Shown piece after piece: positions 1 through 57,956 of a stretch of 57,956 nucleotides of DNA. The DNA is from Candidatus Aenigmatarchaeota archaeon (GTDB taxonomy: Archaea > Aenigmatarchaeota > Aenigmatarchaeia > GW2011-AR5). The stretch spans positions 21,434 through 79,389 of the forward strand of contig JAGVVY010000030.1 of the NCBI GenBank assembly GCA_018304585.1, given 5' to 3'. The notes under the pieces are model-generated. The model had not been told where the DNA came from and ran no database searches. It saw only the letters and a program-made list of their open reading frames with translations. How positions within the stretch are numbered: position 1 is the stretch's first letter; every line of letters starts with the position of its first letter. The position numbers and the translations under genes are program-made.

Positions 1-1557
1 CAGTTTCTTGTACACGCCGTTTTCAAGTATCATTATGCTATGATCCTTGATGGGCAGCGCCGGGGATAGCGCAGCAGTTATGGTAGCGGTGTCCCCTGCA
101 TAAGCATCAGCGCCGTATATCCCGAGTGAAACGTCGATACCGTTTACCTTCCCGTTGACCAAAGCAGGCGTAGATTCGGATGAAGCAACCGGAGCCGTGC
201 CTGCTTCAGAAGCGGGTGATTGAGGTGAAGCGGCCTCGTCGGCCGGTGTCGTCTTTGCCTGCAAAGTTATCGTGAAGTCTATCTCCTGCCCGTGTGTTGT
301 TATGACGCACATAGGATACGGTTCTTTTACCCATGTATTGCAGTCAGGAGTGACATCGGCATAAATCCGCGTTCCGTCCTCAATGACCGCATATGCTGTG
401 ACGCTGTATTCCGAATCGGCAGGGAGTAAAGAGTCTTTGCCGGTATAAGGAAGTTCCATATTATTAGTAAAACCGTCATTATCTAGCTTAAAGTGGGTAG
501 TGGCAGCGAAACCACCCTTGGAAACATCCTTCGGGAGTATCAAGGCCGTCACCTCGGTATATTTACCCCCGTTTGCGATGAGTTTTACCGTGCCGTGCAC
601 ATGCCCGACTGACCATACGACTTTAACTACATCGCTTGACTTCAGAGGTTTGTACTCATAGTAGCCTTTTCCAACATCAACGCGTTCTACAGCGGCCCAG
701 AAACTTCTGGATCCAGCAGAATCGGATTTCACCAAAAGTTCGCAGCTTTTGCTTTGGCATTGCTTCACAACCTGAGTGCACGAAGTAGATGTCCTTCTAA
801 CAGCGAAATCACATGTGGAATCAAAAGGCAAGCGGGGGCTACCCAGTTCTATATCTTCATATATCCGTATCATATATCCGTTCGGGAGATTTTCTGTTTC
901 ACTGTCAATGATAGCTACTGCGACCACCGGTACCTCCTCGTCGGCTGCGGCCTCGCTTTTCGCGGAAATTCCGAACGAGCGTATATCCGGAGCCGGAGGT
1001 TCGCTGGCTGAGAAGAGCTTCCCGAGGTAGCAAAGCGGATTCCAGCCGCATCCTTGCTCCGGTGTGGCAATGGGCGCTACCGCCTGTTCCTTTTCAGGAG
1101 TAGGTTGCAACACTTTTATTCGGGCAGTTGCCACAGTGCTTGACCCGTATGCATTCTTCGAGCCGGCATATATCGTGCATTCGGTTCCTGCCCGGCATTT
1201 GTCGGATGAAACATCCATTCTTTTGTTCTCGCTGCATTCGCGGGTAGTGGTTTTGGTCGTCACGCCTCTTTTGTCCTCTATAATGTAATAGTAGCAATCA
1301 ACGGCATTGTCACTGTCCTGAATATCGAGTGAGAATCCTTCCCTTTTTTCCAGATAGGGTGACAGGCTTCCGCTGATTGTGGTTATAGGCTTTGAACCTA
1401 AAGAAACGATATCCTTTATCGCCTGTTCCATTTCAGAAGTCGCTATAGGGCTCGTGACCGTCAGATCGTTGCTTCTGAGAATGACGTTGCTGTCTCTGTC
1501 AACGATGGTTGCGGTGTAGATGTTCTGCGTTGCCGAAGGCTCCGTGATATCCACGGC
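1..1557 (-). CDS. Surface-protein modules, open to the left window edge; probably the frameshifted continuation of 1461..4409
   Basis: Codon-by-codon hand translation of the minus strand from ~1557 to 1 has no stop (VDITEPSATQNIYTATIVDRDSNVILRSNDLTVTSPIATSEMEQAIKD...EGFSLDIQDSDNAVDCYYYIIEDKRG...VNGKVNGIDVSLGIYGADAYAGDTATITAALSPALPIKD...). It is missing from the ORF track because no stop lies in the window. It has no signal peptide of its own and reuses modules found in the neighbouring giant proteins. Confidence 0.6.
57..99. repeat. 43-bp exact repeat, copy 1 (partner 1556..1598)
   Basis: gcgccggggatagcgcagcagttatggtagcggtgtcccctgc is identical at both sites. About 70 bp further on is ~80-85% similar. 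Encodes GDTATITAALSPA on the minus strand. Confidence 0.9.
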
Positions 1558-4409
1558 GCCGGGGATAGCGCAGCAGTTATGGTAGCGGTGTCCCCTGCCG
1601 TGGCATCGGCAGCATATATGCCGAGCGAAACGTCAAGGCCGTTCACTTTTCCGGCGACCGGAGCAGGCGTCGCTATAGGAACGACTTTTACAGTCAGGAT
1701 AGCAATTTCGCTTTCCCTGCCAAGTCTTTGCGATTTGGCAAGCATGTAACAAGTGCCGCCTACCGGGCATTTCTTTGGATCTATCTTGACCGGTATGTTG
1801 CATTTCCTTGGCGTGAAGCTGACGCCTTCAAAAGAGCGTGCCGCCCCGGCACCGCCGGATCTTCCGCCGCCAAAGCCTTGGAATTCAGTTTCTGTCAATA
1901 TGGCATAAGAACATGCGTCTGCATTCCTGTCCTGTACGTTGATTTCGCCGTTCGGCGTCGTTTCAACCGTTGCGTCTATCTGGCCTTCTATAGTCGTGAC
2001 AGGAACATCGGCCGGAATCGTTGTCGTAGTAGCGGCAAAAGGAGTATAAGTGCATCCTCCTTCGTCAGGATCGGGGTCGCAGTAGCCTGTTCTGCATTCT
2101 GAATTGCTCTTGCATTCCTGGCCAAGTTCCTTAAGCGTCTGCGTCCAAGTCACGACGGACACATCCTTGCTCTGGGCGACTGTCGTGCCCACGGCGTTAA
2201 GAACGGCGATGTAAAATCTCCTCGTCGCCGGCGTTGGGGAATATATAATCGTAGTGCATGTCCTGCTTGAGCATTCCGTTATTGATTTGCAGTTCGCAGA
2301 ATTGGAAGCATCGCACGGCTTTTCTCCCGACACTATCTCGTATATTTTTACTTTGTAGCCGTCCGGAAGCTGCGGGGATGCCACTACTATTCCGTATACG
2401 GTTGCAGTCGCGCCTACCGTCAAAGATGAACGCAGAGGCGCGATCCCGACTGAAGTTATTTCTCCGTAACTTGTCGGAGGAACTGCTGCGGCTGGAACGG
2501 TGGTAGTCGTGCTGCTTTTCGGAACCGTGGTTGTCGTCGCCGATAGGGAATACGCCTTGCAGGCATTGCCTTCGCAACCGTAGGAGCATGTTTGCCAGTC
2601 GATGTTCCTGCAGTCTGCAAAACGATAAAGAAGCTTGTTGCCCTCGCAATAATAGCCCGCGCTGCACGTCGCCGGCGTTGATGCGGCGGTGACCGTGACG
2701 GTCTTTGACGCACCCATCACTCTCCCGGCGCTGTCGTGCACGTAAAGATAATAAATATAAGTTCCGGTGGAAGGCTGGGTTATTGTCCATGACGTCGAAC
2801 ATGAGGTCTGGGTTCCCTCGCAAGCATACGTCTTTGCCAACGGGCCGCTTAGCTCGAGCTTGGCAACGTCCTTATCGTCCGTTCCTATGCCGATGAACGT
2901 GAATGGCTTGCCCGCTTCCGCAGTGGAAGGCGCGACTATCGTTGCTTTCGGTGGCTGGTCAACTGTTGATGCCACGGTAGTCGTGATCTCGCACCTTAGG
3001 CCCGAGCCGCACTGCGCGTCGGACGTGCAGAACGCGCCCCATCCGCCGGTGGCTATGGTCGTCGTGGTCGCGGGTGTTGATGGGGCGACAGATGCACATA
3101 TGCTTGAGCTTGTGACCCACGCGATGCCATCAGTCGTGGCATCTTCTGAACGCACGGTGGAACGAGGTATTCCCGCGCTCAGGCATTTTTTCTCCGTTAC
3201 GGACCAGCCGCACAAGGAGTATATCACGCAGCCCGCGCACGTCGTCGCGCGCGCGGCGCATTCGGTGTTTCTGACAGTAACAGGACTTGGAACTGTTGTT
3301 GTCGTCGCGGGAGCTACCGCCGGGCACATGCTCTTGGACGTTATCCACTGGGAGCCGGATGTGCTGCGGTCTTCCGATCGGGTAGTTGAACGCGGCACGC
3401 CGGCGCTCAGGCATTTCTGCTGTGATGTCGACCAGCCGCACAGCATGGACTCGACGCAGCCGCTGCACGACGAAGCATATCCCCTGCACAGCGAATTCCT
3501 GGCGTTGATTTCGACATCGGAGCCGCAGGCGGGATCGTAGCATTCGTTTGAGGTAACGTAAGTTTCCCCGCATGCTTCGGAACATACGCCGTCGTTCTTG
3601 AAGCTTGAATATGCGGAAGCCTGGCATTTCCAGCAGCCCGGCACCCCTGCGATTGTGGTCGTGGTAGTCGTAGTCGCGGGCACAGAAGCCGAAACAGTTA
3701 TAGTTATAGAGGAAGATATACCGTTGCCGGAAGCATCATTGACAAATCCGAGTACTGTGGTCGTGCCTAGCGGGAATTCAAGCTGGCTGAATTCTACCCT
3801 GCAGTACGTCTGGATGCCTGTGCAATCGTAATCTTCAGAATGGCCGTTATATAGAATCGAGAGCCTGGCGACATCCTTGTCGTCATTCCCTACTATGGTG
3901 ATTGACCCCCTTTCGCCGACTTTCAGTTCTTTCTTGGCCGCGTACATGGATATCGTAGGATTGGCGCTGTCGGGTATCGTGGTTGATGTAGGGCTTGCCT
4001 TGCAGGTTCCTGTCGCGGCATCGCAACCGTATGTGCAATAAGTATCAATAGTTTGCGAACAATCGAAGTTCTTCTTGTAGCGGTAATATCCGTCTGGGCC
4101 GCACAGATATTGCGGGCTGCATGTCTTTGCGGCGGCATTGTCCTCCTTGACGCAATATTTGACGCCAGAACCAGTGCCCAGATCTCTGCATACCAGCGGT
4201 ATGACTTCTGCAGTCATAGACGGATAATAGCCGCACTCAGCATCGCCGTCGCATTTGTAAGCGTAGGGCTTTGTACACGCATCATCAACCTTTCCGTCGG
4301 CAACGTCTCCGCAGGGATCGACTGCTGCAAATGACGGGGAAAATATAATGGCAACCAGAAAGAATGAAGCGAGAACCGCGATTTGTAAAATTCGCCGAGG
4401 AAACCGCAT
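1461..4409 (-). CDS. Secreted Cys-rich, Thr-linker surface protein (982 aa as annotated)
   Basis: ATG start and N-terminal signal-like peptide MRFPRRILQIAVLASFFLVAIIFSPSFAA. Repeated Cys-knot-like modules (YYC.G..YYR...C.YGC...C), poly-Thr linkers (TTTTV/IP) and IGIGTDDKD Ig-like repeats shared with 14929..20526. The last ~30 aa look out of frame. Confidence 0.8.
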   Translation of the reverse strand: MRFPRRILQIAVLASFFLVAIIFSPSFAAVDPCGDVADGKVDDACTKPYAYKCDGDAECGYYPSMTAEVIPLVCRDLGTGSGVKYCVKEDNAAAKTCSPQYLCGPDGYYRYKKNFDCSQTIDTYCTYGCDAATGTCKASPTSTTIPDSANPTISMYAAKKELKVGERGSITIVGNDDKDVARLSILYNGHSEDYDCTGIQTYCRVEFSQLEFPLGTTTVLGFVNDASGNGISSSITITVSASVPATTTTTTTIAGVPGCWKCQASAYSSFKNDGVCSEACGETYVTSNECYDPACGSDVEINARNSLCRGYASSCSGCVESMLCGWSTSQQKCLSAGVPRSTTRSEDRSTSGSQWITSKSMCPAVAPATTTTVPSPVTVRNTECAARATTCAGCVIYSLCGWSVTEKKCLSAGIPRSTVRSEDATTDGIAWVTSSSICASVAPSTPATTTTIATGGWGAFCTSDAQCGSGLRCEITTTVASTVDQPPKATIVAPSTAEAGKPFTFIGIGTDDKDVAKLELSGPLAKTYACEGTQTSCSTSWTITQPSTGTYIYYLYVHDSAGRVMGASKTVTVTAASTPATCSAGYYCEGNKLLYRFADCRNIDWQTCSYGCEGNACKAYSLSATTTTVPKSSTTTTVPAAAVPPTSYGEITSVGIAPLRSSLTVGATATVYGIVVASPQLPDGYKVKIYEIVSGEKPCDASNSANCKSITECSSRTCTTIIYSPTPATRRFYIAVLNAVGTTVAQSKDVSVVTWTQTLKELGQECKSNSECRTGYCDPDPDEGGCTYTPFAATTTTIPADVPVTTIEGQIDATVETTPNGEINVQDRNADACSYAILTETEFQGFGGGRSGGAGAARSFEGVSFTPRKCNIPVKIDPKKCPVGGTCYMLAKSQRLGRESEIAILTVKVVPIATPAPVAGKVNGLDVSLGIYAADATAGDTATITAALSPAPWISRSLRQRRTSTPQPSLTETATSFSEATI
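1556..1598. repeat. 43-bp exact repeat, copy 2 (partner 57..99)
   Basis: Same 43-mer. The reading-frame break of the giant gene lies within a few nt of its low-coordinate edge (~1550-1558). Confidence 0.9.
2887..2985. repeat. 99-bp exact repeat, copy 1 (partner 20438..20536)
   Basis: atgccgatgaacgtgaatggcttgcccgcttccgcagtggaaggcgcgactatcgttgctttcggtggctggtcaactgttgatgccacggtagtcgtg, compared base by base. Flanks are only ~85-90% identical. Confidence 0.9.
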
Positions 4410-4440
4410 GGTTAATAATGCCTGAGGCCGAATAAATAGT

Positions 4441-4995
4441 TTACTTGGGTAGCTTGACCTTCAGTCCCCTGAGCTTCTTCTCAAGCTTCTCAACGGCGTC
4501 CTTGACTGCGGCAAGGCTCTTGGCGCCTGCACATACAACGCGGCCCGACGAGAACAGGAGGAACGCTACTTTGGGGTCGGGTATTCTGTATACAAGCCCC
4601 GGGAACTGCTCAGGCTCGTATTCGCTGTCCTCAAGCTGGAATGCAAGCTGGTCCAGGTTCAGTTCCGCGCCCAAGTCAATGGCAACAACTATGTTTTCTA
4701 TCTTGACTTTGAGCTTCGTTTCGTCAACGCGCAGGCCTATTTTTTTTATCTTGCCGACGACGATCTGCAGGGCCTCTTTCGCTGCATTGGTGCTTCTTGC
4801 GCCTACACATATGATCTTGCCGGACCGGAAAATAAGGGTAGCGACCTTCGGGTTGTCCAATCTGTATACAAGCCCCGGGAACTGCTCAGGCTCGTATTCA
4901 GAGGCTTCCATTATGGTCAAAAGCTTGTCAAGGGAAATTATTTTGTCTATCTGGGTGGAAGCGACTACGTTCTCAACTTTTATTTTTACAGCCAT
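4441..4995 (-). CDS. tbp: TATA-box binding protein
   Basis: Two internal repeats, each with YEPEQFPGLVYR and F.SGK/R..C.GA.S. Start taken at MAVKIKVENVV. Confidence 0.95.
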   Translation of the reverse strand: MAVKIKVENVVASTQIDKIISLDKLLTIMEASEYEPEQFPGLVYRLDNPKVATLIFRSGKIICVGARSTNAAKEALQIVVGKIKKIGLRVDETKLKVKIENIVVAIDLGAELNLDQLAFQLEDSEYEPEQFPGLVYRIPDPKVAFLLFSSGRVVCAGAKSLAAVKDAVEKLEKKLRGLKVKLPK

Positions 4996-5065
4996 GATAT
5001 CCCCAGAACTTCGCGCAGAGCGCACGATATTACTTTTTATATGATATGAAGTATTTAAATACTAA

Positions 5066-5449
5066 ATGCTCTATCGCAGCGTTTTTCGGATAGCCATGGG
5101 CAAAGGCATGAGTCATGCCGACATCACGGGCCGCGTCAATGCGTCAATAGCGCAATCCGGCATACAGGACGGGCTGTGCTCGGTATTCGCCGCTTCGCCG
5201 CTGTGCGGGATAATGGCGGGCGAAACGCACAAGCTGCTGATGGAGGATTTCAAGAATTTCTTCCGGGCCGTTGATGAAAAAAAGATATACGCTTATCCCG
5301 GCGCCGCGTATTCCCACATAAGGGCTTCCATGCTGCCGCGCGACATCAATGTTCCCCTTTCGGGAGGCAGGATTTCTGCAAGCGCGATAATACTATGGGA
5401 GTTCGGCGAAGGGGGGGAGCGGGAAATCGTGGTAACTATTTTATTTTAG
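5066..5449 (+). CDS. Divergent YjbQ/UPF0047-like protein
   Basis: The C-terminal pattern SHIRASMLPRDINVPLSGGRI...W.F...G.RE.VVTI resembles the YjbQ family. The N-terminal HTTA motif is not conserved. The start may instead be the downstream ATG at ~5096. Confidence 0.45.
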   Translation: MLYRSVFRIAMGKGMSHADITGRVNASIAQSGIQDGLCSVFAASPLCGIMAGETHKLLMEDFKNFFRAVDEKKIYAYPGAAYSHIRASMLPRDINVPLSGGRISASAIILWEFGEGGEREIVVTILF

Positions 5450-5498
5450 TCGCGCTATGCTCATAAACTTGAGTTAACATATATTAAGTGTGGTTTAG

Positions 5499-6037
5499 AT
5501 GCATAAACTAAAGTTAACGCTGTTGCAGCAGGAAATACTCCACTTCTTTTTCACAAACGCCGGAGAGTCATTCAACGCAAGGCAGTTAGCTATGTATTGG
5601 GCGTGAGCCAGCCGGCCGTCATGAAGGCCGCCTCCCAGAGCTTAAAAAGCGGGAATTCGTCCGTGTTCTCAGGGATCGATCATCAAAAAGATTTTCAATT
5701 GCATTGAATAGGGAAAATCCTCTTGTCATAGGAATGAAAAGAGGGGACAACATACGGTCAGTATATGAATCGGGTCTTGCCGAATTTCTCAGGGAACGGT
5801 TTCCGGGATGTGCAGTGATAGTATTCGGAAGCTTCGCTAAAGGCGAAGACACAAAAAATCGGACATTGATATAGCGGTGATAGGCAGCAAGGGCAAGGCG
5901 CTTGATTTGCAAGATTTTGAAAAAAACTGATGAAGGAAATAAGAATCAATTTTTACAGCTCCTTTAAGAAAATGCATAATGAACTTAAAGGAAGTATATT
6001 AGGAGGGCTTCTCCTCTCGGGATGGATAGAGCTATGA
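5499..6037 (+). pseudogene. Decayed HTH + minimal nucleotidyltransferase (MNT-type antitoxin-like) gene
   Basis: Joining four frames gives MHKLKLTLLQQEILHFFFTNAGESFNARQLA/LGVSQPAVMKAASQ/LKKREFVRVLRDRSSKRFSIALNRENPLVIGMKRGDNIRSVYESGLAEFLRERFPGCAVIVFGSFAKGEDTKN/SDIDIAVIGSKGKALDLQDFEK/LMKEIRINFYSS...SGWIEL*. Frame changes fall at ~5596, the A5 run 5644-5648, the A6 run 5853-5858 and the A7 run 5920-5926. GSxxxGE...DIDI is the NTase signature. Confidence 0.6.
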
Positions 6038-6456
6038 TGCCTTTGAGGCTATTCGGTGAATATTTGAGAGAGGGAACCGTGAGAAAGCAGTCGCCGGACA
6101 AGCTCAGGGCCAGATCGTTATTGCTGGAATCCAAGGATTCGTACAAAATACTTCTTTCTATAGCGGCCGAGATGGGAGTCAACGATGACAACGCAAATCA
6201 TGTAATAAAGAACGCATATGACATAGTGATGGAGCTTATCCGAGCAAAAATGCTTATGGACGGATTCGCCACCACAGGGAAAGGGGCGCATGAAGCGGAA
6301 GTGTCTTACATGACGATGATAGGAGTGAGCCTAAAGGATGTGGATTTTGCGAACGAAGTACGGTATTTCAGAAACGGCATTATGGGAAGAAATTTGACAA
6401 GGAATATGCTGGTAAAGTCCTCGGGTTTCTCGAAAGAATATATCCAACACTCGTAA
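6022..6456 (+). CDS. HEPN-domain-like protein, partner of the decayed NTase; C-terminus apparently frameshifted
   Basis: Helical ~140-aa protein. An ATG at 6034 overlaps the restored NTase stop (ctATGAtg). After ...VRYFRNGI the +1 frame reads YGKKFDKEYAGKVLGFLERIYPTLVKSIGIA*, more protein-like than the annotated tail. Confidence 0.5.
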   Translation: MDRAMMPLRLFGEYLREGTVRKQSPDKLRARSLLLESKDSYKILLSIAAEMGVNDDNANHVIKNAYDIVMELIRAKMLMDGFATTGKGAHEAEVSYMTMIGVSLKDVDFANEVRYFRNGIMGRNLTRNMLVKSSGFSKEYIQHS

Positions 6457-6646
6457 AAAGCATCGGCATCGCGTAGTCTGCGTGGCATCCATCAGGGCGC
6501 GTTATATAGATAATTACGAAAATTAGATGATATATAAGCAGTTATCTATTGCAAACTGTGGCGTGTTATATAATCCAAGTGGCATAGTTATCTATACATA
6601 TATCCTAGTGTAATCGTCCGATGTCCGAAGCTATGTGCACAAAAGC

Positions 6647-7219
6647 CTATTCTTTTTGGGATGCCTGTTTATTCGTCATGAACCATTCGGCGAACTTCCT
6701 TGCGGCCAGCGCCCTGTGCGATATTCTATTCTTCTCGTCCGCGGCCATGCAAGAAACAATCTTGTCTTTTCCTTGGGGAACAAAAATCCTCTCGTACGGC
6801 AGGCCCTTCCTGGCGTCATGCCCCGGATTCTCGGTTATCCGCCCTTTCATCTCGCCGTGAAACAATTTCATTTCAGACGCATCGATATAACACATGACGG
6901 TGCGGAATTCCGCGTCCCGCGGCTTCCCTTCAAGGGTTTTCATAATGCCGTCAAAGCCTAATTCCTGAAAAACCCGCTTTGCTTTATGGCCGGGAAAATT
7001 ATCGCATGCCGTGAAGAATATGCCCGTGTCGTCAACTATCAGGGGCTTCTTTATGGCAGAATACGCCTCACGCGCCTTCAGTTGCGCTATTTCTTCAAGC
7101 GAGCCGCCTTTTTCATCTGTTTCCAGGCCGGCCTGCTCGGACTCTATACCGTATTCACGCAGAACAGAAGAAATCTCGGAGTACTTGTCCTTGTTGCCGG
7201 TGACTACGGATATTTTCAT
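6647..7219 (-). CDS. Non-canonical purine NTP pyrophosphatase (Ham1/RdgB/ITPase family)
   Basis: MKISVVTGNKDK...EE.A..KA......KP.IVDDTG.F....FPG...KR...RTVMCY......F.GE..G.I...P.G...G..Y..IF.P......S.RA.A..KF. Confidence 0.9.
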   Translation of the reverse strand: MKISVVTGNKDKYSEISSVLREYGIESEQAGLETDEKGGSLEEIAQLKAREAYSAIKKPLIVDDTGIFFTACDNFPGHKAKRVFQELGFDGIMKTLEGKPRDAEFRTVMCYIDASEMKLFHGEMKGRITENPGHDARKGLPYERIFVPQGKDKIVSCMAADEKNRISHRALAARKFAEWFMTNKQASQKE

Positions 7220-7275
7220 ATATTGCCCCCAATATTCGCGAGATTCTTTATTTGATCTATAAAAATGTTGCCGGT

Positions 7276-7310
7276 GACGACGAGTATCTTCATATGTTGT
7301 CCCGTTTTAT
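7276..7310. repeat. 35-bp exact direct repeat, copy 1 (partner 7350..7384)
   Basis: gacgacgagtatcttcatatgttgtcccgttttat. On the minus strand it contains a ghost ...KRDNI* stop overlapped by ATGAAGATACTCGTCGTC (MKILVV). Confidence 0.9.
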
Positions 7311-7349
7311 CGCTGTTGAAGGCCGATGAAACATAAGCTTCAATAAAAA

Positions 7350-7384
7350 GACGACGAGTATCTTCATATGTTGTCCCGTTTTAT
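7350..7384. repeat. 35-bp exact direct repeat, copy 2; includes the real prs stop codon
   Basis: Same 35-mer, 74 bp from copy 1. Confidence 0.9.
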
Positions 7385-8224
7385 GGCTTCAGTAATCATG
7401 CCCGCCGTCGGGATGACGGAAAGTGCGGAGTCGACCGTGTCACAGGCAAAGAAACCGTCGGCTTCCTTGGAAACGTTGAATATGCCCCTTTGTGTTATGG
7501 GATGCACGACTGCGCATTGTATGCGCCGTGCCCCTGCCTCCCGCGCGAGCCGAAGCGCATTGAGCATAGTTTTACCCGAACTCACTATGTCGTCAACTAT
7601 TATAACCTCCCGGCCCCGCGCATCAAGGTTGCCTGCATCCGTGATGATTTCGCCGGTTCCCCTGTCTCGCGTCTTTCTCATGACAGCGACGTCGCCCTCT
7701 ATTTCGCGGGCAACCGTCTGCGCGCCGCGCGCGGCCTTCTCGTCCGGCGCTATGACGAGCGCACCTTTGGCGCCTGCGGAAAAGAAATATCTGCCTATAG
7801 CCACGAAGCCGTCTATGTTCTTCACCGCGCCGAAATCGTTGCGGGTATGGCTCTCCACGACGTATATCTTCCCGGCGCCGGCGTGCCTGAGAAGATCGAC
7901 GATGTATTTTGCAGAGAAGGGCTCGCCCTCCCTGAATGCCTTGTCCTGCCTGCTGTAAACGAAATAGGGCATGACCACGTCCACCGTTTCGGCGCCCATG
8001 TCCTTGAGGGTGTTTATTTCCAGAAGAAGCTCAATAACATAGGCATTAGGATCGACAGGTACTTTCATCCTTTCGATAAGCACTACTTTGCCGGAAAACT
8101 CGGTCTTCAAAAACCTGGGCCTGACTTCAAAATCGGGAAAGACCGTCTTTTCTATGGAGACAAATTCACAATTAAGTAATGTGGCGATGGTCTCAGCAAA
8201 ATTATCTGAGCCGCAGACCTGCAT
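7364..8224 (-). CDS. prs: Ribose-phosphate pyrophosphokinase
   Basis: VVMPYFVYSRQDK and the PRPP-binding loop VIIVDDIVSSGKTM. Confidence 0.9.
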   Translation of the reverse strand: MQVCGSDNFAETIATLLNCEFVSIEKTVFPDFEVRPRFLKTEFSGKVVLIERMKVPVDPNAYVIELLLEINTLKDMGAETVDVVMPYFVYSRQDKAFREGEPFSAKYIVDLLRHAGAGKIYVVESHTRNDFGAVKNIDGFVAIGRYFFSAGAKGALVIAPDEKAARGAQTVAREIEGDVAVMRKTRDRGTGEIITDAGNLDARGREVIIVDDIVSSGKTMLNALRLAREAGARRIQCAVVHPITQRGIFNVSKEADGFFACDTVDSALSVIPTAGMITEAIKRDNI

Positions 8225-8225
8225 A

Positions 8226-8384
8226 TTAAGGACCCTTGAAACCGCATTTCGTGCACGCGTACTCGCTGTTTCTCCTCCTGCATTTTATGCACCTGACGAC
8301 CTCTTCTTCCATACAGGAAGGGCACGGAAACTTCGTGAATTTGTCTTCCGAAACGAGGTTTATGTGGCACGATACGCATTTCAT
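8226..8384 (-). CDS. Small Zn-ribbon protein (52 aa; four CxxC pairs)
   Basis: Hand-translated as MKCVSCHINLVSEDKFTKFPCPSCMEEEVVRCIKCRRRNSEYACTKCGFKGP*. Its stop lies 1 nt before the prs start. It resembles archaeal COG2888-type zinc-ribbon proteins. Under 60 aa, so absent from the track. Confidence 0.6.
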   Translation of the reverse strand: MKCVSCHINLVSEDKFTKFPCPSCMEEEVVRCIKCRRRNSEYACTKCGFKGP

Positions 8385-8642
8385 GACTATCAGAACATAG
8401 ATGAAGATAATCTTTTTAACGGTATCGCCGTAGCATAAAGAGCAAGTGAAATATGGTTAGAGAACGAGAATAGAGCAGTCCGTGGGGCTTTGTTGAAAAT
8501 TCCACCAATGCCACAAGGGCTTTGGTATTGGTTCATCTGGTCGCATTATATTAAAGAACCATTTATTTAACAAAGCCGTTCCGTGGGGTTAAGTATAAAA
8601 TCATGGCATTCTAAAAGTTTACAATAGCCTTAATTAGAGGCA

Positions 8643-8769
8643 GCCCTTGTAGTCTAGCTTGGATAGGACGAGAGCTTGCGGAATGCCCGTCCCGTAATAT
8701 GGGATGCGACTCGCGAAGCGAGGGCATTGCGAATAGCTTTAGACCCGGGTTCGAATCCCGGCGGGGGCA
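8643..8769 (+). tRNA. tRNA-Arg(GCG) with a 53-nt intron (8682..8734) at the canonical 37/38 position
   Basis: Acceptor GCCCTTG/CGGGGGC (two GU pairs); D stem GTCT/GGAC; anticodon stem AGAGC/GCTTT; loop TTGCGG|A; T arm CCGGG-TTCGAAT-CCCGG; discriminator A; no encoded CCA. BHB: 4-bp helix UUGC(8676-79)/GCGA(8729-32), flanked by bulges GG|A (8680-82) and AU|A (8733-35), with outer helix AUGCCC/GGGCAU. Confidence 0.8.
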
Positions 8770-9906
8770 TTATTGGCCGTAGCGGGCAAGAAGCTTGGAG
8801 AATTTATCCATGAATAGGTCTGTATCGTTCATCGTGCCGATGCTTATTCTTGCGGTGTTTGGCGGGTCGCTTCTGGGCCTTATCAGCAGCCTTTCGTCCC
8901 TCAGAAACCCATATGCGTCGCGGGCACTAAACGGCATGCCGTTGAAATCGACAAGATGGAAGTTCGCGTCGCTCGGGTAGAACCTGACGCCCTTTCTTCG
9001 ATAAAATTCTTCAACTACCGGCTTGGACCGCGCCATCACCTCGGCCGCATAGCGCGCAATATCGTCGCGTACTTCGGGCAGTTCGAGCGAAGTCAACGCT
9101 GCAGCCGCCGCCATATTGACGTCGTAGGGGCCTCGTATCTTCCTTAGTTGCGCAATGTTATCCGGCGCGGAAGCCGCGTAGCCGGCGCGCAGGGACGCTA
9201 TTCCCAGGGCCTTGGAAGCGGTCCTTGTGACGAACACGTTCGGATATGCAGTGAGATCTATCAGCGTCCCTTTCGGATTGAATTCATGATAGGCTTCGTC
9301 TATGAGAACGGCAATCTCGCGCCTGCCGGCCTCTTTTATAATTTCCTCTGCCTTTGCCTTGTCGACCGCTCTTCCGGTAGGATTATTGGGGGTGCACATT
9401 AGCACAAGTTTCGGGCGTTGTTCAAGGCTTTCATATACTTCTTCGTACGGATATTCCAGTTCCGGCCCGGCATATCGCGGCGCGAGAATGCGGGCGCCCT
9501 GGACGCCGGCAGACTGGTAAAACATGGCAAAACTGGGGGAAGGCACGACCGCAACGTCTCCGTTTCCGGCTATTCCCCTGAATATTACGTCTATGGCTTG
9601 GTCCGAGCCGTTTGTGCAGATTATTTGGCCCGGAGCAACGCCTGCGTATCCGGCAACGGCGGCGTCCATTCTTCCGTATTCCGGATACACGCGGACTTTA
9701 CCGGAACGAACGAAATCGTCTATTCTTTGCAATACCAGAGGATGAGGCTCTGTAGTCCTTTCGTTGAAATCATGAAGGCCATAGCCGCCCGACCTTCCTT
9801 CAAGCGGCGGGGCGTATTCTCCCATTTCGAGTATATTCGGCCTGAACATTGGAGCCATCTTATCTATATAATCCTGCATATAGCTTTCAAAAAAGTGAAA
9901 TCCCAC
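8770..9906 (-). CDS. Class I/II PLP-dependent aminotransferase (HisC-like)
   Basis: CTPNNPTG and TRTASKALGIASLRAGY (PLP lysine context), typical of histidinol-phosphate/aromatic aminotransferases. Confidence 0.8.
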   Translation of the reverse strand: MGFHFFESYMQDYIDKMAPMFRPNILEMGEYAPPLEGRSGGYGLHDFNERTTEPHPLVLQRIDDFVRSGKVRVYPEYGRMDAAVAGYAGVAPGQIICTNGSDQAIDVIFRGIAGNGDVAVVPSPSFAMFYQSAGVQGARILAPRYAGPELEYPYEEVYESLEQRPKLVLMCTPNNPTGRAVDKAKAEEIIKEAGRREIAVLIDEAYHEFNPKGTLIDLTAYPNVFVTRTASKALGIASLRAGYAASAPDNIAQLRKIRGPYDVNMAAAAALTSLELPEVRDDIARYAAEVMARSKPVVEEFYRRKGVRFYPSDANFHLVDFNGMPFSARDAYGFLRDERLLIRPRSDPPNTARISIGTMNDTDLFMDKFSKLLARYGQ

Positions 9907-9957
9907 AAAAGTGATACGCGGGGCGGTTTTTTATTTTTTACGCGGAAGGATATTAAG

Positions 9958-10644
9958 ATGGAAATCAAGTATTCCTTTATAATCCCGACGAGAAACGAGC
10001 AGGATTACCTGAAAGGGTGCATGGATTCTATCAAGAATCAGACCGTTAAAAGCCATGAAATAATCGTGGTCGACGGCCTGTCGCAGGACGGCACGGTGGC
10101 TGCCGCGAAGCGGGAAGGCGCAAGAATTATCTACGAGAAGAGAAAGGGGCCGTCCGTCGCAAGGAACGCCGGCGCCCGCGCGGCAAGGGGCAGGGTGCTG
10201 GTTTTCACGGACGCCGACGTGAGGTTCCCGCCTGATTTTCTTGAGCGTCTCGGTGACATTCAGGGCGGCTGCATGTTTGATTTAAGATTCTGGGACGCCG
10301 GCTTTGCCGGGAACGCCATACTTGCGTCATGGAACGTCGTTTTGAGGGTTTTCATGGCCGGGGGCATGGTCGCAACAAACGGCTCGTGCCTTGCGTTCGA
10401 CCGAAGAACATTCGAGAAAATCGGCGGTTTTCGCGACGACCTGCTTACCAATGAAGACCATGACATAGCAATACGCGCGGCAAAGGCGCAGGGCTTCTTT
10501 TTCTGCCCGCTGAAAGTTCTCACGTCTGCGCGAAGGATAAGGAGGACCGGAATTCTCGGTTATATCGGCGTTCATTTCACGAACACCAAGAACTACATGG
10601 TGCACGGCGCATCTAACCCGGACTACTGGGATCACGGGAAATGA
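9958..10644 (+). CDS. Glycosyltransferase family 2
   Basis: MEIKYSFIIPTRNE...IIVVDGLSQDGT...ARNAGA..A.G..LVFTDADV. The track ORF 9418.. extends antisense through the aminotransferase, so the ATG at 9958 was chosen. Confidence 0.85.
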   Translation: MEIKYSFIIPTRNEQDYLKGCMDSIKNQTVKSHEIIVVDGLSQDGTVAAAKREGARIIYEKRKGPSVARNAGARAARGRVLVFTDADVRFPPDFLERLGDIQGGCMFDLRFWDAGFAGNAILASWNVVLRVFMAGGMVATNGSCLAFDRRTFEKIGGFRDDLLTNEDHDIAIRAAKAQGFFFCPLKVLTSARRIRRTGILGYIGVHFTNTKNYMVHGASNPDYWDHGK

Positions 10645-11173
10645 CTGCGGCAAGCGCTGAAGGAAGTTCAATAATGCCGTCGCTGCCGCTGAAATGCCCT
10701 TTTCCTTTTTCTATTACAAGCTTAGCGCCGAGTTTTGCTGCAAATTCTTTTCCTGCAGTCAAGGGCACCGTGTCGTCATTGTCCGAAAGGATCGCGGTAA
10801 TTTTGCCTGCTCTGGACGTGACTTTGCCGATGTCAAGCGGGAGCGAATAGAACTCAGAAATTTCCGGTATGTTTATGCTGTTGCTGAATCCTGCCACGAA
10901 AACGCAGCCGCCGGCTTCGCCGTCTTGCGACGCAAGATATCTGGCTATCAAAATACAACCCAAGCTATGCCCTACAAAATAAGTTTCATTATCAACGCGG
11001 CCAACCGCTTTATGCGCGGTTTTAAGCCATTCGACGACTTTTGGCATGTCAGGTTGCGGCATTGCCGGCACCGCCGCCCGGAATCCGCGTTCTTCAAGCC
11101 GGCTTTTCAGCCAGGGGAACCATCCTTCGCCAGGGCGGCCGTTCCAGCCGTGTATAATGAAAGCCCTTTTCAT
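10613..11173 (-). CDS. Alpha/beta serine hydrolase (YdeN/RBBP9-like)
   Basis: MKRAFIIHGWNG.P..GWFPWLK..L and the nucleophile elbow GHSLG. Confidence 0.7.
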   Translation of the reverse strand: MKRAFIIHGWNGRPGEGWFPWLKSRLEERGFRAAVPAMPQPDMPKVVEWLKTAHKAVGRVDNETYFVGHSLGCILIARYLASQDGEAGGCVFVAGFSNSINIPEISEFYSLPLDIGKVTSRAGKITAILSDNDDTVPLTAGKEFAAKLGAKLVIEKGKGHFSGSDGIIELPSALAAVISRDPSSPG

Positions 11174-11177
11174 GTTT

Positions 11178-12296
11178 TCATCTCTTCAGAACCTCAGCAT
11201 ATAACGACTCGAGCTTTTCCGCGGAGGTCTTTATGTCGTATTTTTTCTTTATCGCTGACGTGGACAGCCTTGTCCTGTTTCTCAGGTATTTAGCTACCGC
11301 CGGGGCAAACGTCTTCTTCGTCGCCACTGAGCCTATCTTGTTTTCCCGGACGAAGTCGCCTACGACAGGGGCTTCCATGACAACGCACGGCAGCCCTGCG
11401 AACGCGGCTTCAAGAAGCACTATGCCCTGCGTTTCCGTTTCAGATGCCATAACAAATACGTCGGCCGCATGATAGAAGCCCTGGAGTTCTTCTTCCTTGA
11501 GGTAGCCCGTAAAAATCACATTTTCCGCTATCCCCAGCTCCAGCGCTTTTTGTTCAAGGGCCTTGCGATAAGGCCCGTCTGACGCCACGACAAGGGCGGC
11601 ATCGCCCTTGGCAAGCACGGAAGTGAGCATGGACATGATTTGCCCTATATTTTTTTCTTCGGTGACGCGCCCTACATGCAATATAATTTTCCTGGCCAAG
11701 CCGAACTTCTTCTTCACGTTCCTGTCATAGCTCTTCGCAGCCGTCTCTATGCCCGTAGGCAGCACATGAACGTTCCTGATGCCGTTCTTTTCGAGGACGC
11801 GCTTTATCTCCCGCGTCGGCGCTATGACGGCATTGCATTTGTTGTAGAAGCTTCTGAGATACGACCAGGACATCTTTTTCAGGTACGATTTTATCCATTT
11901 CACTTCCATGAGGCGCCTACTCGTCACAAGATAATGCAGATATTCCGGGAACAGCGTGTGGAACGTGCCTACCACGGGAATCTTGCGCCTTCTTGCGAAC
12001 ATAATGCCCGCAAGCCCTGTAGTGAAGGGGCTGTGAACGTGCACGATGTCAAAGCGAACCTTGCTGAAAAGATTGTCATAGACTATGCTATGGGGAAGGG
12101 CGATCCTGTAGCCGGGGTAATTCCTGAACTCAATGGACGAGAACCCGTAGGAAAATTTATCCCCGGTTTTCGAGGGAGATAGCATGTATACCGAATGCCT
12201 CTTCCGGAGTTCCCTGGCAAACAAGTCTATAGAGCGGACTACCCCGTTTATCTGGGGCTTGTACGTATCGGTAAAGAACGCTATTCTCATTGCCAT
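11178..12296 (-). CDS. Glycosyltransferase family 4
   Basis: N-terminus MRIAFFTDTY.PQINGV and a C-terminal E..G....EA.A.G.P motif. Confidence 0.85.
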   Translation of the reverse strand: MAMRIAFFTDTYKPQINGVVRSIDLFARELRKRHSVYMLSPSKTGDKFSYGFSSIEFRNYPGYRIALPHSIVYDNLFSKVRFDIVHVHSPFTTGLAGIMFARRRKIPVVGTFHTLFPEYLHYLVTSRRLMEVKWIKSYLKKMSWSYLRSFYNKCNAVIAPTREIKRVLEKNGIRNVHVLPTGIETAAKSYDRNVKKKFGLARKIILHVGRVTEEKNIGQIMSMLTSVLAKGDAALVVASDGPYRKALEQKALELGIAENVIFTGYLKEEELQGFYHAADVFVMASETETQGIVLLEAAFAGLPCVVMEAPVVGDFVRENKIGSVATKKTFAPAVAKYLRNRTRLSTSAIKKKYDIKTSAEKLESLYAEVLKR

Positions 12297-12299
12297 CGC

Positions 12300-13388
12300 C
12301 TAAAACGTATATTCTATCACGGGCATGAATATCACAACCGTGACTGCTATCACTATCCAGAAAAATATAAAACCTATGATTATCGAGTCTGCAGCGAGCT
12401 TGCGGAACCCTTCCTTGTCCTGGCCGTTCTCTATGCCGTTGATGAACATCGCCAATACAAGGCAGGTTTCGAGAAGGTAAATGCCTACCACGAAGATGAA
12501 TTCAAAGGGCGTTGTGGACGTTTGGTAGAAGCTGCTGAGGAAAGGCACGCCTGGCAGATTCTGCGCCTGCTGGCCTATGCTCCCGAGTATCTTGAGTATC
12601 ATGAGCGTGAGGGTAATCACTATGCCGGTTATCATCGGCGACATGAAGAACGCCTGGAATTTCATGGAGCTCAACGGATCGTTAAGCTCGGCCCGTATGT
12701 CTTCCTGCGTGGCGTGCAGGTTCTTCAGGTACGTGGCAACGGACAGCATGGCGGCTGCGGCGTTCCTTGAACCCTTTACAGACGATTCGACTACCGTGGT
12801 CATGACGGACTTGATGAGCTTTGACGGGTAATACCTGATTGCCCCGTATCTTGCGTCAAAGAACGCCTGGCGGAACGTCATCCCGAGATTGCGTATGTTG
12901 TCCAGCGCCCTTATGAAGAAACCGCGGATTTTCAGGTTCTTGGTTGCGCGAACGCTCTGCTCAAGGGCTTTTTCTACGGGTATGCCGCTCGAAAGGTTAT
13001 TGCCCATGCGGAAAAGCGTGTCCCCGAATTCCTGCTCGACCTGCAGGGTTTTCTCCCTGACCTGCATTCCCTGGAATGTTGTGAGATAAAAATAAGCCGC
13101 TATTCCGGCAGCAACCGAGCCGGTAATAAGAAGCGCTGCTAAGATACTCTCAGTGCCTTCTGCCTGGAAGAAAAGAACGCCAAGAACTGCCATGACAAGG
13201 AACGTGCCCAAAGCAAATGGGAGCGCTTTCATCTCGCGGCCTTTATCTACAAAAAATCTGCCTGATTTGGGAACTTCCGGACTCTCCGTTATGTCTATTT
13301 TGCTGAACGTCGCCGGCCTCTTTTCTAGTATTCCTTTTATCATGAAGAAAAGTATGAGAAGGCCCGACGTCAAGGAAGACGGAGACAA
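12300..13388 (-). CDS. FlaJ/TadC-like type IV filament platform protein, C-terminal half
   Basis: Polytopic membrane protein with a cytoplasmic helical domain between TM blocks (T2SS-F-like architecture). The track start is TTG; the first ATG is at 13343. It overlaps the upstream half by 100-146 nt. Confidence 0.65.
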   Translation of the reverse strand: MSPSSLTSGLLILFFMIKGILEKRPATFSKIDITESPEVPKSGRFFVDKGREMKALPFALGTFLVMAVLGVLFFQAEGTESILAALLITGSVAAGIAAYFYLTTFQGMQVREKTLQVEQEFGDTLFRMGNNLSSGIPVEKALEQSVRATKNLKIRGFFIRALDNIRNLGMTFRQAFFDARYGAIRYYPSKLIKSVMTTVVESSVKGSRNAAAAMLSVATYLKNLHATQEDIRAELNDPLSSMKFQAFFMSPMITGIVITLTLMILKILGSIGQQAQNLPGVPFLSSFYQTSTTPFEFIFVVGIYLLETCLVLAMFINGIENGQDKEGFRKLAADSIIIGFIFFWIVIAVTVVIFMPVIEYTF

Positions 13389-14226
13389 GCGGGAACATGA
13401 CGAACCCCAGCAGCGGAAGTATTATGCCCATGGCGTGAAGGAACATGACGGGCGTATTCAAATCCTGAGTGAAATGCTGCGCCGACTCACGGTTGCCTGC
13501 AAGTATGACCTGCACCGCCTGGTCAAGCATCGTCAGCCTGCGTTCCTCGGTCTGCGACAGCGAGCCTATGAGAAGGTCGATTGATTCCAAAAACTCGCGG
13601 TTTTCTTTCCACTTCGTGCTGTACGCCAGCAGCCCGTCCTGCATGCTGACAAAATTCCCCACTTCCACGTCCCACATCAGCTTTCTTAGTTCATACACAA
13701 GCTTGCCTGACAGGTTCTCGGCCGAGAACTCCATCGCGCCTTCGAGGTTTGGGTTGTTCCTCATGTAGATTGCCATGTACAGTATCATGTTCACTATCTC
13801 CGAGCCGGTCTCTATCTCGTACATCTTCCTGAGATGGAAAGGATAATTGTAAAGATAGACAAGGAACGGCAGGAAAACAAGAAGCGCCATTGCCGCCTGC
13901 CCGGGCGGAAGCCCCGGATAGCCGAGGAAATTGGAAACGGCCAGCGCAAGCAGCGGAAGGGATACGACGACGCCAAGAAGCACCGTCAGCGACGCCACGC
14001 CTTCCGGCGTTGCCTTCAGGTGCGAAAAGTCGATGGCATCCTGCATTTTTTCCTTTTCTTTTCCGCTCATGCTTATCGTCAGCAACCTGAGCGAAAAACG
14101 GCAGGCCTTTTCATAGATGGAGACGGGGAGCGTCTTGAGCTTCTCCTCTTCCTTGAATATCTTGTATTCCCGCGACTCTATCTTTCCCGGGACGGCAAGA
14201 GACCGCCTGTTGTCGCGCAAGGCCAT
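13243..14226 (-). CDS. FlaJ/TadC-like platform protein, N-terminal half
   Basis: Same architecture. The last ~45 aa (SHTFLHDKRNTRKEAGDVQQNRHNGESGSSQIRQIFCR) are non-membrane-like and overlap the next ORF. Confidence 0.65.
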   Translation of the reverse strand: MALRDNRRSLAVPGKIESREYKIFKEEEKLKTLPVSIYEKACRFSLRLLTISMSGKEKEKMQDAIDFSHLKATPEGVASLTVLLGVVVSLPLLALAVSNFLGYPGLPPGQAAMALLVFLPFLVYLYNYPFHLRKMYEIETGSEIVNMILYMAIYMRNNPNLEGAMEFSAENLSGKLVYELRKLMWDVEVGNFVSMQDGLLAYSTKWKENREFLESIDLLIGSLSQTEERRLTMLDQAVQVILAGNRESAQHFTQDLNTPVMFLHAMGIILPLLGFVMFPLVSVFLDVGPSHTFLHDKRNTRKEAGDVQQNRHNGESGSSQIRQIFCR

Positions 14227-14268
14227 GAATAATTATTGCAAGGGTAATATTAAATTGCAACTAAACAG

Positions 14269-14928
14269 TTAATCTTGATCGCCAAGCTTCCTAAAGACAT
14301 AAATGATAACCCCACCCAATATTACGATAAATGCCGCAGTAGCAAGAATTATAGCATCAGGATTCGTTTGTTTTGCTTCAGGAGGCTCGAGAGCCGAACA
14401 GTCTGCATCTGCCGTAGGCGCGCAATCAATATCGCATATTCCGTCTGCAACGGCGTCGCAGTAATCGTCAGCCGAGCCTGAGCGGCAGTCTTTTGAACAC
14501 GATTCGTAGCTCTCGTGAGGCTGGCATGCGTTGTCGCCGCATGTATTTGAGAATAATGTTAATGAAATAGCGCCGGCAGTTCGGTTATTTTCATCGTATA
14601 TGTTGAGTTGTTTTGCGTCTGGAAAATAAGGGATTTTAAGAGTGATGTTATTCGTTTCAAACACCAGAGGCTCCAGTCCCTCTATGGTTATTTCTTCGCG
14701 GAAACTGAAATATATCTTGTAGAGAGGCCTGTCTTCAAAGGAAATAAGTTCGCCGCTGTAAGAGCCTAATGTCATAGGGAAATAGGAAACCCTGCCCGGC
14801 TTTACAGATACCGTGCTGTTTGCAATATCATCCCTGTATATGGTTATGTCATAATAACTGTATTGCTGAGCGAAAGATATCCCGGAAAATACCAATGCCG
14901 CAACCAGCAAAAATATATTTCCTTTCAT
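14269..14928 (-). CDS. Type-I membrane-anchored secreted protein, Cys/Asp-rich stalk
   Basis: Signal peptide MKGNIFLLVAALVFSGISFAQQ; CGDNACQPHESYESCSKDCRSGSADDYCDAVADGICDIDCAPTADADC; C-terminal TM plus RKLGDQD. Its ATG directly abuts the giant gene stop (TGAATG). Confidence 0.7.
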   Translation of the reverse strand: MKGNIFLLVAALVFSGISFAQQYSYYDITIYRDDIANSTVSVKPGRVSYFPMTLGSYSGELISFEDRPLYKIYFSFREEITIEGLEPLVFETNNITLKIPYFPDAKQLNIYDENNRTAGAISLTLFSNTCGDNACQPHESYESCSKDCRSGSADDYCDAVADGICDIDCAPTADADCSALEPPEAKQTNPDAIILATAAFIVILGGVIIYVFRKLGDQD

Positions 14929-17900
14929 TCATGCCACCTTCATCGGCGCAGGGCTGGCCGGGGAGTAGGGTATATTGCCGTTGATGATGCTTGAGATCTT
15001 GGCCGCATCTGTGGTGCCCCACCAGTTGTTGGTGGCGAGAACATCCTGACTTGCGGGATCTGTAGATACTGCATACATGCACCCGTTGCAATATATGTCG
15101 TTTTCCATTATATATATGGAACTGCTTTTCCCGGCTATATTGACGCCGGTTCTCTTTGTACGGATGACGTTGTTCTGTATCACAGTATCTTTGGTGTCTT
15201 CAGTGAACACGTCCGTATTAGCGTTCTCTTCCAAGACGTTGTCGATAATATGATTTCCGGTGGATTCCGACGTTTCATAATCCCTTTCTGCCATGCGTTC
15301 CCAAAAGTTTATACCGTTCCTGTTGTTATTGGTTATGGTGTTTTTTTCTACGCTCATGGTTGAGGGCCTTTCCGCGGCTATGCCGTCGTTCCTGTTGCCG
15401 GATATTGCATTGCCGATGACTTCCGTGTTTATGGTGTAGCTCAGCCAGAAACCGTAGTTGCTGTCCGATGCGATATTATTATAGAATTTATTCCCGGAGG
15501 CAAATACGGCCTCGAAGGCGTTGTGGGGGCTGCCGGTTGCGTCGTTGAACGCCACATAATTGTCCTTGGAGTCGCCACGTCTTCCGTTAAGGAAGAATCC
15601 ATCGCCTCCATAACTCATGTCATTGCTTGTTATCCTGTTGTTGGAGGAGGATGCCACAAGAAGCACGGCCGCGGAGTCGCAACCGCACCCGTATGTTGTC
15701 GAGTCTATGCCTGCAGCCCGGCATAGGTCGCTGGGTGCGTCCTTGCTGCATGCCCTGTTGGCGTAGCTGAAGTCGTTGCGGTCTATCTCGTTGTTGTTGG
15801 AGCCGTATAGTTTTATTCCATAGCCGGTGTTATGGTCGGCTTCATTTTTGGATACCCTGACGTCATTCACGTTCAGGAAGCTTATGCCGTCCTGCTGGTT
15901 GCGCAGGATGCTGTTTTCTATTGCACCGCCCTTGACATCGCTGAAAAATATTCCCCCGCCCCACGGCTCTTTCTTATGTATGTCCAGAAAGACGTCATGG
16001 TCTTCGACTCTGTAATTGTTTGATATGTCGCTGTCTGTTATCTTCACGTTTGAAGATTTTTCGGCAAAGACGCCGATGAAGTACTTGGACACCTTGCAAT
16101 TCTTCACTTCCACGTTGTTGGCATTTATACGAATACCATATCCCTGATAATTCCCTTCCAGTGCCGCCCCGTTGCAATCGAGCACGGTATCATCGGAATT
16201 TATTATGATGCCCGGAATTGACTGGGCCGTTGCCCTGTATACTTTGTCGCATAACTTGACGTTGCCGTCTATTATGGTAAGCCCGGCAACCTCTTGGCAT
16301 CCTTCTTCATATATAGGCTGGGTCGGAAGATGCGTCGGCGCATTGATTATGCAGGAAAGGAACTTATTATTATTCTGAGCATTCCATGCCGAGCATGTGT
16401 TTATATCGTATGCGCTTCCCGGCCGGGCGTAACAGCAGTTTATCACGTTGACGATATGGCGTTTTGACAGATCGTTGTATTCGGCAATATTTCCCGAGCC
16501 CATTACGCTTGTTTTTGAGGAGCGGAAGCCGCCGTATCCACCGCAACCGTAATAGCAGGCGGTTCCTGCCTGGCAAGACGTTGCAAAATTGACGTTGGCA
16601 ACATACGGGAATTCGCACGCGCCCTTACCGCCGTTCCCATCCGGGAGCCAGATGCAAGAATACGTGTCTCGACCATACGAGTATTTCTTATCTTCGCATG
16701 ATGACTTATCGGTTATTTTGAAGCATTCGGGGCCTGCTCCGAATGCCGGCGCGCCGCACCATTTCGGGCAGCCGGCAACATCGCAGTTGGGCGCAGCCAC
16801 GGCCGACATTCTGGGCGGCGCGGCAAAGTACTCGTCCGCAAGGTCTGCAAATGTGTGGCCGAACTCGTGTAACGTAGCCCCCTTTGTGTCGGCAGTCGAA
16901 GAATAGCGGGTGATCTGGGTTCCGAATTTTATTCCTCCACTGTATCCGGCTGCATAGCCAAGTCCATTATTGTCCAGCACTATTGTCACATCCCTGAAAG
17001 GACATTTTTCGGCAGAAAGAGACTTAAAGTATTCGAGGCATTGCCACCCATTTTGTGTGATATCGCAATCCTTCCGAACGTCCGCCGGCGCATACCAGAC
17101 GTTGAATTTGTCGCGGTAGGTGCTGTAGGGTTCCTTCGAGAGAAGGTAGTTTATGTGAGTGGGCAAAACAACATCCACGAATTTATATGTTTCTTCCGGT
17201 GCATAATTATTGGACATTACTACTATGTCAATGTTGTCGTCTGAATCACCTCTGTTATCCACCGGTATGCATGCGTCTGTATAGGTGACTGCAAAGCTTG
17301 CCGAATCTGCGACGATTACGTCATTGAACGCCAAGTCTATGGCGTATTCGCCTTCCGCGAAATTTGCCGAATCTATTTTCGCCCCATAAATTCCGTCATT
17401 GGGGGCGCGGTCACCGTGACTCCCATCGTCGTAAAGCGGAATGGTTATGACGCCCGAGGTTTCTGAGTCGGCCGCCAGGGAAGCCCGTTTTATTTGCGCC
17501 GTTGTGCGAAGGCCGGGTTGTGCAGTGGCAACGATGGAAAATTGTGTCCCGGAGGGTCCTGCAGTCGGAGTGATTGATATTTTCAAATCAATGCCTGTGT
17601 TTTTCACGGGTACTGAAGGGAATGCAAGCACATACATGGCGCCAGGACTACTAGCGAGGAACCCGAAATCGTTTATGACTATCACGCCGTAGTCATCGAT
17701 TATTTTCTCGCCGTATTTTACGCCCTCTGCAGGAGGGACAATTTCATCGGTTCCATCGATGGTCATTATGTATTGGCCGTTTGCGTTTCTGACACTGAAT
17801 GTGTTTTTGCCGAGGGAATCCGCCACTTCCTCCAGGTTTTGTCCTTGAGGCAACTCAACGGTAATATGTCTGGCTAGGTACCGTGCCGTTTTTCCCGGCT

Positions 17901-20526
17901 GGGAAACTCCCGTATTTATCCATATAGTATCATATTTCGACATAAATTCAGGTAGGGTGAAAGGGACATCTATCTTGCAGGGCAATATGGCAGGGCAATC
18001 GAAAGATTGAGAATAAATATCAGGGTCATGGTATATGAACACATACGCTTTGACAGGACCGGCTTCTTGGCCCTGAACTTCGATAATGGCATGATATGGA
18101 GATCCCTTGAAAACTGGCGGTTTTACGGTCATTGAGGCGATGCCAAAAGCGTCGCGGATTTCTCGTTCGAGAACATTGTTCGTCTCGTCACGCTCCTCGA
18201 TTTTGTTATCTACGTCAATTTCCGCGGTGATAACGTCTCCTTGGCTGGTGCCCCTTGATAGGTCAAAACGATATACGTCTTCATATCGACTGACGGTCGC
18301 CATCTGGACATTGCCATTTACGCTGGCGGAAAGTAAGGTAGAAAAGCTGGAAAATGCTTTACTTATAATCATATCCGGCATGTCCTTTGGGTCTGCCTTG
18401 AAAGGCTCGATGGAAGTCCTAGAAACAACAAATGCGCGCCTTATGTTATCCGAGGCGAATTCGTTGCGCAGGCTTCCCTCAAACACGTATGTACCGGGAG
18501 CCAGAGAACCCGGCACAATTTCGCCGATGAGAAGAGTGCCTTCTTCCGCATTCCCGCCGTTAGAAAGGAGAATTGTTTTGATGATATTTTCGCCTGAATA
18601 AACAGAAACCGAACGATAAGCGCCCGTGTCACCGGTCGCGATTACTCTTATTTGATAGACGTTTTCGTTCTCTTTGCCAGGCCATGGTATGATTTCAATG
18701 GATTTGATTCTTGGAGGGGAATTAGCGGGATGTGCCTGTGTTTTGGGGGGTTCTGCAGGTATTATCGTTGTGGTCAATGTCTTCATGGTCGTCGTAGTCG
18801 ACAACCTGCTTACTTGTAGCGTCGGGCGGCCGGTATAGCCTAAGTCTGTGATCAGGATCCTAAGTCCCTTCCATTCGGTCGGCATATCTTTTGGTATGGT
18901 TTTACTGTCGCCGTTTATATCCACGGTATATCCCGTTGACATGATTTCAGTGATTTTTATGGACATGCCTTCAAACTCGAACAGCTGCCCGACGGATAAG
19001 GCGGTCGTCGTGCTTCCTGTCGTCGCCGCGGCAAACTTAACAGTAACGTAATCCGTATTGGAATTTCCGGCCTTGTCGGTGGCCTTTGCCAAGTATGTGG
19101 ACGTTGCGGGAGCGTCCCGCGTCACTGTCCATGAAGTCCCGCAGGAAACCGAGCCGCCGCATGAATACGATTGCCATCCCGAAGCTTTGTCAACATTGTA
19201 GAATTCTATCGTGTTGATGCCGCCAGTGTCGCTGGATACGACGGCGATACTCACACTTTCCCCGGCTTTCGGCTCTGTTGCGGAGGGCGTAATAGAAATA
19301 GTGGGCTTTGTCGTGTCCGTGGTTGGCGGCAGAGTAGTGGTCGTTGAAACGGAAGACGATATTACGTTCACAAGCATCGTCGCCGGCACGCTCTCCTTGC
19401 CTGTCCCATCCCGCGATTTCGCAATTACTGTGCACTTGCTGCCTGCAGGGCACTCCTCCCTGCTTGTGGAAAGAGCATTGCAAGCGCGCTCCTTGTTCAA
19501 TGCAGTCGTGCCCTTCGTGCTGCTCACGATCGTGTAGAAGCACTTCACGGCGTTGTAATCCTGAATGTTTAATGAGAATCCTTCTGTTTTCGTTACAGTC
19601 GGCGCGGACAGTGCGCCTTCGATCAGGGTTCTTGGTTCGCCGCCTGCGGCAATAGTTGTTGTGGTTGCCACGCCTCTGGATATAGTAGTAGTCGTCGCCG
19701 GCTTGAAGGCGCACTCGCCCTTGTCAAGGTCGCAATAACCTGAAGCGCATTGCGCATCCGCATAGCACGCGTCGCCAAGGTTTCCTTTCGGTGATGCGAT
19801 AGTTGTACTGCCGGTCACTGTCACGGTTTTTGACGCCGTCGCCATTTGCCCGATGCTGTCATAAGCATAAACGTAGTAAGTGTAAGTTCCGGGCGAAGTT
19901 TCAGTTATCGCCCATGTGTTGGAGCAGGACGTCTTTACGCCCTCGCAATTATAAGTTTTCCACGATCCTTGGTAGTAAGCTTCAATCCTGTAAACGTCCT
20001 TGTCGTCCGTTCCTATGCCGATGAGCATTATGGGGCTTCCGGTAATTGCGCTGCTCGTTGATACGATGCTTGCAGTAGGCGCCTTGTCAGCGGCCGCTAT
20101 CGTCGTTGTCGTCGTATAGACGCAGTTCCCGCCGTCCTTGTCAACGATGGCGCACTTGCCTGTGAGGCATTGCGAATCAGAAGTGCAGAAATCGCCGAAA
20201 CTGCCCTTGGGAATTGTTGTAGTCGTTGTTACGGCTGTGATCGTGATAGTCTTTGACGTAGTCGCCATTTTTCCGGCATTGTCGTAAACGTAGACGTAGT
20301 AAGTGTACGTTCCTGCGTTTGATTCGGTGATGGACCATGACGTTGAGCAGGAAGCCTGCGTTCCGTCGCAAGTGTAAGCCTTCCATGATCCCTGGTAATA
20401 AGCCTCTATTCGAAATATATCCTTGTCGTCCGTGCCAATGCCGATGAACGTGAATGGCTTGCCCGCTTCCGCAGTGGAAGGCGCGACTATCGTTGCTTTC
20501 GGTGGCTGGTCAACTGTTGATGCCAC
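14929..20526 (-). CDS. Giant multidomain surface protein: Ig-like repeats, CARDB-like domain, M64-like zinc metalloprotease, parallel beta-helix
   Basis: 1865 aa. The track start is GTG and there is no signal peptide. Three IGIGTDDKD...YYQGSW..Y.C.G repeats; ...DETNNV (CARDB-like); DIVVMSNNY...ATLHEFGHTFADLADEY (HEFGH at 16855..16869); C-terminal repeats such as NNVEVKNCKVS, NTGYGIKLYGSNNNEIDRNDFS and SNYGFWLSYT. Confidence 0.85.
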   Translation of the reverse strand: MASTVDQPPKATIVAPSTAEAGKPFTFIGIGTDDKDIFRIEAYYQGSWKAYTCDGTQASCSTSWSITESNAGTYTYYVYVYDNAGKMATTSKTITITAVTTTTTIPKGSFGDFCTSDSQCLTGKCAIVDKDGGNCVYTTTTTIAAADKAPTASIVSTSSAITGSPIMLIGIGTDDKDVYRIEAYYQGSWKTYNCEGVKTSCSNTWAITETSPGTYTYYVYAYDSIGQMATASKTVTVTGSTTIASPKGNLGDACYADAQCASGYCDLDKGECAFKPATTTTISRGVATTTTIAAGGEPRTLIEGALSAPTVTKTEGFSLNIQDYNAVKCFYTIVSSTKGTTALNKERACNALSTSREECPAGSKCTVIAKSRDGTGKESVPATMLVNVISSSVSTTTTLPPTTDTTKPTISITPSATEPKAGESVSIAVVSSDTGGINTIEFYNVDKASGWQSYSCGGSVSCGTSWTVTRDAPATSTYLAKATDKAGNSNTDYVTVKFAAATTGSTTTALSVGQLFEFEGMSIKITEIMSTGYTVDINGDSKTIPKDMPTEWKGLRILITDLGYTGRPTLQVSRLSTTTTMKTLTTTIIPAEPPKTQAHPANSPPRIKSIEIIPWPGKENENVYQIRVIATGDTGAYRSVSVYSGENIIKTILLSNGGNAEEGTLLIGEIVPGSLAPGTYVFEGSLRNEFASDNIRRAFVVSRTSIEPFKADPKDMPDMIISKAFSSFSTLLSASVNGNVQMATVSRYEDVYRFDLSRGTSQGDVITAEIDVDNKIEERDETNNVLEREIRDAFGIASMTVKPPVFKGSPYHAIIEVQGQEAGPVKAYVFIYHDPDIYSQSFDCPAILPCKIDVPFTLPEFMSKYDTIWINTGVSQPGKTARYLARHITVELPQGQNLEEVADSLGKNTFSVRNANGQYIMTIDGTDEIVPPAEGVKYGEKIIDDYGVIVINDFGFLASSPGAMYVLAFPSVPVKNTGIDLKISITPTAGPSGTQFSIVATAQPGLRTTAQIKRASLAADSETSGVITIPLYDDGSHGDRAPNDGIYGAKIDSANFAEGEYAIDLAFNDVIVADSASFAVTYTDACIPVDNRGDSDDNIDIVVMSNNYAPEETYKFVDVVLPTHINYLLSKEPYSTYRDKFNVWYAPADVRKDCDITQNGWQCLEYFKSLSAEKCPFRDVTIVLDNNGLGYAAGYSGGIKFGTQITRYSSTADTKGATLHEFGHTFADLADEYFAAPPRMSAVAAPNCDVAGCPKWCGAPAFGAGPECFKITDKSSCEDKKYSYGRDTYSCIWLPDGNGGKGACEFPYVANVNFATSCQAGTACYYGCGGYGGFRSSKTSVMGSGNIAEYNDLSKRHIVNVINCCYARPGSAYDINTCSAWNAQNNNKFLSCIINAPTHLPTQPIYEEGCQEVAGLTIIDGNVKLCDKVYRATAQSIPGIIINSDDTVLDCNGAALEGNYQGYGIRINANNVEVKNCKVSKYFIGVFAEKSSNVKITDSDISNNYRVEDHDVFLDIHKKEPWGGGIFFSDVKGGAIENSILRNQQDGISFLNVNDVRVSKNEADHNTGYGIKLYGSNNNEIDRNDFSYANRACSKDAPSDLCRAAGIDSTTYGCGCDSAAVLLVASSSNNRITSNDMSYGGDGFFLNGRRGDSKDNYVAFNDATGSPHNAFEAVFASGNKFYNNIASDSNYGFWLSYTINTEVIGNAISGNRNDGIAAERPSTMSVEKNTITNNNRNGINFWERMAERDYETSESTGNHIIDNVLEENANTDVFTEDTKDTVIQNNVIRTKRTGVNIAGKSSSIYIMENDIYCNGCMYAVSTDPASQDVLATNNWWGTTDAAKISSIINGNIPYSPASPAPMKVA
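16855..16869 (-). other. HEFGH zinc-binding motif of the giant protein
   Basis: The minus strand reads cac gag ttc ggc cac, followed by TFADLADEY as in the peptidase M64 consensus HExGH...DEY. Confidence 0.7.
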
Positions 20527-20536
20527 GGTAGTCGTG
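20438..20536. repeat. 99-bp exact repeat, copy 2 (partner 2887..2985)
   Basis: Identical 99-mer. Immediately after it this copy carries 16 extra nt (gccctcgcggtcgact, 20537..20552) relative to the paralog, then similarity resumes. Confidence 0.9.
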
Positions 20537-20884
20537 GCCCTCGCGGTCGACTATCTCGCACCTTAGGCCGGAGCCGCATTGCGCGTCTGACGTGCAGAAG
20601 CCCCCGTAACCGCTTCTTATCGTGGTTGTGGTTGTTGGTATTGTGTTGCAGTCGTTTGTTGCTGTGTTGCATCCGTAAGCGCACGTTTTCGCAAACACGG
20701 ACGATCCGTCAATCAGGCGGTAATAGCGGTCGTTGCCCGAGCAGTAGTATCCCGAAGACGTGACCATCCCTGTCGGATTGGCGAAATCCGAGATAGCGTC
20801 TTTTATACCGTCAAGAAACGATGCGGAAGAGATTGACGGGGTAATAAATAATATTAGAAGGATTATATGGGATAAAAATCGCAT
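20510..20884 (-). CDS. Signal peptide plus Cys-rich N-terminal fragment; probably the detached 5' end of 14929..20526
   Basis: MRFLSHIILLILFITPSISSASF...YYCSGNDRYYR...CAYGCNTATNDC...FCTSDAQCGSGLRCEIVDREG, then out-of-frame HDYRGINS*. The paralog reads straight through (RCEITTTVASTVDQPPKA...). Confidence 0.7.
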   Translation of the reverse strand: MRFLSHIILLILFITPSISSASFLDGIKDAISDFANPTGMVTSSGYYCSGNDRYYRLIDGSSVFAKTCAYGCNTATNDCNTIPTTTTTIRSGYGGFCTSDAQCGSGLRCEIVDREGHDYRGINS

Positions 20885-20902
20885 AATGATATTGCTTCGG
20901 AG

Positions 20903-20911
20903 TTATATATA
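20903..20911 (-). promoter_or_regulatory. TATA-like box upstream of the giant-protein gene
   Basis: The minus strand reads atatatataa about 19-28 nt upstream of the ATG at 20884, consistent with a leaderless archaeal transcript. Confidence 0.35.
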
Positions 20912-23143
20912 TCATTTCCCGTTGTCAAGCCACGCCTTCCAGCGCTGGAAAATAACGGCGCTGTCCATGCCGCCGGTCTCCTCCATCACTTCCCTGCTTA
21001 TGATGTGGAACATGGAGTTGGATTTCATCACGAACTCGGCTTCCATGGCGTCCGGCCTCCTGTTTTTCAGGGCAAAGTCCGTGAGATGTTGCAGCACGTT
21101 GCCCCTGAGCAGTATGTTCTCCCAGACAAGGTCCCATCTCCCTTTCCATTCGCGGGTACGGGAAGCGATTTCGTTCAATATGGCGCTTTCCCCAAGGACA
21201 AGCGTCTCCGTTGCCTTGAGCGTGTCGTCTTTTGCCGAGTATTCAAGAAGCTTGACGAAACCTCCTTCTTCCTGCGGATCGGCCTTCCAGTGTTTCCGGA
21301 CTTCCGTAAGTTCGGTCAGGCGGCGGAAGCTCGAGAGCCCGTCGGGAGAGCGAAGCGCATTGGCGATAAGGACGAAGTCCGTTGCCTTGAAGCTTGTCGG
21401 AGGAACACCCAAATCGTTGACTACACGGTCAAACACGCCGTAGGCGGAGTCTCCGTGGATTGTTCCGGCTACTGTGTTCGCCAAGGCGCCTATACGCATG
21501 GCTTCGTAAAGCGCTTTCGCTTCCCCGCTTCTGACTTCGCCTATGATAAGGGAGGAATCCCCAAGCCGCAACGCAGTTCTCAATCCCTCTTCGGCGGGCA
21601 TTTCAGTTTCAACTTGCGTAATAACAGAACGCGATTTCAGCCGTTCTATATTATAACCCAGTTCCCTGAGCTGCTCTATCGGCAGTTCCAAAGTATCTTC
21701 AAGCGTAATAATTCTTATTTTTGGCATTATCTGGACCATTATCGCGCCGAGGAGGCTGGTTTTTCCGGAGCCTCTCGTTCCGCCGACAAGCATGGTCCTC
21801 GCGCCGTCTACAAGGAACCATATCAGCCCGGCGGAGAATGAATCGAGCATCTTTGTGCTGATGAACAGAGGGAACGTCCACGGCTTCAGCCTGTGCCGGC
21901 GGAAGGCAAATCCCAAGCCCTCGGGCGACAGGCTCCTTGTTATGGCCGTCACCCTTGCCCGCGCCTGGGGCAGTTCTATTTCCGTGTCAAGCACGGAATT
22001 CGCCTCATCAAGCGGGCGGCCCGAGTGCAAACGGAAGCGCGTGGCCCAGGTTTCCGCGTCCTCCATGCTTGGGACCATGTTGGTTTCGCATTCGCCGTAA
22101 ATCCCGTGAACGATATAGATGGGCGAGGAGCCGATGGGCGAATTTACCGCCATGTCCTGCACGCGCTCGTCCTCAAGGAGCAATTCAAGAACGCCGAGAC
22201 CGGCAGTATAGCGCACGAGTATGTCCGCAAGCCTGTCCAAGGAGTCTTCTGCCACAGGTATCTTGTCGTTTCTTGATATATCCCTCAGAAGATCCGAGCT
22301 TATACGCTTCATGTTCTCCCTTACCGTTTCAGGTTCGGTAAGCTCAATGTCCCTCGGCTCATGCTTGCCGATGTACTGCCTCGCCTTGTCAAGAATAGTG
22401 TATTCATTTTCATCAAGCTTGAATTCAGGCGGAATGAAATGATAGAGCCTTCTTACTTTTCCGGGAATATTGTATATCTGTATATCCGTGTCGCCCAGCG
22501 AATAGCGCTCGAGCAGTTCGGCATTCGCAGGCGGCGTCGCCACGTACCGCGTATACATGAAGTTCGGCCGGATGCTCGGATGGAATATCTGCCTGTAGAG
22601 GGAGCGGTCTTTGTGCTCATGGAGGCGGTTGCGTACAAGCTGTATCATGCGGCAGCTCTCAAGCGCGGTAGTCATGGGAGTAAGCGAATTCGCGATATAA
22701 TGTTCGGCGCATTTCCTTTTCGTTTCGTCCCCGTCCTTTTCTATAGCCGTATTGGCGTGCCTTATCTCCCTTACAAGCCATTTGTAAGCCTCTATGGGGT
22801 CGTATTTTATCTGCGAGAAAACTTTGGTGAGGAAATCATAGCGCTCCTGCGATTCATGCTCGCATTCCGGCAGCACCATGTTGCGTATCGTTATTACTCT
22901 GTCGCGTATTATTTTTTCTATTGCGTTGGCGATTTCAAGAAGCATCCTGCTTTCGTTAAAGTCATATTCGTGCTCGCGCCGCTCAACGAAGACGATCCTG
23001 ACAAGCCTCTTTATCTCGAGCAGCTTGTCTATTGCTACGGACATCACGACGTCGTAGTCCTCTATGCTCGGGCCGTAGATGCTGCCCATGCAGTTTATCC
23101 TCACCCTCTGCGACTCCGGGTCGTATTCGGACTCAAAAACCAT
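20912..23143 (-). CDS. Type IV filament/secretion ATPase (FlaI/PilB/GspE-VirB11 superfamily), 743 aa with a long N-terminal extension
   Basis: Walker A GGTRGSGKTSLLGA; LEDT.EL; Asp/His-box-like LRLGDSSLIIGEVRSGEA..L.EAMR.G...TIHG. Confidence 0.9.
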   Translation of the reverse strand: MVFESEYDPESQRVRINCMGSIYGPSIEDYDVVMSVAIDKLLEIKRLVRIVFVERREHEYDFNESRMLLEIANAIEKIIRDRVITIRNMVLPECEHESQERYDFLTKVFSQIKYDPIEAYKWLVREIRHANTAIEKDGDETKRKCAEHYIANSLTPMTTALESCRMIQLVRNRLHEHKDRSLYRQIFHPSIRPNFMYTRYVATPPANAELLERYSLGDTDIQIYNIPGKVRRLYHFIPPEFKLDENEYTILDKARQYIGKHEPRDIELTEPETVRENMKRISSDLLRDISRNDKIPVAEDSLDRLADILVRYTAGLGVLELLLEDERVQDMAVNSPIGSSPIYIVHGIYGECETNMVPSMEDAETWATRFRLHSGRPLDEANSVLDTEIELPQARARVTAITRSLSPEGLGFAFRRHRLKPWTFPLFISTKMLDSFSAGLIWFLVDGARTMLVGGTRGSGKTSLLGAIMVQIMPKIRIITLEDTLELPIEQLRELGYNIERLKSRSVITQVETEMPAEEGLRTALRLGDSSLIIGEVRSGEAKALYEAMRIGALANTVAGTIHGDSAYGVFDRVVNDLGVPPTSFKATDFVLIANALRSPDGLSSFRRLTELTEVRKHWKADPQEEGGFVKLLEYSAKDDTLKATETLVLGESAILNEIASRTREWKGRWDLVWENILLRGNVLQHLTDFALKNRRPDAMEAEFVMKSNSMFHIISREVMEETGGMDSAVIFQRWKAWLDNGK

Positions 23144-23227
23144 TGGCTCCCTCGATGTTCCCTATGTCGTCGGAATTTTATAAACGGAATCGGATAGCTT
23201 AATAAGGAATCGCGGATAGTTATTGAT

Positions 23228-23587
23228 GTGCAGGACGACAAAACCAGCATGATTCTACAGGAGCTTGTCAGAAGGACGAATGACAGTATAAGGCGTTTGC
23301 ATGAGCTTGAGGGCAGGATGGAGAATGTCCAGGAAAGAAGTTCTGCGCTTGAAAGCACAAGCATATCCAAACTCAAGTCGCTCAACGACAAGATCGCGGA
23401 GATGGAGAGCCGTATAAAGGACATGGATGCGAATCTCGCCCGGCTTGACAGCGCCATGGAAAAAATAAGCAAGCAGATGAGCAAGATGGCGAGGCAGAGC
23501 GACGTCAAGGAGCTGGAAAGGATGTTTGAGCTTCTCAGCCCCCTTCGGGCGGAACGCGGATTCCGCCAGGAGCGTGCGGCGCCGTAG
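23228..23587 (+). CDS. Coiled-coil protein
   Basis: Heptad-rich sequence ...LHELEGRMENVQERSSALESTSISKLKSLNDKIAEMESRIKDMDANLARLDSAMEKISKQMSKM. GTG at 23228, first ATG at 23249. Divergent from the ATPase. Confidence 0.5.
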   Translation: MQDDKTSMILQELVRRTNDSIRRLHELEGRMENVQERSSALESTSISKLKSLNDKIAEMESRIKDMDANLARLDSAMEKISKQMSKMARQSDVKELERMFELLSPLRAERGFRQERAAP

Positions 23588-23618
23588 CGATATCCTACAC
23601 ACACCATAGCTTTAAATT

Positions 23619-23639
23619 TATGTATTACTGTAATACATA
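23619..23639. promoter_or_regulatory. Perfect 21-bp palindrome (10-bp arms) between a TATA-like box and the vapB start; candidate operator
   Basis: tatgtattac-t-gtaatacata, preceded by tttaaattt and followed by the ATG at 23641. Confidence 0.5.
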
Positions 23640-23640
23640 T

Positions 23641-23880
23641 ATGGCAATGAAAACGTTGCGCAACGTGAAAGAATCCACGTGGAAGGATCTGAAAGCGCTT
23701 GCGGACAGGAACCGCGTGCCTATTGGCATACTGCTTGATGTGATGGTAAAGGATTATTCCGAATCGCCATCCCTTTTCTGGGGCAAAGTGCTCAGGCATG
23801 AAAAGATACTCAGTGACGACGATGCAGAATCCATTAAAAACGCCGTGTCGGAAATGAGAAAAGAGAAAGGATTCAGATGA
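23641..23880 (+). CDS. vapB: VapB-like antitoxin
   Basis: Small protein MAMKTLRNVKESTWKDLKALADRNRVPIGILLDVMVKDY. ATGA stop/start overlap with the PIN gene. Confidence 0.6.
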   Translation: MAMKTLRNVKESTWKDLKALADRNRVPIGILLDVMVKDYSESPSLFWGKVLRHEKILSDDDAESIKNAVSEMRKEKGFR

Positions 23881-24272
23881 TCCTTGCCGTAGATACATCG
23901 GTGCTCATAGACGTGGAGAACCGGAAAGAAAGCGTCATCGCGGCCCTTTCAAAGCTCAGTGCGGAGAACCCGCTTCCGGCAAAGATAACTTTCATTACAT
24001 ATTTTGAATTCCTTCACGGCCTTGCAGAGAGGCATCCGGCAAAAAAGGAAAAGGCTATGGCTTTTATGGAAATGTTCGACATGATGCAGCCCACGAAAAA
24101 AACGGCAGAAATTCTGTCGCATCTTAGAAGAAAATACGAGAGAAAGGGGCAGTCCCTGCCTCTGGCAGATCTCATGATAGCATCGCAGTGCATTGAGAAC
24201 AACTGCCTGCTCGTCACTGCGGATCGCGGGTTTGAGAGGCTGGAAGAGCTGAGTAAAGTTGTTATAAAATGA
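23877..24272 (+). CDS. vapC: PIN-domain ribonuclease toxin VapC
   Basis: MILAVDTSVLIDV (Asp1), ...E....., ADLMIASQCIENNCLLVTADRGF (conserved D). Confidence 0.85.
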   Translation: MILAVDTSVLIDVENRKESVIAALSKLSAENPLPAKITFITYFEFLHGLAERHPAKKEKAMAFMEMFDMMQPTKKTAEILSHLRRKYERKGQSLPLADLMIASQCIENNCLLVTADRGFERLEELSKVVIK

Positions 24273-24381
24273 AGTCTCCTGCATCCTTATTCATGTGCAT
24301 GTTTGCAGAGGCGCATAATCAGAGAAGATATTTATATGGACGGAACCTATATTGGTATAATTAATATGCCTTGGTGATAAA

Positions 24382-25020
24382 ATGTTTTTCAGGAAAAAAA
24401 AGGAAATGAACAAGCCTGTTCCCTCCGAAGAGATAGAAAGCCTGATTTCTCAGGGCATGAGCGACAAGGATATCATAAAGAAGCTCAAGTCCGAGGGTTA
24501 TTCCTATGAAAACATAGAGAACGCCATGCTCAAGGCGGTGAAGGTTGGCGTGGACGACTCGGGCATCGGGCAGGATTCGTTTGACCCCGGCATGCCGGGG
24601 CCTGCGCAGCAGCCGCAGGAGCAGCCGATTATGGACGAATTCTCCGACATAGACGTAAAAAACGCGGAAGAGCTTTCGCCTGAGCAGATAGTCGAGGAGC
24701 TCATAGAAGGCGTTGTCGAGAGCAAATGGAAGCGCTTTGACGAGGAGATAGAGAGGGTCAACATGGAGATAAATTTCATCAAGGAATCGGCCAAGAGCGC
24801 AAAGCCTTCCGAAAGCCCGGACAGCTCCCAGTACGAGGAGAGGATGAATGCCCTTTCCGCGCAGGTCGAGGACATTTCAACGCGCGTCGGAGGGCTGGAA
24901 AAGGCCTTCAAGCAGTTCCTTCCGTCGCTGACAAGAAACATAGAGAGCCTTTCCGCCATAATCCATGAGATGAAGGCGAAGCAGCGCCCTGCGGACGAGC
25001 CGAAGCCGTATTATCAGTGA
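24382..25020 (+). CDS. Acidic coiled-coil protein, unknown function
   Basis: 212 aa. N-terminal helical bundle (SEEIESLISQGMSDKDIIKKLKSEGYSYENIENAM), Pro/Gln linker, acidic coiled coil. Confidence 0.6.
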   Translation: MFFRKKKEMNKPVPSEEIESLISQGMSDKDIIKKLKSEGYSYENIENAMLKAVKVGVDDSGIGQDSFDPGMPGPAQQPQEQPIMDEFSDIDVKNAEELSPEQIVEELIEGVVESKWKRFDEEIERVNMEINFIKESAKSAKPSESPDSSQYEERMNALSAQVEDISTRVGGLEKAFKQFLPSLTRNIESLSAIIHEMKAKQRPADEPKPYYQ

Positions 25021-25145
25021 CAAGCCGTATTTTATGGCATGTTCGTGTAAAATACCGGAACTTTCAACCCAATCGTCCCATGATTTCTACGATATGGCAT
25101 ATTCTTTGGTATGTCCTGCAGAAAACGTTGCCAATAGCGGGGGCC

Positions 25146-25631
25146 TTAATGCCCAGCTGCGGCTTTCGCGCCGCCGGCTATGAACATGACAGCAACTATC
25201 ATTACCACTACTATGAATATTATGGACATCACGTCCTTCGTGACCAGCTCAAGGCCGCCGAACACCGAGAAGAAAACTATTGCGCCTATGCCAAGTCCCG
25301 CCGTCAGCAGGAGCTTGCTGTCCGCAAGCTTGCTTATGTCGTATCCGGACATGCCCACGAACATCATGGTTATCAGTATGCCTGCAAGCACCATCACCAT
25401 CGTGCCGAACAGGGATTTGAAGAACATGCCAAGGGCCACTCCGCCGAATCCTATGACAAAGAACGCGGCAACCATTGATACAACGCCTATGATCTTCTGG
25501 TCATCGCCGAGGGCCTTGGTTTTGAGCAATAAAGCGTAAAGCACTGCGAACGTCAATATCCAGGGCAACAGGAAACCGAAGAAACCAAGTTGGTCGAGGT
25601 TCCTCACGAAAAGCTCAAAAGGCGATGCCAT
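25146..25631 (-). CDS. 4-TM membrane protein, paralog A
   Basis: FFGFLLPWILTFAVLYALLLKTKALG plus three further TM segments. Family shared with 25636.., 26141.., 27675.. and 28129... Confidence 0.75.
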   Translation of the reverse strand: MASPFELFVRNLDQLGFFGFLLPWILTFAVLYALLLKTKALGDDQKIIGVVSMVAAFFVIGFGGVALGMFFKSLFGTMVMVLAGILITMMFVGMSGYDISKLADSKLLLTAGLGIGAIVFFSVFGGLELVTKDVMSIIFIVVVMIVAVMFIAGGAKAAAGH

Positions 25632-25635
25632 TGGC

Positions 25636-26133
25636 TCACTTCTTTTCCTCAGCTGTCACAAAATAGACCGCGGCAAGGAGTATAAGGCCCCAGAATATCA
25701 TGGTCGCGGTCTGACTGTCTATCTTGAGCCCAGGTATATTGCCTCCGGACGAGAAGAACAATGCCGCGCCTACTACAAGAACGATCAGGAGTATTATCCA
25801 GTTTCTCATGGAGCCATTAGCGCCCATAAGATTCTGGCCTACCATCTGAAGGAACATGACAAACACAAGTATTCCTACGGCAAGCACGACAAAGTTGCCG
25901 AGCAGGCTCATGAAGAATGCTGCCATCTGCGGGCCTGCTGCCGCAGTCACGAAGAATGCAAATATGAGTGAAAGCGCAATATTCGCCTTGGCTTTCAGAT
26001 CCCCGAAAACGCTAAGCTTGTCAAGCAGGCCAAACGTTATCACGAACGTGAAGACCCACGGAAGCAGGAAGTTGAAGAAATCCGCGCCTAGCATTTGCGC
26101 AGGATTTATACCGAACTGGAAAAGTACCATCAT
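25636..26133 (-). CDS. 4-TM membrane protein, paralog B
   Basis: MMVLFQFGINPAQMLGADFFNFLLPWVFTFV... is closely similar to paralog C. Confidence 0.75.
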   Translation of the reverse strand: MMVLFQFGINPAQMLGADFFNFLLPWVFTFVITFGLLDKLSVFGDLKAKANIALSLIFAFFVTAAAGPQMAAFFMSLLGNFVVLAVGILVFVMFLQMVGQNLMGANGSMRNWIILLIVLVVGAALFFSSGGNIPGLKIDSQTATMIFWGLILLAAVYFVTAEEKK

Positions 26134-26140
26134 GAGTCAC

Positions 26141-26716
26141 CTAATGAGCGCCGTGGCCTCCGTCAGCAGGAGGATGCGCTGCGCCTCCTCCGCCCCCGCC
26201 GCTTGGCGCGGCAGGCTTCTTTTCTTCGGCTTTGCGCTGAGTCACATAAATCACAGCGCCGCCAAGTATCACGCCCCAGAATATGAGGGTGGCGGTCTGC
26301 TGGTCAAGCTGGAAGCCGGGAATCCGGCCGCCTGAAGATAGGAACATCACTACGGCCACTATCACGGTGACCCAGAACAGCAACGTGCCGGGCAACTGCT
26401 CCAGCCCCTTGCCGGTGACCATGGTTACGAACATCGCAAGTATGAGGACTCCTGTAATGTAGACCGCTGCGTTGCCGAAGAATTCCATGAAGAATCCGGC
26501 AAGCTGCGGGCCTGCCGAAGCTGTCACGAAGAACGCGAAAACAAAGGCAAGCGCAAGGCTTATCTTTTGCTTTAGCGGATCGCTGAATATCTTCAGGTTC
26601 ATGAGAAGCACATAAGAAAGCACGAACGTCAGCACCCACGGCAACAGGAAGTTGAAGAAATCCGAGCCGAAAACTTGGGCAGGATTGAAAGCAAGCTGAA
26701 ACAGTACCATGAGCAT
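26141..26716 (-). CDS. 4-TM membrane protein, paralog C, with a Gly/His-rich tail
   Basis: MLMVLFQLAFNPAQVFGSDFFNFLLPWVLTFV...; tail PSGGGGGGAAHPPADGGHGAH. Confidence 0.75.
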   Translation of the reverse strand: MLMVLFQLAFNPAQVFGSDFFNFLLPWVLTFVLSYVLLMNLKIFSDPLKQKISLALAFVFAFFVTASAGPQLAGFFMEFFGNAAVYITGVLILAMFVTMVTGKGLEQLPGTLLFWVTVIVAVVMFLSSGGRIPGFQLDQQTATLIFWGVILGGAVIYVTQRKAEEKKPAAPSGGGGGGAAHPPADGGHGAH

Positions 26717-26771
26717 CCCTTCTTACTTAATTGCGCCTCAACCTTATATATTTGCTTTTAGTGCAACGTAG

Positions 26772-26981
26772 TCATTGGAAGTTTCTTATATCCCATTTTT
26801 TAGGGCAGCATTTCGGGCTTCCTTTTCCTTCTACCTGCATGGCATTATGGTCGGACGGATCCTGCGATTGGTATGGCTTGCTTATCCTGAAAGCCCTGAA
26901 TAGAATCTTGTCGTTGAGCTCGTTCAGGAGAATCCATTTGTTTTTTCCTATCTGTTTCACGGGCAGAGGAACGGTATCCAT
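26772..26981 (-). CDS. Small hypothetical protein (69 aa)
   Basis: Its ATG immediately follows the upstream stop (TGAATG). No recognisable motif. Confidence 0.4.
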   Translation of the reverse strand: MDTVPLPVKQIGKNKWILLNELNDKILFRAFRISKPYQSQDPSDHNAMQVEGKGSPKCCPKKWDIRNFQ

Positions 26982-27356
26982 TCACTCCACTTCCTTTATC
27001 CCGCGTGATTTCAGTTTTTTCATGATTGCGTTTATCTGGCCAAAAGGCAGGTTAGTCGCCTGATAAATATCCACTATATCTATTTCTTCTTCGCCATCCT
27101 CTCTCCTGCTTTTTATGAACTCTATAATGGATGTTTCTGCGACTCGGTCAGAAACGGGATTGAAAGGCGCGTTTTGGAGTTTATTTACCTCCTCCTCAAG
27201 AAAGGATACTCTGGATTCCAGAAAATCCACGTATGCCTTGAATTTGAGGGGTATTGCTATCGGGATGCCGTCAAAGACGACGCTCGCCTCGCCGTAATAA
27301 TCGCGGGTTTCCCTCGCCCTTATGTCATTTATATTTTCAGCGTCCATTCCCGTCAC
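26982..27356 (-). CDS. Coiled-coil plus C-terminal winged-helix-like protein
   Basis: ...SRVSFLEEEVNKLQ... then SIIEFIKSRREDGEEEIDIVDIYQATNLPFGQINAIMKKLKSRGIKEVE. GTG at 27356 or ATG at 27347. Confidence 0.55.
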   Translation of the reverse strand: MTGMDAENINDIRARETRDYYGEASVVFDGIPIAIPLKFKAYVDFLESRVSFLEEEVNKLQNAPFNPVSDRVAETSIIEFIKSRREDGEEEIDIVDIYQATNLPFGQINAIMKKLKSRGIKEVE

Positions 27357-27606
27357 TTTCCAGCACTTTTATCATTTTTTGAAGCGTTTCTTCGTCCCGT
27401 GAGAATACGTGAACGATTCTTTCCTCTATCTCTTTTTGATTCTCATGGTTTATAGTTATTGGCGTGGCAGGCTCTTTTATAAGCACAAGCCCTACAGGAA
27501 TCACGGATTTTCCGAATTCTGCCGATAGTTTTTCCGTGAATTTTTTGTTCAAAACGTCCGCTATTTGAAACCCTTCAAAGCTGACTCTTTCGGTTCTGGC
27601 TGGCAT
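27337..27606 (-). CDS. Small hypothetical protein (89 aa)
   Basis: ATG start, co-directional, overlaps the next gene by 11-20 nt. Confidence 0.5.
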   Translation of the reverse strand: MPARTERVSFEGFQIADVLNKKFTEKLSAEFGKSVIPVGLVLIKEPATPITINHENQKEIEERIVHVFSRDEETLQKMIKVLESDGNGR

Positions 27607-27674
27607 ATATACACTCGTGTCAATATCTATATAACGGCCGGAAGGCTTAAAATCGTATGTCCGGGTTTTTACGC

Positions 27675-28124
27675 CTACTTCCCGGCGTACTTGCCTTGCA
27701 TGTGGACTATATAGAAGATAAGGGCTATGACTGCAATCCCCACAATCCAGAGAACATTGTCCGTCGACAGGTATTTGGGCAGGAAAGGGGTTATTTTATC
27801 CCATAAAAGCGCCAGCAGGATGAGCGAAACGGCAAGGCCCATACCCGTTGACGTCATGTCCTTCTCGCCAAGCTTGCCGGCCAGATCCTTGAAGAAGAAT
27901 ATGCCGAAGAATATGATTATCAGTATAACGGCGACCGGCAGAAATTCCTGCAACCCGATGACGAGGGGCTGATAGAGCGATGCAAAGAGCGCGATTGCCA
28001 AAGCAAGCACGGCATTGACATTTCTTTCCGCTATTTTGGTCTTGTTCAGCAGGAAGAAGACGATGGCGAAAACAAACAGGAACGCTGCCACGAATGGCGC
28101 AGTCTGCGGGTCAATGAATGCCAT
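27675..28124 (-). CDS. 4-TM membrane protein, paralog D
   Basis: Start taken at MAFIDPQTAPFVAAFLFVFAIVFFLLNKTKIAE, 4 nt after the upstream stop. Same TM1-LL.KTK motif as paralog A. Confidence 0.7.
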   Translation of the reverse strand: MAFIDPQTAPFVAAFLFVFAIVFFLLNKTKIAERNVNAVLALAIALFASLYQPLVIGLQEFLPVAVILIIIFFGIFFFKDLAGKLGEKDMTSTGMGLAVSLILLALLWDKITPFLPKYLSTDNVLWIVGIAVIALIFYIVHMQGKYAGK

Positions 28125-28128
28125 AAAA

Positions 28129-28857
28129 TTACACCGCCACCGGGGAAGGCGTTGGGTCATAGCGCTTCTGTTGTTCAATCAAATGATGCAAGCCCTGCAT
28201 ATAAGAAAGCTGCTGCTGGAGCGACTGCGCCAGCCTGTCATTATGCTCGGTTCTTGCCTCGTTGTACTGCGTGTTCAACGCAGCTATCGCCTTCGATAAT
28301 ATCGTTTTCTGCTCGTTGTAAGTTCTTGCCCCCCGCAAAAGCTCGATCGTTATTCCTGCCTCGCCTGCTGCCATTGACGATGCCACTGCAGCTCCGGGCA
28401 TGCCATGTGCGCCGCCTCCGCCAGCCGCGGCTGCGCCCGCCGGCGGAGTGCCCCTCCTTATCCAGACGTGGCTCACTAAATACGCCAAAAGCCCCCATAT
28501 CATCAGCACTATGAGGAAGTATGCCTGCGCTATGTAGGCGAATATCTTGAAGTAGCCGCCAAAGATGATGAACATATAGAGCGTTATGTCCATGAGGAGT
28601 ATGAGCTTGGGCTTGTCCGCTATCTTTGCCGCGACAAGATGGATTATAAGTATTGCGAAAGCAGTGGGCACAAAGAAGAACATGACAAGGTTATTGACGA
28701 TGTTGCCGGTGAACGGAGCGCCGGGGTATTCTGTCATCTTGAGGAAGTCTCGGAACAGAAGCTCCCCGATATCAATATTCTGGAAGCCCTGTGCAAGCGT
28801 GGCTGCAGGCATGAGTGCCAGTAGCAATGCGAGCAGCAGAACACGATTCATCTCCAT
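28129..28857 (-). CDS. Membrane protein, paralog E, with signal peptide, Gly/Ala-rich linker and C-terminal coiled coil
   Basis: MEMNRVLLLALLLALMPAATLAQG; TM blocks; RRGTPPAGAAAAGGGGAHGMPGAAV; ...LNTQYNEARTEHNDRLAQSLQQQLSYMQGLHHLIEQQ. Confidence 0.75.
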   Translation of the reverse strand: MEMNRVLLLALLLALMPAATLAQGFQNIDIGELLFRDFLKMTEYPGAPFTGNIVNNLVMFFFVPTAFAILIIHLVAAKIADKPKLILLMDITLYMFIIFGGYFKIFAYIAQAYFLIVLMIWGLLAYLVSHVWIRRGTPPAGAAAAGGGGAHGMPGAAVASSMAAGEAGITIELLRGARTYNEQKTILSKAIAALNTQYNEARTEHNDRLAQSLQQQLSYMQGLHHLIEQQKRYDPTPSPVAV

Positions 28858-28902
28858 ATTATGGTTTGCTGGGATAAAAAGATTAATTAAGAGTCGTATT
28901 TA

Positions 28903-29835
28903 TTATTGTAATAGGTATTCTGAATGGAATTTATTGGCGAGCGATTTCATTGCAATTCCTAAGAATCTGCTTTTTTGCGGTTCGTCTGCCATTCTTGCTT
29001 TATCATAGAATGACTTGGCTATATAAAAACCAGCATTATTCTTATCTACAGCATATCGATTTAGTGCATTTTCTAGGGATTCTACTATCTGCCTTTGGGG
29101 TAACAAATCAGAAAAGTGAAAATATGTATTGGACACAAGAGAACCTAGGTCCTCATCTGCAATACCCCATCTACTTCCATTAAAATCTATTCCATACAGG
29201 TCTGATTGGCCTTGGGTTGATGGCTCATAAAAAATATGAATTGGGCTGTTGTCCCCATGTAAGTATGCGCGATCAGATGAGCCTTGTTTTCTTCCATAAT
29301 CTTCAACTGCTTTTCCAAGATTAATCAAATCTCGACTTGCCGACCGAGCGATATCTAGTTTTAACCTTTCCATAAACTCTTTCCATGATTGCGTTTGGGA
29401 AACGGTATAACTGGTTCTTTCTTTAGCTCCATGAAAATAATCTGTCCATGAAAACATATCATTAACAGCCTGCGAAAGCTCAATCTTATCACTTTTTATT
29501 TTTTCTAACACGGTTGGCCCGAATAATCTTTGTTCGACCAATAACGGCATAGTATGAGAATAAGCAATCAGGTTAGGCACCTTATATCTTGATTTATCGT
29601 TACTTCTGGACTGGAAAGATAGAAGAGCTTCAGCTTCCTTTGAAACGGCTCTTTTCCTTACGGGATTCTCATCCAACGGGGCTTTGGCTATCAGTCCTTG
29701 GTAGCTACCATCAGGAGTGACGTAAAGGGCTACGATATTATCAAATGTGTAATGTGTAGTATCCAGTGTGGCAGAAGGCTCTACAGACTGTACAAATTTA
29801 GTAATTCTTTCAAGGGGAACCGCCATATCAAGCAC
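28903..29835 (-). CDS. Protein-kinase-like/aminoglycoside-phosphotransferase-fold protein
   Basis: GLIAK (Lys), YLHGDNSPIHIF (catalytic-loop-like HGD), LYGIDFNGS (DFG-like). Low-GC segment. Confidence 0.65.
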   Translation of the reverse strand: MLDMAVPLERITKFVQSVEPSATLDTTHYTFDNIVALYVTPDGSYQGLIAKAPLDENPVRKRAVSKEAEALLSFQSRSNDKSRYKVPNLIAYSHTMPLLVEQRLFGPTVLEKIKSDKIELSQAVNDMFSWTDYFHGAKERTSYTVSQTQSWKEFMERLKLDIARSASRDLINLGKAVEDYGRKQGSSDRAYLHGDNSPIHIFYEPSTQGQSDLYGIDFNGSRWGIADEDLGSLVSNTYFHFSDLLPQRQIVESLENALNRYAVDKNNAGFYIAKSFYDKARMADEPQKSRFLGIAMKSLANKFHSEYLLQ

Positions 29836-31207
29836 CTCTCCCAGCTTCTTGCATATACATTTTTCCTATATCCCTATATGCCTGACCCTCAGATATTTCT
29901 CCTAGGGATAGACATAAACGGCCGAACTCCTTCATTTCATCGGGATTTCTTGGTTGATATCTGATAGATTTCAGATAGGATCCAAAAATATCGGTAATAT
30001 TGGTATTGGGATTTCTGAACATGTTTTCTACCATAGTAGTTATGTATAGGCCGAGAACTCCATCAATAATCTTATCGGATGAATATCTTGATACGACCGC
30101 ATCTTTGACCCTATCCGCATTCCTCTGTGCCTCGACTGGATTTGATGCCACATAGTTCAATCGTTCCTGCAGTTGGGGTACATTTCCAGGCTGAACGCCA
30201 TATGCATACCACGGTTTGACAAAAACATCGCCCATCCCGTCTATATCACTAGCTATAACTGGTTTTCCTAACATCATGCCTTCTAAAGCGCTAAGCCCGA
30301 ATGATTCATAATAACTTGGCAGTACTACCATATCGGACGCCATGTACTCCGAAGCAAGATGAGATCTATCATTTATCCATCCTTCGAAAAATACATCGTT
30401 TCTGTATTCGGGCTTTACTCTGCTTTTTATGACATCGGGTACACTGGGGTCTGGGCTTCCTCCAACATATACAAGTTTTAATTCAGGTTTAGTCTCTTTA
30501 GCACGGCTGAATGCATCTGCCAAATCAAGAACGCCCTTGTCTTTGTGAAGTCTGCCGGTATAAAGCACCATTGTACCATTGCCAAATTTTTGTCTCAATT
30601 CAGCAGCTCTTGCAGCTACATCTTTTCTTTCGGCCATTTTGTATATATCAGAGCCGTTGGGGATCAAGATAGATTTTTGTGCATATTCTGGGAAATATCT
30701 TCTATATATTTCCTCCCCGACCCTTGTCATGTTTGTTACTTTGTCTGATTCGCGAACTATTGGTAATTGAGATGATTTCATGTTTTCAAGCTGCCTTGCT
30801 TGCACATGAGGCGGAAGACCCTCAAAGATTTTTTTATTTGCAGCATTACTGTTTAAAATATCATGAGGCGCAATAGAATGCGCAGTATAAATGAGGGGAG
30901 CTTGCGAGGACTGGCGTCTCATTTTTACTATCTCATCCCCCGTGAAAGTGATTAAATGAGAATGGATAGTCATATATTCAGGAAGCAGACCTGATTCTAT
31001 GAAATCGTTAACATCACGGAATTCTTGAGTTCCGGTAGGTGTCTGAAGATATGGTCTTTTTCCAAAATTGTGATATAAAATATCTGTTTGCGTTCCCCGT
31101 TCTTCAAAGCCATTTTTGAGTCCTTTAACTACAGTATCGGCTCCGCCACTACCGTCCCATCCGATAAGAAGTATTTTGTCTGGATGCTTTGCCATTTTAA
31201 ATATCAC
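29828..31207 (-). CDS. Glycosyltransferase family 4 (459 aa)
   Basis: ILLIGWDGSGGADTVV...; LYTGRL...KG; PSYYESFGLSALEGMMLGKPVIASD. 8-nt overlap with the downstream kinase-like gene. Confidence 0.85.
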   Translation of the reverse strand: MIFKMAKHPDKILLIGWDGSGGADTVVKGLKNGFEERGTQTDILYHNFGKRPYLQTPTGTQEFRDVNDFIESGLLPEYMTIHSHLITFTGDEIVKMRRQSSQAPLIYTAHSIAPHDILNSNAANKKIFEGLPPHVQARQLENMKSSQLPIVRESDKVTNMTRVGEEIYRRYFPEYAQKSILIPNGSDIYKMAERKDVAARAAELRQKFGNGTMVLYTGRLHKDKGVLDLADAFSRAKETKPELKLVYVGGSPDPSVPDVIKSRVKPEYRNDVFFEGWINDRSHLASEYMASDMVVLPSYYESFGLSALEGMMLGKPVIASDIDGMGDVFVKPWYAYGVQPGNVPQLQERLNYVASNPVEAQRNADRVKDAVVSRYSSDKIIDGVLGLYITTMVENMFRNPNTNITDIFGSYLKSIRYQPRNPDEMKEFGRLCLSLGEISEGQAYRDIGKMYMQEAGRGA

Positions 31208-31657
31208 CTATGGACCTCTCGAAGCTATAATCCTGCGAAGAAGACCGCTGATTGGATCAGGTGGATTTACTGGTACTGGAGGATAGCTGATTCTTCCTGC
31301 ATATGGCGTATATCCATGAGGATATCCATACATATAAGGTCCGCCTGCGTACAATCCAGGATAATTATATAACCCCGGATAATCATGACCTGCTCTATAA
31401 GGCGCCGCCTCATGCAGCACTGTTATATATCCAGGCGCCTGGAAGTAAGGATGTTCGAATGAAGGCAACTGTATGTAGAGTTGAGGAGGCATTCCTTCGG
31501 CTGAAAATGACATGCCGAGGGCCCCGAACATGCCGCGGTTGTCGGGATTAGCTAGATATTGAGCTAATGCTTCTCTCTCGAACCCTACGAATGCGGCAAG
31601 ATGCGGGCTCCATACGCCCATGCCTTGCGGAACAGTAGCCTCTTGTACGGCCATCAT
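31208..31657 (-). CDS. Tyr/Pro/Gly-rich low-complexity protein
   Basis: ...HDYPGLYNYPGLYAGGPYMYGYPHGYTPYAGRISYPPVPVNPPDP... Abuts the GT4 start. Confidence 0.55.
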   Translation of the reverse strand: MMAVQEATVPQGMGVWSPHLAAFVGFEREALAQYLANPDNRGMFGALGMSFSAEGMPPQLYIQLPSFEHPYFQAPGYITVLHEAAPYRAGHDYPGLYNYPGLYAGGPYMYGYPHGYTPYAGRISYPPVPVNPPDPISGLLRRIIASRGP

Positions 31658-32226
31658 TCATCCCCTCCTGATGCGTAGTGCATAGTTTCAAGCGGGTCTG
31701 CTTTCGCTGCAATCGCCGCCGCTGCGTAGTCTTTCGCGAGTTCGACTATAGGACGAAGCTCGTCATTCTTGTGGTTCTGCACAAAATTGCTGAATATCTT
31801 TGCGTCCTCGGATTCAGGATGAGTATAAGACAAAACGGCCCTGTTGAACAGAACGTTAAGGCCGACTATTGATTCATCATCCATCTTGTCAGGATCCTGG
31901 CTGGCTATTTCATAGTCAGATATCCTGTCATGATCATAACCTATTGAGTGGGCGTATTCGTGCCTGCCTATAAGGCTTCTGTATATTTCCGGTATCGGCT
32001 TTCCGCCAAGCATCTCGGCTATCCAGGTCTTGCCTGTCGCTTTGTCATAGCTGCCTACAGGGAAGTCGAGAAGGCTTTCAGGGCTGTCTCCGAAGTAGAC
32101 TCCCGGGTGCTTCTTGTTATGTTCTGCATCGTACTCGGTTATCATTGCCCTTCTCTGCGGACCGCGCACCAAAGGCAGAAGTTCCGCATCAAACGGGCTT
32201 ATCATAGGTCTTTTGTATGGCATCAT
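31654..32226 (-). CDS. Putative HExxH zinc-metallopeptidase-like protein
   Basis: LIGRHEYAHSIGYDHD contains an HExxH motif. No signal peptide. 4-nt overlap with the next gene. Confidence 0.5.
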   Translation of the reverse strand: MMPYKRPMISPFDAELLPLVRGPQRRAMITEYDAEHNKKHPGVYFGDSPESLLDFPVGSYDKATGKTWIAEMLGGKPIPEIYRSLIGRHEYAHSIGYDHDRISDYEIASQDPDKMDDESIVGLNVLFNRAVLSYTHPESEDAKIFSNFVQNHKNDELRPIVELAKDYAAAAIAAKADPLETMHYASGGDE

Positions 32227-32297
32227 TTTTCATCACTATTCAGTTACTATAGTCTTTGCAATATATAAAGATTTCGCTACTATAGAGTAGTTAAATA

Positions 32298-33053
32298 TTA
32301 TAGCTTATTTTTGCCCTTTTGAAGCGGTTTCTTGGCATTTCTGTGTGTATCAATTGAATTCTTAAAAATCTTTTTTCCTATCTCCACTCCCATTCTTCCG
32401 GCGGTAATGCTCGGTCCTACATATTGCGCGTCTACCCTATCCTGAGATGGAAATACATCCTGCGGCAATTGTCCTGCGATTGTGTTTGCCTGCTCCCAAA
32501 TATCATAACCTGCAGCCCCAACTGTGGCACCAAATCCAAACGCTATAGCATTTTCGTACCAAGTAAGAGGCATGCCTTTCTTATTTTCGTATACACGTCT
32601 TGCTATTTCCCCTGCCCCTAATGAAAGAACTGCCATAGGCGATATGCTTGCAAGATAATTATCAGGATTGTCTCTAATCAAACCCCATGCAGCTAAACTG
32701 CCTGCCATTGTCGCTGCAGGCAGCCATGCATTTTTTGATCTCTTTGCGACTTTCATAGTAGCTTGTTTTGAATTTTTTACAAAGTCAGTCATGGCATATG
32801 CAGCCTTGTAACCTAAGGGCATCAAAGCGCCCCTTGCCGCATACCCTAAACGTGATTCCCAGTCTTCTTTTCCTTTACCCTGAAAAAATGCGGGATTGTA
32901 TCCATTATTATCCATTTTGTCTACGTATCCTGCTGCCATTCCGCCAATTGGTGAGAAAGGAATACTAAAATAATCTATAGCTCCTAGAGAAACATTCTTT
33001 GCAGCTTTAGCTATGTTTGTCACTGCTTTCTCAGCATATTGGTTAAAACCCAT
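32298..33053 (-). CDS. Gly/Ala-rich membrane-associated protein
   Basis: 251 aa with small-residue-rich hydrophobic stretches (LPAATMAGSLAAWGL, AFGFGATVGAAGY) and a basic tail. Confidence 0.55.
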   Translation of the reverse strand: MGFNQYAEKAVTNIAKAAKNVSLGAIDYFSIPFSPIGGMAAGYVDKMDNNGYNPAFFQGKGKEDWESRLGYAARGALMPLGYKAAYAMTDFVKNSKQATMKVAKRSKNAWLPAATMAGSLAAWGLIRDNPDNYLASISPMAVLSLGAGEIARRVYENKKGMPLTWYENAIAFGFGATVGAAGYDIWEQANTIAGQLPQDVFPSQDRVDAQYVGPSITAGRMGVEIGKKIFKNSIDTHRNAKKPLQKGKNKL

Positions 33054-33054
33054 T

Positions 33055-33171
33055 TCATCGCCTTTTTTCTGTTCCGCAGAAACCGCAGAACTTCAGGCCG
33101 CGGCTCTCTACGTAGCGGCCCTTGAAGCCGTCTCCGCAGTAGTGTACGTCTCTGAATATGTTCTTTTTCAT
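33055..33171 (-). CDS. 38-aa Cys-containing micro-ORF (zinc-ribbon-like)
   Basis: Hand-translated as MKKNIFRDVHYCGDGFKGRYVESRGLKFCGFCGTEKRR*. Its stop lies 1 nt before the next start. Confidence 0.35.
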   Translation of the reverse strand: MKKNIFRDVHYCGDGFKGRYVESRGLKFCGFCGTEKRR

Positions 33172-33194
33172 TTCATTCACCCTTTAATATGATA

Positions 33195-33608
33195 TTACGG
33201 ATACCTTTGGCGTATCGCTTCTCTTATTCCGTGCCATCCCGCGCCTGCAATGACCCCGGCGGCTACAGGCGGCACTCCGAGAGCAAATCTAGTGTCAGGA
33301 ATAAGATTGTTTGCTATCTCGCCAAGAGAATAGCCTCCAACTCCGGCAACTATTGCGCCTATGGCAGGAATTCCTTCTTTTGGGTTATCCTTTGCAAATC
33401 TGCAGAGTTCTTTAGCGTAAAAGCCTGAGGTACCTAGCACAGCGGCGTTGACATAAGGCGCGGTGCCGTCTGCGATGCATCCGATTCCAAGACCTATTAT
33501 GCCGAGACCTGCAGCAGGTCCGGCCCGGGATTTATGCTCCCATAGATAGCTGACAGTAGGTTTTAGGGCATGCTGATAAGCATTCTTTGCGAGGACTTTG
33601 ATATTCAT
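33195..33608 (-). CDS. Glycine-zipper membrane protein
   Basis: AAGLGIIGLGIGCIADG, AIGAIVAGVGGYSLG and VAAGVIAGAGWHG (GxxxG-type zippers). Confidence 0.6.
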   Translation of the reverse strand: MNIKVLAKNAYQHALKPTVSYLWEHKSRAGPAAGLGIIGLGIGCIADGTAPYVNAAVLGTSGFYAKELCRFAKDNPKEGIPAIGAIVAGVGGYSLGEIANNLIPDTRFALGVPPVAAGVIAGAGWHGIREAIRQRYP

Positions 33609-33708
33609 GCTATTTACTACTTTTTAATGATATATAAAGCTTACTCCTTCTGAATATATATCTGAGGCAATAGAAGTCTTTAAATACTACTAAACAGTGA
33701 TAATAAGA

Positions 33709-34185
33709 ATGTTATACGTTCATGAAGACGTGCCCGATGCGGTTTCGGGTCTGTTTCTCCCAAAAGAACAGGAGTATATGAATGTACTTCACAGGCTCTA
33801 TCAGAAATTTCTTGACCCGCCCTCTCCGGGACAAATGACAGGGTTTGGCCAGTGCGAAGCAGTCTCGAGTACCGTAGCATTGGCGCTCAAGTACAGGGGA
33901 AAGAATGTCGGCCTTGTACATGGAACTACCCGGCCGGCAAATTCCGAACTCCCTGTTGGCCACTGGTGGATAGAGATTGACGGCTACAGCGCGGATTTGA
34001 CGAACGTCCAGACAGGGTCGGATTATATGATGAAAATAATACCGTCCTCCATGGAAACGGAACAGAACCTGATGCGGGCAGGCGTTTACAGGGAGATACC
34101 GGAAATGCTCACGCGTATGATGGAATACTACGGTCTTCACGGGAGGCCTATTCAGGATCTTTTCAATCTTTTCAGGAACGAATAA
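33709..34185 (+). CDS. Hypothetical protein, possible Cys-His-Asp (transglutaminase/papain-like) fold
   Basis: GQCEAVS...VGHWWIEIDGYSADL spacing resembles Cys...His...Asp peptidase cores; weak evidence. The antisense ORF 33712..34218 was rejected on composition. Confidence 0.45.
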   Translation: MLYVHEDVPDAVSGLFLPKEQEYMNVLHRLYQKFLDPPSPGQMTGFGQCEAVSSTVALALKYRGKNVGLVHGTTRPANSELPVGHWWIEIDGYSADLTNVQTGSDYMMKIIPSSMETEQNLMRAGVYREIPEMLTRMMEYYGLHGRPIQDLFNLFRNE

Positions 34186-34217
34186 GCTGGCAATGGGATT
34201 AAATTTTCGAGAAAACA

Positions 34218-35048
34218 ATGTTTCTCATGCCCGATGCGTTGTCATTGTCGTTCGTTGAGAGGATACTGACGTTTATATTCGTGTTTTTCACAACCCTCGT
34301 GGCAGGAAATGCAGTCTATACGCTGATTATAAGGCAGCTCCAACTCAGGGCAGTCAAGTTCTCCGGGTATTATTTTCTGGCCAAGCTCCTGCTGTATGGC
34401 ATATACGCCTTTGGCTTCTTCTACGGGTTCACGGTAGTGCTCAATTTTAACGTCGCGGAATTCGCGGCGAGCTTCGGCCTCATAAGCCTGGCGATTGCAT
34501 TCTCGGCGCAGCAGACCATACAAAATTACATCGCAGGCATCATAATAATGGTGGACAGGCCGTTCCGCGAGCGCGATTACGTCGAGCACGCAGGCACGGT
34601 CTGTAAGGTCATAGACATAGGCCTCCGCAGGACGCGGATGCGTTCGCTTGACGGCAGGATATTCATCGTGCCGAATTCCGCGTTTGTGACAGGCACGGTA
34701 ATCAACTACACCGAAGGCGAGTACATAAGATGCGTCGTCCCAATTCCCATATCCCACGACTCCGACGTCGAAAAGGCCATGGCCGTCATAATGGAAGCAT
34801 GCGTTGAAAATCACGAAATAGTGCCGAGGGTCTCCAGAAAAATGTCCGCTCTTGAGACGCTTCTTACCATACCAAAAGACATGAAGAAGCTTGAGCCGAA
34901 GATTTTCATCAAAGAGATAAACAAGGACAGAGTGCTCTTGGAATTGTGGTTCTGGACCGACGGCATCAGAAGGAGGGAAGTCATAATTTCCCACGTCCTC
35001 AAAGAAACGAAGAAGCGGTTTGAAAAGAACGGCATAAAATTCGGATGA
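34218..35048 (+). CDS. Small-conductance mechanosensitive channel (MscS family)
   Basis: AFSAQQTIQNYIAGIIIMVDRPFRERDYV...G.V..I..R.T.....DG....VPNS. Confidence 0.9.
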   Translation: MFLMPDALSLSFVERILTFIFVFFTTLVAGNAVYTLIIRQLQLRAVKFSGYYFLAKLLLYGIYAFGFFYGFTVVLNFNVAEFAASFGLISLAIAFSAQQTIQNYIAGIIIMVDRPFRERDYVEHAGTVCKVIDIGLRRTRMRSLDGRIFIVPNSAFVTGTVINYTEGEYIRCVVPIPISHDSDVEKAMAVIMEACVENHEIVPRVSRKMSALETLLTIPKDMKKLEPKIFIKEINKDRVLLELWFWTDGIRRREVIISHVLKETKKRFEKNGIKFG

Positions 35049-35050
35049 TG

Positions 35051-35057
35051 TTTTTTT
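35051..35057 (+). terminator. T7 run 3 nt after the MscS stop (archaeal oligo-T terminator-like)
   Basis: tga tg ttttttt g ttt. Confidence 0.35.
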
Positions 35058-35238
35058 GTTTCAGCTTAATGATTTTTTGCATTAGCCAAATTGCTTTGTG
35101 CGAGAGATAGAAATAAGACCTAGGTAAGTAGTATTTTTAGCAAGGAAACAATATGTAAATATTTCCCTGCATACAATACTCTGCGATAGCTACCGTATGT
35201 GGGGTGAAATAAATTTAAGCGGGCCGCATAATTAAATT

Positions 35239-36297
35239 ATGAAAGCTGCGATAGTGGCTCTGTTATTCATTCACGTGTCCTTTGCCTCTGTTATAACGCC
35301 GTTTTCTTCTCCGGATAATATGGAAGAAGTTGTTGGTGGATTCCTGCAGGAAAGCGAATCGCCGTTGGTAGCCGTCTATATGTTCACAAATCCTGCCATA
35401 GCATGGGGGCTTGCAGGCAAAAATGCGACAATACTGGTGGAGAAGGCGCCTGCAGGAGGGATTCCCGATGAGTCGATCCTTTGCTTCCTGCAGGACGGCG
35501 GGTCAAGGGTCCTTCTTTACGACGGCCCTTACCGGTTCATGCACGCCAAGTATGCCGTTTCGGGGAACAGGTCTCTGGTGTTATCGGAGAACTTCGGGTC
35601 TTTCAGGGCACGCGGCTGGGGAGTGATAATAGAAGACGGCGCCGTGGCAGCCAATCTTTCTTCCATATTCAAGGAAGATTCCAAAAATGCCGTGCCGTTT
35701 GAATGCCGTCTAAATTATACGTTAGGGGGAACTTCTTTCCCGCCGGAAGCTCTGCCGTCATACGAAGGCAGCGTGCAGTTGGTAACGGCGCCGGGCGCAA
35801 CGCAGGATATTGTTTCGTTTCTTTCATCCGCAAAAGAAAGGCTGTGGATACAGCAGGCTTACATATACAGAAAATGGGACGAAGGCCGGAACCCGTTTCT
35901 AAGGGAAATAGAGCTCTCGCCTGCGGAAAAGAAAGTTATGACGGACGGATCGTGGTTCAACGTCGACAAGGGCGACAGGAACAGCAATTATTACACGGAC
36001 CAGTACCTGAAATCCGTGGGCATTGCATCGAAAATCCCGGATTTTGAGATTCATAATAAAGGAGCCATTGCCGACAATACAGCACTGGTCTCAAGCATAA
36101 ACTGGAACGAGAACTCGCCTGAAAATAATCGTGAAGTGGGTGTCCTAGTAACCGGCGAAGCTGCGAAGTATTTTGCCGCGCGTTTCGAGGAAGATTGGCA
36201 CAAAACGGAAATTCCGTTTTCGGCTTTAGCCGTTTTTATATTCTCACTTGGCATAGTTAAGCTATGGATTATTCTGCGAAAACGAAAAGGACATTAG
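35239..36297 (+). CDS. Phospholipase D / HKD-family protein, membrane-anchored
   Basis: Signal peptide. Degenerate first HKD (MHAKYAVSGN...SENF) and canonical second HKD (IHNKGAIADNTALVSSINW). C-terminal TM. Confidence 0.75.
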   Translation: MKAAIVALLFIHVSFASVITPFSSPDNMEEVVGGFLQESESPLVAVYMFTNPAIAWGLAGKNATILVEKAPAGGIPDESILCFLQDGGSRVLLYDGPYRFMHAKYAVSGNRSLVLSENFGSFRARGWGVIIEDGAVAANLSSIFKEDSKNAVPFECRLNYTLGGTSFPPEALPSYEGSVQLVTAPGATQDIVSFLSSAKERLWIQQAYIYRKWDEGRNPFLREIELSPAEKKVMTDGSWFNVDKGDRNSNYYTDQYLKSVGIASKIPDFEIHNKGAIADNTALVSSINWNENSPENNREVGVLVTGEAAKYFAARFEEDWHKTEIPFSALAVFIFSLGIVKLWIILRKRKGH

Positions 36298-37583
36298 GCA
36301 ATGCCCTGGTCGGCGACAGGATAGCCGTGCATACCAACGGAAAGAAATACGAAGGCTTCCTCATGCCCAAGCATTCCGAAGACCCGGATACCGTGACCCT
36401 CAAGCTGGACAGCGGATATACTATAGGGCTGAAGCCTGACAAAATAGCGCTAATAGAGAAGGCCAGGAACGTCAGGCCGCAACCGGCCCCCAAGCGGGTT
36501 CATGATTCTTCCAAGCCGACGATAACGATACTGCATACCGGAGGCACCATAGCATCAAAGGTAGACTACAAGACCGGAGCGGCTTATCCCGCCATCTCGC
36601 CGGAAGAATTGAGCGACGCCGTTCCTGAACTGAGGGAAATCGCCAATTACAATGCCAAAGTCGTGTTCCAGATGTATTCAGGGGACATGGAGCCTGAACA
36701 CTGGAAAATACTTGCGGAGAAAGTTTACGAGGAGGCGAAAAGCGGCGTTGACGGCATCATAATCCTGCACGGAACCGATACCATGGCGTACTCAGCAGCC
36801 GCCATAGCTTTCATGGTGCAGAAGCTGCCGATACCCGTGCTTTTCGTAGGCTCCCAGCGTTCTTCGGACAGGGGAAGCGCGGACGGGCCCATGAACATAA
36901 TATGCGCCTCCCTGTTCATAGTCAAGAGCGATTTTTCCGGAGTTGCCGTCTGCATGCACGGCACGTCAAGCGACGATTACTGTCTGGTAAATCCGGCAGT
37001 CAACGTGAAGAAAATGCATACGTCCAGGCGGGATACGTTCAGGCCTATAGACGTCAAGCCTTATGCGAAAGTCTGGCAAAACGGCAGCATTGAGATGATA
37101 AGAAATGATTATTCCGCCAAAGACAAGAAAAGGGGGCCGGTTCTGCGGAACAAAATCGGGAAGAAAGTGGCTATAATCAAGATCAGGCCGGGCATAAGCC
37201 ACAAGGAACTGGAGTTCTACAAGGATTACGGCGGCGTCATAATCGAAGGAACCGGCCTTGGCAATGCGCCCGTCACCGTATTGGATGAATACACGGCTCA
37301 TCACGGCAAGCTTCTCGAGGCTATGGGGAAGATGTCGAAGAGAGGCGTAAAGATGTTCATGGTTTCCCAGTGCCCTTACGGCAAGGTAAACATGAACGTC
37401 TATGCCTACGGCAGGGCGGTGCAGGATGCAGGCATCGTCCCGTTGGCCATGACTTCCGAAGCGGCGTACGTAAAGCTCATCTGGGCGCTTGGCAATTTCC
37501 CAAAGAACGCTGAAAAGATAATGCTTGAGAACTTTTGCGGCGAAATTGTTGAAAACATAAAGGCAGATACTTTTCTTATTTGA
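36264..37583 (+). CDS. gatD: Glu-tRNA(Gln) amidotransferase subunit D
   Basis: Asparaginase-type motifs ILHTGGTIASKVDYKTG and ILHGTDTMAYSAAA, with the N-terminal GatD-specific domain. Confidence 0.95.
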   Translation: MDYSAKTKRTLGNALVGDRIAVHTNGKKYEGFLMPKHSEDPDTVTLKLDSGYTIGLKPDKIALIEKARNVRPQPAPKRVHDSSKPTITILHTGGTIASKVDYKTGAAYPAISPEELSDAVPELREIANYNAKVVFQMYSGDMEPEHWKILAEKVYEEAKSGVDGIIILHGTDTMAYSAAAIAFMVQKLPIPVLFVGSQRSSDRGSADGPMNIICASLFIVKSDFSGVAVCMHGTSSDDYCLVNPAVNVKKMHTSRRDTFRPIDVKPYAKVWQNGSIEMIRNDYSAKDKKRGPVLRNKIGKKVAIIKIRPGISHKELEFYKDYGGVIIEGTGLGNAPVTVLDEYTAHHGKLLEAMGKMSKRGVKMFMVSQCPYGKVNMNVYAYGRAVQDAGIVPLAMTSEAAYVKLIWALGNFPKNAEKIMLENFCGEIVENIKADTFLI

Positions 37584-37590
37584 CGGGCGC

Positions 37591-38049
37591 TCATTCCCCC
37601 AGAACTATCATGGTGTTCGTTCTTTCCACGCCCGGGAAATTCTGTATATAGCTTGTCACGAACTTATCCATTTCATTCACGTCGCGCGCAGTGACTTTTA
37701 TTATCATGTCGTTCCCGCCGGTAATGACGTCCGCCAGTTGCACGTTCTCCTTTTCCCGGCACTGTTTGGCTATATCATGCTGCGTTATGCCGTTCTTTTT
37801 GAGTTCGTCATAATTAAATACAATCCCTATGTAGGCAGTTATGGTTTTTCCGGCCTTTTGCTCGTTGACTTTGACGGTGTATTGCTCTATCACGCCGTCT
37901 TCTTCCAGCTTCTTGATCCGGTTATATACGGTAGTTGTAGGCATATTGAGCTTCTTTGAGAGCGCTTGCATGCTAAGGCGGGCGTTTTTCCTGAGGACGC
38001 TCAGAATATTTTCATCTTTTTTGTCAATCATGTGGAATACATATTCCAA
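37591..38049 (-). CDS. Lrp/AsnC-family transcriptional regulator
   Basis: DENILSVLRKNARLSMQALSKKLNMPTTTVYNRIKKLEEDGVI plus a RAM domain. The start may be the ATG at 38031. Confidence 0.9.
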   Translation of the reverse strand: MEYVFHMIDKKDENILSVLRKNARLSMQALSKKLNMPTTTVYNRIKKLEEDGVIEQYTVKVNEQKAGKTITAYIGIVFNYDELKKNGITQHDIAKQCREKENVQLADVITGGNDMIIKVTARDVNEMDKFVTSYIQNFPGVERTNTMIVLGE

Positions 38050-38133
38050 AAATTATTTAAAAAGCATTTTACGGGGCATGAGCATTCTAAAAAAAATCAG
38101 AATTTTTTTATCTTCCGCAAGGCTATTATTACA

Positions 38134-38376
38134 ATGCGTATTAAAAATTTATCCAGCTTTATGCAAGAGTTCTCATTATTCGTAAATGAAGAAGAGGTCA
38201 TGCAGTCGCTCCATGGCGTCAGGCAAACAATAGACGGCATGCCTTATCGAAAGGGGCTGTTCTTCAAATTGCTTCTGCAGGGCATGGGGCGCCAGATTGA
38301 CTGGAGATTTGCAGAAGAGATGGAAAATGCCTTCATTGAGGTCGCGGGAAGTCGTAGGGTTACGGTTCAGGTTTGA
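38134..38376 (+). CDS. Possible 80-aa ORF in the lrp-gatE intergenic region
   Basis: MRIKNLSSFMQEFSLFVNEEEVMQSLHGVRQTIDGMPYRKGLFFKLLLQGMGRQIDWRFAEEMENAFIEVAGSRRVTVQV. Ordinary composition but no recognisable motif. Confidence 0.25.
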   Translation: MRIKNLSSFMQEFSLFVNEEEVMQSLHGVRQTIDGMPYRKGLFFKLLLQGMGRQIDWRFAEEMENAFIEVAGSRRVTVQV

Positions 38377-38487
38377 GCATATAGGCTTCACGGTAGATAT
38401 GCAAGGAATTCTCCGTCCAAATCGACGGATTTTAGGCCGTAGATTTGCAGAAGATAAAGATTTTAATTCTCTATGACAGGTTGTTTC

Positions 38488-40275
38488 ATGTCTTATGGAA
38501 AAGAGATTAACGTAGGGCTTGAGGTTCATCAGCAGCTTAATGCATCTAACAAGCTTTTTTGTCTCTGCCCTATTGCAAAGACTGAAAACTTCCCGTTTTC
38601 AGCTAATAGAAGAATCAGGGCAGTTGCCGGAGAAGGCGGCAAAATAGACCCTGCAGCTCTTTATGAGATGGCCCGCGGCAGGGAATTCATTTATAGGTTT
38701 GATAACACTACCAATTGCCTGATTGAACTCGACGAGGAGCCGCCCAAGCAGATAAATGACGATGCACTTTATATTACGCTGCAGGCTTGCAGGCTTCTGT
38801 CGTCTTCTCCGGTGAACGAAGTTCATATCATGAGAAAAACTGTAGCTGACGGCTCTGCGGTTTCCGGCTTCCAGCGGACAGCTCTTATAGGCATAGGCGG
38901 GCATATCAAGACATCCTTTGGGGGCGTAGGCATACAGACTGTATGCCTTGAGGAAGATTCTTCGGTGGATATGCATACAGGCAGGCCGGAATACCGCCTT
39001 GACCGGCTGGGCGTGCCCCTGATAGAGATAGCGACCGAGCCGGCAATGCATTCGCCTGAGCAGGCAATGGAAGCTGCAGAGGCGATAGGCACGCTGCTTC
39101 GCAGCCTGAACGTGCGCAGAGGCATAGGCAGCATCCGTCAGGACATCAACGTCTCCATAGAAGGCGGCGAAAGGATTGAGATAAAAGGCTTTCAGGAGCT
39201 GGACAAAATCGCGGAAGCCGTAAAAAACGAAGTTTCGAGGCAGGTAGCTTTGCTCGAAATACGCGACGAGCTTCGCAAAAGGGGCGTCAAAGGCCTGCAG
39301 GGAAAAATAGTTGACGTAACGCATGTTTTCCGCGATACAGAGTCTTTCGTGAAAAAATCCCTTACAGACGGCAGGGTTCTTGCATCGGCATTGCCCGGAT
39401 TTGCCGGCATCATGAAGAAAGAACTTGGCGACAAGACGCTGGGCAAGGAACTTTCCGGCTACGCCGCAGCGTACGGCTACGGCATAACGCACTCGGATGA
39501 GGATTTGGAGAAGTACAAGCTCGGGAGAGAGTTTGCAGAAATGAGAAAGCTTCTCAACGCCGGCGAGCGCGACGTTGTCTTCATAGTAGCCGGCAAGACT
39601 CCGGAAAAAGCCGTTGCTGCAGTCATTGAGCGCGCACGGCATTGCCTTATCGGCATACCCAAGGAAACGCGCGTTGCAGAGGGCGCCGGATCGAAATACA
39701 CGCGGCCGCTGCCCGGCTCGGAGAGAATGTATCCTGAAACTGACGTTCCGGTCCGTTCCATAAGCGGAATCGAGGTCTCGGTTCCCGAGACAATCAAAGA
39801 GCGCGAAGCGGGTCTGAAGAAGCTGATGCCGGAAGACATGGCCCATCAGTTGGCGCGCTCGGAAAAATATTGCTTATACGAAAATCTGGCAAAGAAATTC
39901 AACGTAGACCCCGTGCTTGTCGCTACGACGCTTCTCTCCACGCTCAAGGATCTGAAGAGGCGCGGGCTTGACGCAGACAGAATAACCGAGGATGAACTGG
40001 AAAAGGTCTTTGCTTACGCTGCCTCCGGTCGCGTGCCCAAGAGCGCGGTGCCCAAGGCTCTGGAAGGCATAGCTTCGGGCAAGAGTGCTGAAGGGATGAT
40101 GCAGGCTCTGGAGCCCATGGATGAAAAGAAGCTTCGTTCTATAGTTAATGAAGCGGTACATGCCAATGCGGGCCAGAAGGAAAGCGTTCTCATGGGCATC
40201 GTGATGACCAAAGTGCGCGGCCGGGCCGACGGGAGCGCGGTTGCGAAACTATTAAGGGAAGCCATGCGAAAGTAA
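38488..40275 (+). CDS. gatE: Glu-tRNA(Gln) amidotransferase subunit E
   Basis: MSYGKEINVGLEVHQQLN...CLEEDS...PLIEI.TEP.. and a C-terminal YqeY-like tail. An alternative ATG lies at 38473. Confidence 0.95.
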   Translation: MSYGKEINVGLEVHQQLNASNKLFCLCPIAKTENFPFSANRRIRAVAGEGGKIDPAALYEMARGREFIYRFDNTTNCLIELDEEPPKQINDDALYITLQACRLLSSSPVNEVHIMRKTVADGSAVSGFQRTALIGIGGHIKTSFGGVGIQTVCLEEDSSVDMHTGRPEYRLDRLGVPLIEIATEPAMHSPEQAMEAAEAIGTLLRSLNVRRGIGSIRQDINVSIEGGERIEIKGFQELDKIAEAVKNEVSRQVALLEIRDELRKRGVKGLQGKIVDVTHVFRDTESFVKKSLTDGRVLASALPGFAGIMKKELGDKTLGKELSGYAAAYGYGITHSDEDLEKYKLGREFAEMRKLLNAGERDVVFIVAGKTPEKAVAAVIERARHCLIGIPKETRVAEGAGSKYTRPLPGSERMYPETDVPVRSISGIEVSVPETIKEREAGLKKLMPEDMAHQLARSEKYCLYENLAKKFNVDPVLVATTLLSTLKDLKRRGLDADRITEDELEKVFAYAASGRVPKSAVPKALEGIASGKSAEGMMQALEPMDEKKLRSIVNEAVHANAGQKESVLMGIVMTKVRGRADGSAVAKLLREAMRK

Positions 40276-40280
40276 AGTAT

Positions 40281-40658
40281 ATGGTTGACATACTCGGCTA
40301 CACGATAGGCATAAGCCTGGCGCTTCTTGCAAGCCAGGCGGTTTCGGCGCTTCTTGCATTTATCGCAGTTGTAATTTCTGATAATTACATTGGTCATAAT
40401 ATTGAATTAAGAAGAGCTTTAGTTCTTTCGGTCATTTCGTTTTTCATCGTGCCTCTGATTATTCCGTACTTGGGCCTGAATTATCCTTATCTCAATCTTT
40501 ACTTCCCGCTTATATCATGGATAATACTTGGAGAAATAATACTCAATAATGACTTTGGAACGAAACTCAAGATCCTTGGCGTTGCGTTCTTCGTCTATTA
40601 TGTTTTGAACATAATAATCCAGCCCTTTATCATGGGATATTTGCGGTTTTTGAATTAA
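40281..40658 (+). CDS. Small polytopic membrane protein
   Basis: 125 aa, 4 predicted TM segments. Confidence 0.55.
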   Translation: MVDILGYTIGISLALLASQAVSALLAFIAVVISDNYIGHNIELRRALVLSVISFFIVPLIIPYLGLNYPYLNLYFPLISWIILGEIILNNDFGTKLKILGVAFFVYYVLNIIIQPFIMGYLRFLN

Positions 40659-41927
40659 CTAGCTTTGTTCAAGATGCGTATCTTCCGCCCGCGCAATTTC
40701 TACCTCTACAACTTCACCCGCTAAATGCGGGCCACGCAATACTACTGGTTTATAGGCATAGTTTCTGCCGAGCCAGGTGCCTTTATCCGGCTTGTATTCG
40801 TCAACAAGAACGGTACCCTTCCAGCCTATCCATCTCTGATTGCTTTCAAGCATGAGATCTTTGACTAATCGGGTCAGAATCCGGGTTCGTTCTTTCTTTA
40901 TGTCAGAAGCCACCTGCTTCATCTTAGCTGCAGGGGTATTCGGTCTCCAGCCGTAAGCGGAAATATTCACGAAGTCTGGCCTAGTTTCTTCTATAAACCT
41001 TACGGTTTCTGCAAATTCCTCCTCTGTCTCTGCCGGATGCCCGACAATGATATCCGTCCATACGGTCATTTCCGGAAATGCCGCCTTGAATTTTTTGATG
41101 ACTATTTTGTATTCATCGGTGGAATTTTTCCTGTTCATTTTCTTGAGCATGGAATTGCTGCCCGATTGCTGCGGCACATGCAGGAACTTGAAGACTTTGC
41201 CGCTTTTGTATGCTTCAATCAGTTCATCGATTATCGGCAGTACTGATGCCGGATGAAGCATGCCTATGCGAATGAAAAAATCACCTTGTAGCGCAGTTAC
41301 CTTGTTTATCAGATCTGGAAGAAGGATTCCATTGTCGTTGTAACCCGCAACTTCCTGTCCTGTTATCCAAAATTCGCGTACTCCTTCAACCAGTGAAAGT
41401 TCGATCTCCTTGACTATGTCCCTTGCGGGATAAGGATACTGTCCGCCCTTGGCAAATTTTGTTGAGCAGAATGAGCAGAAATAACCGCAGCCTGACTGGA
41501 CCTCCATTATGCGTATCGTGCCGTTTTGTATCTTGGGCATGAGAACCTTCGGCGTCTTGCTCTTGCCTAATAATACGGTCTTTTCGCCGGCTAGTGTATT
41601 GTCGACCACGGTTTCTATTTCCGCAACCCTGTTGGTTCCTATCTGGCTCAATTCAGGATAATCCTTTCCAAGATTGACAGCCTCAGGCAGGCATCCCGCA
41701 AGCACGAGTTTCTTTCCTTTGTTCCGTAGCTGCTCTATGCGGTGCCTTTCTTTATTCTCGGTCTTCTGCTTGACCGAGCACAGATTAAGAATGACGAGGT
41801 CGGCTTTTTCATCGTTCTCTACAAGCTCATATCCTTTCTGCTTCAATGTTCCGCCCATTATCTGGGAATCCATCTGGTTGCTGCTGCAGCCATATGTTTC
41901 TATATAGACTTTCTTTTTGTCGCTCAC
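40659..41927 (-). CDS. Radical-SAM methylthiotransferase (MiaB-like, archaeal type)
   Basis: KVYIETYGCSSNQMDS (UPF0004 domain), GCGYFCSFCSTKFAKG (CxxxCxxC), C-terminal TRAM domain. Confidence 0.9.
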   Translation of the reverse strand: MSDKKKVYIETYGCSSNQMDSQIMGGTLKQKGYELVENDEKADLVILNLCSVKQKTENKERHRIEQLRNKGKKLVLAGCLPEAVNLGKDYPELSQIGTNRVAEIETVVDNTLAGEKTVLLGKSKTPKVLMPKIQNGTIRIMEVQSGCGYFCSFCSTKFAKGGQYPYPARDIVKEIELSLVEGVREFWITGQEVAGYNDNGILLPDLINKVTALQGDFFIRIGMLHPASVLPIIDELIEAYKSGKVFKFLHVPQQSGSNSMLKKMNRKNSTDEYKIVIKKFKAAFPEMTVWTDIIVGHPAETEEEFAETVRFIEETRPDFVNISAYGWRPNTPAAKMKQVASDIKKERTRILTRLVKDLMLESNQRWIGWKGTVLVDEYKPDKGTWLGRNYAYKPVVLRGPHLAGEVVEVEIARAEDTHLEQS

Positions 41928-41977
41928 GTTACCAGTTTTTTGGTTAACTATATATGCTTTTGCTACAATGTTCGCCT

Positions 41978-42235
41978 ATGGGTATGGTTGCAGTTACGCT
42001 TAACATAATGCCCGCATCAGTAGATACTGATCTTGCAAAAATCAAGGATGAGATAAAGAAGCTGCAGATAAACGTGAAAACCATAGAAGAGAAACCCGTG
42101 GCCTTTGGTCTTAGGAAACTTGAGGTCCTATTCACTATGGAAGACGCCGATGGTGGCATTGACAGGATTGAAGAAGCTATCGGCAAGATTGAAGGCGTTG
42201 AAAGCGTTGAAGCCGGCGACATCAGTTTGGTCTAA
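41978..42235 (+). CDS. ef1b: Translation elongation factor aEF-1 beta
   Basis: MGMVAVTLNIMPASVDTDL..IK.EI......V..IEEKPVAFGL..L.V.F...D..GG.D..EE.I..IEGV.S. Confidence 0.85.
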   Translation: MGMVAVTLNIMPASVDTDLAKIKDEIKKLQINVKTIEEKPVAFGLRKLEVLFTMEDADGGIDRIEEAIGKIEGVESVEAGDISLV

Positions 42236-42293
42236 CATGTTATTTCTGGAAAGAATTAATAGCTATGGCGGCTAGTAGTATTCAAGGGATATT

Positions 42294-42500
42294 ATGAGAC
42301 AAGTTCTTATGTATAAGGGAGAGGACGGCTTCTGGATAGTGGAATGTCCGTCCCTTCCCGGATGCATTTCGCAGGGGAAAACGAAAGACGAAGCTCTGAA
42401 GAACATCAAAGAGGCTATAGCGCTTTACATAGAAGCTCTGGAAGAAGACAATAAGCCCGTGCCTCAGGAAAAATACGAGGTCATGTCGTTGGTAGTATAG
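42294..42500 (+). CDS. hicB: HicB-like antitoxin (UPF0150)
   Basis: GEDGFWIVECPSLPGCISQGKTKDEALKNIKEAIALYIE. Confidence 0.8.
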   Translation: MRQVLMYKGEDGFWIVECPSLPGCISQGKTKDEALKNIKEAIALYIEALEEDNKPVPQEKYEVMSLVV

Positions 42501-42631
42501 CTGATATTTCTCTATAGCTCTATAAGGAAGTAAACAGATATTATTTTCTTGTGAGCTACATGATTTGCCGGGCTAAGATATACAGAATTTTATTCGGTTA
42601 ACTATAAGCGATAGCATTTCATAAAATTCAT

Positions 42632-42868
42632 ATGCAGAATGCCGCCGGACTCCCCGTTATATCGGGGAAGGAATGTGTGAGGGCGCTGATAAAAGCCGGT
42701 TTTTATATCAGACGAAGAAAACCCAGTCACATCATAATGGGAAGGGATGTGCCCTTTGTGCAGACAGTGGTTCCGGATCACACGACAATAGACCGGGGGA
42801 CTCCAAGAGTTATAATTAAGGAAGCAGGGCTTACGGTGGAAGAATTCAATAAATATCTTGATCGATAA
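42632..42868 (+). CDS. hicA: HicA-like mRNA interferase toxin
   Basis: ISGKECVRALIKAGFYIRRRKPSHIIM...VVPDH..IDRGT...IIKEAGLTVEEF. Confidence 0.75.
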   Translation: MQNAAGLPVISGKECVRALIKAGFYIRRRKPSHIIMGRDVPFVQTVVPDHTTIDRGTPRVIIKEAGLTVEEFNKYLDR

Positions 42869-43005
42869 AGTCTTATTCGAGACTAAATATCAAGAAATCG
42901 CAGCCTGAATCGGCGTGTATGGATGTTGTTTCCGTTTTGCTTGAAAGGCGCCCGGCTTAAGCCGAAACCTATTTTTCTGATTTTAGACGGGATCTACAGT
43001 AGACA

Positions 43006-44244
43006 TTACTTGCTTACCCAGCCGCTCGAGCCGCTGCAGATGTAAAGCATGTCCGAAGACGGGTTGAACTTCATCCTGCCTTGTTCCGCTTCCTCATTGC
43101 AGTCGTCCGAAGGCGGCGGGCCTAACGCAGTGTCGATCTGCAGGTAGCCCTTTATCTGGGCATCGCTTGCGGGATTTGGCGTCCCTACGCCAAGCTTGCC
43201 GTTCACATAGAATATCCCGGGCTGCCACGCCCCATACGTCCTGTGTATCGCAAACTCCGCAGCGCGGCGGTCTTCTTTGGATAAGGGCACGGTTTTGCCG
43301 AAAAATCCAATTATTATGCCAAGATCGTCATAAGTGACTTTGCCGTCGCCGTCAATGTCGGCTTCCGCGTACTGTGAGTCATTCAAATACAATAAAGACG
43401 TGTCCGTGGCGGCCAAATATGCGGTTAGGCGGTTTATATCAAGCACATTCACGAAGGCGTTGCCGTCCAAGTCGCCGCTTCCGCCCTGCGTGAGAATGGA
43501 GCCTGCGATGCTCAGGGCCGCAGGCGGTGCAGTGTCGCGCACCCCGACGTTTCCGTCAGCGGCGATGCGCATAATCTCGCCTGCCTTGCTGCCGAGAGCC
43601 AATTCATCCGAAGACAGGATAAGAAGGCCCGCGTTGGGGAAGGCTTTGATTATTGACCGGAGTTTTCCGGAGCCGTCGGAAAACTGGATCGTTTCCTGTG
43701 CAATCAGCGCGATGCTGGGTGTGACAAAGGATATTCCGTTTGGATTTATCAATGCGCCTGTGTCTCCGGCGGCAACGTGTAATTTGGCGGCGGGATCGGC
43801 TGTTCCGATGCCCAATTTGCCGTCATTGGTGATCACGGCCAGGTCATTTCCTGCCATATCCAGAAAACGTATCATCTGCGATGCGTCGGCGGCCATGCCC
43901 GTTATCAATGACTTGCCCATCAAAAAGATGGACGGCTCCGGCGGGGATGCGATAGGAGCGGGAGAGCCTCCCTCTCCTCCCGAGTAGCCTCCGGGCGGTT
44001 GCACTGGGCGTGACGGCGGCGCGAGGGTAGTGGTCGTTGCTGAATCATCGTCCGGCGATCCTGCGCCCCCATGAGGCAGCGGAGGGAGCTGTTCCGGGAG
44101 AGGTGTGGCGTTTTCCTGCGGGGGAATGGTGACAGCTTCCTTTGAAAAATTTGAAAAAAATACGTATTGCAATACGAGTGCAGAAACGACCACAAGTATT
44201 ATTGCTATGCCAAGAAGCGGTGTAAGTTGTCCAGAATAACGCAT
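43006..44244 (-). CDS. N-terminally anchored surface protein with Pro-rich stalk and dockerin-like Ca-binding repeat pair
   Basis: TM segment LLGIAIILVVVSALVL; PPLPHGGAGSPDDD...; repeats DGKLGIGTADPAAKLHV and NGKLGVGTPNPAS; GDLDGNAFVNVLDINRLTAYLA and ADIDGDGKVTYDDLGIIIGFF (43318..43485). Confidence 0.7.
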   Translation of the reverse strand: MRYSGQLTPLLGIAIILVVVSALVLQYVFFSNFSKEAVTIPPQENATPLPEQLPPLPHGGAGSPDDDSATTTTLAPPSRPVQPPGGYSGGEGGSPAPIASPPEPSIFLMGKSLITGMAADASQMIRFLDMAGNDLAVITNDGKLGIGTADPAAKLHVAAGDTGALINPNGISFVTPSIALIAQETIQFSDGSGKLRSIIKAFPNAGLLILSSDELALGSKAGEIMRIAADGNVGVRDTAPPAALSIAGSILTQGGSGDLDGNAFVNVLDINRLTAYLAATDTSLLYLNDSQYAEADIDGDGKVTYDDLGIIIGFFGKTVPLSKEDRRAAEFAIHRTYGAWQPGIFYVNGKLGVGTPNPASDAQIKGYLQIDTALGPPPSDDCNEEAEQGRMKFNPSSDMLYICSGSSGWVSK

Positions 44245-44511
44245 TATTTATATATTGAGGGCTTTCTTATAAAGCTAATGCATCTTGGGGAGCTTTGTTT
44301 AATAAATGGTTTTCTCGCACAAGATGTTGCGTTTTGATAAACCTATGGCACAGCCTGTTGTGGCTGTAAGGGATTATTTGAAGTGCCCTGCTATGCGATA
44401 AACAGGCTGGCTGTATGAACGAGTTTCGCACCGCAAGGCAATATGTTATCATCAACCGCCGCGCTCTACTGCACGTCTCGAAGAAGTAAATCTTAACAAC
44501 TTAAGAAATTG

Positions 44512-45051
44512 TCAGACAGAGGCGCTCTTTCCGCAGCCGCAGGTCGCCTTGGCATTCGGGTTGTTCACTTTAAAGCCAGAAGCCTGAAGGCTTTCAATAT
44601 AATCTATCGTAGAGCCGTCGACTTTTCCGGCTTCCTTTTTGTTCATGTATATCTTTATGCCTTTGTCTTCGGCTATGACGTCGCCTTCCTTGGGCACGTC
44701 GAATTCCATGGTATAGCTATAGCCTGCGCAGCCGCCGGGTCGCACGCCAAAGCGCAGGCCCTGCCCGGGCTTGGATTCTATTCCAAGTTCCTTCATCTTC
44801 TTCGCTGCGACGTCAGTAAGCGATACAGATGCCCTATCAGAATCATTGTCATCCTGCTTCAGATCATTTAGTTTTTTCAGAAGCAGATTCGTCTCAACAC
44901 CCTGCATTTTCGCCGCAGTTTCTATCGTATCTGACATATCGGCGCCGCAGCCGAGCTTCATGTCAAAGGATCTGAGAACTTCGACAGCGCCCGGATATTT
45001 CTCAAGGACTTCCCCGAGCGGCATTGCGCCATTTATAGCCATAAGAATCAC
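44512..45051 (-). CDS. DUF1858-like domain fused to an IscA/HesB-type Fe-S assembly protein
   Basis: N-terminus PLGEVLEKYPGAVEVLRSFDM..GCG; C-terminus LRFGVRPGGCAGYSY...FKVNNPNAKATCGCGKS. Confidence 0.8.
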   Translation of the reverse strand: MILMAINGAMPLGEVLEKYPGAVEVLRSFDMKLGCGADMSDTIETAAKMQGVETNLLLKKLNDLKQDDNDSDRASVSLTDVAAKKMKELGIESKPGQGLRFGVRPGGCAGYSYTMEFDVPKEGDVIAEDKGIKIYMNKKEAGKVDGSTIDYIESLQASGFKVNNPNAKATCGCGKSASV

Positions 45052-45052
45052 T

Positions 45053-45304
45053 TTAGATTATCTTCTTGCCCGTTTCCTTGTCTATTATGTGTATGATATT
45101 TGCCGGGCAGCCCTCTGCAGCCTGCTTGTTGCAGTCAAGGTCGGCCTCGTCTATCTCCAGCACGTGAAGCTCGCCTTCCTTGTGCGAGCCGACAAGGTCG
45201 GCCTTGCCGTCATCCGCCATGACCCAGTGCTTGTCGGCGAGTGCCGCGCAGACGCCTGCGCCTATGCATCCGGATCTCTGGTATTCTATTCGGTATTTGC
45301 CCAT
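45053..45304 (-). CDS. Small ferredoxin (single-cluster type)
   Basis: MGKYRIEYQRSGCIGAGVCAAL...CNKQAAEGCPANIIHI. Start chosen at the internal ATG. Confidence 0.7.
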   Translation of the reverse strand: MGKYRIEYQRSGCIGAGVCAALADKHWVMADDGKADLVGSHKEGELHVLEIDEADLDCNKQAAEGCPANIIHIIDKETGKKII

Positions 45305-45539
45305 AATTATCTCATCATGATTAAATTCAAAGTTTAAAAATCTACTGTTTTCAGACAGTATATCTGCATATAGGCGGCTATTAATCATCTGTATTTTTCT
45401 TGCGCATTTTCGGATAAATTTTGTCCCAGACCATCCTAAAGTCTTTTTCTAATAATTCAAGCGCTTTCGTATGGGTTTCATCTCTCATGCAATAAAAATC
45501 ATCTTACAGTTATTTAAACGGCAAGGGGAAAATTACATT

Positions 45540-46535
45540 ATGGGCATACAGCTAACGCCCCTGGCAAAAGGAAGGCGGATAGAAATAAGCGAGCTTTCGG
45601 GAAGGATCATTGCAGTTGATGCCCTGAACTGGATTTATCAATTCCTGTCAATAATACGGCAAAGAGATGGACAGCCATTGATGGATTCTTCCGGCAATAT
45701 TACTTCCCATCTCTCAGGGATATTTTACCGCTCCCTGAATCTTATGGAAGCCGGAGTAAAGCTTGTCTATGTTTTTGACGGCAAACCACCTAAATTGAAG
45801 GAAAAAACCGCAGAACTGCGTCGGGAAGCAAGAAAAGAAGCTGCTGAGAAATGGCAAGCTGCAAGGGAACGCGGAGATGACGAAGAAGCAAAAAAGTACG
45901 CAATGCGTTCTTCAGTCATAACGAATCAGATGCTTGAGGAATCTCGTTTGCTGCTTGACGCTATGGGAATTCCTTGGATAATCGCTCCTTCTGAAGGTGA
46001 AGCTCTTTGTTCTGTCATGGTTGCCAAGGGTGATGCATATGCCGCGGCAACGCAGGACTATGATGCTTTCCTTTTCGGGTGCTCGCGGGTCGTAAGGAAC
46101 CTCTCGATCTCAAACAATAAGCGCAACATATTTCCGGAGATGCTGACGGTCAAGGACTTGACAGAATCACTGGGCATAACGCGGGAGCAACTTATCTTAT
46201 TAGGCATCCTTGTTGGGACAGACTATAACCCAGGGGGAATTAACGGCATAGGCCCGAAGAAGGCATTGGCGCTAGTGAAAAAACATCCGACACTCAATGA
46301 GATTCTTCCTAACATCCAATGGCCGTTTGAAGTACCTATGCAGGAAATATTTGACTTCTTCTACACGCCCATAGAAGCCGCTTACGAGATAAAATTCAAG
46401 CCCCTTGACACTGAAAACGTCAAAGAGATACTGTGTAACCGGCATGAGTTTTCTATTGAACGCATAGAGAGCGGTCTTGCAAGAATCCAGGAAACAAAGG
46501 CCGCCGGCCAGAAATCATTGAATAAGTGGTTTTAG
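45540..46535 (+). CDS. fen: Flap endonuclease 1
   Basis: MGIQLTPL....I....L.G..IAVDALNWIYQFLS.IRQ.DG.PL.D..G..TSHL.G.FYR..NL.E.G.K.VYVFDG.PP.LK; GEAEA-like SEGEALC; H3TH motif GTDYNPGGI.GIGPKKAL. Confidence 0.95.
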   Translation: MGIQLTPLAKGRRIEISELSGRIIAVDALNWIYQFLSIIRQRDGQPLMDSSGNITSHLSGIFYRSLNLMEAGVKLVYVFDGKPPKLKEKTAELRREARKEAAEKWQAARERGDDEEAKKYAMRSSVITNQMLEESRLLLDAMGIPWIIAPSEGEALCSVMVAKGDAYAAATQDYDAFLFGCSRVVRNLSISNNKRNIFPEMLTVKDLTESLGITREQLILLGILVGTDYNPGGINGIGPKKALALVKKHPTLNEILPNIQWPFEVPMQEIFDFFYTPIEAAYEIKFKPLDTENVKEILCNRHEFSIERIESGLARIQETKAAGQKSLNKWF

Positions 46536-46559
46536 ATAATTGATACAAATATATATGAG

Positions 46560-46883
46560 TTAGCAACCGCATCTAGCTAGGCACTGTTTAGAAAATTCCG
46601 GACCTTCTGCGATTCCAGAAATAGTGCAAAGTTCTCCAAGCGTAACAGGAGCTGGCTCCTCCTCTCCTGCTTTTGTATATGTGACTCGCGCACTGACTAG
46701 AGAAACTTCCGCGCAATTATAAGTTGTTCTTGCAATATCACAGGCGTTTGCTATCGCAGTGCTAAGGGGTATCTGGCTAGTGGGCTGAAAACCACCTACG
46801 AAAAAGCCCGCGATGACCATCATTACAAGGACAGCTATCGCAACGACGACAATAGTGTTTATCGGCAGTGAAACGCCCTTCAT
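46560..46883 (-). CDS. Pilin-like protein P1 (class III signal-peptide-like N-terminus, Cys-rich)
   Basis: MKG|VSLPINTIVVVAIAVLVMMVIAGFFVGGF...; 6 Cys; ends QCLARCGC. Confidence 0.7.
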   Translation of the reverse strand: MKGVSLPINTIVVVAIAVLVMMVIAGFFVGGFQPTSQIPLSTAIANACDIARTTYNCAEVSLVSARVTYTKAGEEEPAPVTLGELCTISGIAEGPEFSKQCLARCGC

Positions 46884-46916
46884 GTTTTCATATTGGGGCT
46901 GGGATTATATAAAGAT

Positions 46917-47303
46917 TCATTCTTCAGCAGAAGGCGGGCAGAATGCAGCGCAACATATTCGGGCGCAAGCCGCGTCGAGTTCTGTCGAGCCGGCACATTC
47001 CGAAACGCTTGCAGTCCGGCAAGCCGAGACCAGCGCCCTTCCTTTTTCTATCTGGGCGGCGGTTGCCTCAGCAGCGCCGTCGCCGGCCGGCACCGTGAAG
47101 AATTCGCTGTTTTGTTCTTCCTTGCATTGCGTCTTGGCCGCGTATTCGCCGCACACGCTTGCTATCGTCTGCCGCGCCTTTAGCTCCTCAGTCGCGGGAG
47201 TGAAAGAGCCGAAGAAAAACAGCAGCACCGCCACAAGGACAATGATGGACAGTATGACTATAACAATCGTTTCTACCGGCAGTGCCGAACCTTTCATTTT
47301 CAT
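46917..47303 (-). CDS. Pilin-like protein P2
   Basis: MKMKG|SALPVETIVIVILSIIVLVAVLLFFFGSF...; 8 Cys; ends CARICCAAFCPPSAEE. Confidence 0.7.
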   Translation of the reverse strand: MKMKGSALPVETIVIVILSIIVLVAVLLFFFGSFTPATEELKARQTIASVCGEYAAKTQCKEEQNSEFFTVPAGDGAAEATAAQIEKGRALVSACRTASVSECAGSTELDAACARICCAAFCPPSAEE

Positions 47304-47329
47304 AATTGATACCTAAGCTATATATTCCT

Positions 47330-48472
47330 TCATGCGCCGCCCTGACATTCGTATCCTATCCGCGTGGCGGTGCATTCGGGGTTGGCGCATATTTCAATCT
47401 CTGCCCATGTCCCGCCGAATGCCTGGCAGCAAGTCTGGCTGCCCTCCTTTTCCGGGCGGTCGCAGAAATACGAGCCGGTGCAGGCATAGTTGCCATAAAC
47501 TCCGCCGCTTACCGTGTTTTCCCCTATGCCCGTCAAGGGCGTGCCGCACGTGAATATTTGCCCGCCAGAGCATACGGTGTCGCCGAAGCGGGCTATGTTA
47601 TATCGCCCTGCCCGCGATGCGCAATTGAGCGCAGTTGCTGCGCCTGCGGATCTTACGGGAAGCGTGAAGTGCGCTTCCACGAACCGTGTATCGTCAAAAT
47701 GCCGGTTGAGGCTGCTTTTATCCGTTGCGACAGAATCGACGGCATAACGAAGATCGATGCCTTTCTTTCCTTCCGATGCTTCTATTGACGTAGAGATGCT
47801 TTCTACGTTTGCATCGACGTTTCCGCCGGACAGCCTTGCAACTGCTGAAATTATCCTGTTGCGCACGTCATCTTCGTAGGCTATTGAACTCATATCGGAT
47901 GTTGAATATTGGCGCGCTGTGACTGTTTCGGTTATTGTGCGCTCAATGGCATTGCCCTTCTCTATCATGAGCGGGAGAAGCACGGCGACTGAATACTCCC
48001 TCAAGAAAGATGCCCGTGCGCTTGACTCAAAGAAATTTATTCCTATCTTGCCTTTAGCACGGAGATTGACTCTGTTATCTAGTATCTCAAACTCCGGATC
48101 TATCCCGTTTAAGTTGAGAACAATCCTGTTTATGTCAAGGCTCCTGTCAGGAAGCAGGCTCCTGGCATTCTGCGACAGGCGTTCTTGCGCGAATTCCTTC
48201 GTGATGCCGGACTTCCAGTCCCAGCCTGAGGATTCCTTGGCAAGCAAGAACACGGATTCAGGGGCGGCGATTTTCCAGAACGTATCAAGGCTTCTGTTTG
48301 CGGCCCAGTAGGCGTTGTTTACGGTGTAAAGCTTTGCTTCTTCCTGCGCCATGAATATCTGCCGCCCGGTGGACGTTAATATGAACACTACAAGTATTAC
48401 GGAAAATCCAACGACCATGATGGTCATGAACAGGGACTGTATCATCCCTCCCTGGCCTTTCAGTTCAGTCAC
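47330..48472 (-). CDS. N-terminally anchored Cys-rich protein P3 (380 aa)
   Basis: GTG start overlapping the P4 stop (GTGACTGA). MTELKG|QGGMIQSLFMTIMVVGFSVILVVFIL. C-terminal Cys cluster including TCCQAFGG. Confidence 0.7.
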   Translation of the reverse strand: MTELKGQGGMIQSLFMTIMVVGFSVILVVFILTSTGRQIFMAQEEAKLYTVNNAYWAANRSLDTFWKIAAPESVFLLAKESSGWDWKSGITKEFAQERLSQNARSLLPDRSLDINRIVLNLNGIDPEFEILDNRVNLRAKGKIGINFFESSARASFLREYSVAVLLPLMIEKGNAIERTITETVTARQYSTSDMSSIAYEDDVRNRIISAVARLSGGNVDANVESISTSIEASEGKKGIDLRYAVDSVATDKSSLNRHFDDTRFVEAHFTLPVRSAGAATALNCASRAGRYNIARFGDTVCSGGQIFTCGTPLTGIGENTVSGGVYGNYACTGSYFCDRPEKEGSQTCCQAFGGTWAEIEICANPECTATRIGYECQGGA

Positions 48473-49328
48473 TGGTCGTCACCTTTACATAACCCGTCCT
48501 GTCCTTGTAGAACATCGGTATCTTGGCCTCGGCAATCTTGCCCTGAATCTCCAGCACTTCAGGATCGATGGAACAGCAATAAGGGGCCTTGCCGTTGTTC
48601 GCAAGCTTGCATGCGTCTTCATACTCAGGCAACCGTATCGTGCTTCCGCATCCTCCGCCGGAACATATGCCCTTTTCAAGCGGGCCGCATTTTACAACCC
48701 CGATTCTTTCCTTTTCAGGGCGGTCATATTTTACATCAAGCCACTTGTTGTAATCTTCTTCGCTCGCAGCGGTGCAGCAGACCTTCCGCGCTTCTGCAAA
48801 GGAACGGCTGCAGGAGTTCGAGCCGCCTTCTATCTCCACCTTGCCGGCATTGCAACTTCCCATAAGAACGCCGCCGCTGAACCCGCCGGAAACTTCCTGA
48901 ACGCAAACGCCCTGCAGGCCGCTGCCGCATTTCTGAAGGCTGCCGGACTGAAGGATCGGCATATCTTCCCCGTCGGTCTCAAGGCTTATCTCATAATAGT
49001 TCAGGTCATATTCTCCCAGGAATCTTGACATCTCTATTCCGAGCCTTTCTTTCTTTGCAGGATCCATCCCCCCCCGAATGAAAGCCTCGTACATATGGGT
49101 CATTATAGGTTTCCCTTCAACCGTGGCGTTCGTAAGTATGCTCGCAACCGTGTAAGGCGTGTTTATCACGTCCAGATAATTTACTGCGTATACTGCCTGG
49201 CCCGGATTCAGCGGGCAGAACGGCAATTCAACGCATATGAGCATGAACAACAGAACTATGAGAGATATCACTATAGCTATAATCAAGATTTTCGTCCCAA
49301 GAACGCTGTCTATGAATCCTTTCTGCAT
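48465..49328 (-). CDS. N-terminally anchored Cys-rich protein P4 (287 aa)
   Basis: MQKG|FIDSVLGTKILIIAIVISLIVLLFML; multiple Cys pairs (KVCCTAAS, PYCCSID). Confidence 0.7.
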   Translation of the reverse strand: MQKGFIDSVLGTKILIIAIVISLIVLLFMLICVELPFCPLNPGQAVYAVNYLDVINTPYTVASILTNATVEGKPIMTHMYEAFIRGGMDPAKKERLGIEMSRFLGEYDLNYYEISLETDGEDMPILQSGSLQKCGSGLQGVCVQEVSGGFSGGVLMGSCNAGKVEIEGGSNSCSRSFAEARKVCCTAASEEDYNKWLDVKYDRPEKERIGVVKCGPLEKGICSGGGCGSTIRLPEYEDACKLANNGKAPYCCSIDPEVLEIQGKIAEAKIPMFYKDRTGYVKVTTSD

Positions 49329-49329
49329 T

Positions 49330-50253
49330 TTACAGCCCCTTGTCTATGCAAAGATAAATTTGCCCGATCTCTTCGCGGGTTTCTGCGACCTTGCTCTCGT
49401 AATCGCCGCACTCGGCGTTGTCAGCTTCAAGCGTTTCTCCTTTCCGCAGGGGCACGGCCTTGAGCGCGAACTGCGGCGATGCATACGTCACTATGTGAGC
49501 GTCAAGCGAATAGTAAAAGTCGTCAGGAAGCCTGAATGAATCAAACGGCAGCGCATCGTCAATGGTGCGGCATCCCCGCGTTTCCTCCCTGCCGTCTTCT
49601 GCTTTAATGTAGCAAAGCTGGCCGGATTCTTTTTTCAAATATAAATTGCAATATTCGCCTCTTATCCGTGAGCCCGCAAGTCCCGGCACGGCGGTTTCTT
49701 GGGTCTCTACGCACGCAATCGAAGTAGCCAGCGTTTGCGCCTGGCCCGTTGCATAAGCTTCTGCAAGCATGCACGATACATCCGTGAGCCATGTTCTATA
49801 GACCTTTATAGTGAGCTTTGCAGGGCCCGTATATTCGCCGCGCCTGACTGCAACTGCAAATTCTTTTTCGGCATCGTTCGAGTATTCTTTGCTTACATCC
49901 GACGGTTCAAACCCAAATTCCCATGCGTTTCCTCCGTCGGCATTTTTTATTTTGGGATCAAGGCTTTCTATTTTCATGTGATATGCCATGCTGCAGTGGC
50001 GGCCTATAGGCTCTTGCAGCGGACTTGCCATATATTCATCGAGTTTTTCGGCGAGGAATATCCCCCTCTGCTCGGTAGCGGGACCGGATAGCAGCGTGTT
50101 TCCTATCTCACGCGAGGCCTTCTGCGTGAAATCGAGTCCTGTAGTCGTGTACACGTTGGTCATAAACAGTACCATAGCTACTATGAAAATGCCGAATGCT
50201 ACCATACGAATGACTGCAAGAATCTCATCGGGAACTGGAAATTCTTCTGACAA
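49330..50253 (-). CDS. N-terminally anchored protein P5 (307 aa)
   Basis: TTG start at 50253 or ATG at 50205. Single TM MVAFGIFIVAMVLFM. Confidence 0.65.
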   Translation of the reverse strand: MSEEFPVPDEILAVIRMVAFGIFIVAMVLFMTNVYTTTGLDFTQKASREIGNTLLSGPATEQRGIFLAEKLDEYMASPLQEPIGRHCSMAYHMKIESLDPKIKNADGGNAWEFGFEPSDVSKEYSNDAEKEFAVAVRRGEYTGPAKLTIKVYRTWLTDVSCMLAEAYATGQAQTLATSIACVETQETAVPGLAGSRIRGEYCNLYLKKESGQLCYIKAEDGREETRGCRTIDDALPFDSFRLPDDFYYSLDAHIVTYASPQFALKAVPLRKGETLEADNAECGDYESKVAETREEIGQIYLCIDKGL

Positions 50254-50257
50254 ATTA

Positions 50258-50644
50258 TCAGCCTCTCACAATTATTATGTTTTCATTTCTTTCAAATACA
50301 ATTTGGTCGTGCTCGGAGCAGTCAAATCTTGCAGGCACGACGGCGGCTGCATACTGTATCGTTCCGACAGACGCCTTGGCTTCTTTTTCTCCGGGACTAA
50401 GCGTCATAGTTACGCGGTCGCCCAAGGTAAGGATGCATTCCTTGTCCGGAAGCTCATACGAATGGCTCGTGCCCGGAGGCGATTGCTGCATTATGTTAAT
50501 AATTCCGGATATTTCCGAGGCGTATCTTTCCGCAGAGAGCTGCCCTGCCTGGGCCGCGCCCTGATATAGCGGGCTGTATGCCGCGATTATGACTATGGCG
50601 GTCACCAGAAGCAGGATAGTAAAGAACATCATCATGCCTTTCAT
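50258..50644 (-). CDS. Pilin-like protein P6 (128 aa)
   Basis: MKG|MMMFFTILLLVTAIVIIAAYSPLY. Confidence 0.65.
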   Translation of the reverse strand: MKGMMMFFTILLLVTAIVIIAAYSPLYQGAAQAGQLSAERYASEISGIINIMQQSPPGTSHSYELPDKECILTLGDRVTMTLSPGEKEAKASVGTIQYAAAVVPARFDCSEHDQIVFERNENIIIVRG

Positions 50645-50675
50645 GACGATACTTGTCCTGATGCTCTAATATCCT

Positions 50676-52034
50676 TTAGCGCGGGGCGCTCCACGGCCAC
50701 TGCCATGTCACGCCGCCCGCTTTGCCCCTGATCCTGTCCCATATCGCGGCGATCTCCGAGGGCTTGACCGTCGGTACCGTGTAAATGAAAATGTTCTTCT
50801 CGACAGCTATTACATTGTCCTTGACAGGCGTTGGGCGGTCGTTTATCGCGGGGGTTTCCGGTATAAAGCCGAAGGGAGGGTTGTATGTGTAGCAGCCCCC
50901 GTTCTGCCTCTCCTGTGTTTCCACGATGACGCAACTGGGGGGCTTTTCATTCGCCGCCTCATCAGCGGCTTTTTCGCGCTTCATGCCGTCCATGCATATA
51001 TAACTATAATCGGAATTTTCCTGCGACCTGTAGAACTTCTCGCCGTCATATGAATAAAGCGGGTATTTTGCATATTTGTCGCAAGTGCATTCCCCCACGC
51101 GCACCGTTATCTTGTCTATCTGGCAGGGGCTGTTCAGGTAAAAATTGCTTTGGTCCTTGTCATCAAGCGCATATATGTCCGCCGGAAGAACGGGCAGTAC
51201 CAATCCTGCAGGGCTTGGGGTTATGATGCCTTTAATTGCATCATAAAGGCTGACGGCTTTGGCATTCAGTTCTATGTGCGCAGGAGCCGCGACTTCGGGA
51301 TCGCCGGTTGCCGCTGCACAATTCTTGAGAGGCAGCGTGTACACGGCCGCAGGCGTCTTTACGCAAAGCGAACCTGCGCCGCATGCCATATATTTGACCA
51401 GCGTCTTGTTGAAATCCGACGGGCTGTAGCTCAGAACGAATGTTCCGTCAGGATTGCGTTTTCCTGCGCCTGCGTTCTGCCTGATGCCGCCCGTTCTTGC
51501 AGGTTCCATGCTCAAAAGGTCCGTTGATTCGGGAAGTATTATGTTATTCACGGCTATTTCGTAATTTTCTATGCCGAGTTCCTGAAGCTTCGGGAGGGCT
51601 TTCGCGCGGACGTCTTCCTTGAATTGGAGAAACTGCTCGCGCGTGAATGCGTCTCCGTAATCTATCTGTGCGAATACGATTGCCTGAGGCAAACCGTCGT
51701 GCAGATACGTCTCCCAGCTCACCGCTTCGCCGATCGGGAATGCCTCGTAATATAAAAGGTACTCCGGATCGGCGTCCATCTTTATCTTTGCGGCGGCCTG
51801 CAGGGCATACGTCGTGCTTCCCTGCGGCATCCCGAATTTGGCAACTTCGACTTCCTTTCCCGGCCCGATAAAGCAGGCTTCCTCTATGGCGCTTCTGAGC
51901 TTTTCCGTGTTTGCAAACGATATCTGTTCATACGGTTTGAGGTCGGCAAACAATACTACAATGAATATTATGACTATTATAGCTACAAAGAGGCTTGTCA
52001 TCGTGTTAAGTACAAGGACCGTGGTCTCGCTCAT
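50676..52034 (-). CDS. N-terminally anchored protein P7 (452 aa)
   Basis: MSETTVLVLNTMTSLFVAIIVIIFIVVLFADL plus a large ectodomain with scattered Cys. Confidence 0.7.
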   Translation of the reverse strand: MSETTVLVLNTMTSLFVAIIVIIFIVVLFADLKPYEQISFANTEKLRSAIEEACFIGPGKEVEVAKFGMPQGSTTYALQAAAKIKMDADPEYLLYYEAFPIGEAVSWETYLHDGLPQAIVFAQIDYGDAFTREQFLQFKEDVRAKALPKLQELGIENYEIAVNNIILPESTDLLSMEPARTGGIRQNAGAGKRNPDGTFVLSYSPSDFNKTLVKYMACGAGSLCVKTPAAVYTLPLKNCAAATGDPEVAAPAHIELNAKAVSLYDAIKGIITPSPAGLVLPVLPADIYALDDKDQSNFYLNSPCQIDKITVRVGECTCDKYAKYPLYSYDGEKFYRSQENSDYSYICMDGMKREKAADEAANEKPPSCVIVETQERQNGGCYTYNPPFGFIPETPAINDRPTPVKDNVIAVEKNIFIYTVPTVKPSEIAAIWDRIRGKAGGVTWQWPWSAPR

Positions 52035-52153
52035 GGAAGATACCCCTTGATGATGCTCCAGAGATCTATATTGGCATTTGAAATGTAAGCCAGAAGCACT
52101 GCCAGAAGTATCAGCATTGCGGCCATTGAAACAGCAATTTCGACAGGTTTCAT
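52031..52153 (-). CDS. 40-aa single-TM micro-protein P8
   Basis: Hand-translated as MKPVEIAVSMAAMLILLAVLLAYISNANIDLWSIIKGYLP*. ATGA overlap with the P7 start. Confidence 0.5.
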   Translation of the reverse strand: MKPVEIAVSMAAMLILLAVLLAYISNANIDLWSIIKGYLP

Positions 52154-52154
52154 T

Positions 52155-52307
52155 TTATCTGCCTATAATTCTGAATAAGCTTGTTATCTTATCGGTAAGG
52201 AAATCCGAGTTGGGAAGGAATATGCTCATGGCCAGGCCCATCACCAATGCGATTATAAGCATAGACCAACCGGCCCTTACCAATGTTTCTATGTTCAGGG
52301 ATAGCAT
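52155..52307 (-). CDS. 50-aa single-TM micro-protein P9
   Basis: MLSLNIETLVRAGWSMLIIALVMGLAMSIFLPNSDFLTDKITSLFRIIGR*. Its stop lies 1 nt before the P8 ATG. Same frame as P10. Confidence 0.45.
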   Translation of the reverse strand: MLSLNIETLVRAGWSMLIIALVMGLAMSIFLPNSDFLTDKITSLFRIIGR

Positions 52308-52361
52308 ACTCTCGCTGAATATTATGGCAATGGCGGCATTTATGCTTTCTTTGCCTGCGTT

Positions 52362-53234
52362 TCACGCCGGCTTGTCCCTGCATTCGTTGCCTGACCATTC
52401 GCAGTTCGCCCGTGCCCATGCGCAGCCCGTGCACTTGTCGCTCCCGGAGTCGTCGAATACGGGAGTGTAGTCTGAGCACGTCTCGGTCACCGGGCATGCA
52501 AAGCACTGCCCCCCGGATTTAGCGCCAGCAAGGAATGACCTTTCATAGTAACATACATCGTAAGGCGGTTCTATGCTATTGCACTGCATTTCGTCCCTTG
52601 CATCCTCGCATACAACACTCCCAGCGCATGTTCCTTGCAGCATGAGGCCTATACTTGCAGAATTTAGGTAGCTCTCAGGGCATTGATCCAAAAGATAGGA
52701 CGAGTCCGCGATTTTATTTGTCCCTTCTTCCACTATGATATTTTCAGTTCCTATCTTCCTCTTTATGCAGTCGCTGTTTCTCCATGCCGTCAGCCGAACG
52801 AACGCGGTCCTGTCGTCTATCTCCTGCACTTCGTCATGGAGCTCTGCATAGAGATCTGCGGACAGAAAAGGCTCCCCTTCAAGCGAAAGGACGCGGTTTT
52901 TTTCCGCTTTCCATTCCGGCAGCTGCCCCAATACCATGAGATTTTTGCGTAATTCCGCCACGACTATGAAACTCAATTCCGGGTCCTTCTGCGTGGCAAA
53001 GCCGATGCCGGGAAGGCTGATGGCATAGTCATAACTGCCGCCCATGAGTTTGCAGGACAGAGGGGCGCGCTCAGGGAGTTTTTCTATTGTGAGAAGGCCC
53101 GGCTCGAACGTTTTTATATACCGTTCCGCTTCGGCTTCGGATTCATTCTTGTATTCGTTTATCACCATCATGATGACCATCATAGCCGTGAAAATTAGTA
53201 CAACCATGAGCAAAGTTCGTTTCATGTCTTCCAT
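52362..53234 (-). CDS. N-terminally anchored Cys-rich protein P10 (290 aa)
   Basis: MEDMKRTLLMVVLIFTAMMVIMMVI. C-terminal ~90 aa contain 14 Cys. Confidence 0.7.
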   Translation of the reverse strand: MEDMKRTLLMVVLIFTAMMVIMMVINEYKNESEAEAERYIKTFEPGLLTIEKLPERAPLSCKLMGGSYDYAISLPGIGFATQKDPELSFIVVAELRKNLMVLGQLPEWKAEKNRVLSLEGEPFLSADLYAELHDEVQEIDDRTAFVRLTAWRNSDCIKRKIGTENIIVEEGTNKIADSSYLLDQCPESYLNSASIGLMLQGTCAGSVVCEDARDEMQCNSIEPPYDVCYYERSFLAGAKSGGQCFACPVTETCSDYTPVFDDSGSDKCTGCAWARANCEWSGNECRDKPA

Positions 53235-54125
53235 TCAAGCCACCTCAAGGAGCCCTTTTTCCGCATCATACCGTCCCAGAAACGCGTTATAACATTCCGG
53301 GCGCGATATCAAATCGGCGTAAGTTATCGCATTTTCAACGCACGAGCCCGGGGTGCCCTTGTTCCAGAAGCTAATGTGCACGGTTTCTGATATCTCCCCG
53401 CCGCCTCCGCCCTTTACGATCATCTTTGTTTCAGCGCTTTTTCCGCAGTCGATTTTTCCCAGCGATATTTCGATTTCGCCATTGCACAGCCCGACAATCC
53501 TGTTGCATTCCGAAGGCAGATCGCCTTCTTTGCACTCCTTGAGCTGCACGGTCTTGGCGTCATTTTCGCATAAAATGTTGAAGAACGCTATGCATTCGCC
53601 TGCAATAAGGAATTTTTTCCTAAGTTCCGAAAGCTTAATCTGGTAGCTTCCCGTATCTTTCAGCACGACAGATTCTTCAGGAGCCATAATCCCTTCAAAT
53701 TCGTTTGACCGCAAATCGCGTATAGGAGGCTCGTTGCTGACTATATGCGCGGTCACAGTGCCCTTGAATTCGGCGCTTTCGGGCGTAAAGGTAAAATAGT
53801 CGTTGCCTGTTTCGCTGACAAGCATCTTAGCGCTTTTCCCTTTGAATTCTACGACAGGGACTGCATCAATTCTGGCTGCAGTTTCCTCGTTGATTTTGCG
53901 TGAATATTTTGCTATAATATCCATGGAAATCGAATATTCATGGCCTGAGCCTAATTTTCTGTAGGTTATGTCAGGTTCGGACGCAAATGCCACGACTATG
54001 TCGTTATCGCTGTTTGTATCTGCAGCGGCCTTCTTGACGTTGGAGGGAAAGATGTACAGCATCAGCATGAAAGCCACGAAAATGAGTATTACTGACAGAA
54101 TAACTTCCCTCGGGACGACAATCAT
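53235..54125 (-). CDS. N-terminally anchored protein P11 (296 aa)
   Basis: MIVVPREVILSVILIFVAFMLMLYIF. Its stop abuts the P10 ATG (TGAATG). Confidence 0.7.
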   Translation of the reverse strand: MIVVPREVILSVILIFVAFMLMLYIFPSNVKKAAADTNSDNDIVVAFASEPDITYRKLGSGHEYSISMDIIAKYSRKINEETAARIDAVPVVEFKGKSAKMLVSETGNDYFTFTPESAEFKGTVTAHIVSNEPPIRDLRSNEFEGIMAPEESVVLKDTGSYQIKLSELRKKFLIAGECIAFFNILCENDAKTVQLKECKEGDLPSECNRIVGLCNGEIEISLGKIDCGKSAETKMIVKGGGGGEISETVHISFWNKGTPGSCVENAITYADLISRPECYNAFLGRYDAEKGLLEVA

Positions 54126-54137
54126 ATATCATGCACT

Positions 54138-54287
54138 TCAGAACGGAATTCCTATGGCCGCGAGAAAGTTTGATTTATCAAGCGCTCCGGAAAGCACCAT
54201 GAATACTATCGCGGCGCCTACCAAAAAAATAATCAATACGGGCATCATCTCCATGACGAGCGAACTTATGCCCTTTTTGGCCGTCAT
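54138..54287 (-). CDS. 49-aa Flp/pilin-like micro-protein P12
   Basis: Hand-translated as MTAKKG|ISSLVMEMMPVLIIFLVGAAIVFMVLSGALDKSNFLAAIGIPF*: basic N-terminus, Gly, then a hydrophobic helix. Confidence 0.5.
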   Translation of the reverse strand: MTAKKGISSLVMEMMPVLIIFLVGAAIVFMVLSGALDKSNFLAAIGIPF

Positions 54288-54391
54288 AAGAACCTCCCGA
54301 ATATCCATCCCGCGATGCCCACAAGTATAAGCCCCGTTATAAGAAATATAAAGATTTTAAGAAGCAGGGTCATGTCAAAGGATGCTTTCAT
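54284..54391 (-). CDS. 35-aa single-TM micro-protein P13 (first gene of the array)
   Basis: MKASFDMTLLLKIFIFLITGLILVGIAGWIFGRFL*. ATGA overlap with P12. Confidence 0.45.
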   Translation of the reverse strand: MKASFDMTLLLKIFIFLITGLILVGIAGWIFGRFL

Positions 54392-54463
54392 GCTTATCTA
54401 TTGGCGTTAGAACGGATAAAGATTCCGCTGCAACCATTAAAACTTTCCCGTTCAAAGAAAACC

Positions 54464-54976
54464 ATGGTACTGCCACTCTTAGCACAGTCCCTCTGGTTCA
54501 TACTTCCGGCGTATTCCGCCAATGCGTTTCCCGTGATCGCCAAAGGCAAGCATCCCCTTGATATGGGGCGCACGTTCATGGGAAACCGTCTTCTGGGCGA
54601 CGGAAAGACGCTCGAAGGCTCGGTCACGGGCATCGCGTTCGGCACGCTCGCAGGGACGCTTCAAGTTTTTGCCCAGCCGTATATGCCGGCAAATTTCGTG
54701 TTCATGACGACAGAACTCGCTTTCGTGCTGAGCTTTGGCGCGATACTCGGGGACATAGTCGGCGCCTTCATCAAGAGGCGCATTGGCATACCGCGCGGAG
54801 GGTCGGCGCCGCTGCTTGACCAGCTGGATTTCCTTGCAATGGCCCTGCTTCTCAGCGCGCCGCTGCAGGCTCTGGACGGCTCCGTGTATGCGGCGTTGAT
54901 TATAATGACGCCTATAGTGCATCTTTCCGCCAACAGGCTTGGTCATTACCTGAAGCTGAAGGAAGTGCCGTGGTAA
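54464..54976 (+). CDS. carS: CDP-archaeol synthase
   Basis: LWFILPAYSANAFPV......PLD.G..F.G.R.LGDGKT.EG...G...G; GD..GAFIKRR.G..RG...PLLDQLDF. Start chosen at the internal ATG (MVLPLLAQ). Confidence 0.85.
   Translation: MVLPLLAQSLWFILPAYSANAFPVIAKGKHPLDMGRTFMGNRLLGDGKTLEGSVTGIAFGTLAGTLQVFAQPYMPANFVFMTTELAFVLSFGAILGDIVGAFIKRRIGIPRGGSAPLLDQLDFLAMALLLSAPLQALDGSVYAALIIMTPIVHLSANRLGHYLKLKEVPW
54947..54973. repeat. 27-bp exact direct repeat, copy 1 (3' end of carS)
   Basis: tacctgaagctgaaggaagtgccgtgg. The repeat extends to 32 bp with one mismatch, which turns TAA into CAA in copy 2. Confidence 0.9.
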
Positions 54977-55012
54977 GTTTCAATCGCCTTGCATGTGATT
55001 TCATTCATAAAA

Positions 55013-55039
55013 TACCTGAAGCTGAAGGAAGTGCCGTGG
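55013..55039. repeat. 27-bp exact direct repeat, copy 2 (intergenic, 66 bp downstream, in frame)
   Basis: Same 27-mer. Confidence 0.9.
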
Positions 55040-55043
55040 CAAG

Positions 55044-55529
55044 TCAGTGCAGCAGGCCTGCAACAGCGTCTATGCCCAGAACTGTCGCATATGCCAATAT
55101 CAGGTAGCGCATGACTTTTCCGGACAGCGTGGCGATAAAGAATTTCCTTGCGTCGTATTTTATCGCGCCGCAGAACAGCCCCATCACGTCAAAAGGCAGG
55201 GGCAGGGCGGAGAATGCGAATATGATCGCAACGCCGTTGTATCTGGCAAACCAGTTCTTCAGCCGTTCAAACCATGCGTTCAAGTCCTTTTTCGCCTTGC
55301 CTGAAAGCTTCCTGCCGCCAAGGCCGATGCCGTAGCTTGTCATCTCCCCGACGGCTGAGCCTGCGCCTGCCACGACGCCTACAAGGAAGGGATTGAGGGT
55401 AGTGGCAGCAATGGGAATTACGAGATATCCCGGCAGCGGAAGAAATATCGTGGCGCTGGATATGGCCGATACGAGGAAGAGCCCCAGATATCCGAATTGC
55501 TCAAGAAGCGCGAGCGCAAGGCCTTCCAT
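55044..55529 (-). CDS. DedA/SNARE-associated (VTT-domain) membrane protein
   Basis: FGYLGLFLVSAISSATIFLPLPG......A; ...F..R.......F.ALPLPFD......G......KF. Confidence 0.75.
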   Translation of the reverse strand: MEGLALALLEQFGYLGLFLVSAISSATIFLPLPGYLVIPIAATTLNPFLVGVVAGAGSAVGEMTSYGIGLGGRKLSGKAKKDLNAWFERLKNWFARYNGVAIIFAFSALPLPFDVMGLFCGAIKYDARKFFIATLSGKVMRYLILAYATVLGIDAVAGLLH

Positions 55530-55578
55530 TCGGATAATTTGCCGGCGAACTTAAAAAGGTTCTGCGATATTTAGGGTT

Positions 55579-56160
55579 ATGCTGGCAGGCAAAAGGGACA
55601 AATTCGCCTTCCTTGAAAAGGCCTTGGGGCCCGCGTTTTCGTTCCTGCCGGCAAACGCGTGGACTCTTATTGCGGTTCTCTTCTCCGCAGGCACGGCATA
55701 TTTTCTTGCCACGCAGCAGTTCCTCTATGCAGGCGCGGCCCTGTCGGTGACGGGCCTTCTTGACATGGTTGACGGCGCTGTCGCAAGAGCCACGAAAAAA
55801 GCCGGGCCGAAAGGAGCCTACCTGGATACGATTGCCGACAGATACGCGGAAGGGATAATAATATTCGGCCTTCTGCTGTCGGGTCTTCCTTCAATAGCCC
55901 TGCCTGCATACTACTGGATATTCATTTACTTCTTCGGTGGGTCTCTGACGACGTACGCTAAAGCGGCGTTCAAGGAAAAGACAGGCAAAGATTTAGGGGG
56001 CGGGCTTGTTGAAAGGGCAGAGAGGCTTGTTCTTCTTGCTATAGGCGTCTTCATGGCAGCTATTAATCCGGACTATCTCATGTATATTATCATGCTCCTT
56101 GCGGTTCTGACTAACCTGACAGCCGTTCAGAGGATAATGGCAGGGCTTAAAAATGTATAA
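55579..56160 (+). CDS. CDP-alcohol phosphatidyltransferase (archaetidyl-headgroup synthase family)
   Basis: DMVDGAVARATKKAGPKGAYLDTIADRYAE fits DGx2ARx8Gx3Dx3D. Confidence 0.85.
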   Translation: MLAGKRDKFAFLEKALGPAFSFLPANAWTLIAVLFSAGTAYFLATQQFLYAGAALSVTGLLDMVDGAVARATKKAGPKGAYLDTIADRYAEGIIIFGLLLSGLPSIALPAYYWIFIYFFGGSLTTYAKAAFKEKTGKDLGGGLVERAERLVLLAIGVFMAAINPDYLMYIIMLLAVLTNLTAVQRIMAGLKNV

Positions 56161-56497
56161 ACAAGTAATTATCATAAGAACAGACCTTAAAATGGGCAAA
56201 GGCAAACTAGCCGCCCAGTCTTCTCATGCATCTTATTCTTCAGCAAAAAAAGCGGCAAAGAAGATGCTGGATGCATGGGAGAATGAAGGCCAGAAAAAAA
56301 TAGTTCTCAAAGTTGCAAGCGAGAAAGAATTGCTTGACCTGGAAAAGAGATGCGCCAAAGCCGGAATTCCGTGCGCGTTGATCATGGATGCCGGCAAAAC
56401 CCAGCTTGAACCGGGTACTGTAACTGCTTTGGGAATAGGGCCTGAAAGGGATGATAAAATTGACCAAATCACAGGAAACCTTGCGTTACTTGGGTGA
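56153..56497 (+). CDS. pth2: Peptidyl-tRNA hydrolase, archaeal type
   Basis: KQVIIIRTDLKMGKGKLAAQSSHAS...W...GQKKIVLKV.SE.EL..L...A...G.P.ALI.DAG.TQ.EPGT.TALGIGP. Confidence 0.9.
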   Translation: MYKQVIIIRTDLKMGKGKLAAQSSHASYSSAKKAAKKMLDAWENEGQKKIVLKVASEKELLDLEKRCAKAGIPCALIMDAGKTQLEPGTVTALGIGPERDDKIDQITGNLALLG

Positions 56498-57413
56498 GTC
56501 GCCCGGAACAGGCGGACAGGTCAAAAGTCCTGAAGATTTTATCGTGGAAGAGATTGTCGAGCCGAAGTTCTTGCGCAAATATCGCATCTTAGGCGGCAAA
56601 GTGCAGCCCATAGAGGGAAGGTATACATTGGCAATAATGAGAAAGAAGCTCCTTACGACCGAGCAGGCCGTGAAAAGGCTGGCCTCGCATCTTAAGGCCG
56701 ACGTAGGCTATGCAGGCCTGAAAGACAAGTTCGCGGTCACTTCGCAATACGTGACATTCCCTTCAAATTACGAGCCGCTTCTTCAGACGTTCCATGACGA
56801 TTCCGTGAGCGTCGAAAAAATCGGGCGCACTGACCGGCAGATAAGCCCCGGCGACCTTTCAGGCAACCGGTTCACGATAACCCTGCACGGCGCAAAGCCG
56901 ACCAGGATACTGGAAGAGCTTCAGGCCTTCCCAAATTATTTCGGGCCGCAGCGTTTCGGCGCCGGCGGGAGGAACGCAGAGATAGGGCGGCTCATAGTGC
57001 GGAGGCGTTTTGACGAGGCGTTAAAAGAAATAAATGATATGTATAAAACGCGGTTCGCCGGCATAAGGAAGGTCGACAAGAAGCGCCTGAAGTTCTTTGT
57101 GCACGCATACCAGAGCCTTCTCTTCAACGAAATGCTTGCTTCGGGCAAGGCGGCAGTGATTCCGGGCTATTCGTTTGTGCCGCCGTTTGTAAGGAAAAAA
57201 GAGGGCGTTCAGGAACAGGACTTCAAGATACGGGAACTGTCCATGTCTTTTCGGGGAGGGTCAAGAGATCTGTTCGTCCAGCCGAACATAGAGCATTCGT
57301 ATGCAAACAAGAAGTTGACGCTCAAGTTCACGTTGCCCAAAGGCGCATACGCCACGTCAATACTGCGCGAGATAACAAAGAGCGGAGATTTCATACGCAG
57401 AACGAAGGATTGA
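56451..57413 (+). CDS. truD: tRNA pseudouridine synthase TruD/Pus7 family
   Basis: PEDFIVEEI, YAGLKDKFAVTSQYV (catalytic Asp), NYFGPQRFG. The 47-nt overlap with pth2 suggests the true start may lie further downstream. Confidence 0.85.
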   Translation: MIKLTKSQETLRYLGESPGTGGQVKSPEDFIVEEIVEPKFLRKYRILGGKVQPIEGRYTLAIMRKKLLTTEQAVKRLASHLKADVGYAGLKDKFAVTSQYVTFPSNYEPLLQTFHDDSVSVEKIGRTDRQISPGDLSGNRFTITLHGAKPTRILEELQAFPNYFGPQRFGAGGRNAEIGRLIVRRRFDEALKEINDMYKTRFAGIRKVDKKRLKFFVHAYQSLLFNEMLASGKAAVIPGYSFVPPFVRKKEGVQEQDFKIRELSMSFRGGSRDLFVQPNIEHSYANKKLTLKFTLPKGAYATSILREITKSGDFIRRTKD

Positions 57414-57558
57414 AACTTCGGGCAATGCCGTTGGATTCTTCGTCGCCGACAGCGCTTCGGGCCGTGGTATGGCGTGAACATCGCGTTATATTCAAAAACT
57501 TGCTGTGCCGTCAGGTAAAGGTTAAATAGGTGGGTCTGATACTTTAATCAGTGTTGTC

Positions 57559-57956
57559 ATGGAACTCCATATTCTATTGATATATATTCTGGCGTATGTA
57601 GGCCTTTTCACAACGTCTTTCTACGCGCTTAGCATGGCTTCGTATTACAGGAAAAAAGACAACCCGTCCGAAGCCGAAGACAAGAGCGTCAGCATCGTCA
57701 TTCCTGCGCACAACGAAGAGAAGGACATCGCAAAAACCATAAAATCCGCCATGGGGATAAATTATCCGAAGGGCAAACTGGAGGTCATAGTCGTGGACGA
57801 CGGCAGCACCGATTCCACGTATGCGATAGCCAAGTCCTTTCCAATAGCCGTTTTCACGAAAAAAAGGGGTGGCAAGGGCGCAGCGCTGAACTACGGCATC
57901 GGGCAAGCCAAAAATGAAATAATAATAACGATGGATGCCGACACCATAGCAGAGCC
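57559..57956 (+). CDS. Glycosyltransferase family 2, membrane-associated, 5' partial (runs off the window)
   Basis: Hand-translated as MELHILLIYILAYVGLFTTSFYALSMASYYRKKDNPSEAEDKSVSIVIPAHNEEKDIAKTIKSAMGINYPKGKLEVIVVDDGSTDSTYAIAKS...GKGAALNYGI..A..EIIITMDADT. Absent from the track because it has no stop in the window. Confidence 0.8.
   Translation, partial: MELHILLIYILAYVGLFTTSFYALSMASYYRKKDNPSEAEDKSVSIVIPAHNEEKDIAKTIKSAMGINYPKGKLEVIVVDDGSTDSTYAIAKSFPIAVFTKKRGGKGAALNYGIGQAKNEIIITMDADTIAE

Follow-up and report, generated by a model that had tools for sequence, protein, structure and literature searches.

The split of a giant surface-protein gene in a Candidatus Aenigmatarchaeota genome is best explained as an assembly and scaffolding artefact

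A 57,956-nt stretch of contig JAGVVY010000030.1, from the genome of Candidatus Aenigmatarchaeota archaeon (hereafter the window), carries two paralogous genes for giant surface proteins. The second of them, gene 2, is deposited as two separate open reading frames, and the question is whether this split belongs to the organism or to its assembly. The two ORFs, 20510..20884 and 14929..20526, are both encoded on the minus strand, and their frames differ by +1. An earlier sequence-only reading, made from the letters alone, pointed to a 99-bp tract shared with gene 1, and it is confirmed that 20438-20536 equals 2887-2985 at 99 of 99 positions, forming a maximal exact match across which gene 1 reads uninterrupted (RCEITTTVASTVDQPPKATIV). 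Directly beside the tract, positions 20537-20552 of gene 2 (minus sense agtcgaccgcgagggc) are absent from the paralog of the window, and about 85% identity is regained over the next 61 nt once these 16 nt are skipped. Beyond the other end of the tract, the two genes agree at 15 of 18 nt before ungapped similarity is lost. The 16 extra nt are thus present as had been noted, but they are native sequence coding for ...IVDREG, which a same-genus genome has in both of its paralogs and which recurs in the intact copies of gene 2, and an insertion into gene 2 is thereby ruled out. The features of the locus are collected in Table 1.

Table 1. Tracts, gene parts and junctions of the two paralogs and of the neighbouring platform gene (window coordinates; junctions are given by their two flanking bases)
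Feature	Position	Strand	Description
Partner tract in gene 1 (1461..4409)	2887..2985	-	162 nt missing at 2985/2986, in frame, 54 aa
Second 99-nt exact tract	1457..1555	-	identical to C4 21333-21431
Third missing segment relative to L017	13357..13358	-	35 nt; T2SSF/FlaJ-like 653-aa platform gene split
Gene 2, remainder	14929..20526	-	annotated as an ORF of its own (1865 aa) with an internal GTG start
Second missing segment of gene 2	18357..18358	-	63 nt, in frame, encoding IEFIKTSKDRYQALVTVENTG, start of the CARDB domain
Identical tract	20438..20536	-	probably the last 99 nt (k-1, k=100) of an inter-paralog exact repeat of at least 257 nt
Probable faulty join	20536..20537	-	146 nt missing relative to independent assemblies; frame shifted
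Gene 2, 5' part	20537..20884	-	start codon, signal-peptide-like N-terminus, Cys-rich module to ...RCEIVDREG

Independent assemblies of the same population provide the uninterrupted form of the gene. L017, assembled from a Rifle aquifer sample, matches the window with 100.000% identity over 30884-20537, 18357-13358 and 13357-4964 (about 24 kb) and with 99.8% identity over 20537-18358. It contains 146, 63 and 35 extra nt exactly at three window junctions, and its gene 2 is one 2054-aa ORF. At the first of these junctions (20537/20536) the window reads gagggc/cacgactacc, where the long form instead has gagggcGGGAATTGCG...; the missing segment (L017 10349-10494) codes for GNCVYKSVTTTTTPKVPWGGTCYIDSQCATGLICDDDELVCIAGTRST and a portion of the Thr codon that follows, and the frame is shifted because 146 = 3x48+2. 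A homopolymer sequencing error at gggcc was rejected, as the gap amounts to 146 nt and not 1. The intact 2054-aa form is encoded on two different long contigs (as P0011 on one of 90.7 kb and as P0012 on one of 77.6 kb), and the missing segment recurs in read-level protein assemblies of run SRR3989344 (P0001, P0014 and P0015) as well as in P0006 and P0018 (run not given). The 124-aa product is seen solely on the window's own contig. In the same-genus genome, both paralogs are in frame across the site (...RCEIVDREGGNCVYK...ICDEDELICIVGTRSTTTT...DQPPKATIV), and the gene 2 ortholog is itself split by a 1-nt indel at another site. Long reads with a continuous in-frame sequence had been proposed as the sign of an assembly artefact; such a sequence was found here in independent assemblies instead.

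The two annotated ORFs can be placed on the intact product. The 116 codons of 20537..20884 are identical to residues 1-116 of both P0011 and P0012, whereas the annotated 124-aa ORF continues past 20537 to a spurious stop at 20510, its last 7 residues coming from the wrong frame. The 1865-aa ORF, which contains Ig-like domains, a Peptidase_M64-like HExxH region and NosD/right-handed beta-helix repeats, matches residues 169-2054 of P0011 minus 21 aa at 18357/18358. The segment absent there is found in the same-genus ortholog, and a CARDB domain is recognised in P0011, whereas the window ORF yields none. The intact protein matches Big_13, CARDB, Peptidase_M64 (N-terminal part) and NosD/Beta_helix. 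Its Peptidase_M64 match (34.4 bits for a cut-off of 26) covers only profile positions 1-58 of 302, with an HEFGH motif downstream, and on this M64-like match over 58/302 positions the product is a putative protease. The real gene 2 appears, from its sequence, to be a single 2054-aa ORF coding for a secreted, Thr-linker-rich protein with a Cys module, Ig domains, CARDB, an M64-like zinc-protease region and a C-terminal beta-helix.

These comparisons bear on two readings that accept the deposited sequence as it stands. If the two ORFs were separate genes, the first would code for a small, secreted protein rich in Cys and the second for a large protease without a leader; both frames are indeed open and the second has a GTG start. 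This GTG is nevertheless internal to a conserved Thr linker, the tail of the 124-aa ORF consists of 7 wrong-frame residues, the junction is continuous in one frame in the same-genus genome, and sister assemblies have one 2054-aa ORF, so that conserved separate genes are refuted as an explanation and keep a negligible probability. In the second reading, ribosomes would shift by +1 in a programmed manner within the 38 nt over which the two frames overlap (tcg acc gcg agg gcc acg act acc gtg...), where a shift just past ...REG would give ...CEIVDREGTTTVASTVDQ... and an open frame of about 1990 aa. Even so, the product would be without the fourth Cys and without any of the second module, which all other copies possess, and no conserved slippery or stall motif was noticed in an unsystematic look at the overlap. 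Relatives and sister assemblies are in frame across the site and require no frameshift, and the k-1 signature described below accounts for the junction without one; programmed frameshifting is hardly conceivable here.

The length of the shared tract is itself informative. In the 825-kb assembly, 13 maximal exact repeats measure exactly 99 nt, one measures 100 nt, and none is longer. Nine of the 13 lie at contig termini, where they pair contig ends, and the tract at 20438-20536 belongs to one of four internal pairs. Another internal pair has an 'NN' gap beside one copy and the gene 1 frame break at 1555/1556 beside the other, and the internal pair of contig C30 adjoins a frame break too (frames of 462 aa and 366 aa). 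Read on the plus strand, the tract stands left of the break in every internal pair with flanking homology (both C4 pairs, C30 and the 100-nt pair in C21), a common orientation that fits a directional computational procedure. A de Bruijn assembler run at k=100 leaves overlaps of k-1 nt, and the pile-up at 99 nt is this overlap. The real repeat between the paralogs has a length of 257 nt or more, which exceeds both k and the read length; it is exact over the 101 nt available as DNA from both copies and identical at the protein level elsewhere. Rifle aquifer metagenomes were sequenced as 150-bp reads and assembled by IDBA-UD with --maxk 100, and scaffolding errors were subjected to local Velvet reassembly as a 'repair' or filled with Ns (PMC5079060). 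The window's population is contained in these metagenomes, and 100% identity to a re-assembly of one study sample, together with the k-1 = 99 signature, suggests that the genome derives from that IDBA-UD study.

Gene 2 is not the only gene affected. A third assembly, L018 (JGI), equals the window over 10995-2986 at 100% down to base 2986 and then runs into the missing segment of gene 1 (...gagatAGTGGACCGCGAGGGCGGGAATTGC...). P0019, which is encoded on the same 90.7-kb JGI/IMG contig as P0011, represents the intact gene 1, and the real paralog measures 1753 aa; by comparison with it, about 79 nt (LPIKDHSIMILENGVYKKLCDQTSFCS) are also missing at 1555/1556, where the frame of gene 1 is broken. 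The tract ending at this join is identical to a copy abutting the 'NN' scaffold gap just left of the window. The platform gene, annotated in halves as ORFs 13243..14226 and 12300..13388, is whole (653 aa) in the same-genus genome. The 63-nt and 35-nt gaps are away from any 99-nt repeat and exactly 5000 nt apart. At the two tract-flanked junctions, the window paralogs share their 3' breakpoint, at which both have lost the fourth Cys of a conserved 4-Cys module, and have 5' breakpoints 16 nt apart.

The split of gene 2 is very probably an artefact of assembly and scaffolding in a genome reconstructed from short reads by a k=100 de Bruijn assembler. From the k-1 signature, the missing segments and the intact copies, which are directly observed, the mechanics of the join can be reconstructed as follows. 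Genes 1 and 2 would have in common an exact repeat, 257 nt long or longer, that runs from ...IVDREG through the second Cys-rich module to ...FIGIG, and contigs would be broken at it because it is longer than k. The contig exiting the repeat would start with its final k-1 = 99 nt, and this would explain the stretch of exactly 99 nt that is identical in both paralogs and ends where the sequence becomes paralog-specific. The contigs on either side would then have been joined again with the help of read pairs, the gap being wrongly estimated and no Ns inserted; as a result, the gene 2 copy of the repeat would have lost 146 nt and the gene 1 copy 162 nt. This loss would by chance be in frame in gene 1 and out of frame in gene 2, thus generating the false 124-aa and 1865-aa ORFs. 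The upstream contig ends do not carry the 99 nt of the repeat expected of them, and the bases missing from the two genes were presumably dropped by overlap trimming during scaffolding or by a later local 'repair'. The missing segment was not found on a stray contig when the whole bin was searched by tblastn.

The sequence-only reading had offered, as one of its options, a chimeric assembly join through paralogous repeats. The join as such is upheld by a tract equal to k-1 and by intact in-frame copies in independent assemblies, but the chimera between paralogs is not. Indeed, a paralog-to-paralog chimeric contig was rejected, since on both sides of every junction the sequence comes from the right paralog, and gene order agrees with L017 and with the same-genus genome. 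The sequences point to a scaffold join skipping the middle of the repeat. Repeat-induced mis-scaffolding, as in IDBA-UD assemblies with maxk 100, has the same features, namely exact repeats capped at 99 nt and mostly located at contig termini, internal copies beside joins (one with Ns), missing sequence within a repeat longer than k, and a defect absent from independent assemblies. The present case differs in that the join has no Ns and the upstream contig end is trimmed, which mimics a clean deletion.

A real deletion or non-allelic recombination, having cut the repeat in both paralogs of the strain, would leave gene 2 as a pseudogene or as an on/off switch reversible by recombination with the paralog as template. 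The short junction does stand in the deposited sequence, the long exact repeat common to both genes could support gene conversion, and gene 2 may tolerate disruption because its same-genus ortholog is split as well. This reading is very unlikely. It would turn a tract of exactly k-1, with 12 siblings in the assembly, into a coincidence, and assemblies that have the gene intact match the flanks at 100.000% identity, the truncated product being unique to the window contig. Two more gaps destroying frames or domains occur within 7 kb, and the NN gap shows the same signature. Homologous conversion copies junctions faithfully, whereas the breakpoints of the two paralogs differ on one side and are identical on the other, and comparison of the window with L017 reveals no microhomology at 20536/20537. 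The gene-conversion or recombination patch proposed earlier is not supported for the same reasons, one end of the tract being a non-homologous junction. Likewise, inactivation or switching of gene 2 finds no support, as neither homopolymers nor short tandem repeats occur at 20520-20560 that could act as a hypermutable tract. Phase-variable or contingency genes for surface proteins share with this locus a large surface gene, a paralog with an identical tract and an out-of-frame junction. Here, however, there is no simple-sequence tract and no population evidence for both states, the breakpoints are incompatible with homologous conversion, and elsewhere only the intact state is seen. It is even less probable that the short junction is real in an Aenigmarchaeota subpopulation, in which an illegitimate deletion in the 257-nt repeat would silence the protease/adhesin of the pilus locus and conversion from the paralog could restore it; if true, a DPANN episymbiont would here switch a surface protein by recombination.

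The split as seen is almost certainly not a real biological feature, and its meaning is chiefly that of an annotation caution, since at least three genes of one surface-filament locus falsely look split or like pseudogenes in the deposited genome. The 2054-aa protease/adhesin, its 1753-aa paralog and the FlaJ/T2SSF-like platform look broken because bases would have been lost at scaffold joins. Before gene decay, phase variation or frameshifting is claimed for this genome, the site in question should be compared with sister assemblies and examined for the 99-nt k-1 signature, and a pile-up of exact repeats at one length offers a cheap, read-free screen for other genomes of the same pipeline. 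Gene 2 is flanked by a type IV filament ATPase gene (T2SSE family) on one side and the platform gene (T2SSF family) on the other. The giant, secreted surface proteins of several domains that DPANN archaea encode in type IV filament loci have the same domains (Ig-like/CARDB, M64-like, NosD-type beta-helix) and the same T2SSE/T2SSF neighbours, with the difference that the M64 match of gene 2 is confined to the 58 profile positions given above and that protease activity is here deduced from sequence. The biology that remains is ordinary but useful: what appears to be an intact giant secreted multidomain protein within the type IV filament locus of a DPANN archaeon.

The split of gene 2, the giant surface protease/adhesin gene, is confirmed as deposited, and its cause is, with high confidence, an assembly problem at paralogous repeats rather than biology. 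The ORFs, frames, 99-nt identity and 16-nt difference described by the sequence-only reading were accurate on re-examination. Window 20438-20536 and 2887-2985 form a maximal exact match (99/99 positions), the latter copy lying within the 982-aa ORF 1461..4409 of the paralog, gene 1. The 16 nt at 20537-20552 are present in gene 2 and absent from the window's gene 1, and the 61 nt past them are about 85% identical between the paralogs.

In-frame versions of gene 2 occur in the population, as a protein search for cluster mates of the window's ORFs found a single 2054-aa protein on a 90.7-kb JGI/IMG+ENA contig (P0011) and on a 77.6-kb ENA contig (P0012, whose DNA is L017). Both open with the first 116 residues of the 124-aa ORF, continue with GNCVYKSVTTTTTPKVPWGGTCYIDSQCATGLICDDDELVCIAGTRSTT, then TTTVASTVDQPPKATIV..., and then with the entire 1865-aa ORF. 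The 124-aa product turned up on no contig other than the window's. L017 carries 146 nt that the window lacks at 20536/20537 (the slash marking a junction between neighbouring window bases), with a shift of frame, and 63 nt at 18357/18358, in frame, encoding IEFIKTSKDRYQALVTVENTG, the first strands of the CARDB domain in gene 2, which Pfam detects in P0011 and not in the window ORF. None of the junctions 20536/20537, 18357/18358 and 13357/13358 shows microhomology. The segment missing at 20536/20537 is also contained in protein-level read assemblies from run SRR3989344 (P0001, P0014, P0015) and in two further protein matches (P0006, P0018). Some of these five sequences switch from gene 2 to gene 1 at the shared repeat, which thus confuses assemblers. 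A ribosomal frameshift, by which the split gene would still be read, is not supported, as intact single-frame copies exist in independent assemblies.

Coordinates of the split ORFs, gene 1 breaks, internal 99-nt pairs and L017 alignments (window positions unless stated)
Feature	Position	Strand	Size or identity	Remark
124-aa ORF	20510..20884	minus	124 aa	signal-peptide-like N-terminus
1865-aa ORF	14929..20526	minus	1865 aa	GTG start; frame +1 relative to, and downstream of, 124-aa ORF
Gene 1 region	1-4409 + C4 20843-21433 (left of window)		1753 aa	one gene broken three times
Gene 1 gap	2985/2986		162 nt	in frame
Gene 1 gap	1555/1556		~79 nt	frame-shifting
Gene 1 gap	NN gap left of window		~23 nt	hidden
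Second internal pair	C4 21333-21431 and window 1457-1555		99 nt	former flush with 'NN' scaffold gap two bases left of window
Third internal pair	contig C30 3251-3349 and 6492-6590		99 nt	462-aa and 366-aa frames meet at right edge 3349/3350
L017 alignment	30884-20537		10,348 nt, 100.000%	
L017 alignment	20537-18358		2,180 nt, 99.8%	4 mismatches
L017 alignment	18357-13358		5,000 nt, 100.000%	
L017 alignment	13357-4964		8,394 nt, 100.000%	

The direction of the difference is given by a same-genus genome (G004, annotated at NCBI as Candidatus Aenigmarchaeota archaeon) with syntenic orthologs of both paralogs. Both read in a single frame as ...FCT.DA.C.SGLRCEIVDREGGNCVYK..TTTT..KGTWGSTCTSDSQC.SGLICDEDELICIVGTRSTTTT...DQPPKATIVAPSTA..., so that the 16 nt of gene 2 (IVDREG) are native; their presence relative to the paralog stands, their description as extra does not. 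About 50 codons after the IVDREG region are missing from both window paralogs, and with them a conserved 4-Cys module loses its fourth Cys. The two paralogs resume at the identical base, the first of the 99-nt tract, and their 5' breakpoints lie 16 nt apart. That two biological deletions arose independently and yet share a breakpoint to the base is implausible, and homologous gene conversion is rejected because the donor junction would have been copied faithfully. In G004 contig C3, the ortholog of the giant gene is split too (520 aa + 1355 aa; L013 18386-18395): at ...ITEIMPTRMPWI* / VDINGDSK... its length differs by 1 nt, which may be real or an error. On the same contig (L013 1-2841), the translation of the neighbouring MCM-like helicase ORF seems, by eye, to contain an intein-like insertion that includes a homing-endonuclease-like segment.

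All maximal exact repeats of 30 nt or more in the entire 825-kb, 33-contig assembly were listed. Thirteen are exactly 99 nt long, and the longest of all is a single repeat of 100 nt. Nine of the thirteen sit at contig termini, joining contig ends pairwise, as would the k-1 overlaps left by a k=100 de Bruijn graph. The other four are internal pairs, including 20438-20536 / 2887-2985. In the second, the window copy is flush with the gene 1 frame break at 1555/1556; the C30 pair probably marks another split gene made by a scaffold join. Flanking homology is seen in both C4 pairs, in C30 and in the 100-nt pair in C21, and in each of these the tract stands on the plus strand, left of the break, regardless of gene orientation. 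This fits a directional procedure that trims the start of a contig before appending it. With this k-1 signature and intact copies elsewhere, the conversion patch, pseudogene or on-off switch first proposed is not supported.

Gene 1 is affected likewise. L018, a third, independent assembly (JGI 3300002529), matches window 10995-2986 at 100% identity and then runs through ...gagatAGTGGACCGCGAGGGCGGGAATTGC... into the segment gene 1 has lost. The intact gene 1 protein, P0019 (1753 aa), supplies 54 residues absent at 2985/2986 and 27 absent at 1555/1556, and shows the CDQTSFCS concealed by the NN gap. All three breaks occur at intragenic or inter-paralog repeats. The true exact repeat between the paralogs measures 257 nt or more, exceeding both k and read length, and contigs therefore break there.

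Sequence identical to that of the window occurs in ENA record ANAN16-1_SAMN03842431 and in runs SRR3989344 and SRR3989338, which places the population in the Rifle aquifer. That project assembled 150-bp reads using IDBA-UD with --maxk 100, and scaffolding errors were "repaired" by local Velvet reassembly or replaced with Ns (PMC5079060); the present MAG may come from that study. Read pairs would have linked the contigs on either side of the repeat; the true gap of +59 nt between two 99-nt overhangs would have been estimated as negative, so that the contig being appended lost its first bases and no Ns were inserted. At a single join with a +2 estimate, 'NN' would have replaced the real 23 nt. 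Alternatively, the losses may have been brought in by a later local "repair" step. The assembly problem that the sequence-only reading gave as its alternative proves right in substance. Directly observed are the excess of repeats at k-1, an NN gap of matching signature, the absent segments and the intact copies.

The T2SSF/FlaJ-like platform gene, one 653-aa ORF in L017 and G004, appears in the window as 327-aa and 362-aa ORFs (13243..14226, 12300..13388); its apparent frameshift is due to 35 nt at 13357/13358 lost relative to L017. Exactly 5000 nt separate the 35-nt gap from the 63-nt gap (13358, 18358), and neither adjoins any 99-nt repeat; they may stem from chunk-wise processing or from low-coverage contig ends, or their spacing may be a coincidence. 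Window 4964-10995 is 100% identical in L017 and L018, so that frame disruptions there, among them the MNT-HEPN-like pair at 5499-6470, are shared with other assemblies.

The gene 2 product is a single 2054-aa predicted secreted protein with a signal peptide, Cys-rich modules joined by Thr linkers, Ig-like domains (Big_13/PKD-like), a CARDB domain, an M64-like region with an HEFGH motif, and NosD/right-handed beta-helix repeats at its C-terminal end. The gene lies between a T2SSE-family ATPase gene (20912..23143) and that of a 219-aa small protein, followed by the T2SSF-family platform. The product is plausibly a filament-associated adhesin/protease of this DPANN archaeon.

Follow-up and report, generated by a model that had tools for sequence, protein, structure and literature searches.

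The window, that is, the whole stretch of 57,956 nucleotides analysed here, carries at 46560-54391 a run of thirteen closely spaced ORFs, all on the minus strand (P1 to P13, with P13 as the operon's first gene). The initial annotation had described thirteen consecutive ORFs in this region, and every one of them exists where it had placed them. The tight coupling also holds, as neighbouring genes either overlap or lie 0-54 nt apart, with the widest gap between P10 and P9, and the interior of the operon contains no ATPase, platform or peptidase gene. A TATA-like TTTATATAA is found 22-30 nt upstream of the P1 ATG. When compared with L006, a 91%-identical relative, all thirteen genes show dN/dS values of 0.06-0.38; the complete set, micro-ORFs included, is under purifying selection. 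The gene order is kept in more than 20 distinct loci on Aenigmatarchaeota contigs. The host itself is a tiny DPANN archaeon of this group.

A hydrophobic segment is present within the first ~30 residues of each of the thirteen proteins, compared with 14 of the 49 other ORFs of the window. In P1, P2, P3, P4, P6 and P12 this helix follows a short [K/R]-G leader, and the six K-G motifs previously quoted as evidence of class III (prepilin-like) N-termini are all present in the window proteins. Such N-termini are supported by the recurrence of the leader in the orthologues of P1/P2, P3 and P12; in those of P4, P6 and P10 it occurs in part of the lineages only, and some P4 and P6 orthologues without it begin close to the predicted +1 position. 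The 59 P1/P2 sequences all have K2 and G3, and nearly all have I8, E9 and T10. The published archaeal rule places a charged residue at -2 and G, A or S at -1, followed by a hydrophobic domain, and the P1/P2 N-termini conform to it; leaders available for comparison are KG↓QV in EpdB and EpdC, KG↓QI in EpdE and RA↓VS in PilA4 (PMC4371748; arrows mark the predicted cleavage position). In P5, P7, P8, P9, P11 and P13 (6/13) the leader is absent from all or most lineages, and these are therefore better called membrane-anchored accessory proteins, so that the proposed pilin-like set stands for about half of the thirteen. A strict FlaFind-type regular expression matches few orthologues only; P1 and P2 of the window have Pro at +4.

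P1 (46560-46883, 107 aa) and P2 (46917-47303, 128 aa, or 126 aa from the second Met) are the candidate major pilins, the former of the subtype MKG↓VSLPINT... with a C-terminal CGC, the latter of the subtype MKG↓SALPVET... with a C-terminal CC motif. They belong to a family of 59 members in which each organism-named member is from Aenigmatarchaeota and whose consensus N-terminus is MKG↓VSLAIETI, which P2 fits. P1, where the K-G leader is again followed by a hydrophobic helix, has 6 Cys and is 45% identical to its L006 counterpart; its nucleotide identity to L006 is 59%, while that of the adjacent FEN1 gene is 99%. The number of P1/P2 copies varies from 1 to 3 per locus, sometimes in inverted orientation, and this variation, together with the hyper-divergence between near-identical strains, is as expected of exposed major subunits. 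An AlphaFold2 model of P2 (pLDDT 81) shows a 49-residue N-terminal helix (residues 8-56) and three short helices, with a predicted head that is all-alpha and Cys-rich, in contrast to the beta-sheet head usual for pilins. The Foldseek comparison that had been suggested for this protein was run on the model, and the fold has no match in the PDB.

Among the larger proteins, P3 (47330-48472, 380 aa) is pilin-like, with the K-G leader LKG↓QGG, and is a candidate tip subunit or adhesin. In every lineage the orthologue, between 360 and 1021 aa long, has KG↓(V/A)GTT ahead of a TM helix; 10 Cys are present in the window protein. P4 (48465-49328, 287 aa; QKG↓FID) is Cys-rich and minor pilin-like, having ten invariant Cys, two CC pairs among them, and a conserved acidic residue directly ahead of the helix. 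The small, minor pilin-like P6 (50258-50644, 128 aa; MKG↓MMM) keeps MKG in 6/9 lineages, the remainder starting with M-E-P-L-E at the predicted mature end, and shares a conserved EIAGIIN motif and 2 invariant Cys. P10 (52362-53234, 290 aa) is N-anchored and Cys-rich (14 Cys) and has a K-G leader only in orthologues elsewhere (KG↓IAIN in L003, KG↓DETT in L005, KG↓EIER in L009); its N-terminal profile is like that of P1/P2 (hhalign 81%).

P5, P7, P8, P9, P11 and P13 probably serve, anchored in the membrane, in assembly or as parts of the base. P5 (49330-50253, 307 aa) keeps its position in all lineages and has an N-terminal (D/E)P..(R/K) followed by the TM helix that anchors it, and 8 Cys. The likewise N-anchored P11 (53235-54125, 296 aa) also has 8 Cys, with orthologues in L001, L003, L009, L011 and many metagenome loci. 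P7 (50676-52034, 452 aa) is the N-anchored signature protein of the system, represented by 201 clusters at 50% identity among 1.84 billion representatives, and is marked by an invariant NPY..FAN.EKLR..EAC, 10 conserved Cys and a C-terminal W.WPW; AlphaFold2 modelled it with low confidence only (pLDDT 49).

P8 (52031-52153, 40 aa), P9 (52155-52307, 50 aa) and P13 (54284-54391, 35 aa) are single-TM micro-proteins, and P12 (54138-54287, MTAKKG↓ISS) is micro-pilin-like. These four are real genes, as had been proposed, with dN/dS against L006 in the range 0.06-0.10 (P8, 0.096; P9, 0.098; P12, 0.07; P13, 0.056) and 8-20 synonymous changes each. A lack of conservation in relatives had been named beforehand as a possible refutation; instead, P8 (consensus MRIEYVVV...) and P9 have orthologues in 8/8 lineages examined in detail, P12 has (K/R)(K/R)G before its TM helix in 7/7 lineages, and P13 has an L001 homologue whose stop/start overlap is the same, a P13-like TM segment being apparently fused to P12 in L009 and L011. 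The public gene calls of the same strain include the 40-aa P8, the 50-aa P9 and the 49-aa P12, with P13 uncalled. The longest P12 ORF extends to 54308 (56 aa); the start is most likely Met8 (54287), giving 49 aa, with GGAGG 7 nt upstream and an ATGA overlap with the P13 stop.

The ectodomains had been described as Cys-rich and 100-450 aa long. The Cys content of the operon proteins is indeed high at 3.1%, compared with 0.8% in 19 housekeeping proteins, and the Cys count is even in all nine larger operon proteins, but the ectodomains of P1, P2 and P6 are shorter than claimed, at ~70-100 aa. Since other secreted proteins of the window are equally Cys-rich, this richness is a feature of the organism-wide exoproteome. 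That no member is recognisable as a known family was confirmed: a scan of ten proteins (P1-P7 and P10-P12) returned zero Pfam or NCBIfam matches, and 58 members of the P1/P2 family gave no Pfam match even at E<=5. The PDB likewise holds no significant sequence match to any of the operon proteins; the only two near E=1, neither of them significant, are 8fk7 and 6xxe, subunits of multi-chain filament entries, one of them aligned from its own MKTKG↓ leader.

The candidate motor genes of the window lie 25-35 kb away from the operon. A secretion ATPase of the PilB/FlaI/VirB11 family (20912-23143, minus strand, 743 aa), with an N-terminal extension of ~280 aa, matches Pfam T2SSE at 3.8e-17 and, as its top PDB match, 2oap at 5.8e-28; in L008, L009, L011 and further loci, its orthologues (65% identity) immediately precede the operon. 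The TadC/PilC-like platform gene (12300-14226, minus strand, Pfam T2SSF) is interrupted, consisting of two overlapping ORFs (13243-14226 and 12300-13388) that align to residues 16-292 and 300-653 of a single 660-aa L011 orthologue. The break is frameshift-like; it could stem from a faulty assembly, or else the machine could be impaired in the window strain. The ATPase has conserved neighbours, probably accessory or regulatory, that encode a coiled-coil protein (23228-23587, plus strand), a 212-aa protein (24382-25020, plus strand) and three paralogous ~5-TM proteins (25146-26716, minus strand). The same genes flank the ATPase in L008, L009, L011, L020, L032 and L049, and in L021 they abut the operon directly; a PIN gene at 23877-24272 is a window-specific insertion. 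The proposal that the motor genes at 12.3-23.1 kb serve the operon in trans gains support from the relatives, where in 12 distinct loci the operon lies directly downstream of ATPase and/or TadC orthologues on the same strand, and in a thirteenth the motor orthologues are near the operon but rearranged. FEN1 forms the downstream boundary of the operon in both layouts. This arrangement points to an ancestral order ATPase-platform-operon-FEN1, which was split in the window's lineage.

Taken together, we consider it likely that the operon supplies the filament subunits and accessory parts for a machine similar to the archaeal type IV pilus and specific to Aenigmatarchaeota, most likely a sequence-orphan, lineage-specific variant of the archaeal type IV filament system; the earlier interpretation as one major and many minor pilins or pseudopilins is thereby supported. 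Weighing against this reading are the prepilin peptidase missing from the DNA covered (the window, 10 kb to its right and ~70 related loci), the lack of similarity to known pilins, the all-alpha head predicted for P2, the few matches to the strict FlaFind expression, the six leaderless proteins and the interrupted platform gene. The proteins would be inserted into the membrane via their N-terminal helices, and the [K/R]-G leaders of the six window proteins that carry them would be removed by a class III signal peptidase whose gene lies elsewhere. The hexameric ATPase and the TadC-like platform would then pull the subunits out of the membrane, to polymerise via their N-terminal helices of ~50 residues. 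P1/P2, which are small, predicted to be disulfide-locked and all-alpha, copy-variable and fast-diverging, would be the exposed major subunits, and P3, P4, P6, P10 and P12 low-abundance minor pilins priming or capping the filament, the large and size-variable P3 being the best adhesin or tip candidate. The leaderless P5, P7, P11, P8, P9 and P13 would stay behind in the membrane, where they would surround the platform and serve as its base or as an alignment complex. The filament would most likely be used for attaching the archaeon to a surface or a host cell, which makes the operon and its motor a candidate host-attachment apparatus.

We find it unlikely that the same class of machine instead builds a short pseudopilus or piston, or a host-bridging device, in which a short P1/P2 stack would export cargo (e.g. 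the neighbouring 1865-aa adhesin-like protein), import DNA or host material, or join a DPANN attachment organelle. As many as 11 of the 13 genes encode conserved minor-pilin-like or membrane-anchored parts, a set more reminiscent of the pseudopili of type II secretion and competence than of simple adhesive pili, but no locus links the operon to a gene for cargo recognition, a channel or DNA translocation. The giant secreted beta-helix/Ig protein encoded between the ATPase and the platform in the window is missing from this interval in L008, L009 and L011. The small all-alpha subunit modelled for P2 presumably recalls ComGC- or Flp-type subunits; however, the hyper-variability and copy-number variation of P1/P2 are more readily explained by exposure on a filament surface than by a piston that is buried. 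DPANN archaea are host-dependent, with attachment organelles whose protein make-up is not known (PMC11420986), which we counted in favour of this alternative.

There is little to recommend a signal-anchored, disulfide-rich envelope complex, unprocessed by prepilin peptidase and independent of the ATPase and platform, in which the K-G residues would be ordinary positive-inside anchors. The invariance of K2 and G3 in P1/P2 is more than a mere anchor would require, and leaderless orthologues begin at about the predicted cleavage position, although half of the proteins lack the motif and none has homology to known pilins. A prepilin peptidase (Pfam Peptidase_A24; a GxGD membrane protein) was found neither in the window nor in the 10 kb to its right nor in ~70 related loci, consistent with such a complex. 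In the sub-clade of the window the operon adjoins lipid-synthesis genes (CarS, CDP-alcohol phosphatidyltransferase) and not the ATPase; against this weigh the 12 distinct loci with an adjacent, same-strand ATPase and/or TadC and the FEN1 boundary common to both layouts. A divergent archaellum (motility) gene cluster is scarcely credible. The ATPase does match the NCBIfam FlaI model (4.5e-35) and PDB FlaI (1e-19), and the top weak P1/P2 match, 8fk7, is an archaeal filament subunit deposited as 'Flagellin', but with 121 bits the FlaI score stays far under the 550-bit cut-off, the A. fulgidus GspE-type ATPase matches better than FlaI, and archaellin, ArlF/G, ArlH and ArlC/D/E/X were not detected in the scanned ORFs of the operon and the rest of the window.

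For the type IV pilus-like machine that we favour, a Tad/Flp-like layout had been suggested, but the system is less like bacterial Tad/Flp than like archaeal type IV pilus loci. Unrecognisable 'dark matter' pilins have already been noted in general terms in DPANN pilus loci (PMC6393860). In archaea, ATPase/TadC modules that use trans-encoded pilins are known, as are loci in which leader-bearing and leader-less pilin-like proteins are mixed (PMC4858521; bioRxiv 10.64898/2026.04.22.720090).

Thirteen minus-strand ORFs, P1 (46560-46883) to P13 (54284-54391), make up the operon at 46560-54391 just as the initial annotation had listed them, and their junctions either overlap or leave gaps of 0-54 nt. 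In this archaeal window, FEN1 (45471-46535) borders the operon on one side, and the genes for CDP-archaeol synthase (CarS), PTH2 and TruD lie on the other. A P7-profile scan of a genome collection recovered L006, a 91%-identical relative annotated as a Candidatus Aenigmatarchaeota MAG, and the comparison with this relative gave dN/dS values of 0.06-0.38 across all thirteen genes. For the four micro-ORFs of 35-50 aa the values were 0.096 (P8), 0.098 (P9), 0.070 (P12) and 0.056 (P13), with 8-20 synonymous differences in each. Orthologues of P8 (consensus MRIEYVVV) and P9 were found in all eight lineages examined in detail, a clear homologue of P13 with an identical stop/start overlap is present in the related locus L001, and genes of 40, 50 and 49 aa are called in the public annotation of the same strain. 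These results show that the micro-ORFs are real genes, and a chance run of ORFs is ruled out by dN/dS together with synteny. The start of P12 is most likely Met8 (54287), which has GGAGG 7 nt upstream and an ATGA overlap with the P13 stop. At two related loci, L009 (7300-7674) and L011 (6993-7385), a P13-like N-terminal transmembrane (TM) segment and the P12 sequence were observed in a single ORF with a (K/R)G site mid-protein; cleavage there would yield two small membrane peptides.

The two general traits first ascribed to the products were both borne out. A hydrophobic segment lies within the first ~30 residues of all thirteen, against 14 of 49 ORFs elsewhere in the window, and cysteine accounts for 3.1% of residues in the operon proteins versus 0.8% in 19 housekeeping proteins, the cysteine count being even in each of the nine larger proteins. 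Since other secreted proteins of the window are just as Cys-rich, cysteine richness is a trait of the organism's exoproteome.

Archaeal class III signal peptides carry a charged residue at -2 and G, A or S at -1, followed by a hydrophobic domain of about 20 aa at the extreme N-terminus (PMC4371748), as in the leaders KG|QV of EpdB/EpdC and RA|VS of PilA4 (PMC4371748), where the bar marks the cleavage site (a predicted one for the operon proteins). By these criteria, the N-termini of the P1/P2 family satisfy the rule: their consensus is MKG|VSLAIETIIYLILA, with K2 and G3 invariant across 59 sequences, I8, E9 and T10 nearly invariant and five to six cysteines conserved. In the window, a class III-type motif is found in P1, P2, P3, P4, P6 and P12; every orthologue of P3 and P12 has a [K/R]-G leader, as do some of the orthologues of P4, P6 and P10. 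The P4 and P6 orthologues that have no leader start at about the predicted +1 residue, with a conserved acidic residue shortly after, which we read as an indirect sign of leader removal. The proposal of class III N-termini is supported for P1, P2, P3, P4, P6 and P12 of the window; in P5, P7, P8, P9, P11 and P13 the motif occurs never or rarely.

When the profiles of 12 families were compared all against all with hhalign, similarity was confined to the N-terminal helix (P10 against P1/P2, 81%; P9 against P1/P2, 78%); because such similarity may be compositional, we make no claim of paralogy. P7 is characterized by a strongly conserved membrane-proximal NPY..FAN.EKLR..EAC motif, ten conserved cysteines and a C-terminal W.WPW. 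In more distant lineages, the P7 orthologues contain an inserted Gly/Ala-rich hydrophobic stretch and one to four extra predicted TM segments (L003 4236-5870, L005 1895-3754, L007 406-1971, L009 9914-11761, L011 9836-11719); as the P7 of the window has no such insert, the topology of this protein is predicted to differ among lineages.

The earlier statement that no member belongs to a recognised family was upheld by the family, sequence and fold searches. Pfam and NCBIfam scans of P1-P7 and P10-P12 returned no family match, and among the operon proteins scanned none matched Pilin_N/DUF1628, Class_IIIsignal, Arch_flagellin, TadE or Flp at E<=1. No Pfam domain was found in any of the 59 P1/P2 proteins, and the known pilin and archaellin Pfam families gave nothing in 58 members at E<=5, only transmembrane noise (for example TraP and FtsH_ext). 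Profile searches of PDB sequences with the P1/P2, P4, P6 and P7 families likewise gave no significant match. Two matches of the P1/P2 profile near E=1, not significant, are suggestive: both are multi-chain filament subunits (8fk7, 6xxe), and in one the alignment starts at its own MKTKG| leader. For P2, the AlphaFold2 model, built from a 58-sequence alignment (pLDDT 81), consists of a long helix (residues 8-56) and, after it, three short ones. The N-terminal helix has the length expected of a pilin fold (about 50 residues, with a globular head after it); the head of the model contains no beta-sheet, and Foldseek found no match in the PDB (best E 3.8). The model of P7, from a 5-sequence alignment, reached a pLDDT of 49 and was unusable.

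The P1/P2-type genes form a variable cassette, with one to three copies per locus, some inverted, always between P3 and FEN1. Aligned with L006, the window shows a nucleotide identity of 59% across P1 and 70-84% across P2, with a jump to 96-99% at the FEN1 boundary. This variability fits abundant, exposed subunits that are swapped by recombination, and its extent among near-identical strains makes P1/P2 a potential marker for following host or phage interactions at the level of strains. A TATA-like element, TTTATATAA, is located 22-30 nt upstream of the P1 ATG, so P1 may have its own promoter. Over 40000-57956, divergence from L006 is strongly mosaic, with dS values of 0.017 in FEN1, 0.075 in PTH2, 0.67 in CarS and 1.35 in a DedA-like gene, and the gene for a dockerin-domain protein (43006-44244) is missing from L006; mosaic divergence between such close strains suggests frequent recombination.

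Few close relatives of P7 were found in a word-indexed database, whereas a full HMMER scan produced 201 clusters at 50% identity. All organism-named members of the family are Aenigm(at)archaeota, and the contigs encoding P7 relatives keep the gene order P12-P11-P10-P9-P8-P7-P6-P5-P4-P3-P2/P1. A metagenome scan contributed 60 further loci. After de-duplication, all loci with a genuine P7 orthologue and sufficient DNA on the upstream side were grouped by what lies upstream of the operon. Orthologues of the ATPase and/or the TadC-like platform protein directly adjoin it on the same strand in 12 distinct loci, in nine of which both are present; in one locus (L051) the two are close by but rearranged. 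In another (L021), the usual coiled-coil and 212-aa neighbours of the ATPase abut the operon, and in eight to nine loci, forming one sub-clade, CarS stands upstream, as in the split layout of the window. The adjoining orthologues are 65% identical to the ATPase of the window (20912-23143) and 46-50% identical to its platform protein (12300-14226), and FEN1 is the convergent downstream neighbour in linked and split layouts alike. From the upstream groups and the shared FEN1 end we conclude that the ancestral locus had the form [5-TM paralogues, 212-aa protein, coiled coil]-ATPase-platform-operon-FEN1 and that its two halves parted in the lineage of the window. That the genes at 12.3-23.1 kb serve the distant operon, as had been supposed, is directly supported by the same-strand adjacency in the 12 loci.

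A group of weaker matches (L062-L074, ~50-60 bits) covers the first ~100 residues of P7 alone, on contigs that hold no other operon families; in L067, a secretion ATPase adjoins the match. Such matches may come from a domain, in other lineages, that is distantly related to the N-terminal domain of P7.

The ATPase (minus strand, 743 aa) matches Pfam T2SSE at 3.8e-17, and among PDB entries ranks GspE of A. fulgidus (2oap, 5.8e-28) ahead of FlaI (1e-19) and CpaF (1.6e-15). Its conserved core spans approximately residues 285-615 and is preceded by an N-terminal extension of ~280 aa. Next to it, at 23228-26716, a coiled-coil protein, a 212-aa cytoplasmic protein and two to three ~5-TM paralogues are conserved as neighbours of the ATPase across lineages; the corresponding genes lie at L008 345-2579, L009 1-1632, L011 1-1335 and L021 5932-8443. 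None of these neighbours gave a family match, and they are probably additional parts or regulators of the system. A PIN-domain (VapC-like) gene (23877-24272, Pfam 6.3e-15) is inserted between the coiled-coil and 212-aa genes and is not present at the corresponding position in L008, L009 and L011.

The platform protein, also on the minus strand, matches Pfam T2SSF; the identity of 46-50% refers to the single 660-aa orthologue of L011. The platform gene of L008, L009 and L011 forms one ORF of 660-712 aa, while in the window it is divided into two overlapping ORFs in different frames, with a frameshift-like break near 13343-13390 and ~10 residues gone at the junction. A genuine split, a pseudogene and an assembly error could each account for the break. 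Exact look-ups of the two half-proteins, and of the 982-aa protein encoded at 1461-4409, returned no record. Between platform and ATPase, at 14929-20884, a 124-aa ORF (20510-20884) with a Sec-type signal peptide overlaps the ORF of a 1865-aa protein by 17 nt, and both contain a TTTTT...FC.SD.QC repeat. Given the signal peptide, the common repeat and the overlap, both probably derive from a single gene of ~1985 aa that a frameshift has broken. This giant protein has Ig-like, M64-like and NosD/beta-helix regions and is found between ATPase and platform only in the lineage of the window.

The search for a prepilin peptidase covered the window ORFs of ~90 aa or more that were judged to be genes, the adjoining 10 kb to the right of the window and the multi-TM ORFs of ~70 related loci; it yielded no Peptidase_A24 or GxGD membrane protein in the first, no prepilin peptidase in the second and no GxGD motif in the third. 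The three conserved 5-TM paralogues were considered as the peptidase and rejected: the GxGD motif is absent from them, and their only match, to Bax1-I, falls below threshold. The peptidase gene of most archaea stands alone (PMC4858521), and for this reason a missing linked peptidase is not strong evidence against the model.

Elsewhere in the window, 1461-4409 encodes a secreted 982-aa protein with 5.6% Cys and no Pfam match, and at 27675-33608 minus-strand genes with no family match surround a GT4 glycosyltransferase. Rfam reports a tRNA at 8643-8769 (127 nt span, 45 bits) that ARAGORN does not, and which probably contains an intron.

Taken together, the observation that had drawn attention to this operon is confirmed and its interpretation supported, as a sequence-orphan variant of a type IV filament machine: an Aenigmatarchaeota gene set is kept under selection and linked to an ATPase and a platform, and it carries the leader motif and, in the P2 model, the long helix. 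In the mechanism that we propose, the leaders would be cleaved and the subunits would polymerise, the proteins taking major, minor and base roles, and the filament would act in adhesion. At L012 13815-19764, ~6-9 kb past the right end of the window, an unannotated 961-aa protein and a 931-aa S-layer protein (PF05124 S_layer_C) are encoded; the organism therefore probably has an S-layer, which any filament would have to cross.

The set is a candidate evolutionarily conserved parts list for a surface filament of the whole phylum, with ~200 P7 clusters at 50% identity. Pipelines based on arCOG and Pfam profiles miss all thirteen genes, so that type IV filament systems in these genomes would be scored as "motor only". 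If the interpretation is right, two kinds of component would be new to type IV filaments: a family of pilins whose head is predicted to be all-alpha and rich in disulfides, and conserved membrane micro-proteins of 35-50 aa, three to four in number.

Much of archaeal diversity falls within DPANN, whose members are believed to live in attachment to hosts; we know of no proteins assigned to their contact structures. A bolder reading, which we regard as improbable, is that the operon, the ATPase, the platform and the coiled-coil and 5-TM neighbours build the host-contact organelle of Aenigmatarchaeota, a structure derived from a type IV pilus. Its membrane base (P5, P7, P11 and the micro-proteins) would be unusually elaborate, and its all-alpha, disulfide-locked pilins, a new class, would determine host specificity through their rapid replacement. 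Were it true, a structure by which DPANN cells attach or form bridges would have its first genetic list of parts. Cryo-ET of Nanobdellota has revealed attachment organelles with filaments of proteins not known (PMC11420986), and nothing here ties the operon to that structure.

Among characterized systems, the architecture resembles the euryarchaeal loci of System 2 (Sivabalasarma & Albers), equivalent to Makarova clade 2, and the Epd cluster of Methanococcus maripaludis. System 2 includes the PilB3C3 of Haloferax volcanii, with PilA1-6 in trans, and the PilB4 locus (PMC4858521; bioRxiv 10.64898/2026.04.22.720090). Shared with it are an ATPase with a long N-terminal extension (the likeness being one of descriptive features), a platform encoded by a single gene (in the relatives, not in the window), leader-bearing pilins mixed with motif-less pilin-like proteins and small membrane proteins, a large adhesin-like protein nearby and a pilin set that can sit apart from the ATPase/TadC module (PMC4858521; bioRxiv 10.64898/2026.04.22.720090). 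Unlike System 2, no PilA/DUF1628 pilin is detected here by Pfam, all thirteen operon proteins are sequence orphans, and the predicted head of the pilin is all-alpha and rich in disulfides. Epd is an 11-gene cluster, most genes of which are needed for piliation, and its major pilin, EpdE, is encoded elsewhere (PMC4371748; bioRxiv 10.64898/2026.04.22.720090). The multi-gene operon, the short KG| leaders (KG|QV in EpdB/EpdC, KG|QI in EpdE), the presence of several minor pilins, a major subunit of very small size and a part of the system in trans are common to both; however, Epd has its own peptidase EppA, a +1 Gln rule and two platform genes, whereas here +1 is V, I or S, an acidic residue is conserved at +6, the locus has no linked peptidase and the sequences show no similarity.

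The resemblance to a Tad/Flp-like set noted in the initial annotation is one of general logic. As in the bacterial sets compared (T2SS GspH-K, T4aP FimU-PilVWXE, Com ComGC-GG and Tad Flp/TadE/TadF), one abundant small subunit would be accompanied by four to five scarce pilin-like proteins for priming or capping the fibre, and bitopic membrane proteins would align the machine; the CpaF of Tad systems is also among the matches of the ATPase (1.6e-15). On the other hand, the Flp G|xxxxEY motif is absent from all operon N-termini examined, there are no Pfam matches to Flp, TadE/TadF or GspG-K, the ATPase is nearer archaeal GspE/FlaI than CpaF, and the envelope is a single-membrane archaeal one. 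An archaellum was rejected, as the ATPase scores 121 bits against the FlaI equivalog model (cut-off 550) and no ArlH, ArlF/G, ArlC/D/E, ArlX or archaellins were detected among the scanned ORFs of the operon and the rest of the window.

Literature searches found no description of the conserved 12-13-gene set. In DPANN, islands of "dark-matter" pilins, signal-peptide proteins that are otherwise unrecognisable, have been described beside FlaI/TadC (Makarova, Wolf & Koonin 2019, PMC6393860, Fig. 2A). The example given there is a generic one and does not include the 12-13-gene set, its families, the micro-proteins, the split layout or a pilin model, but the general inference, that unrecognisable signal-peptide proteins beside FlaI/TadC are probably pilins, is common to that study and to ours.
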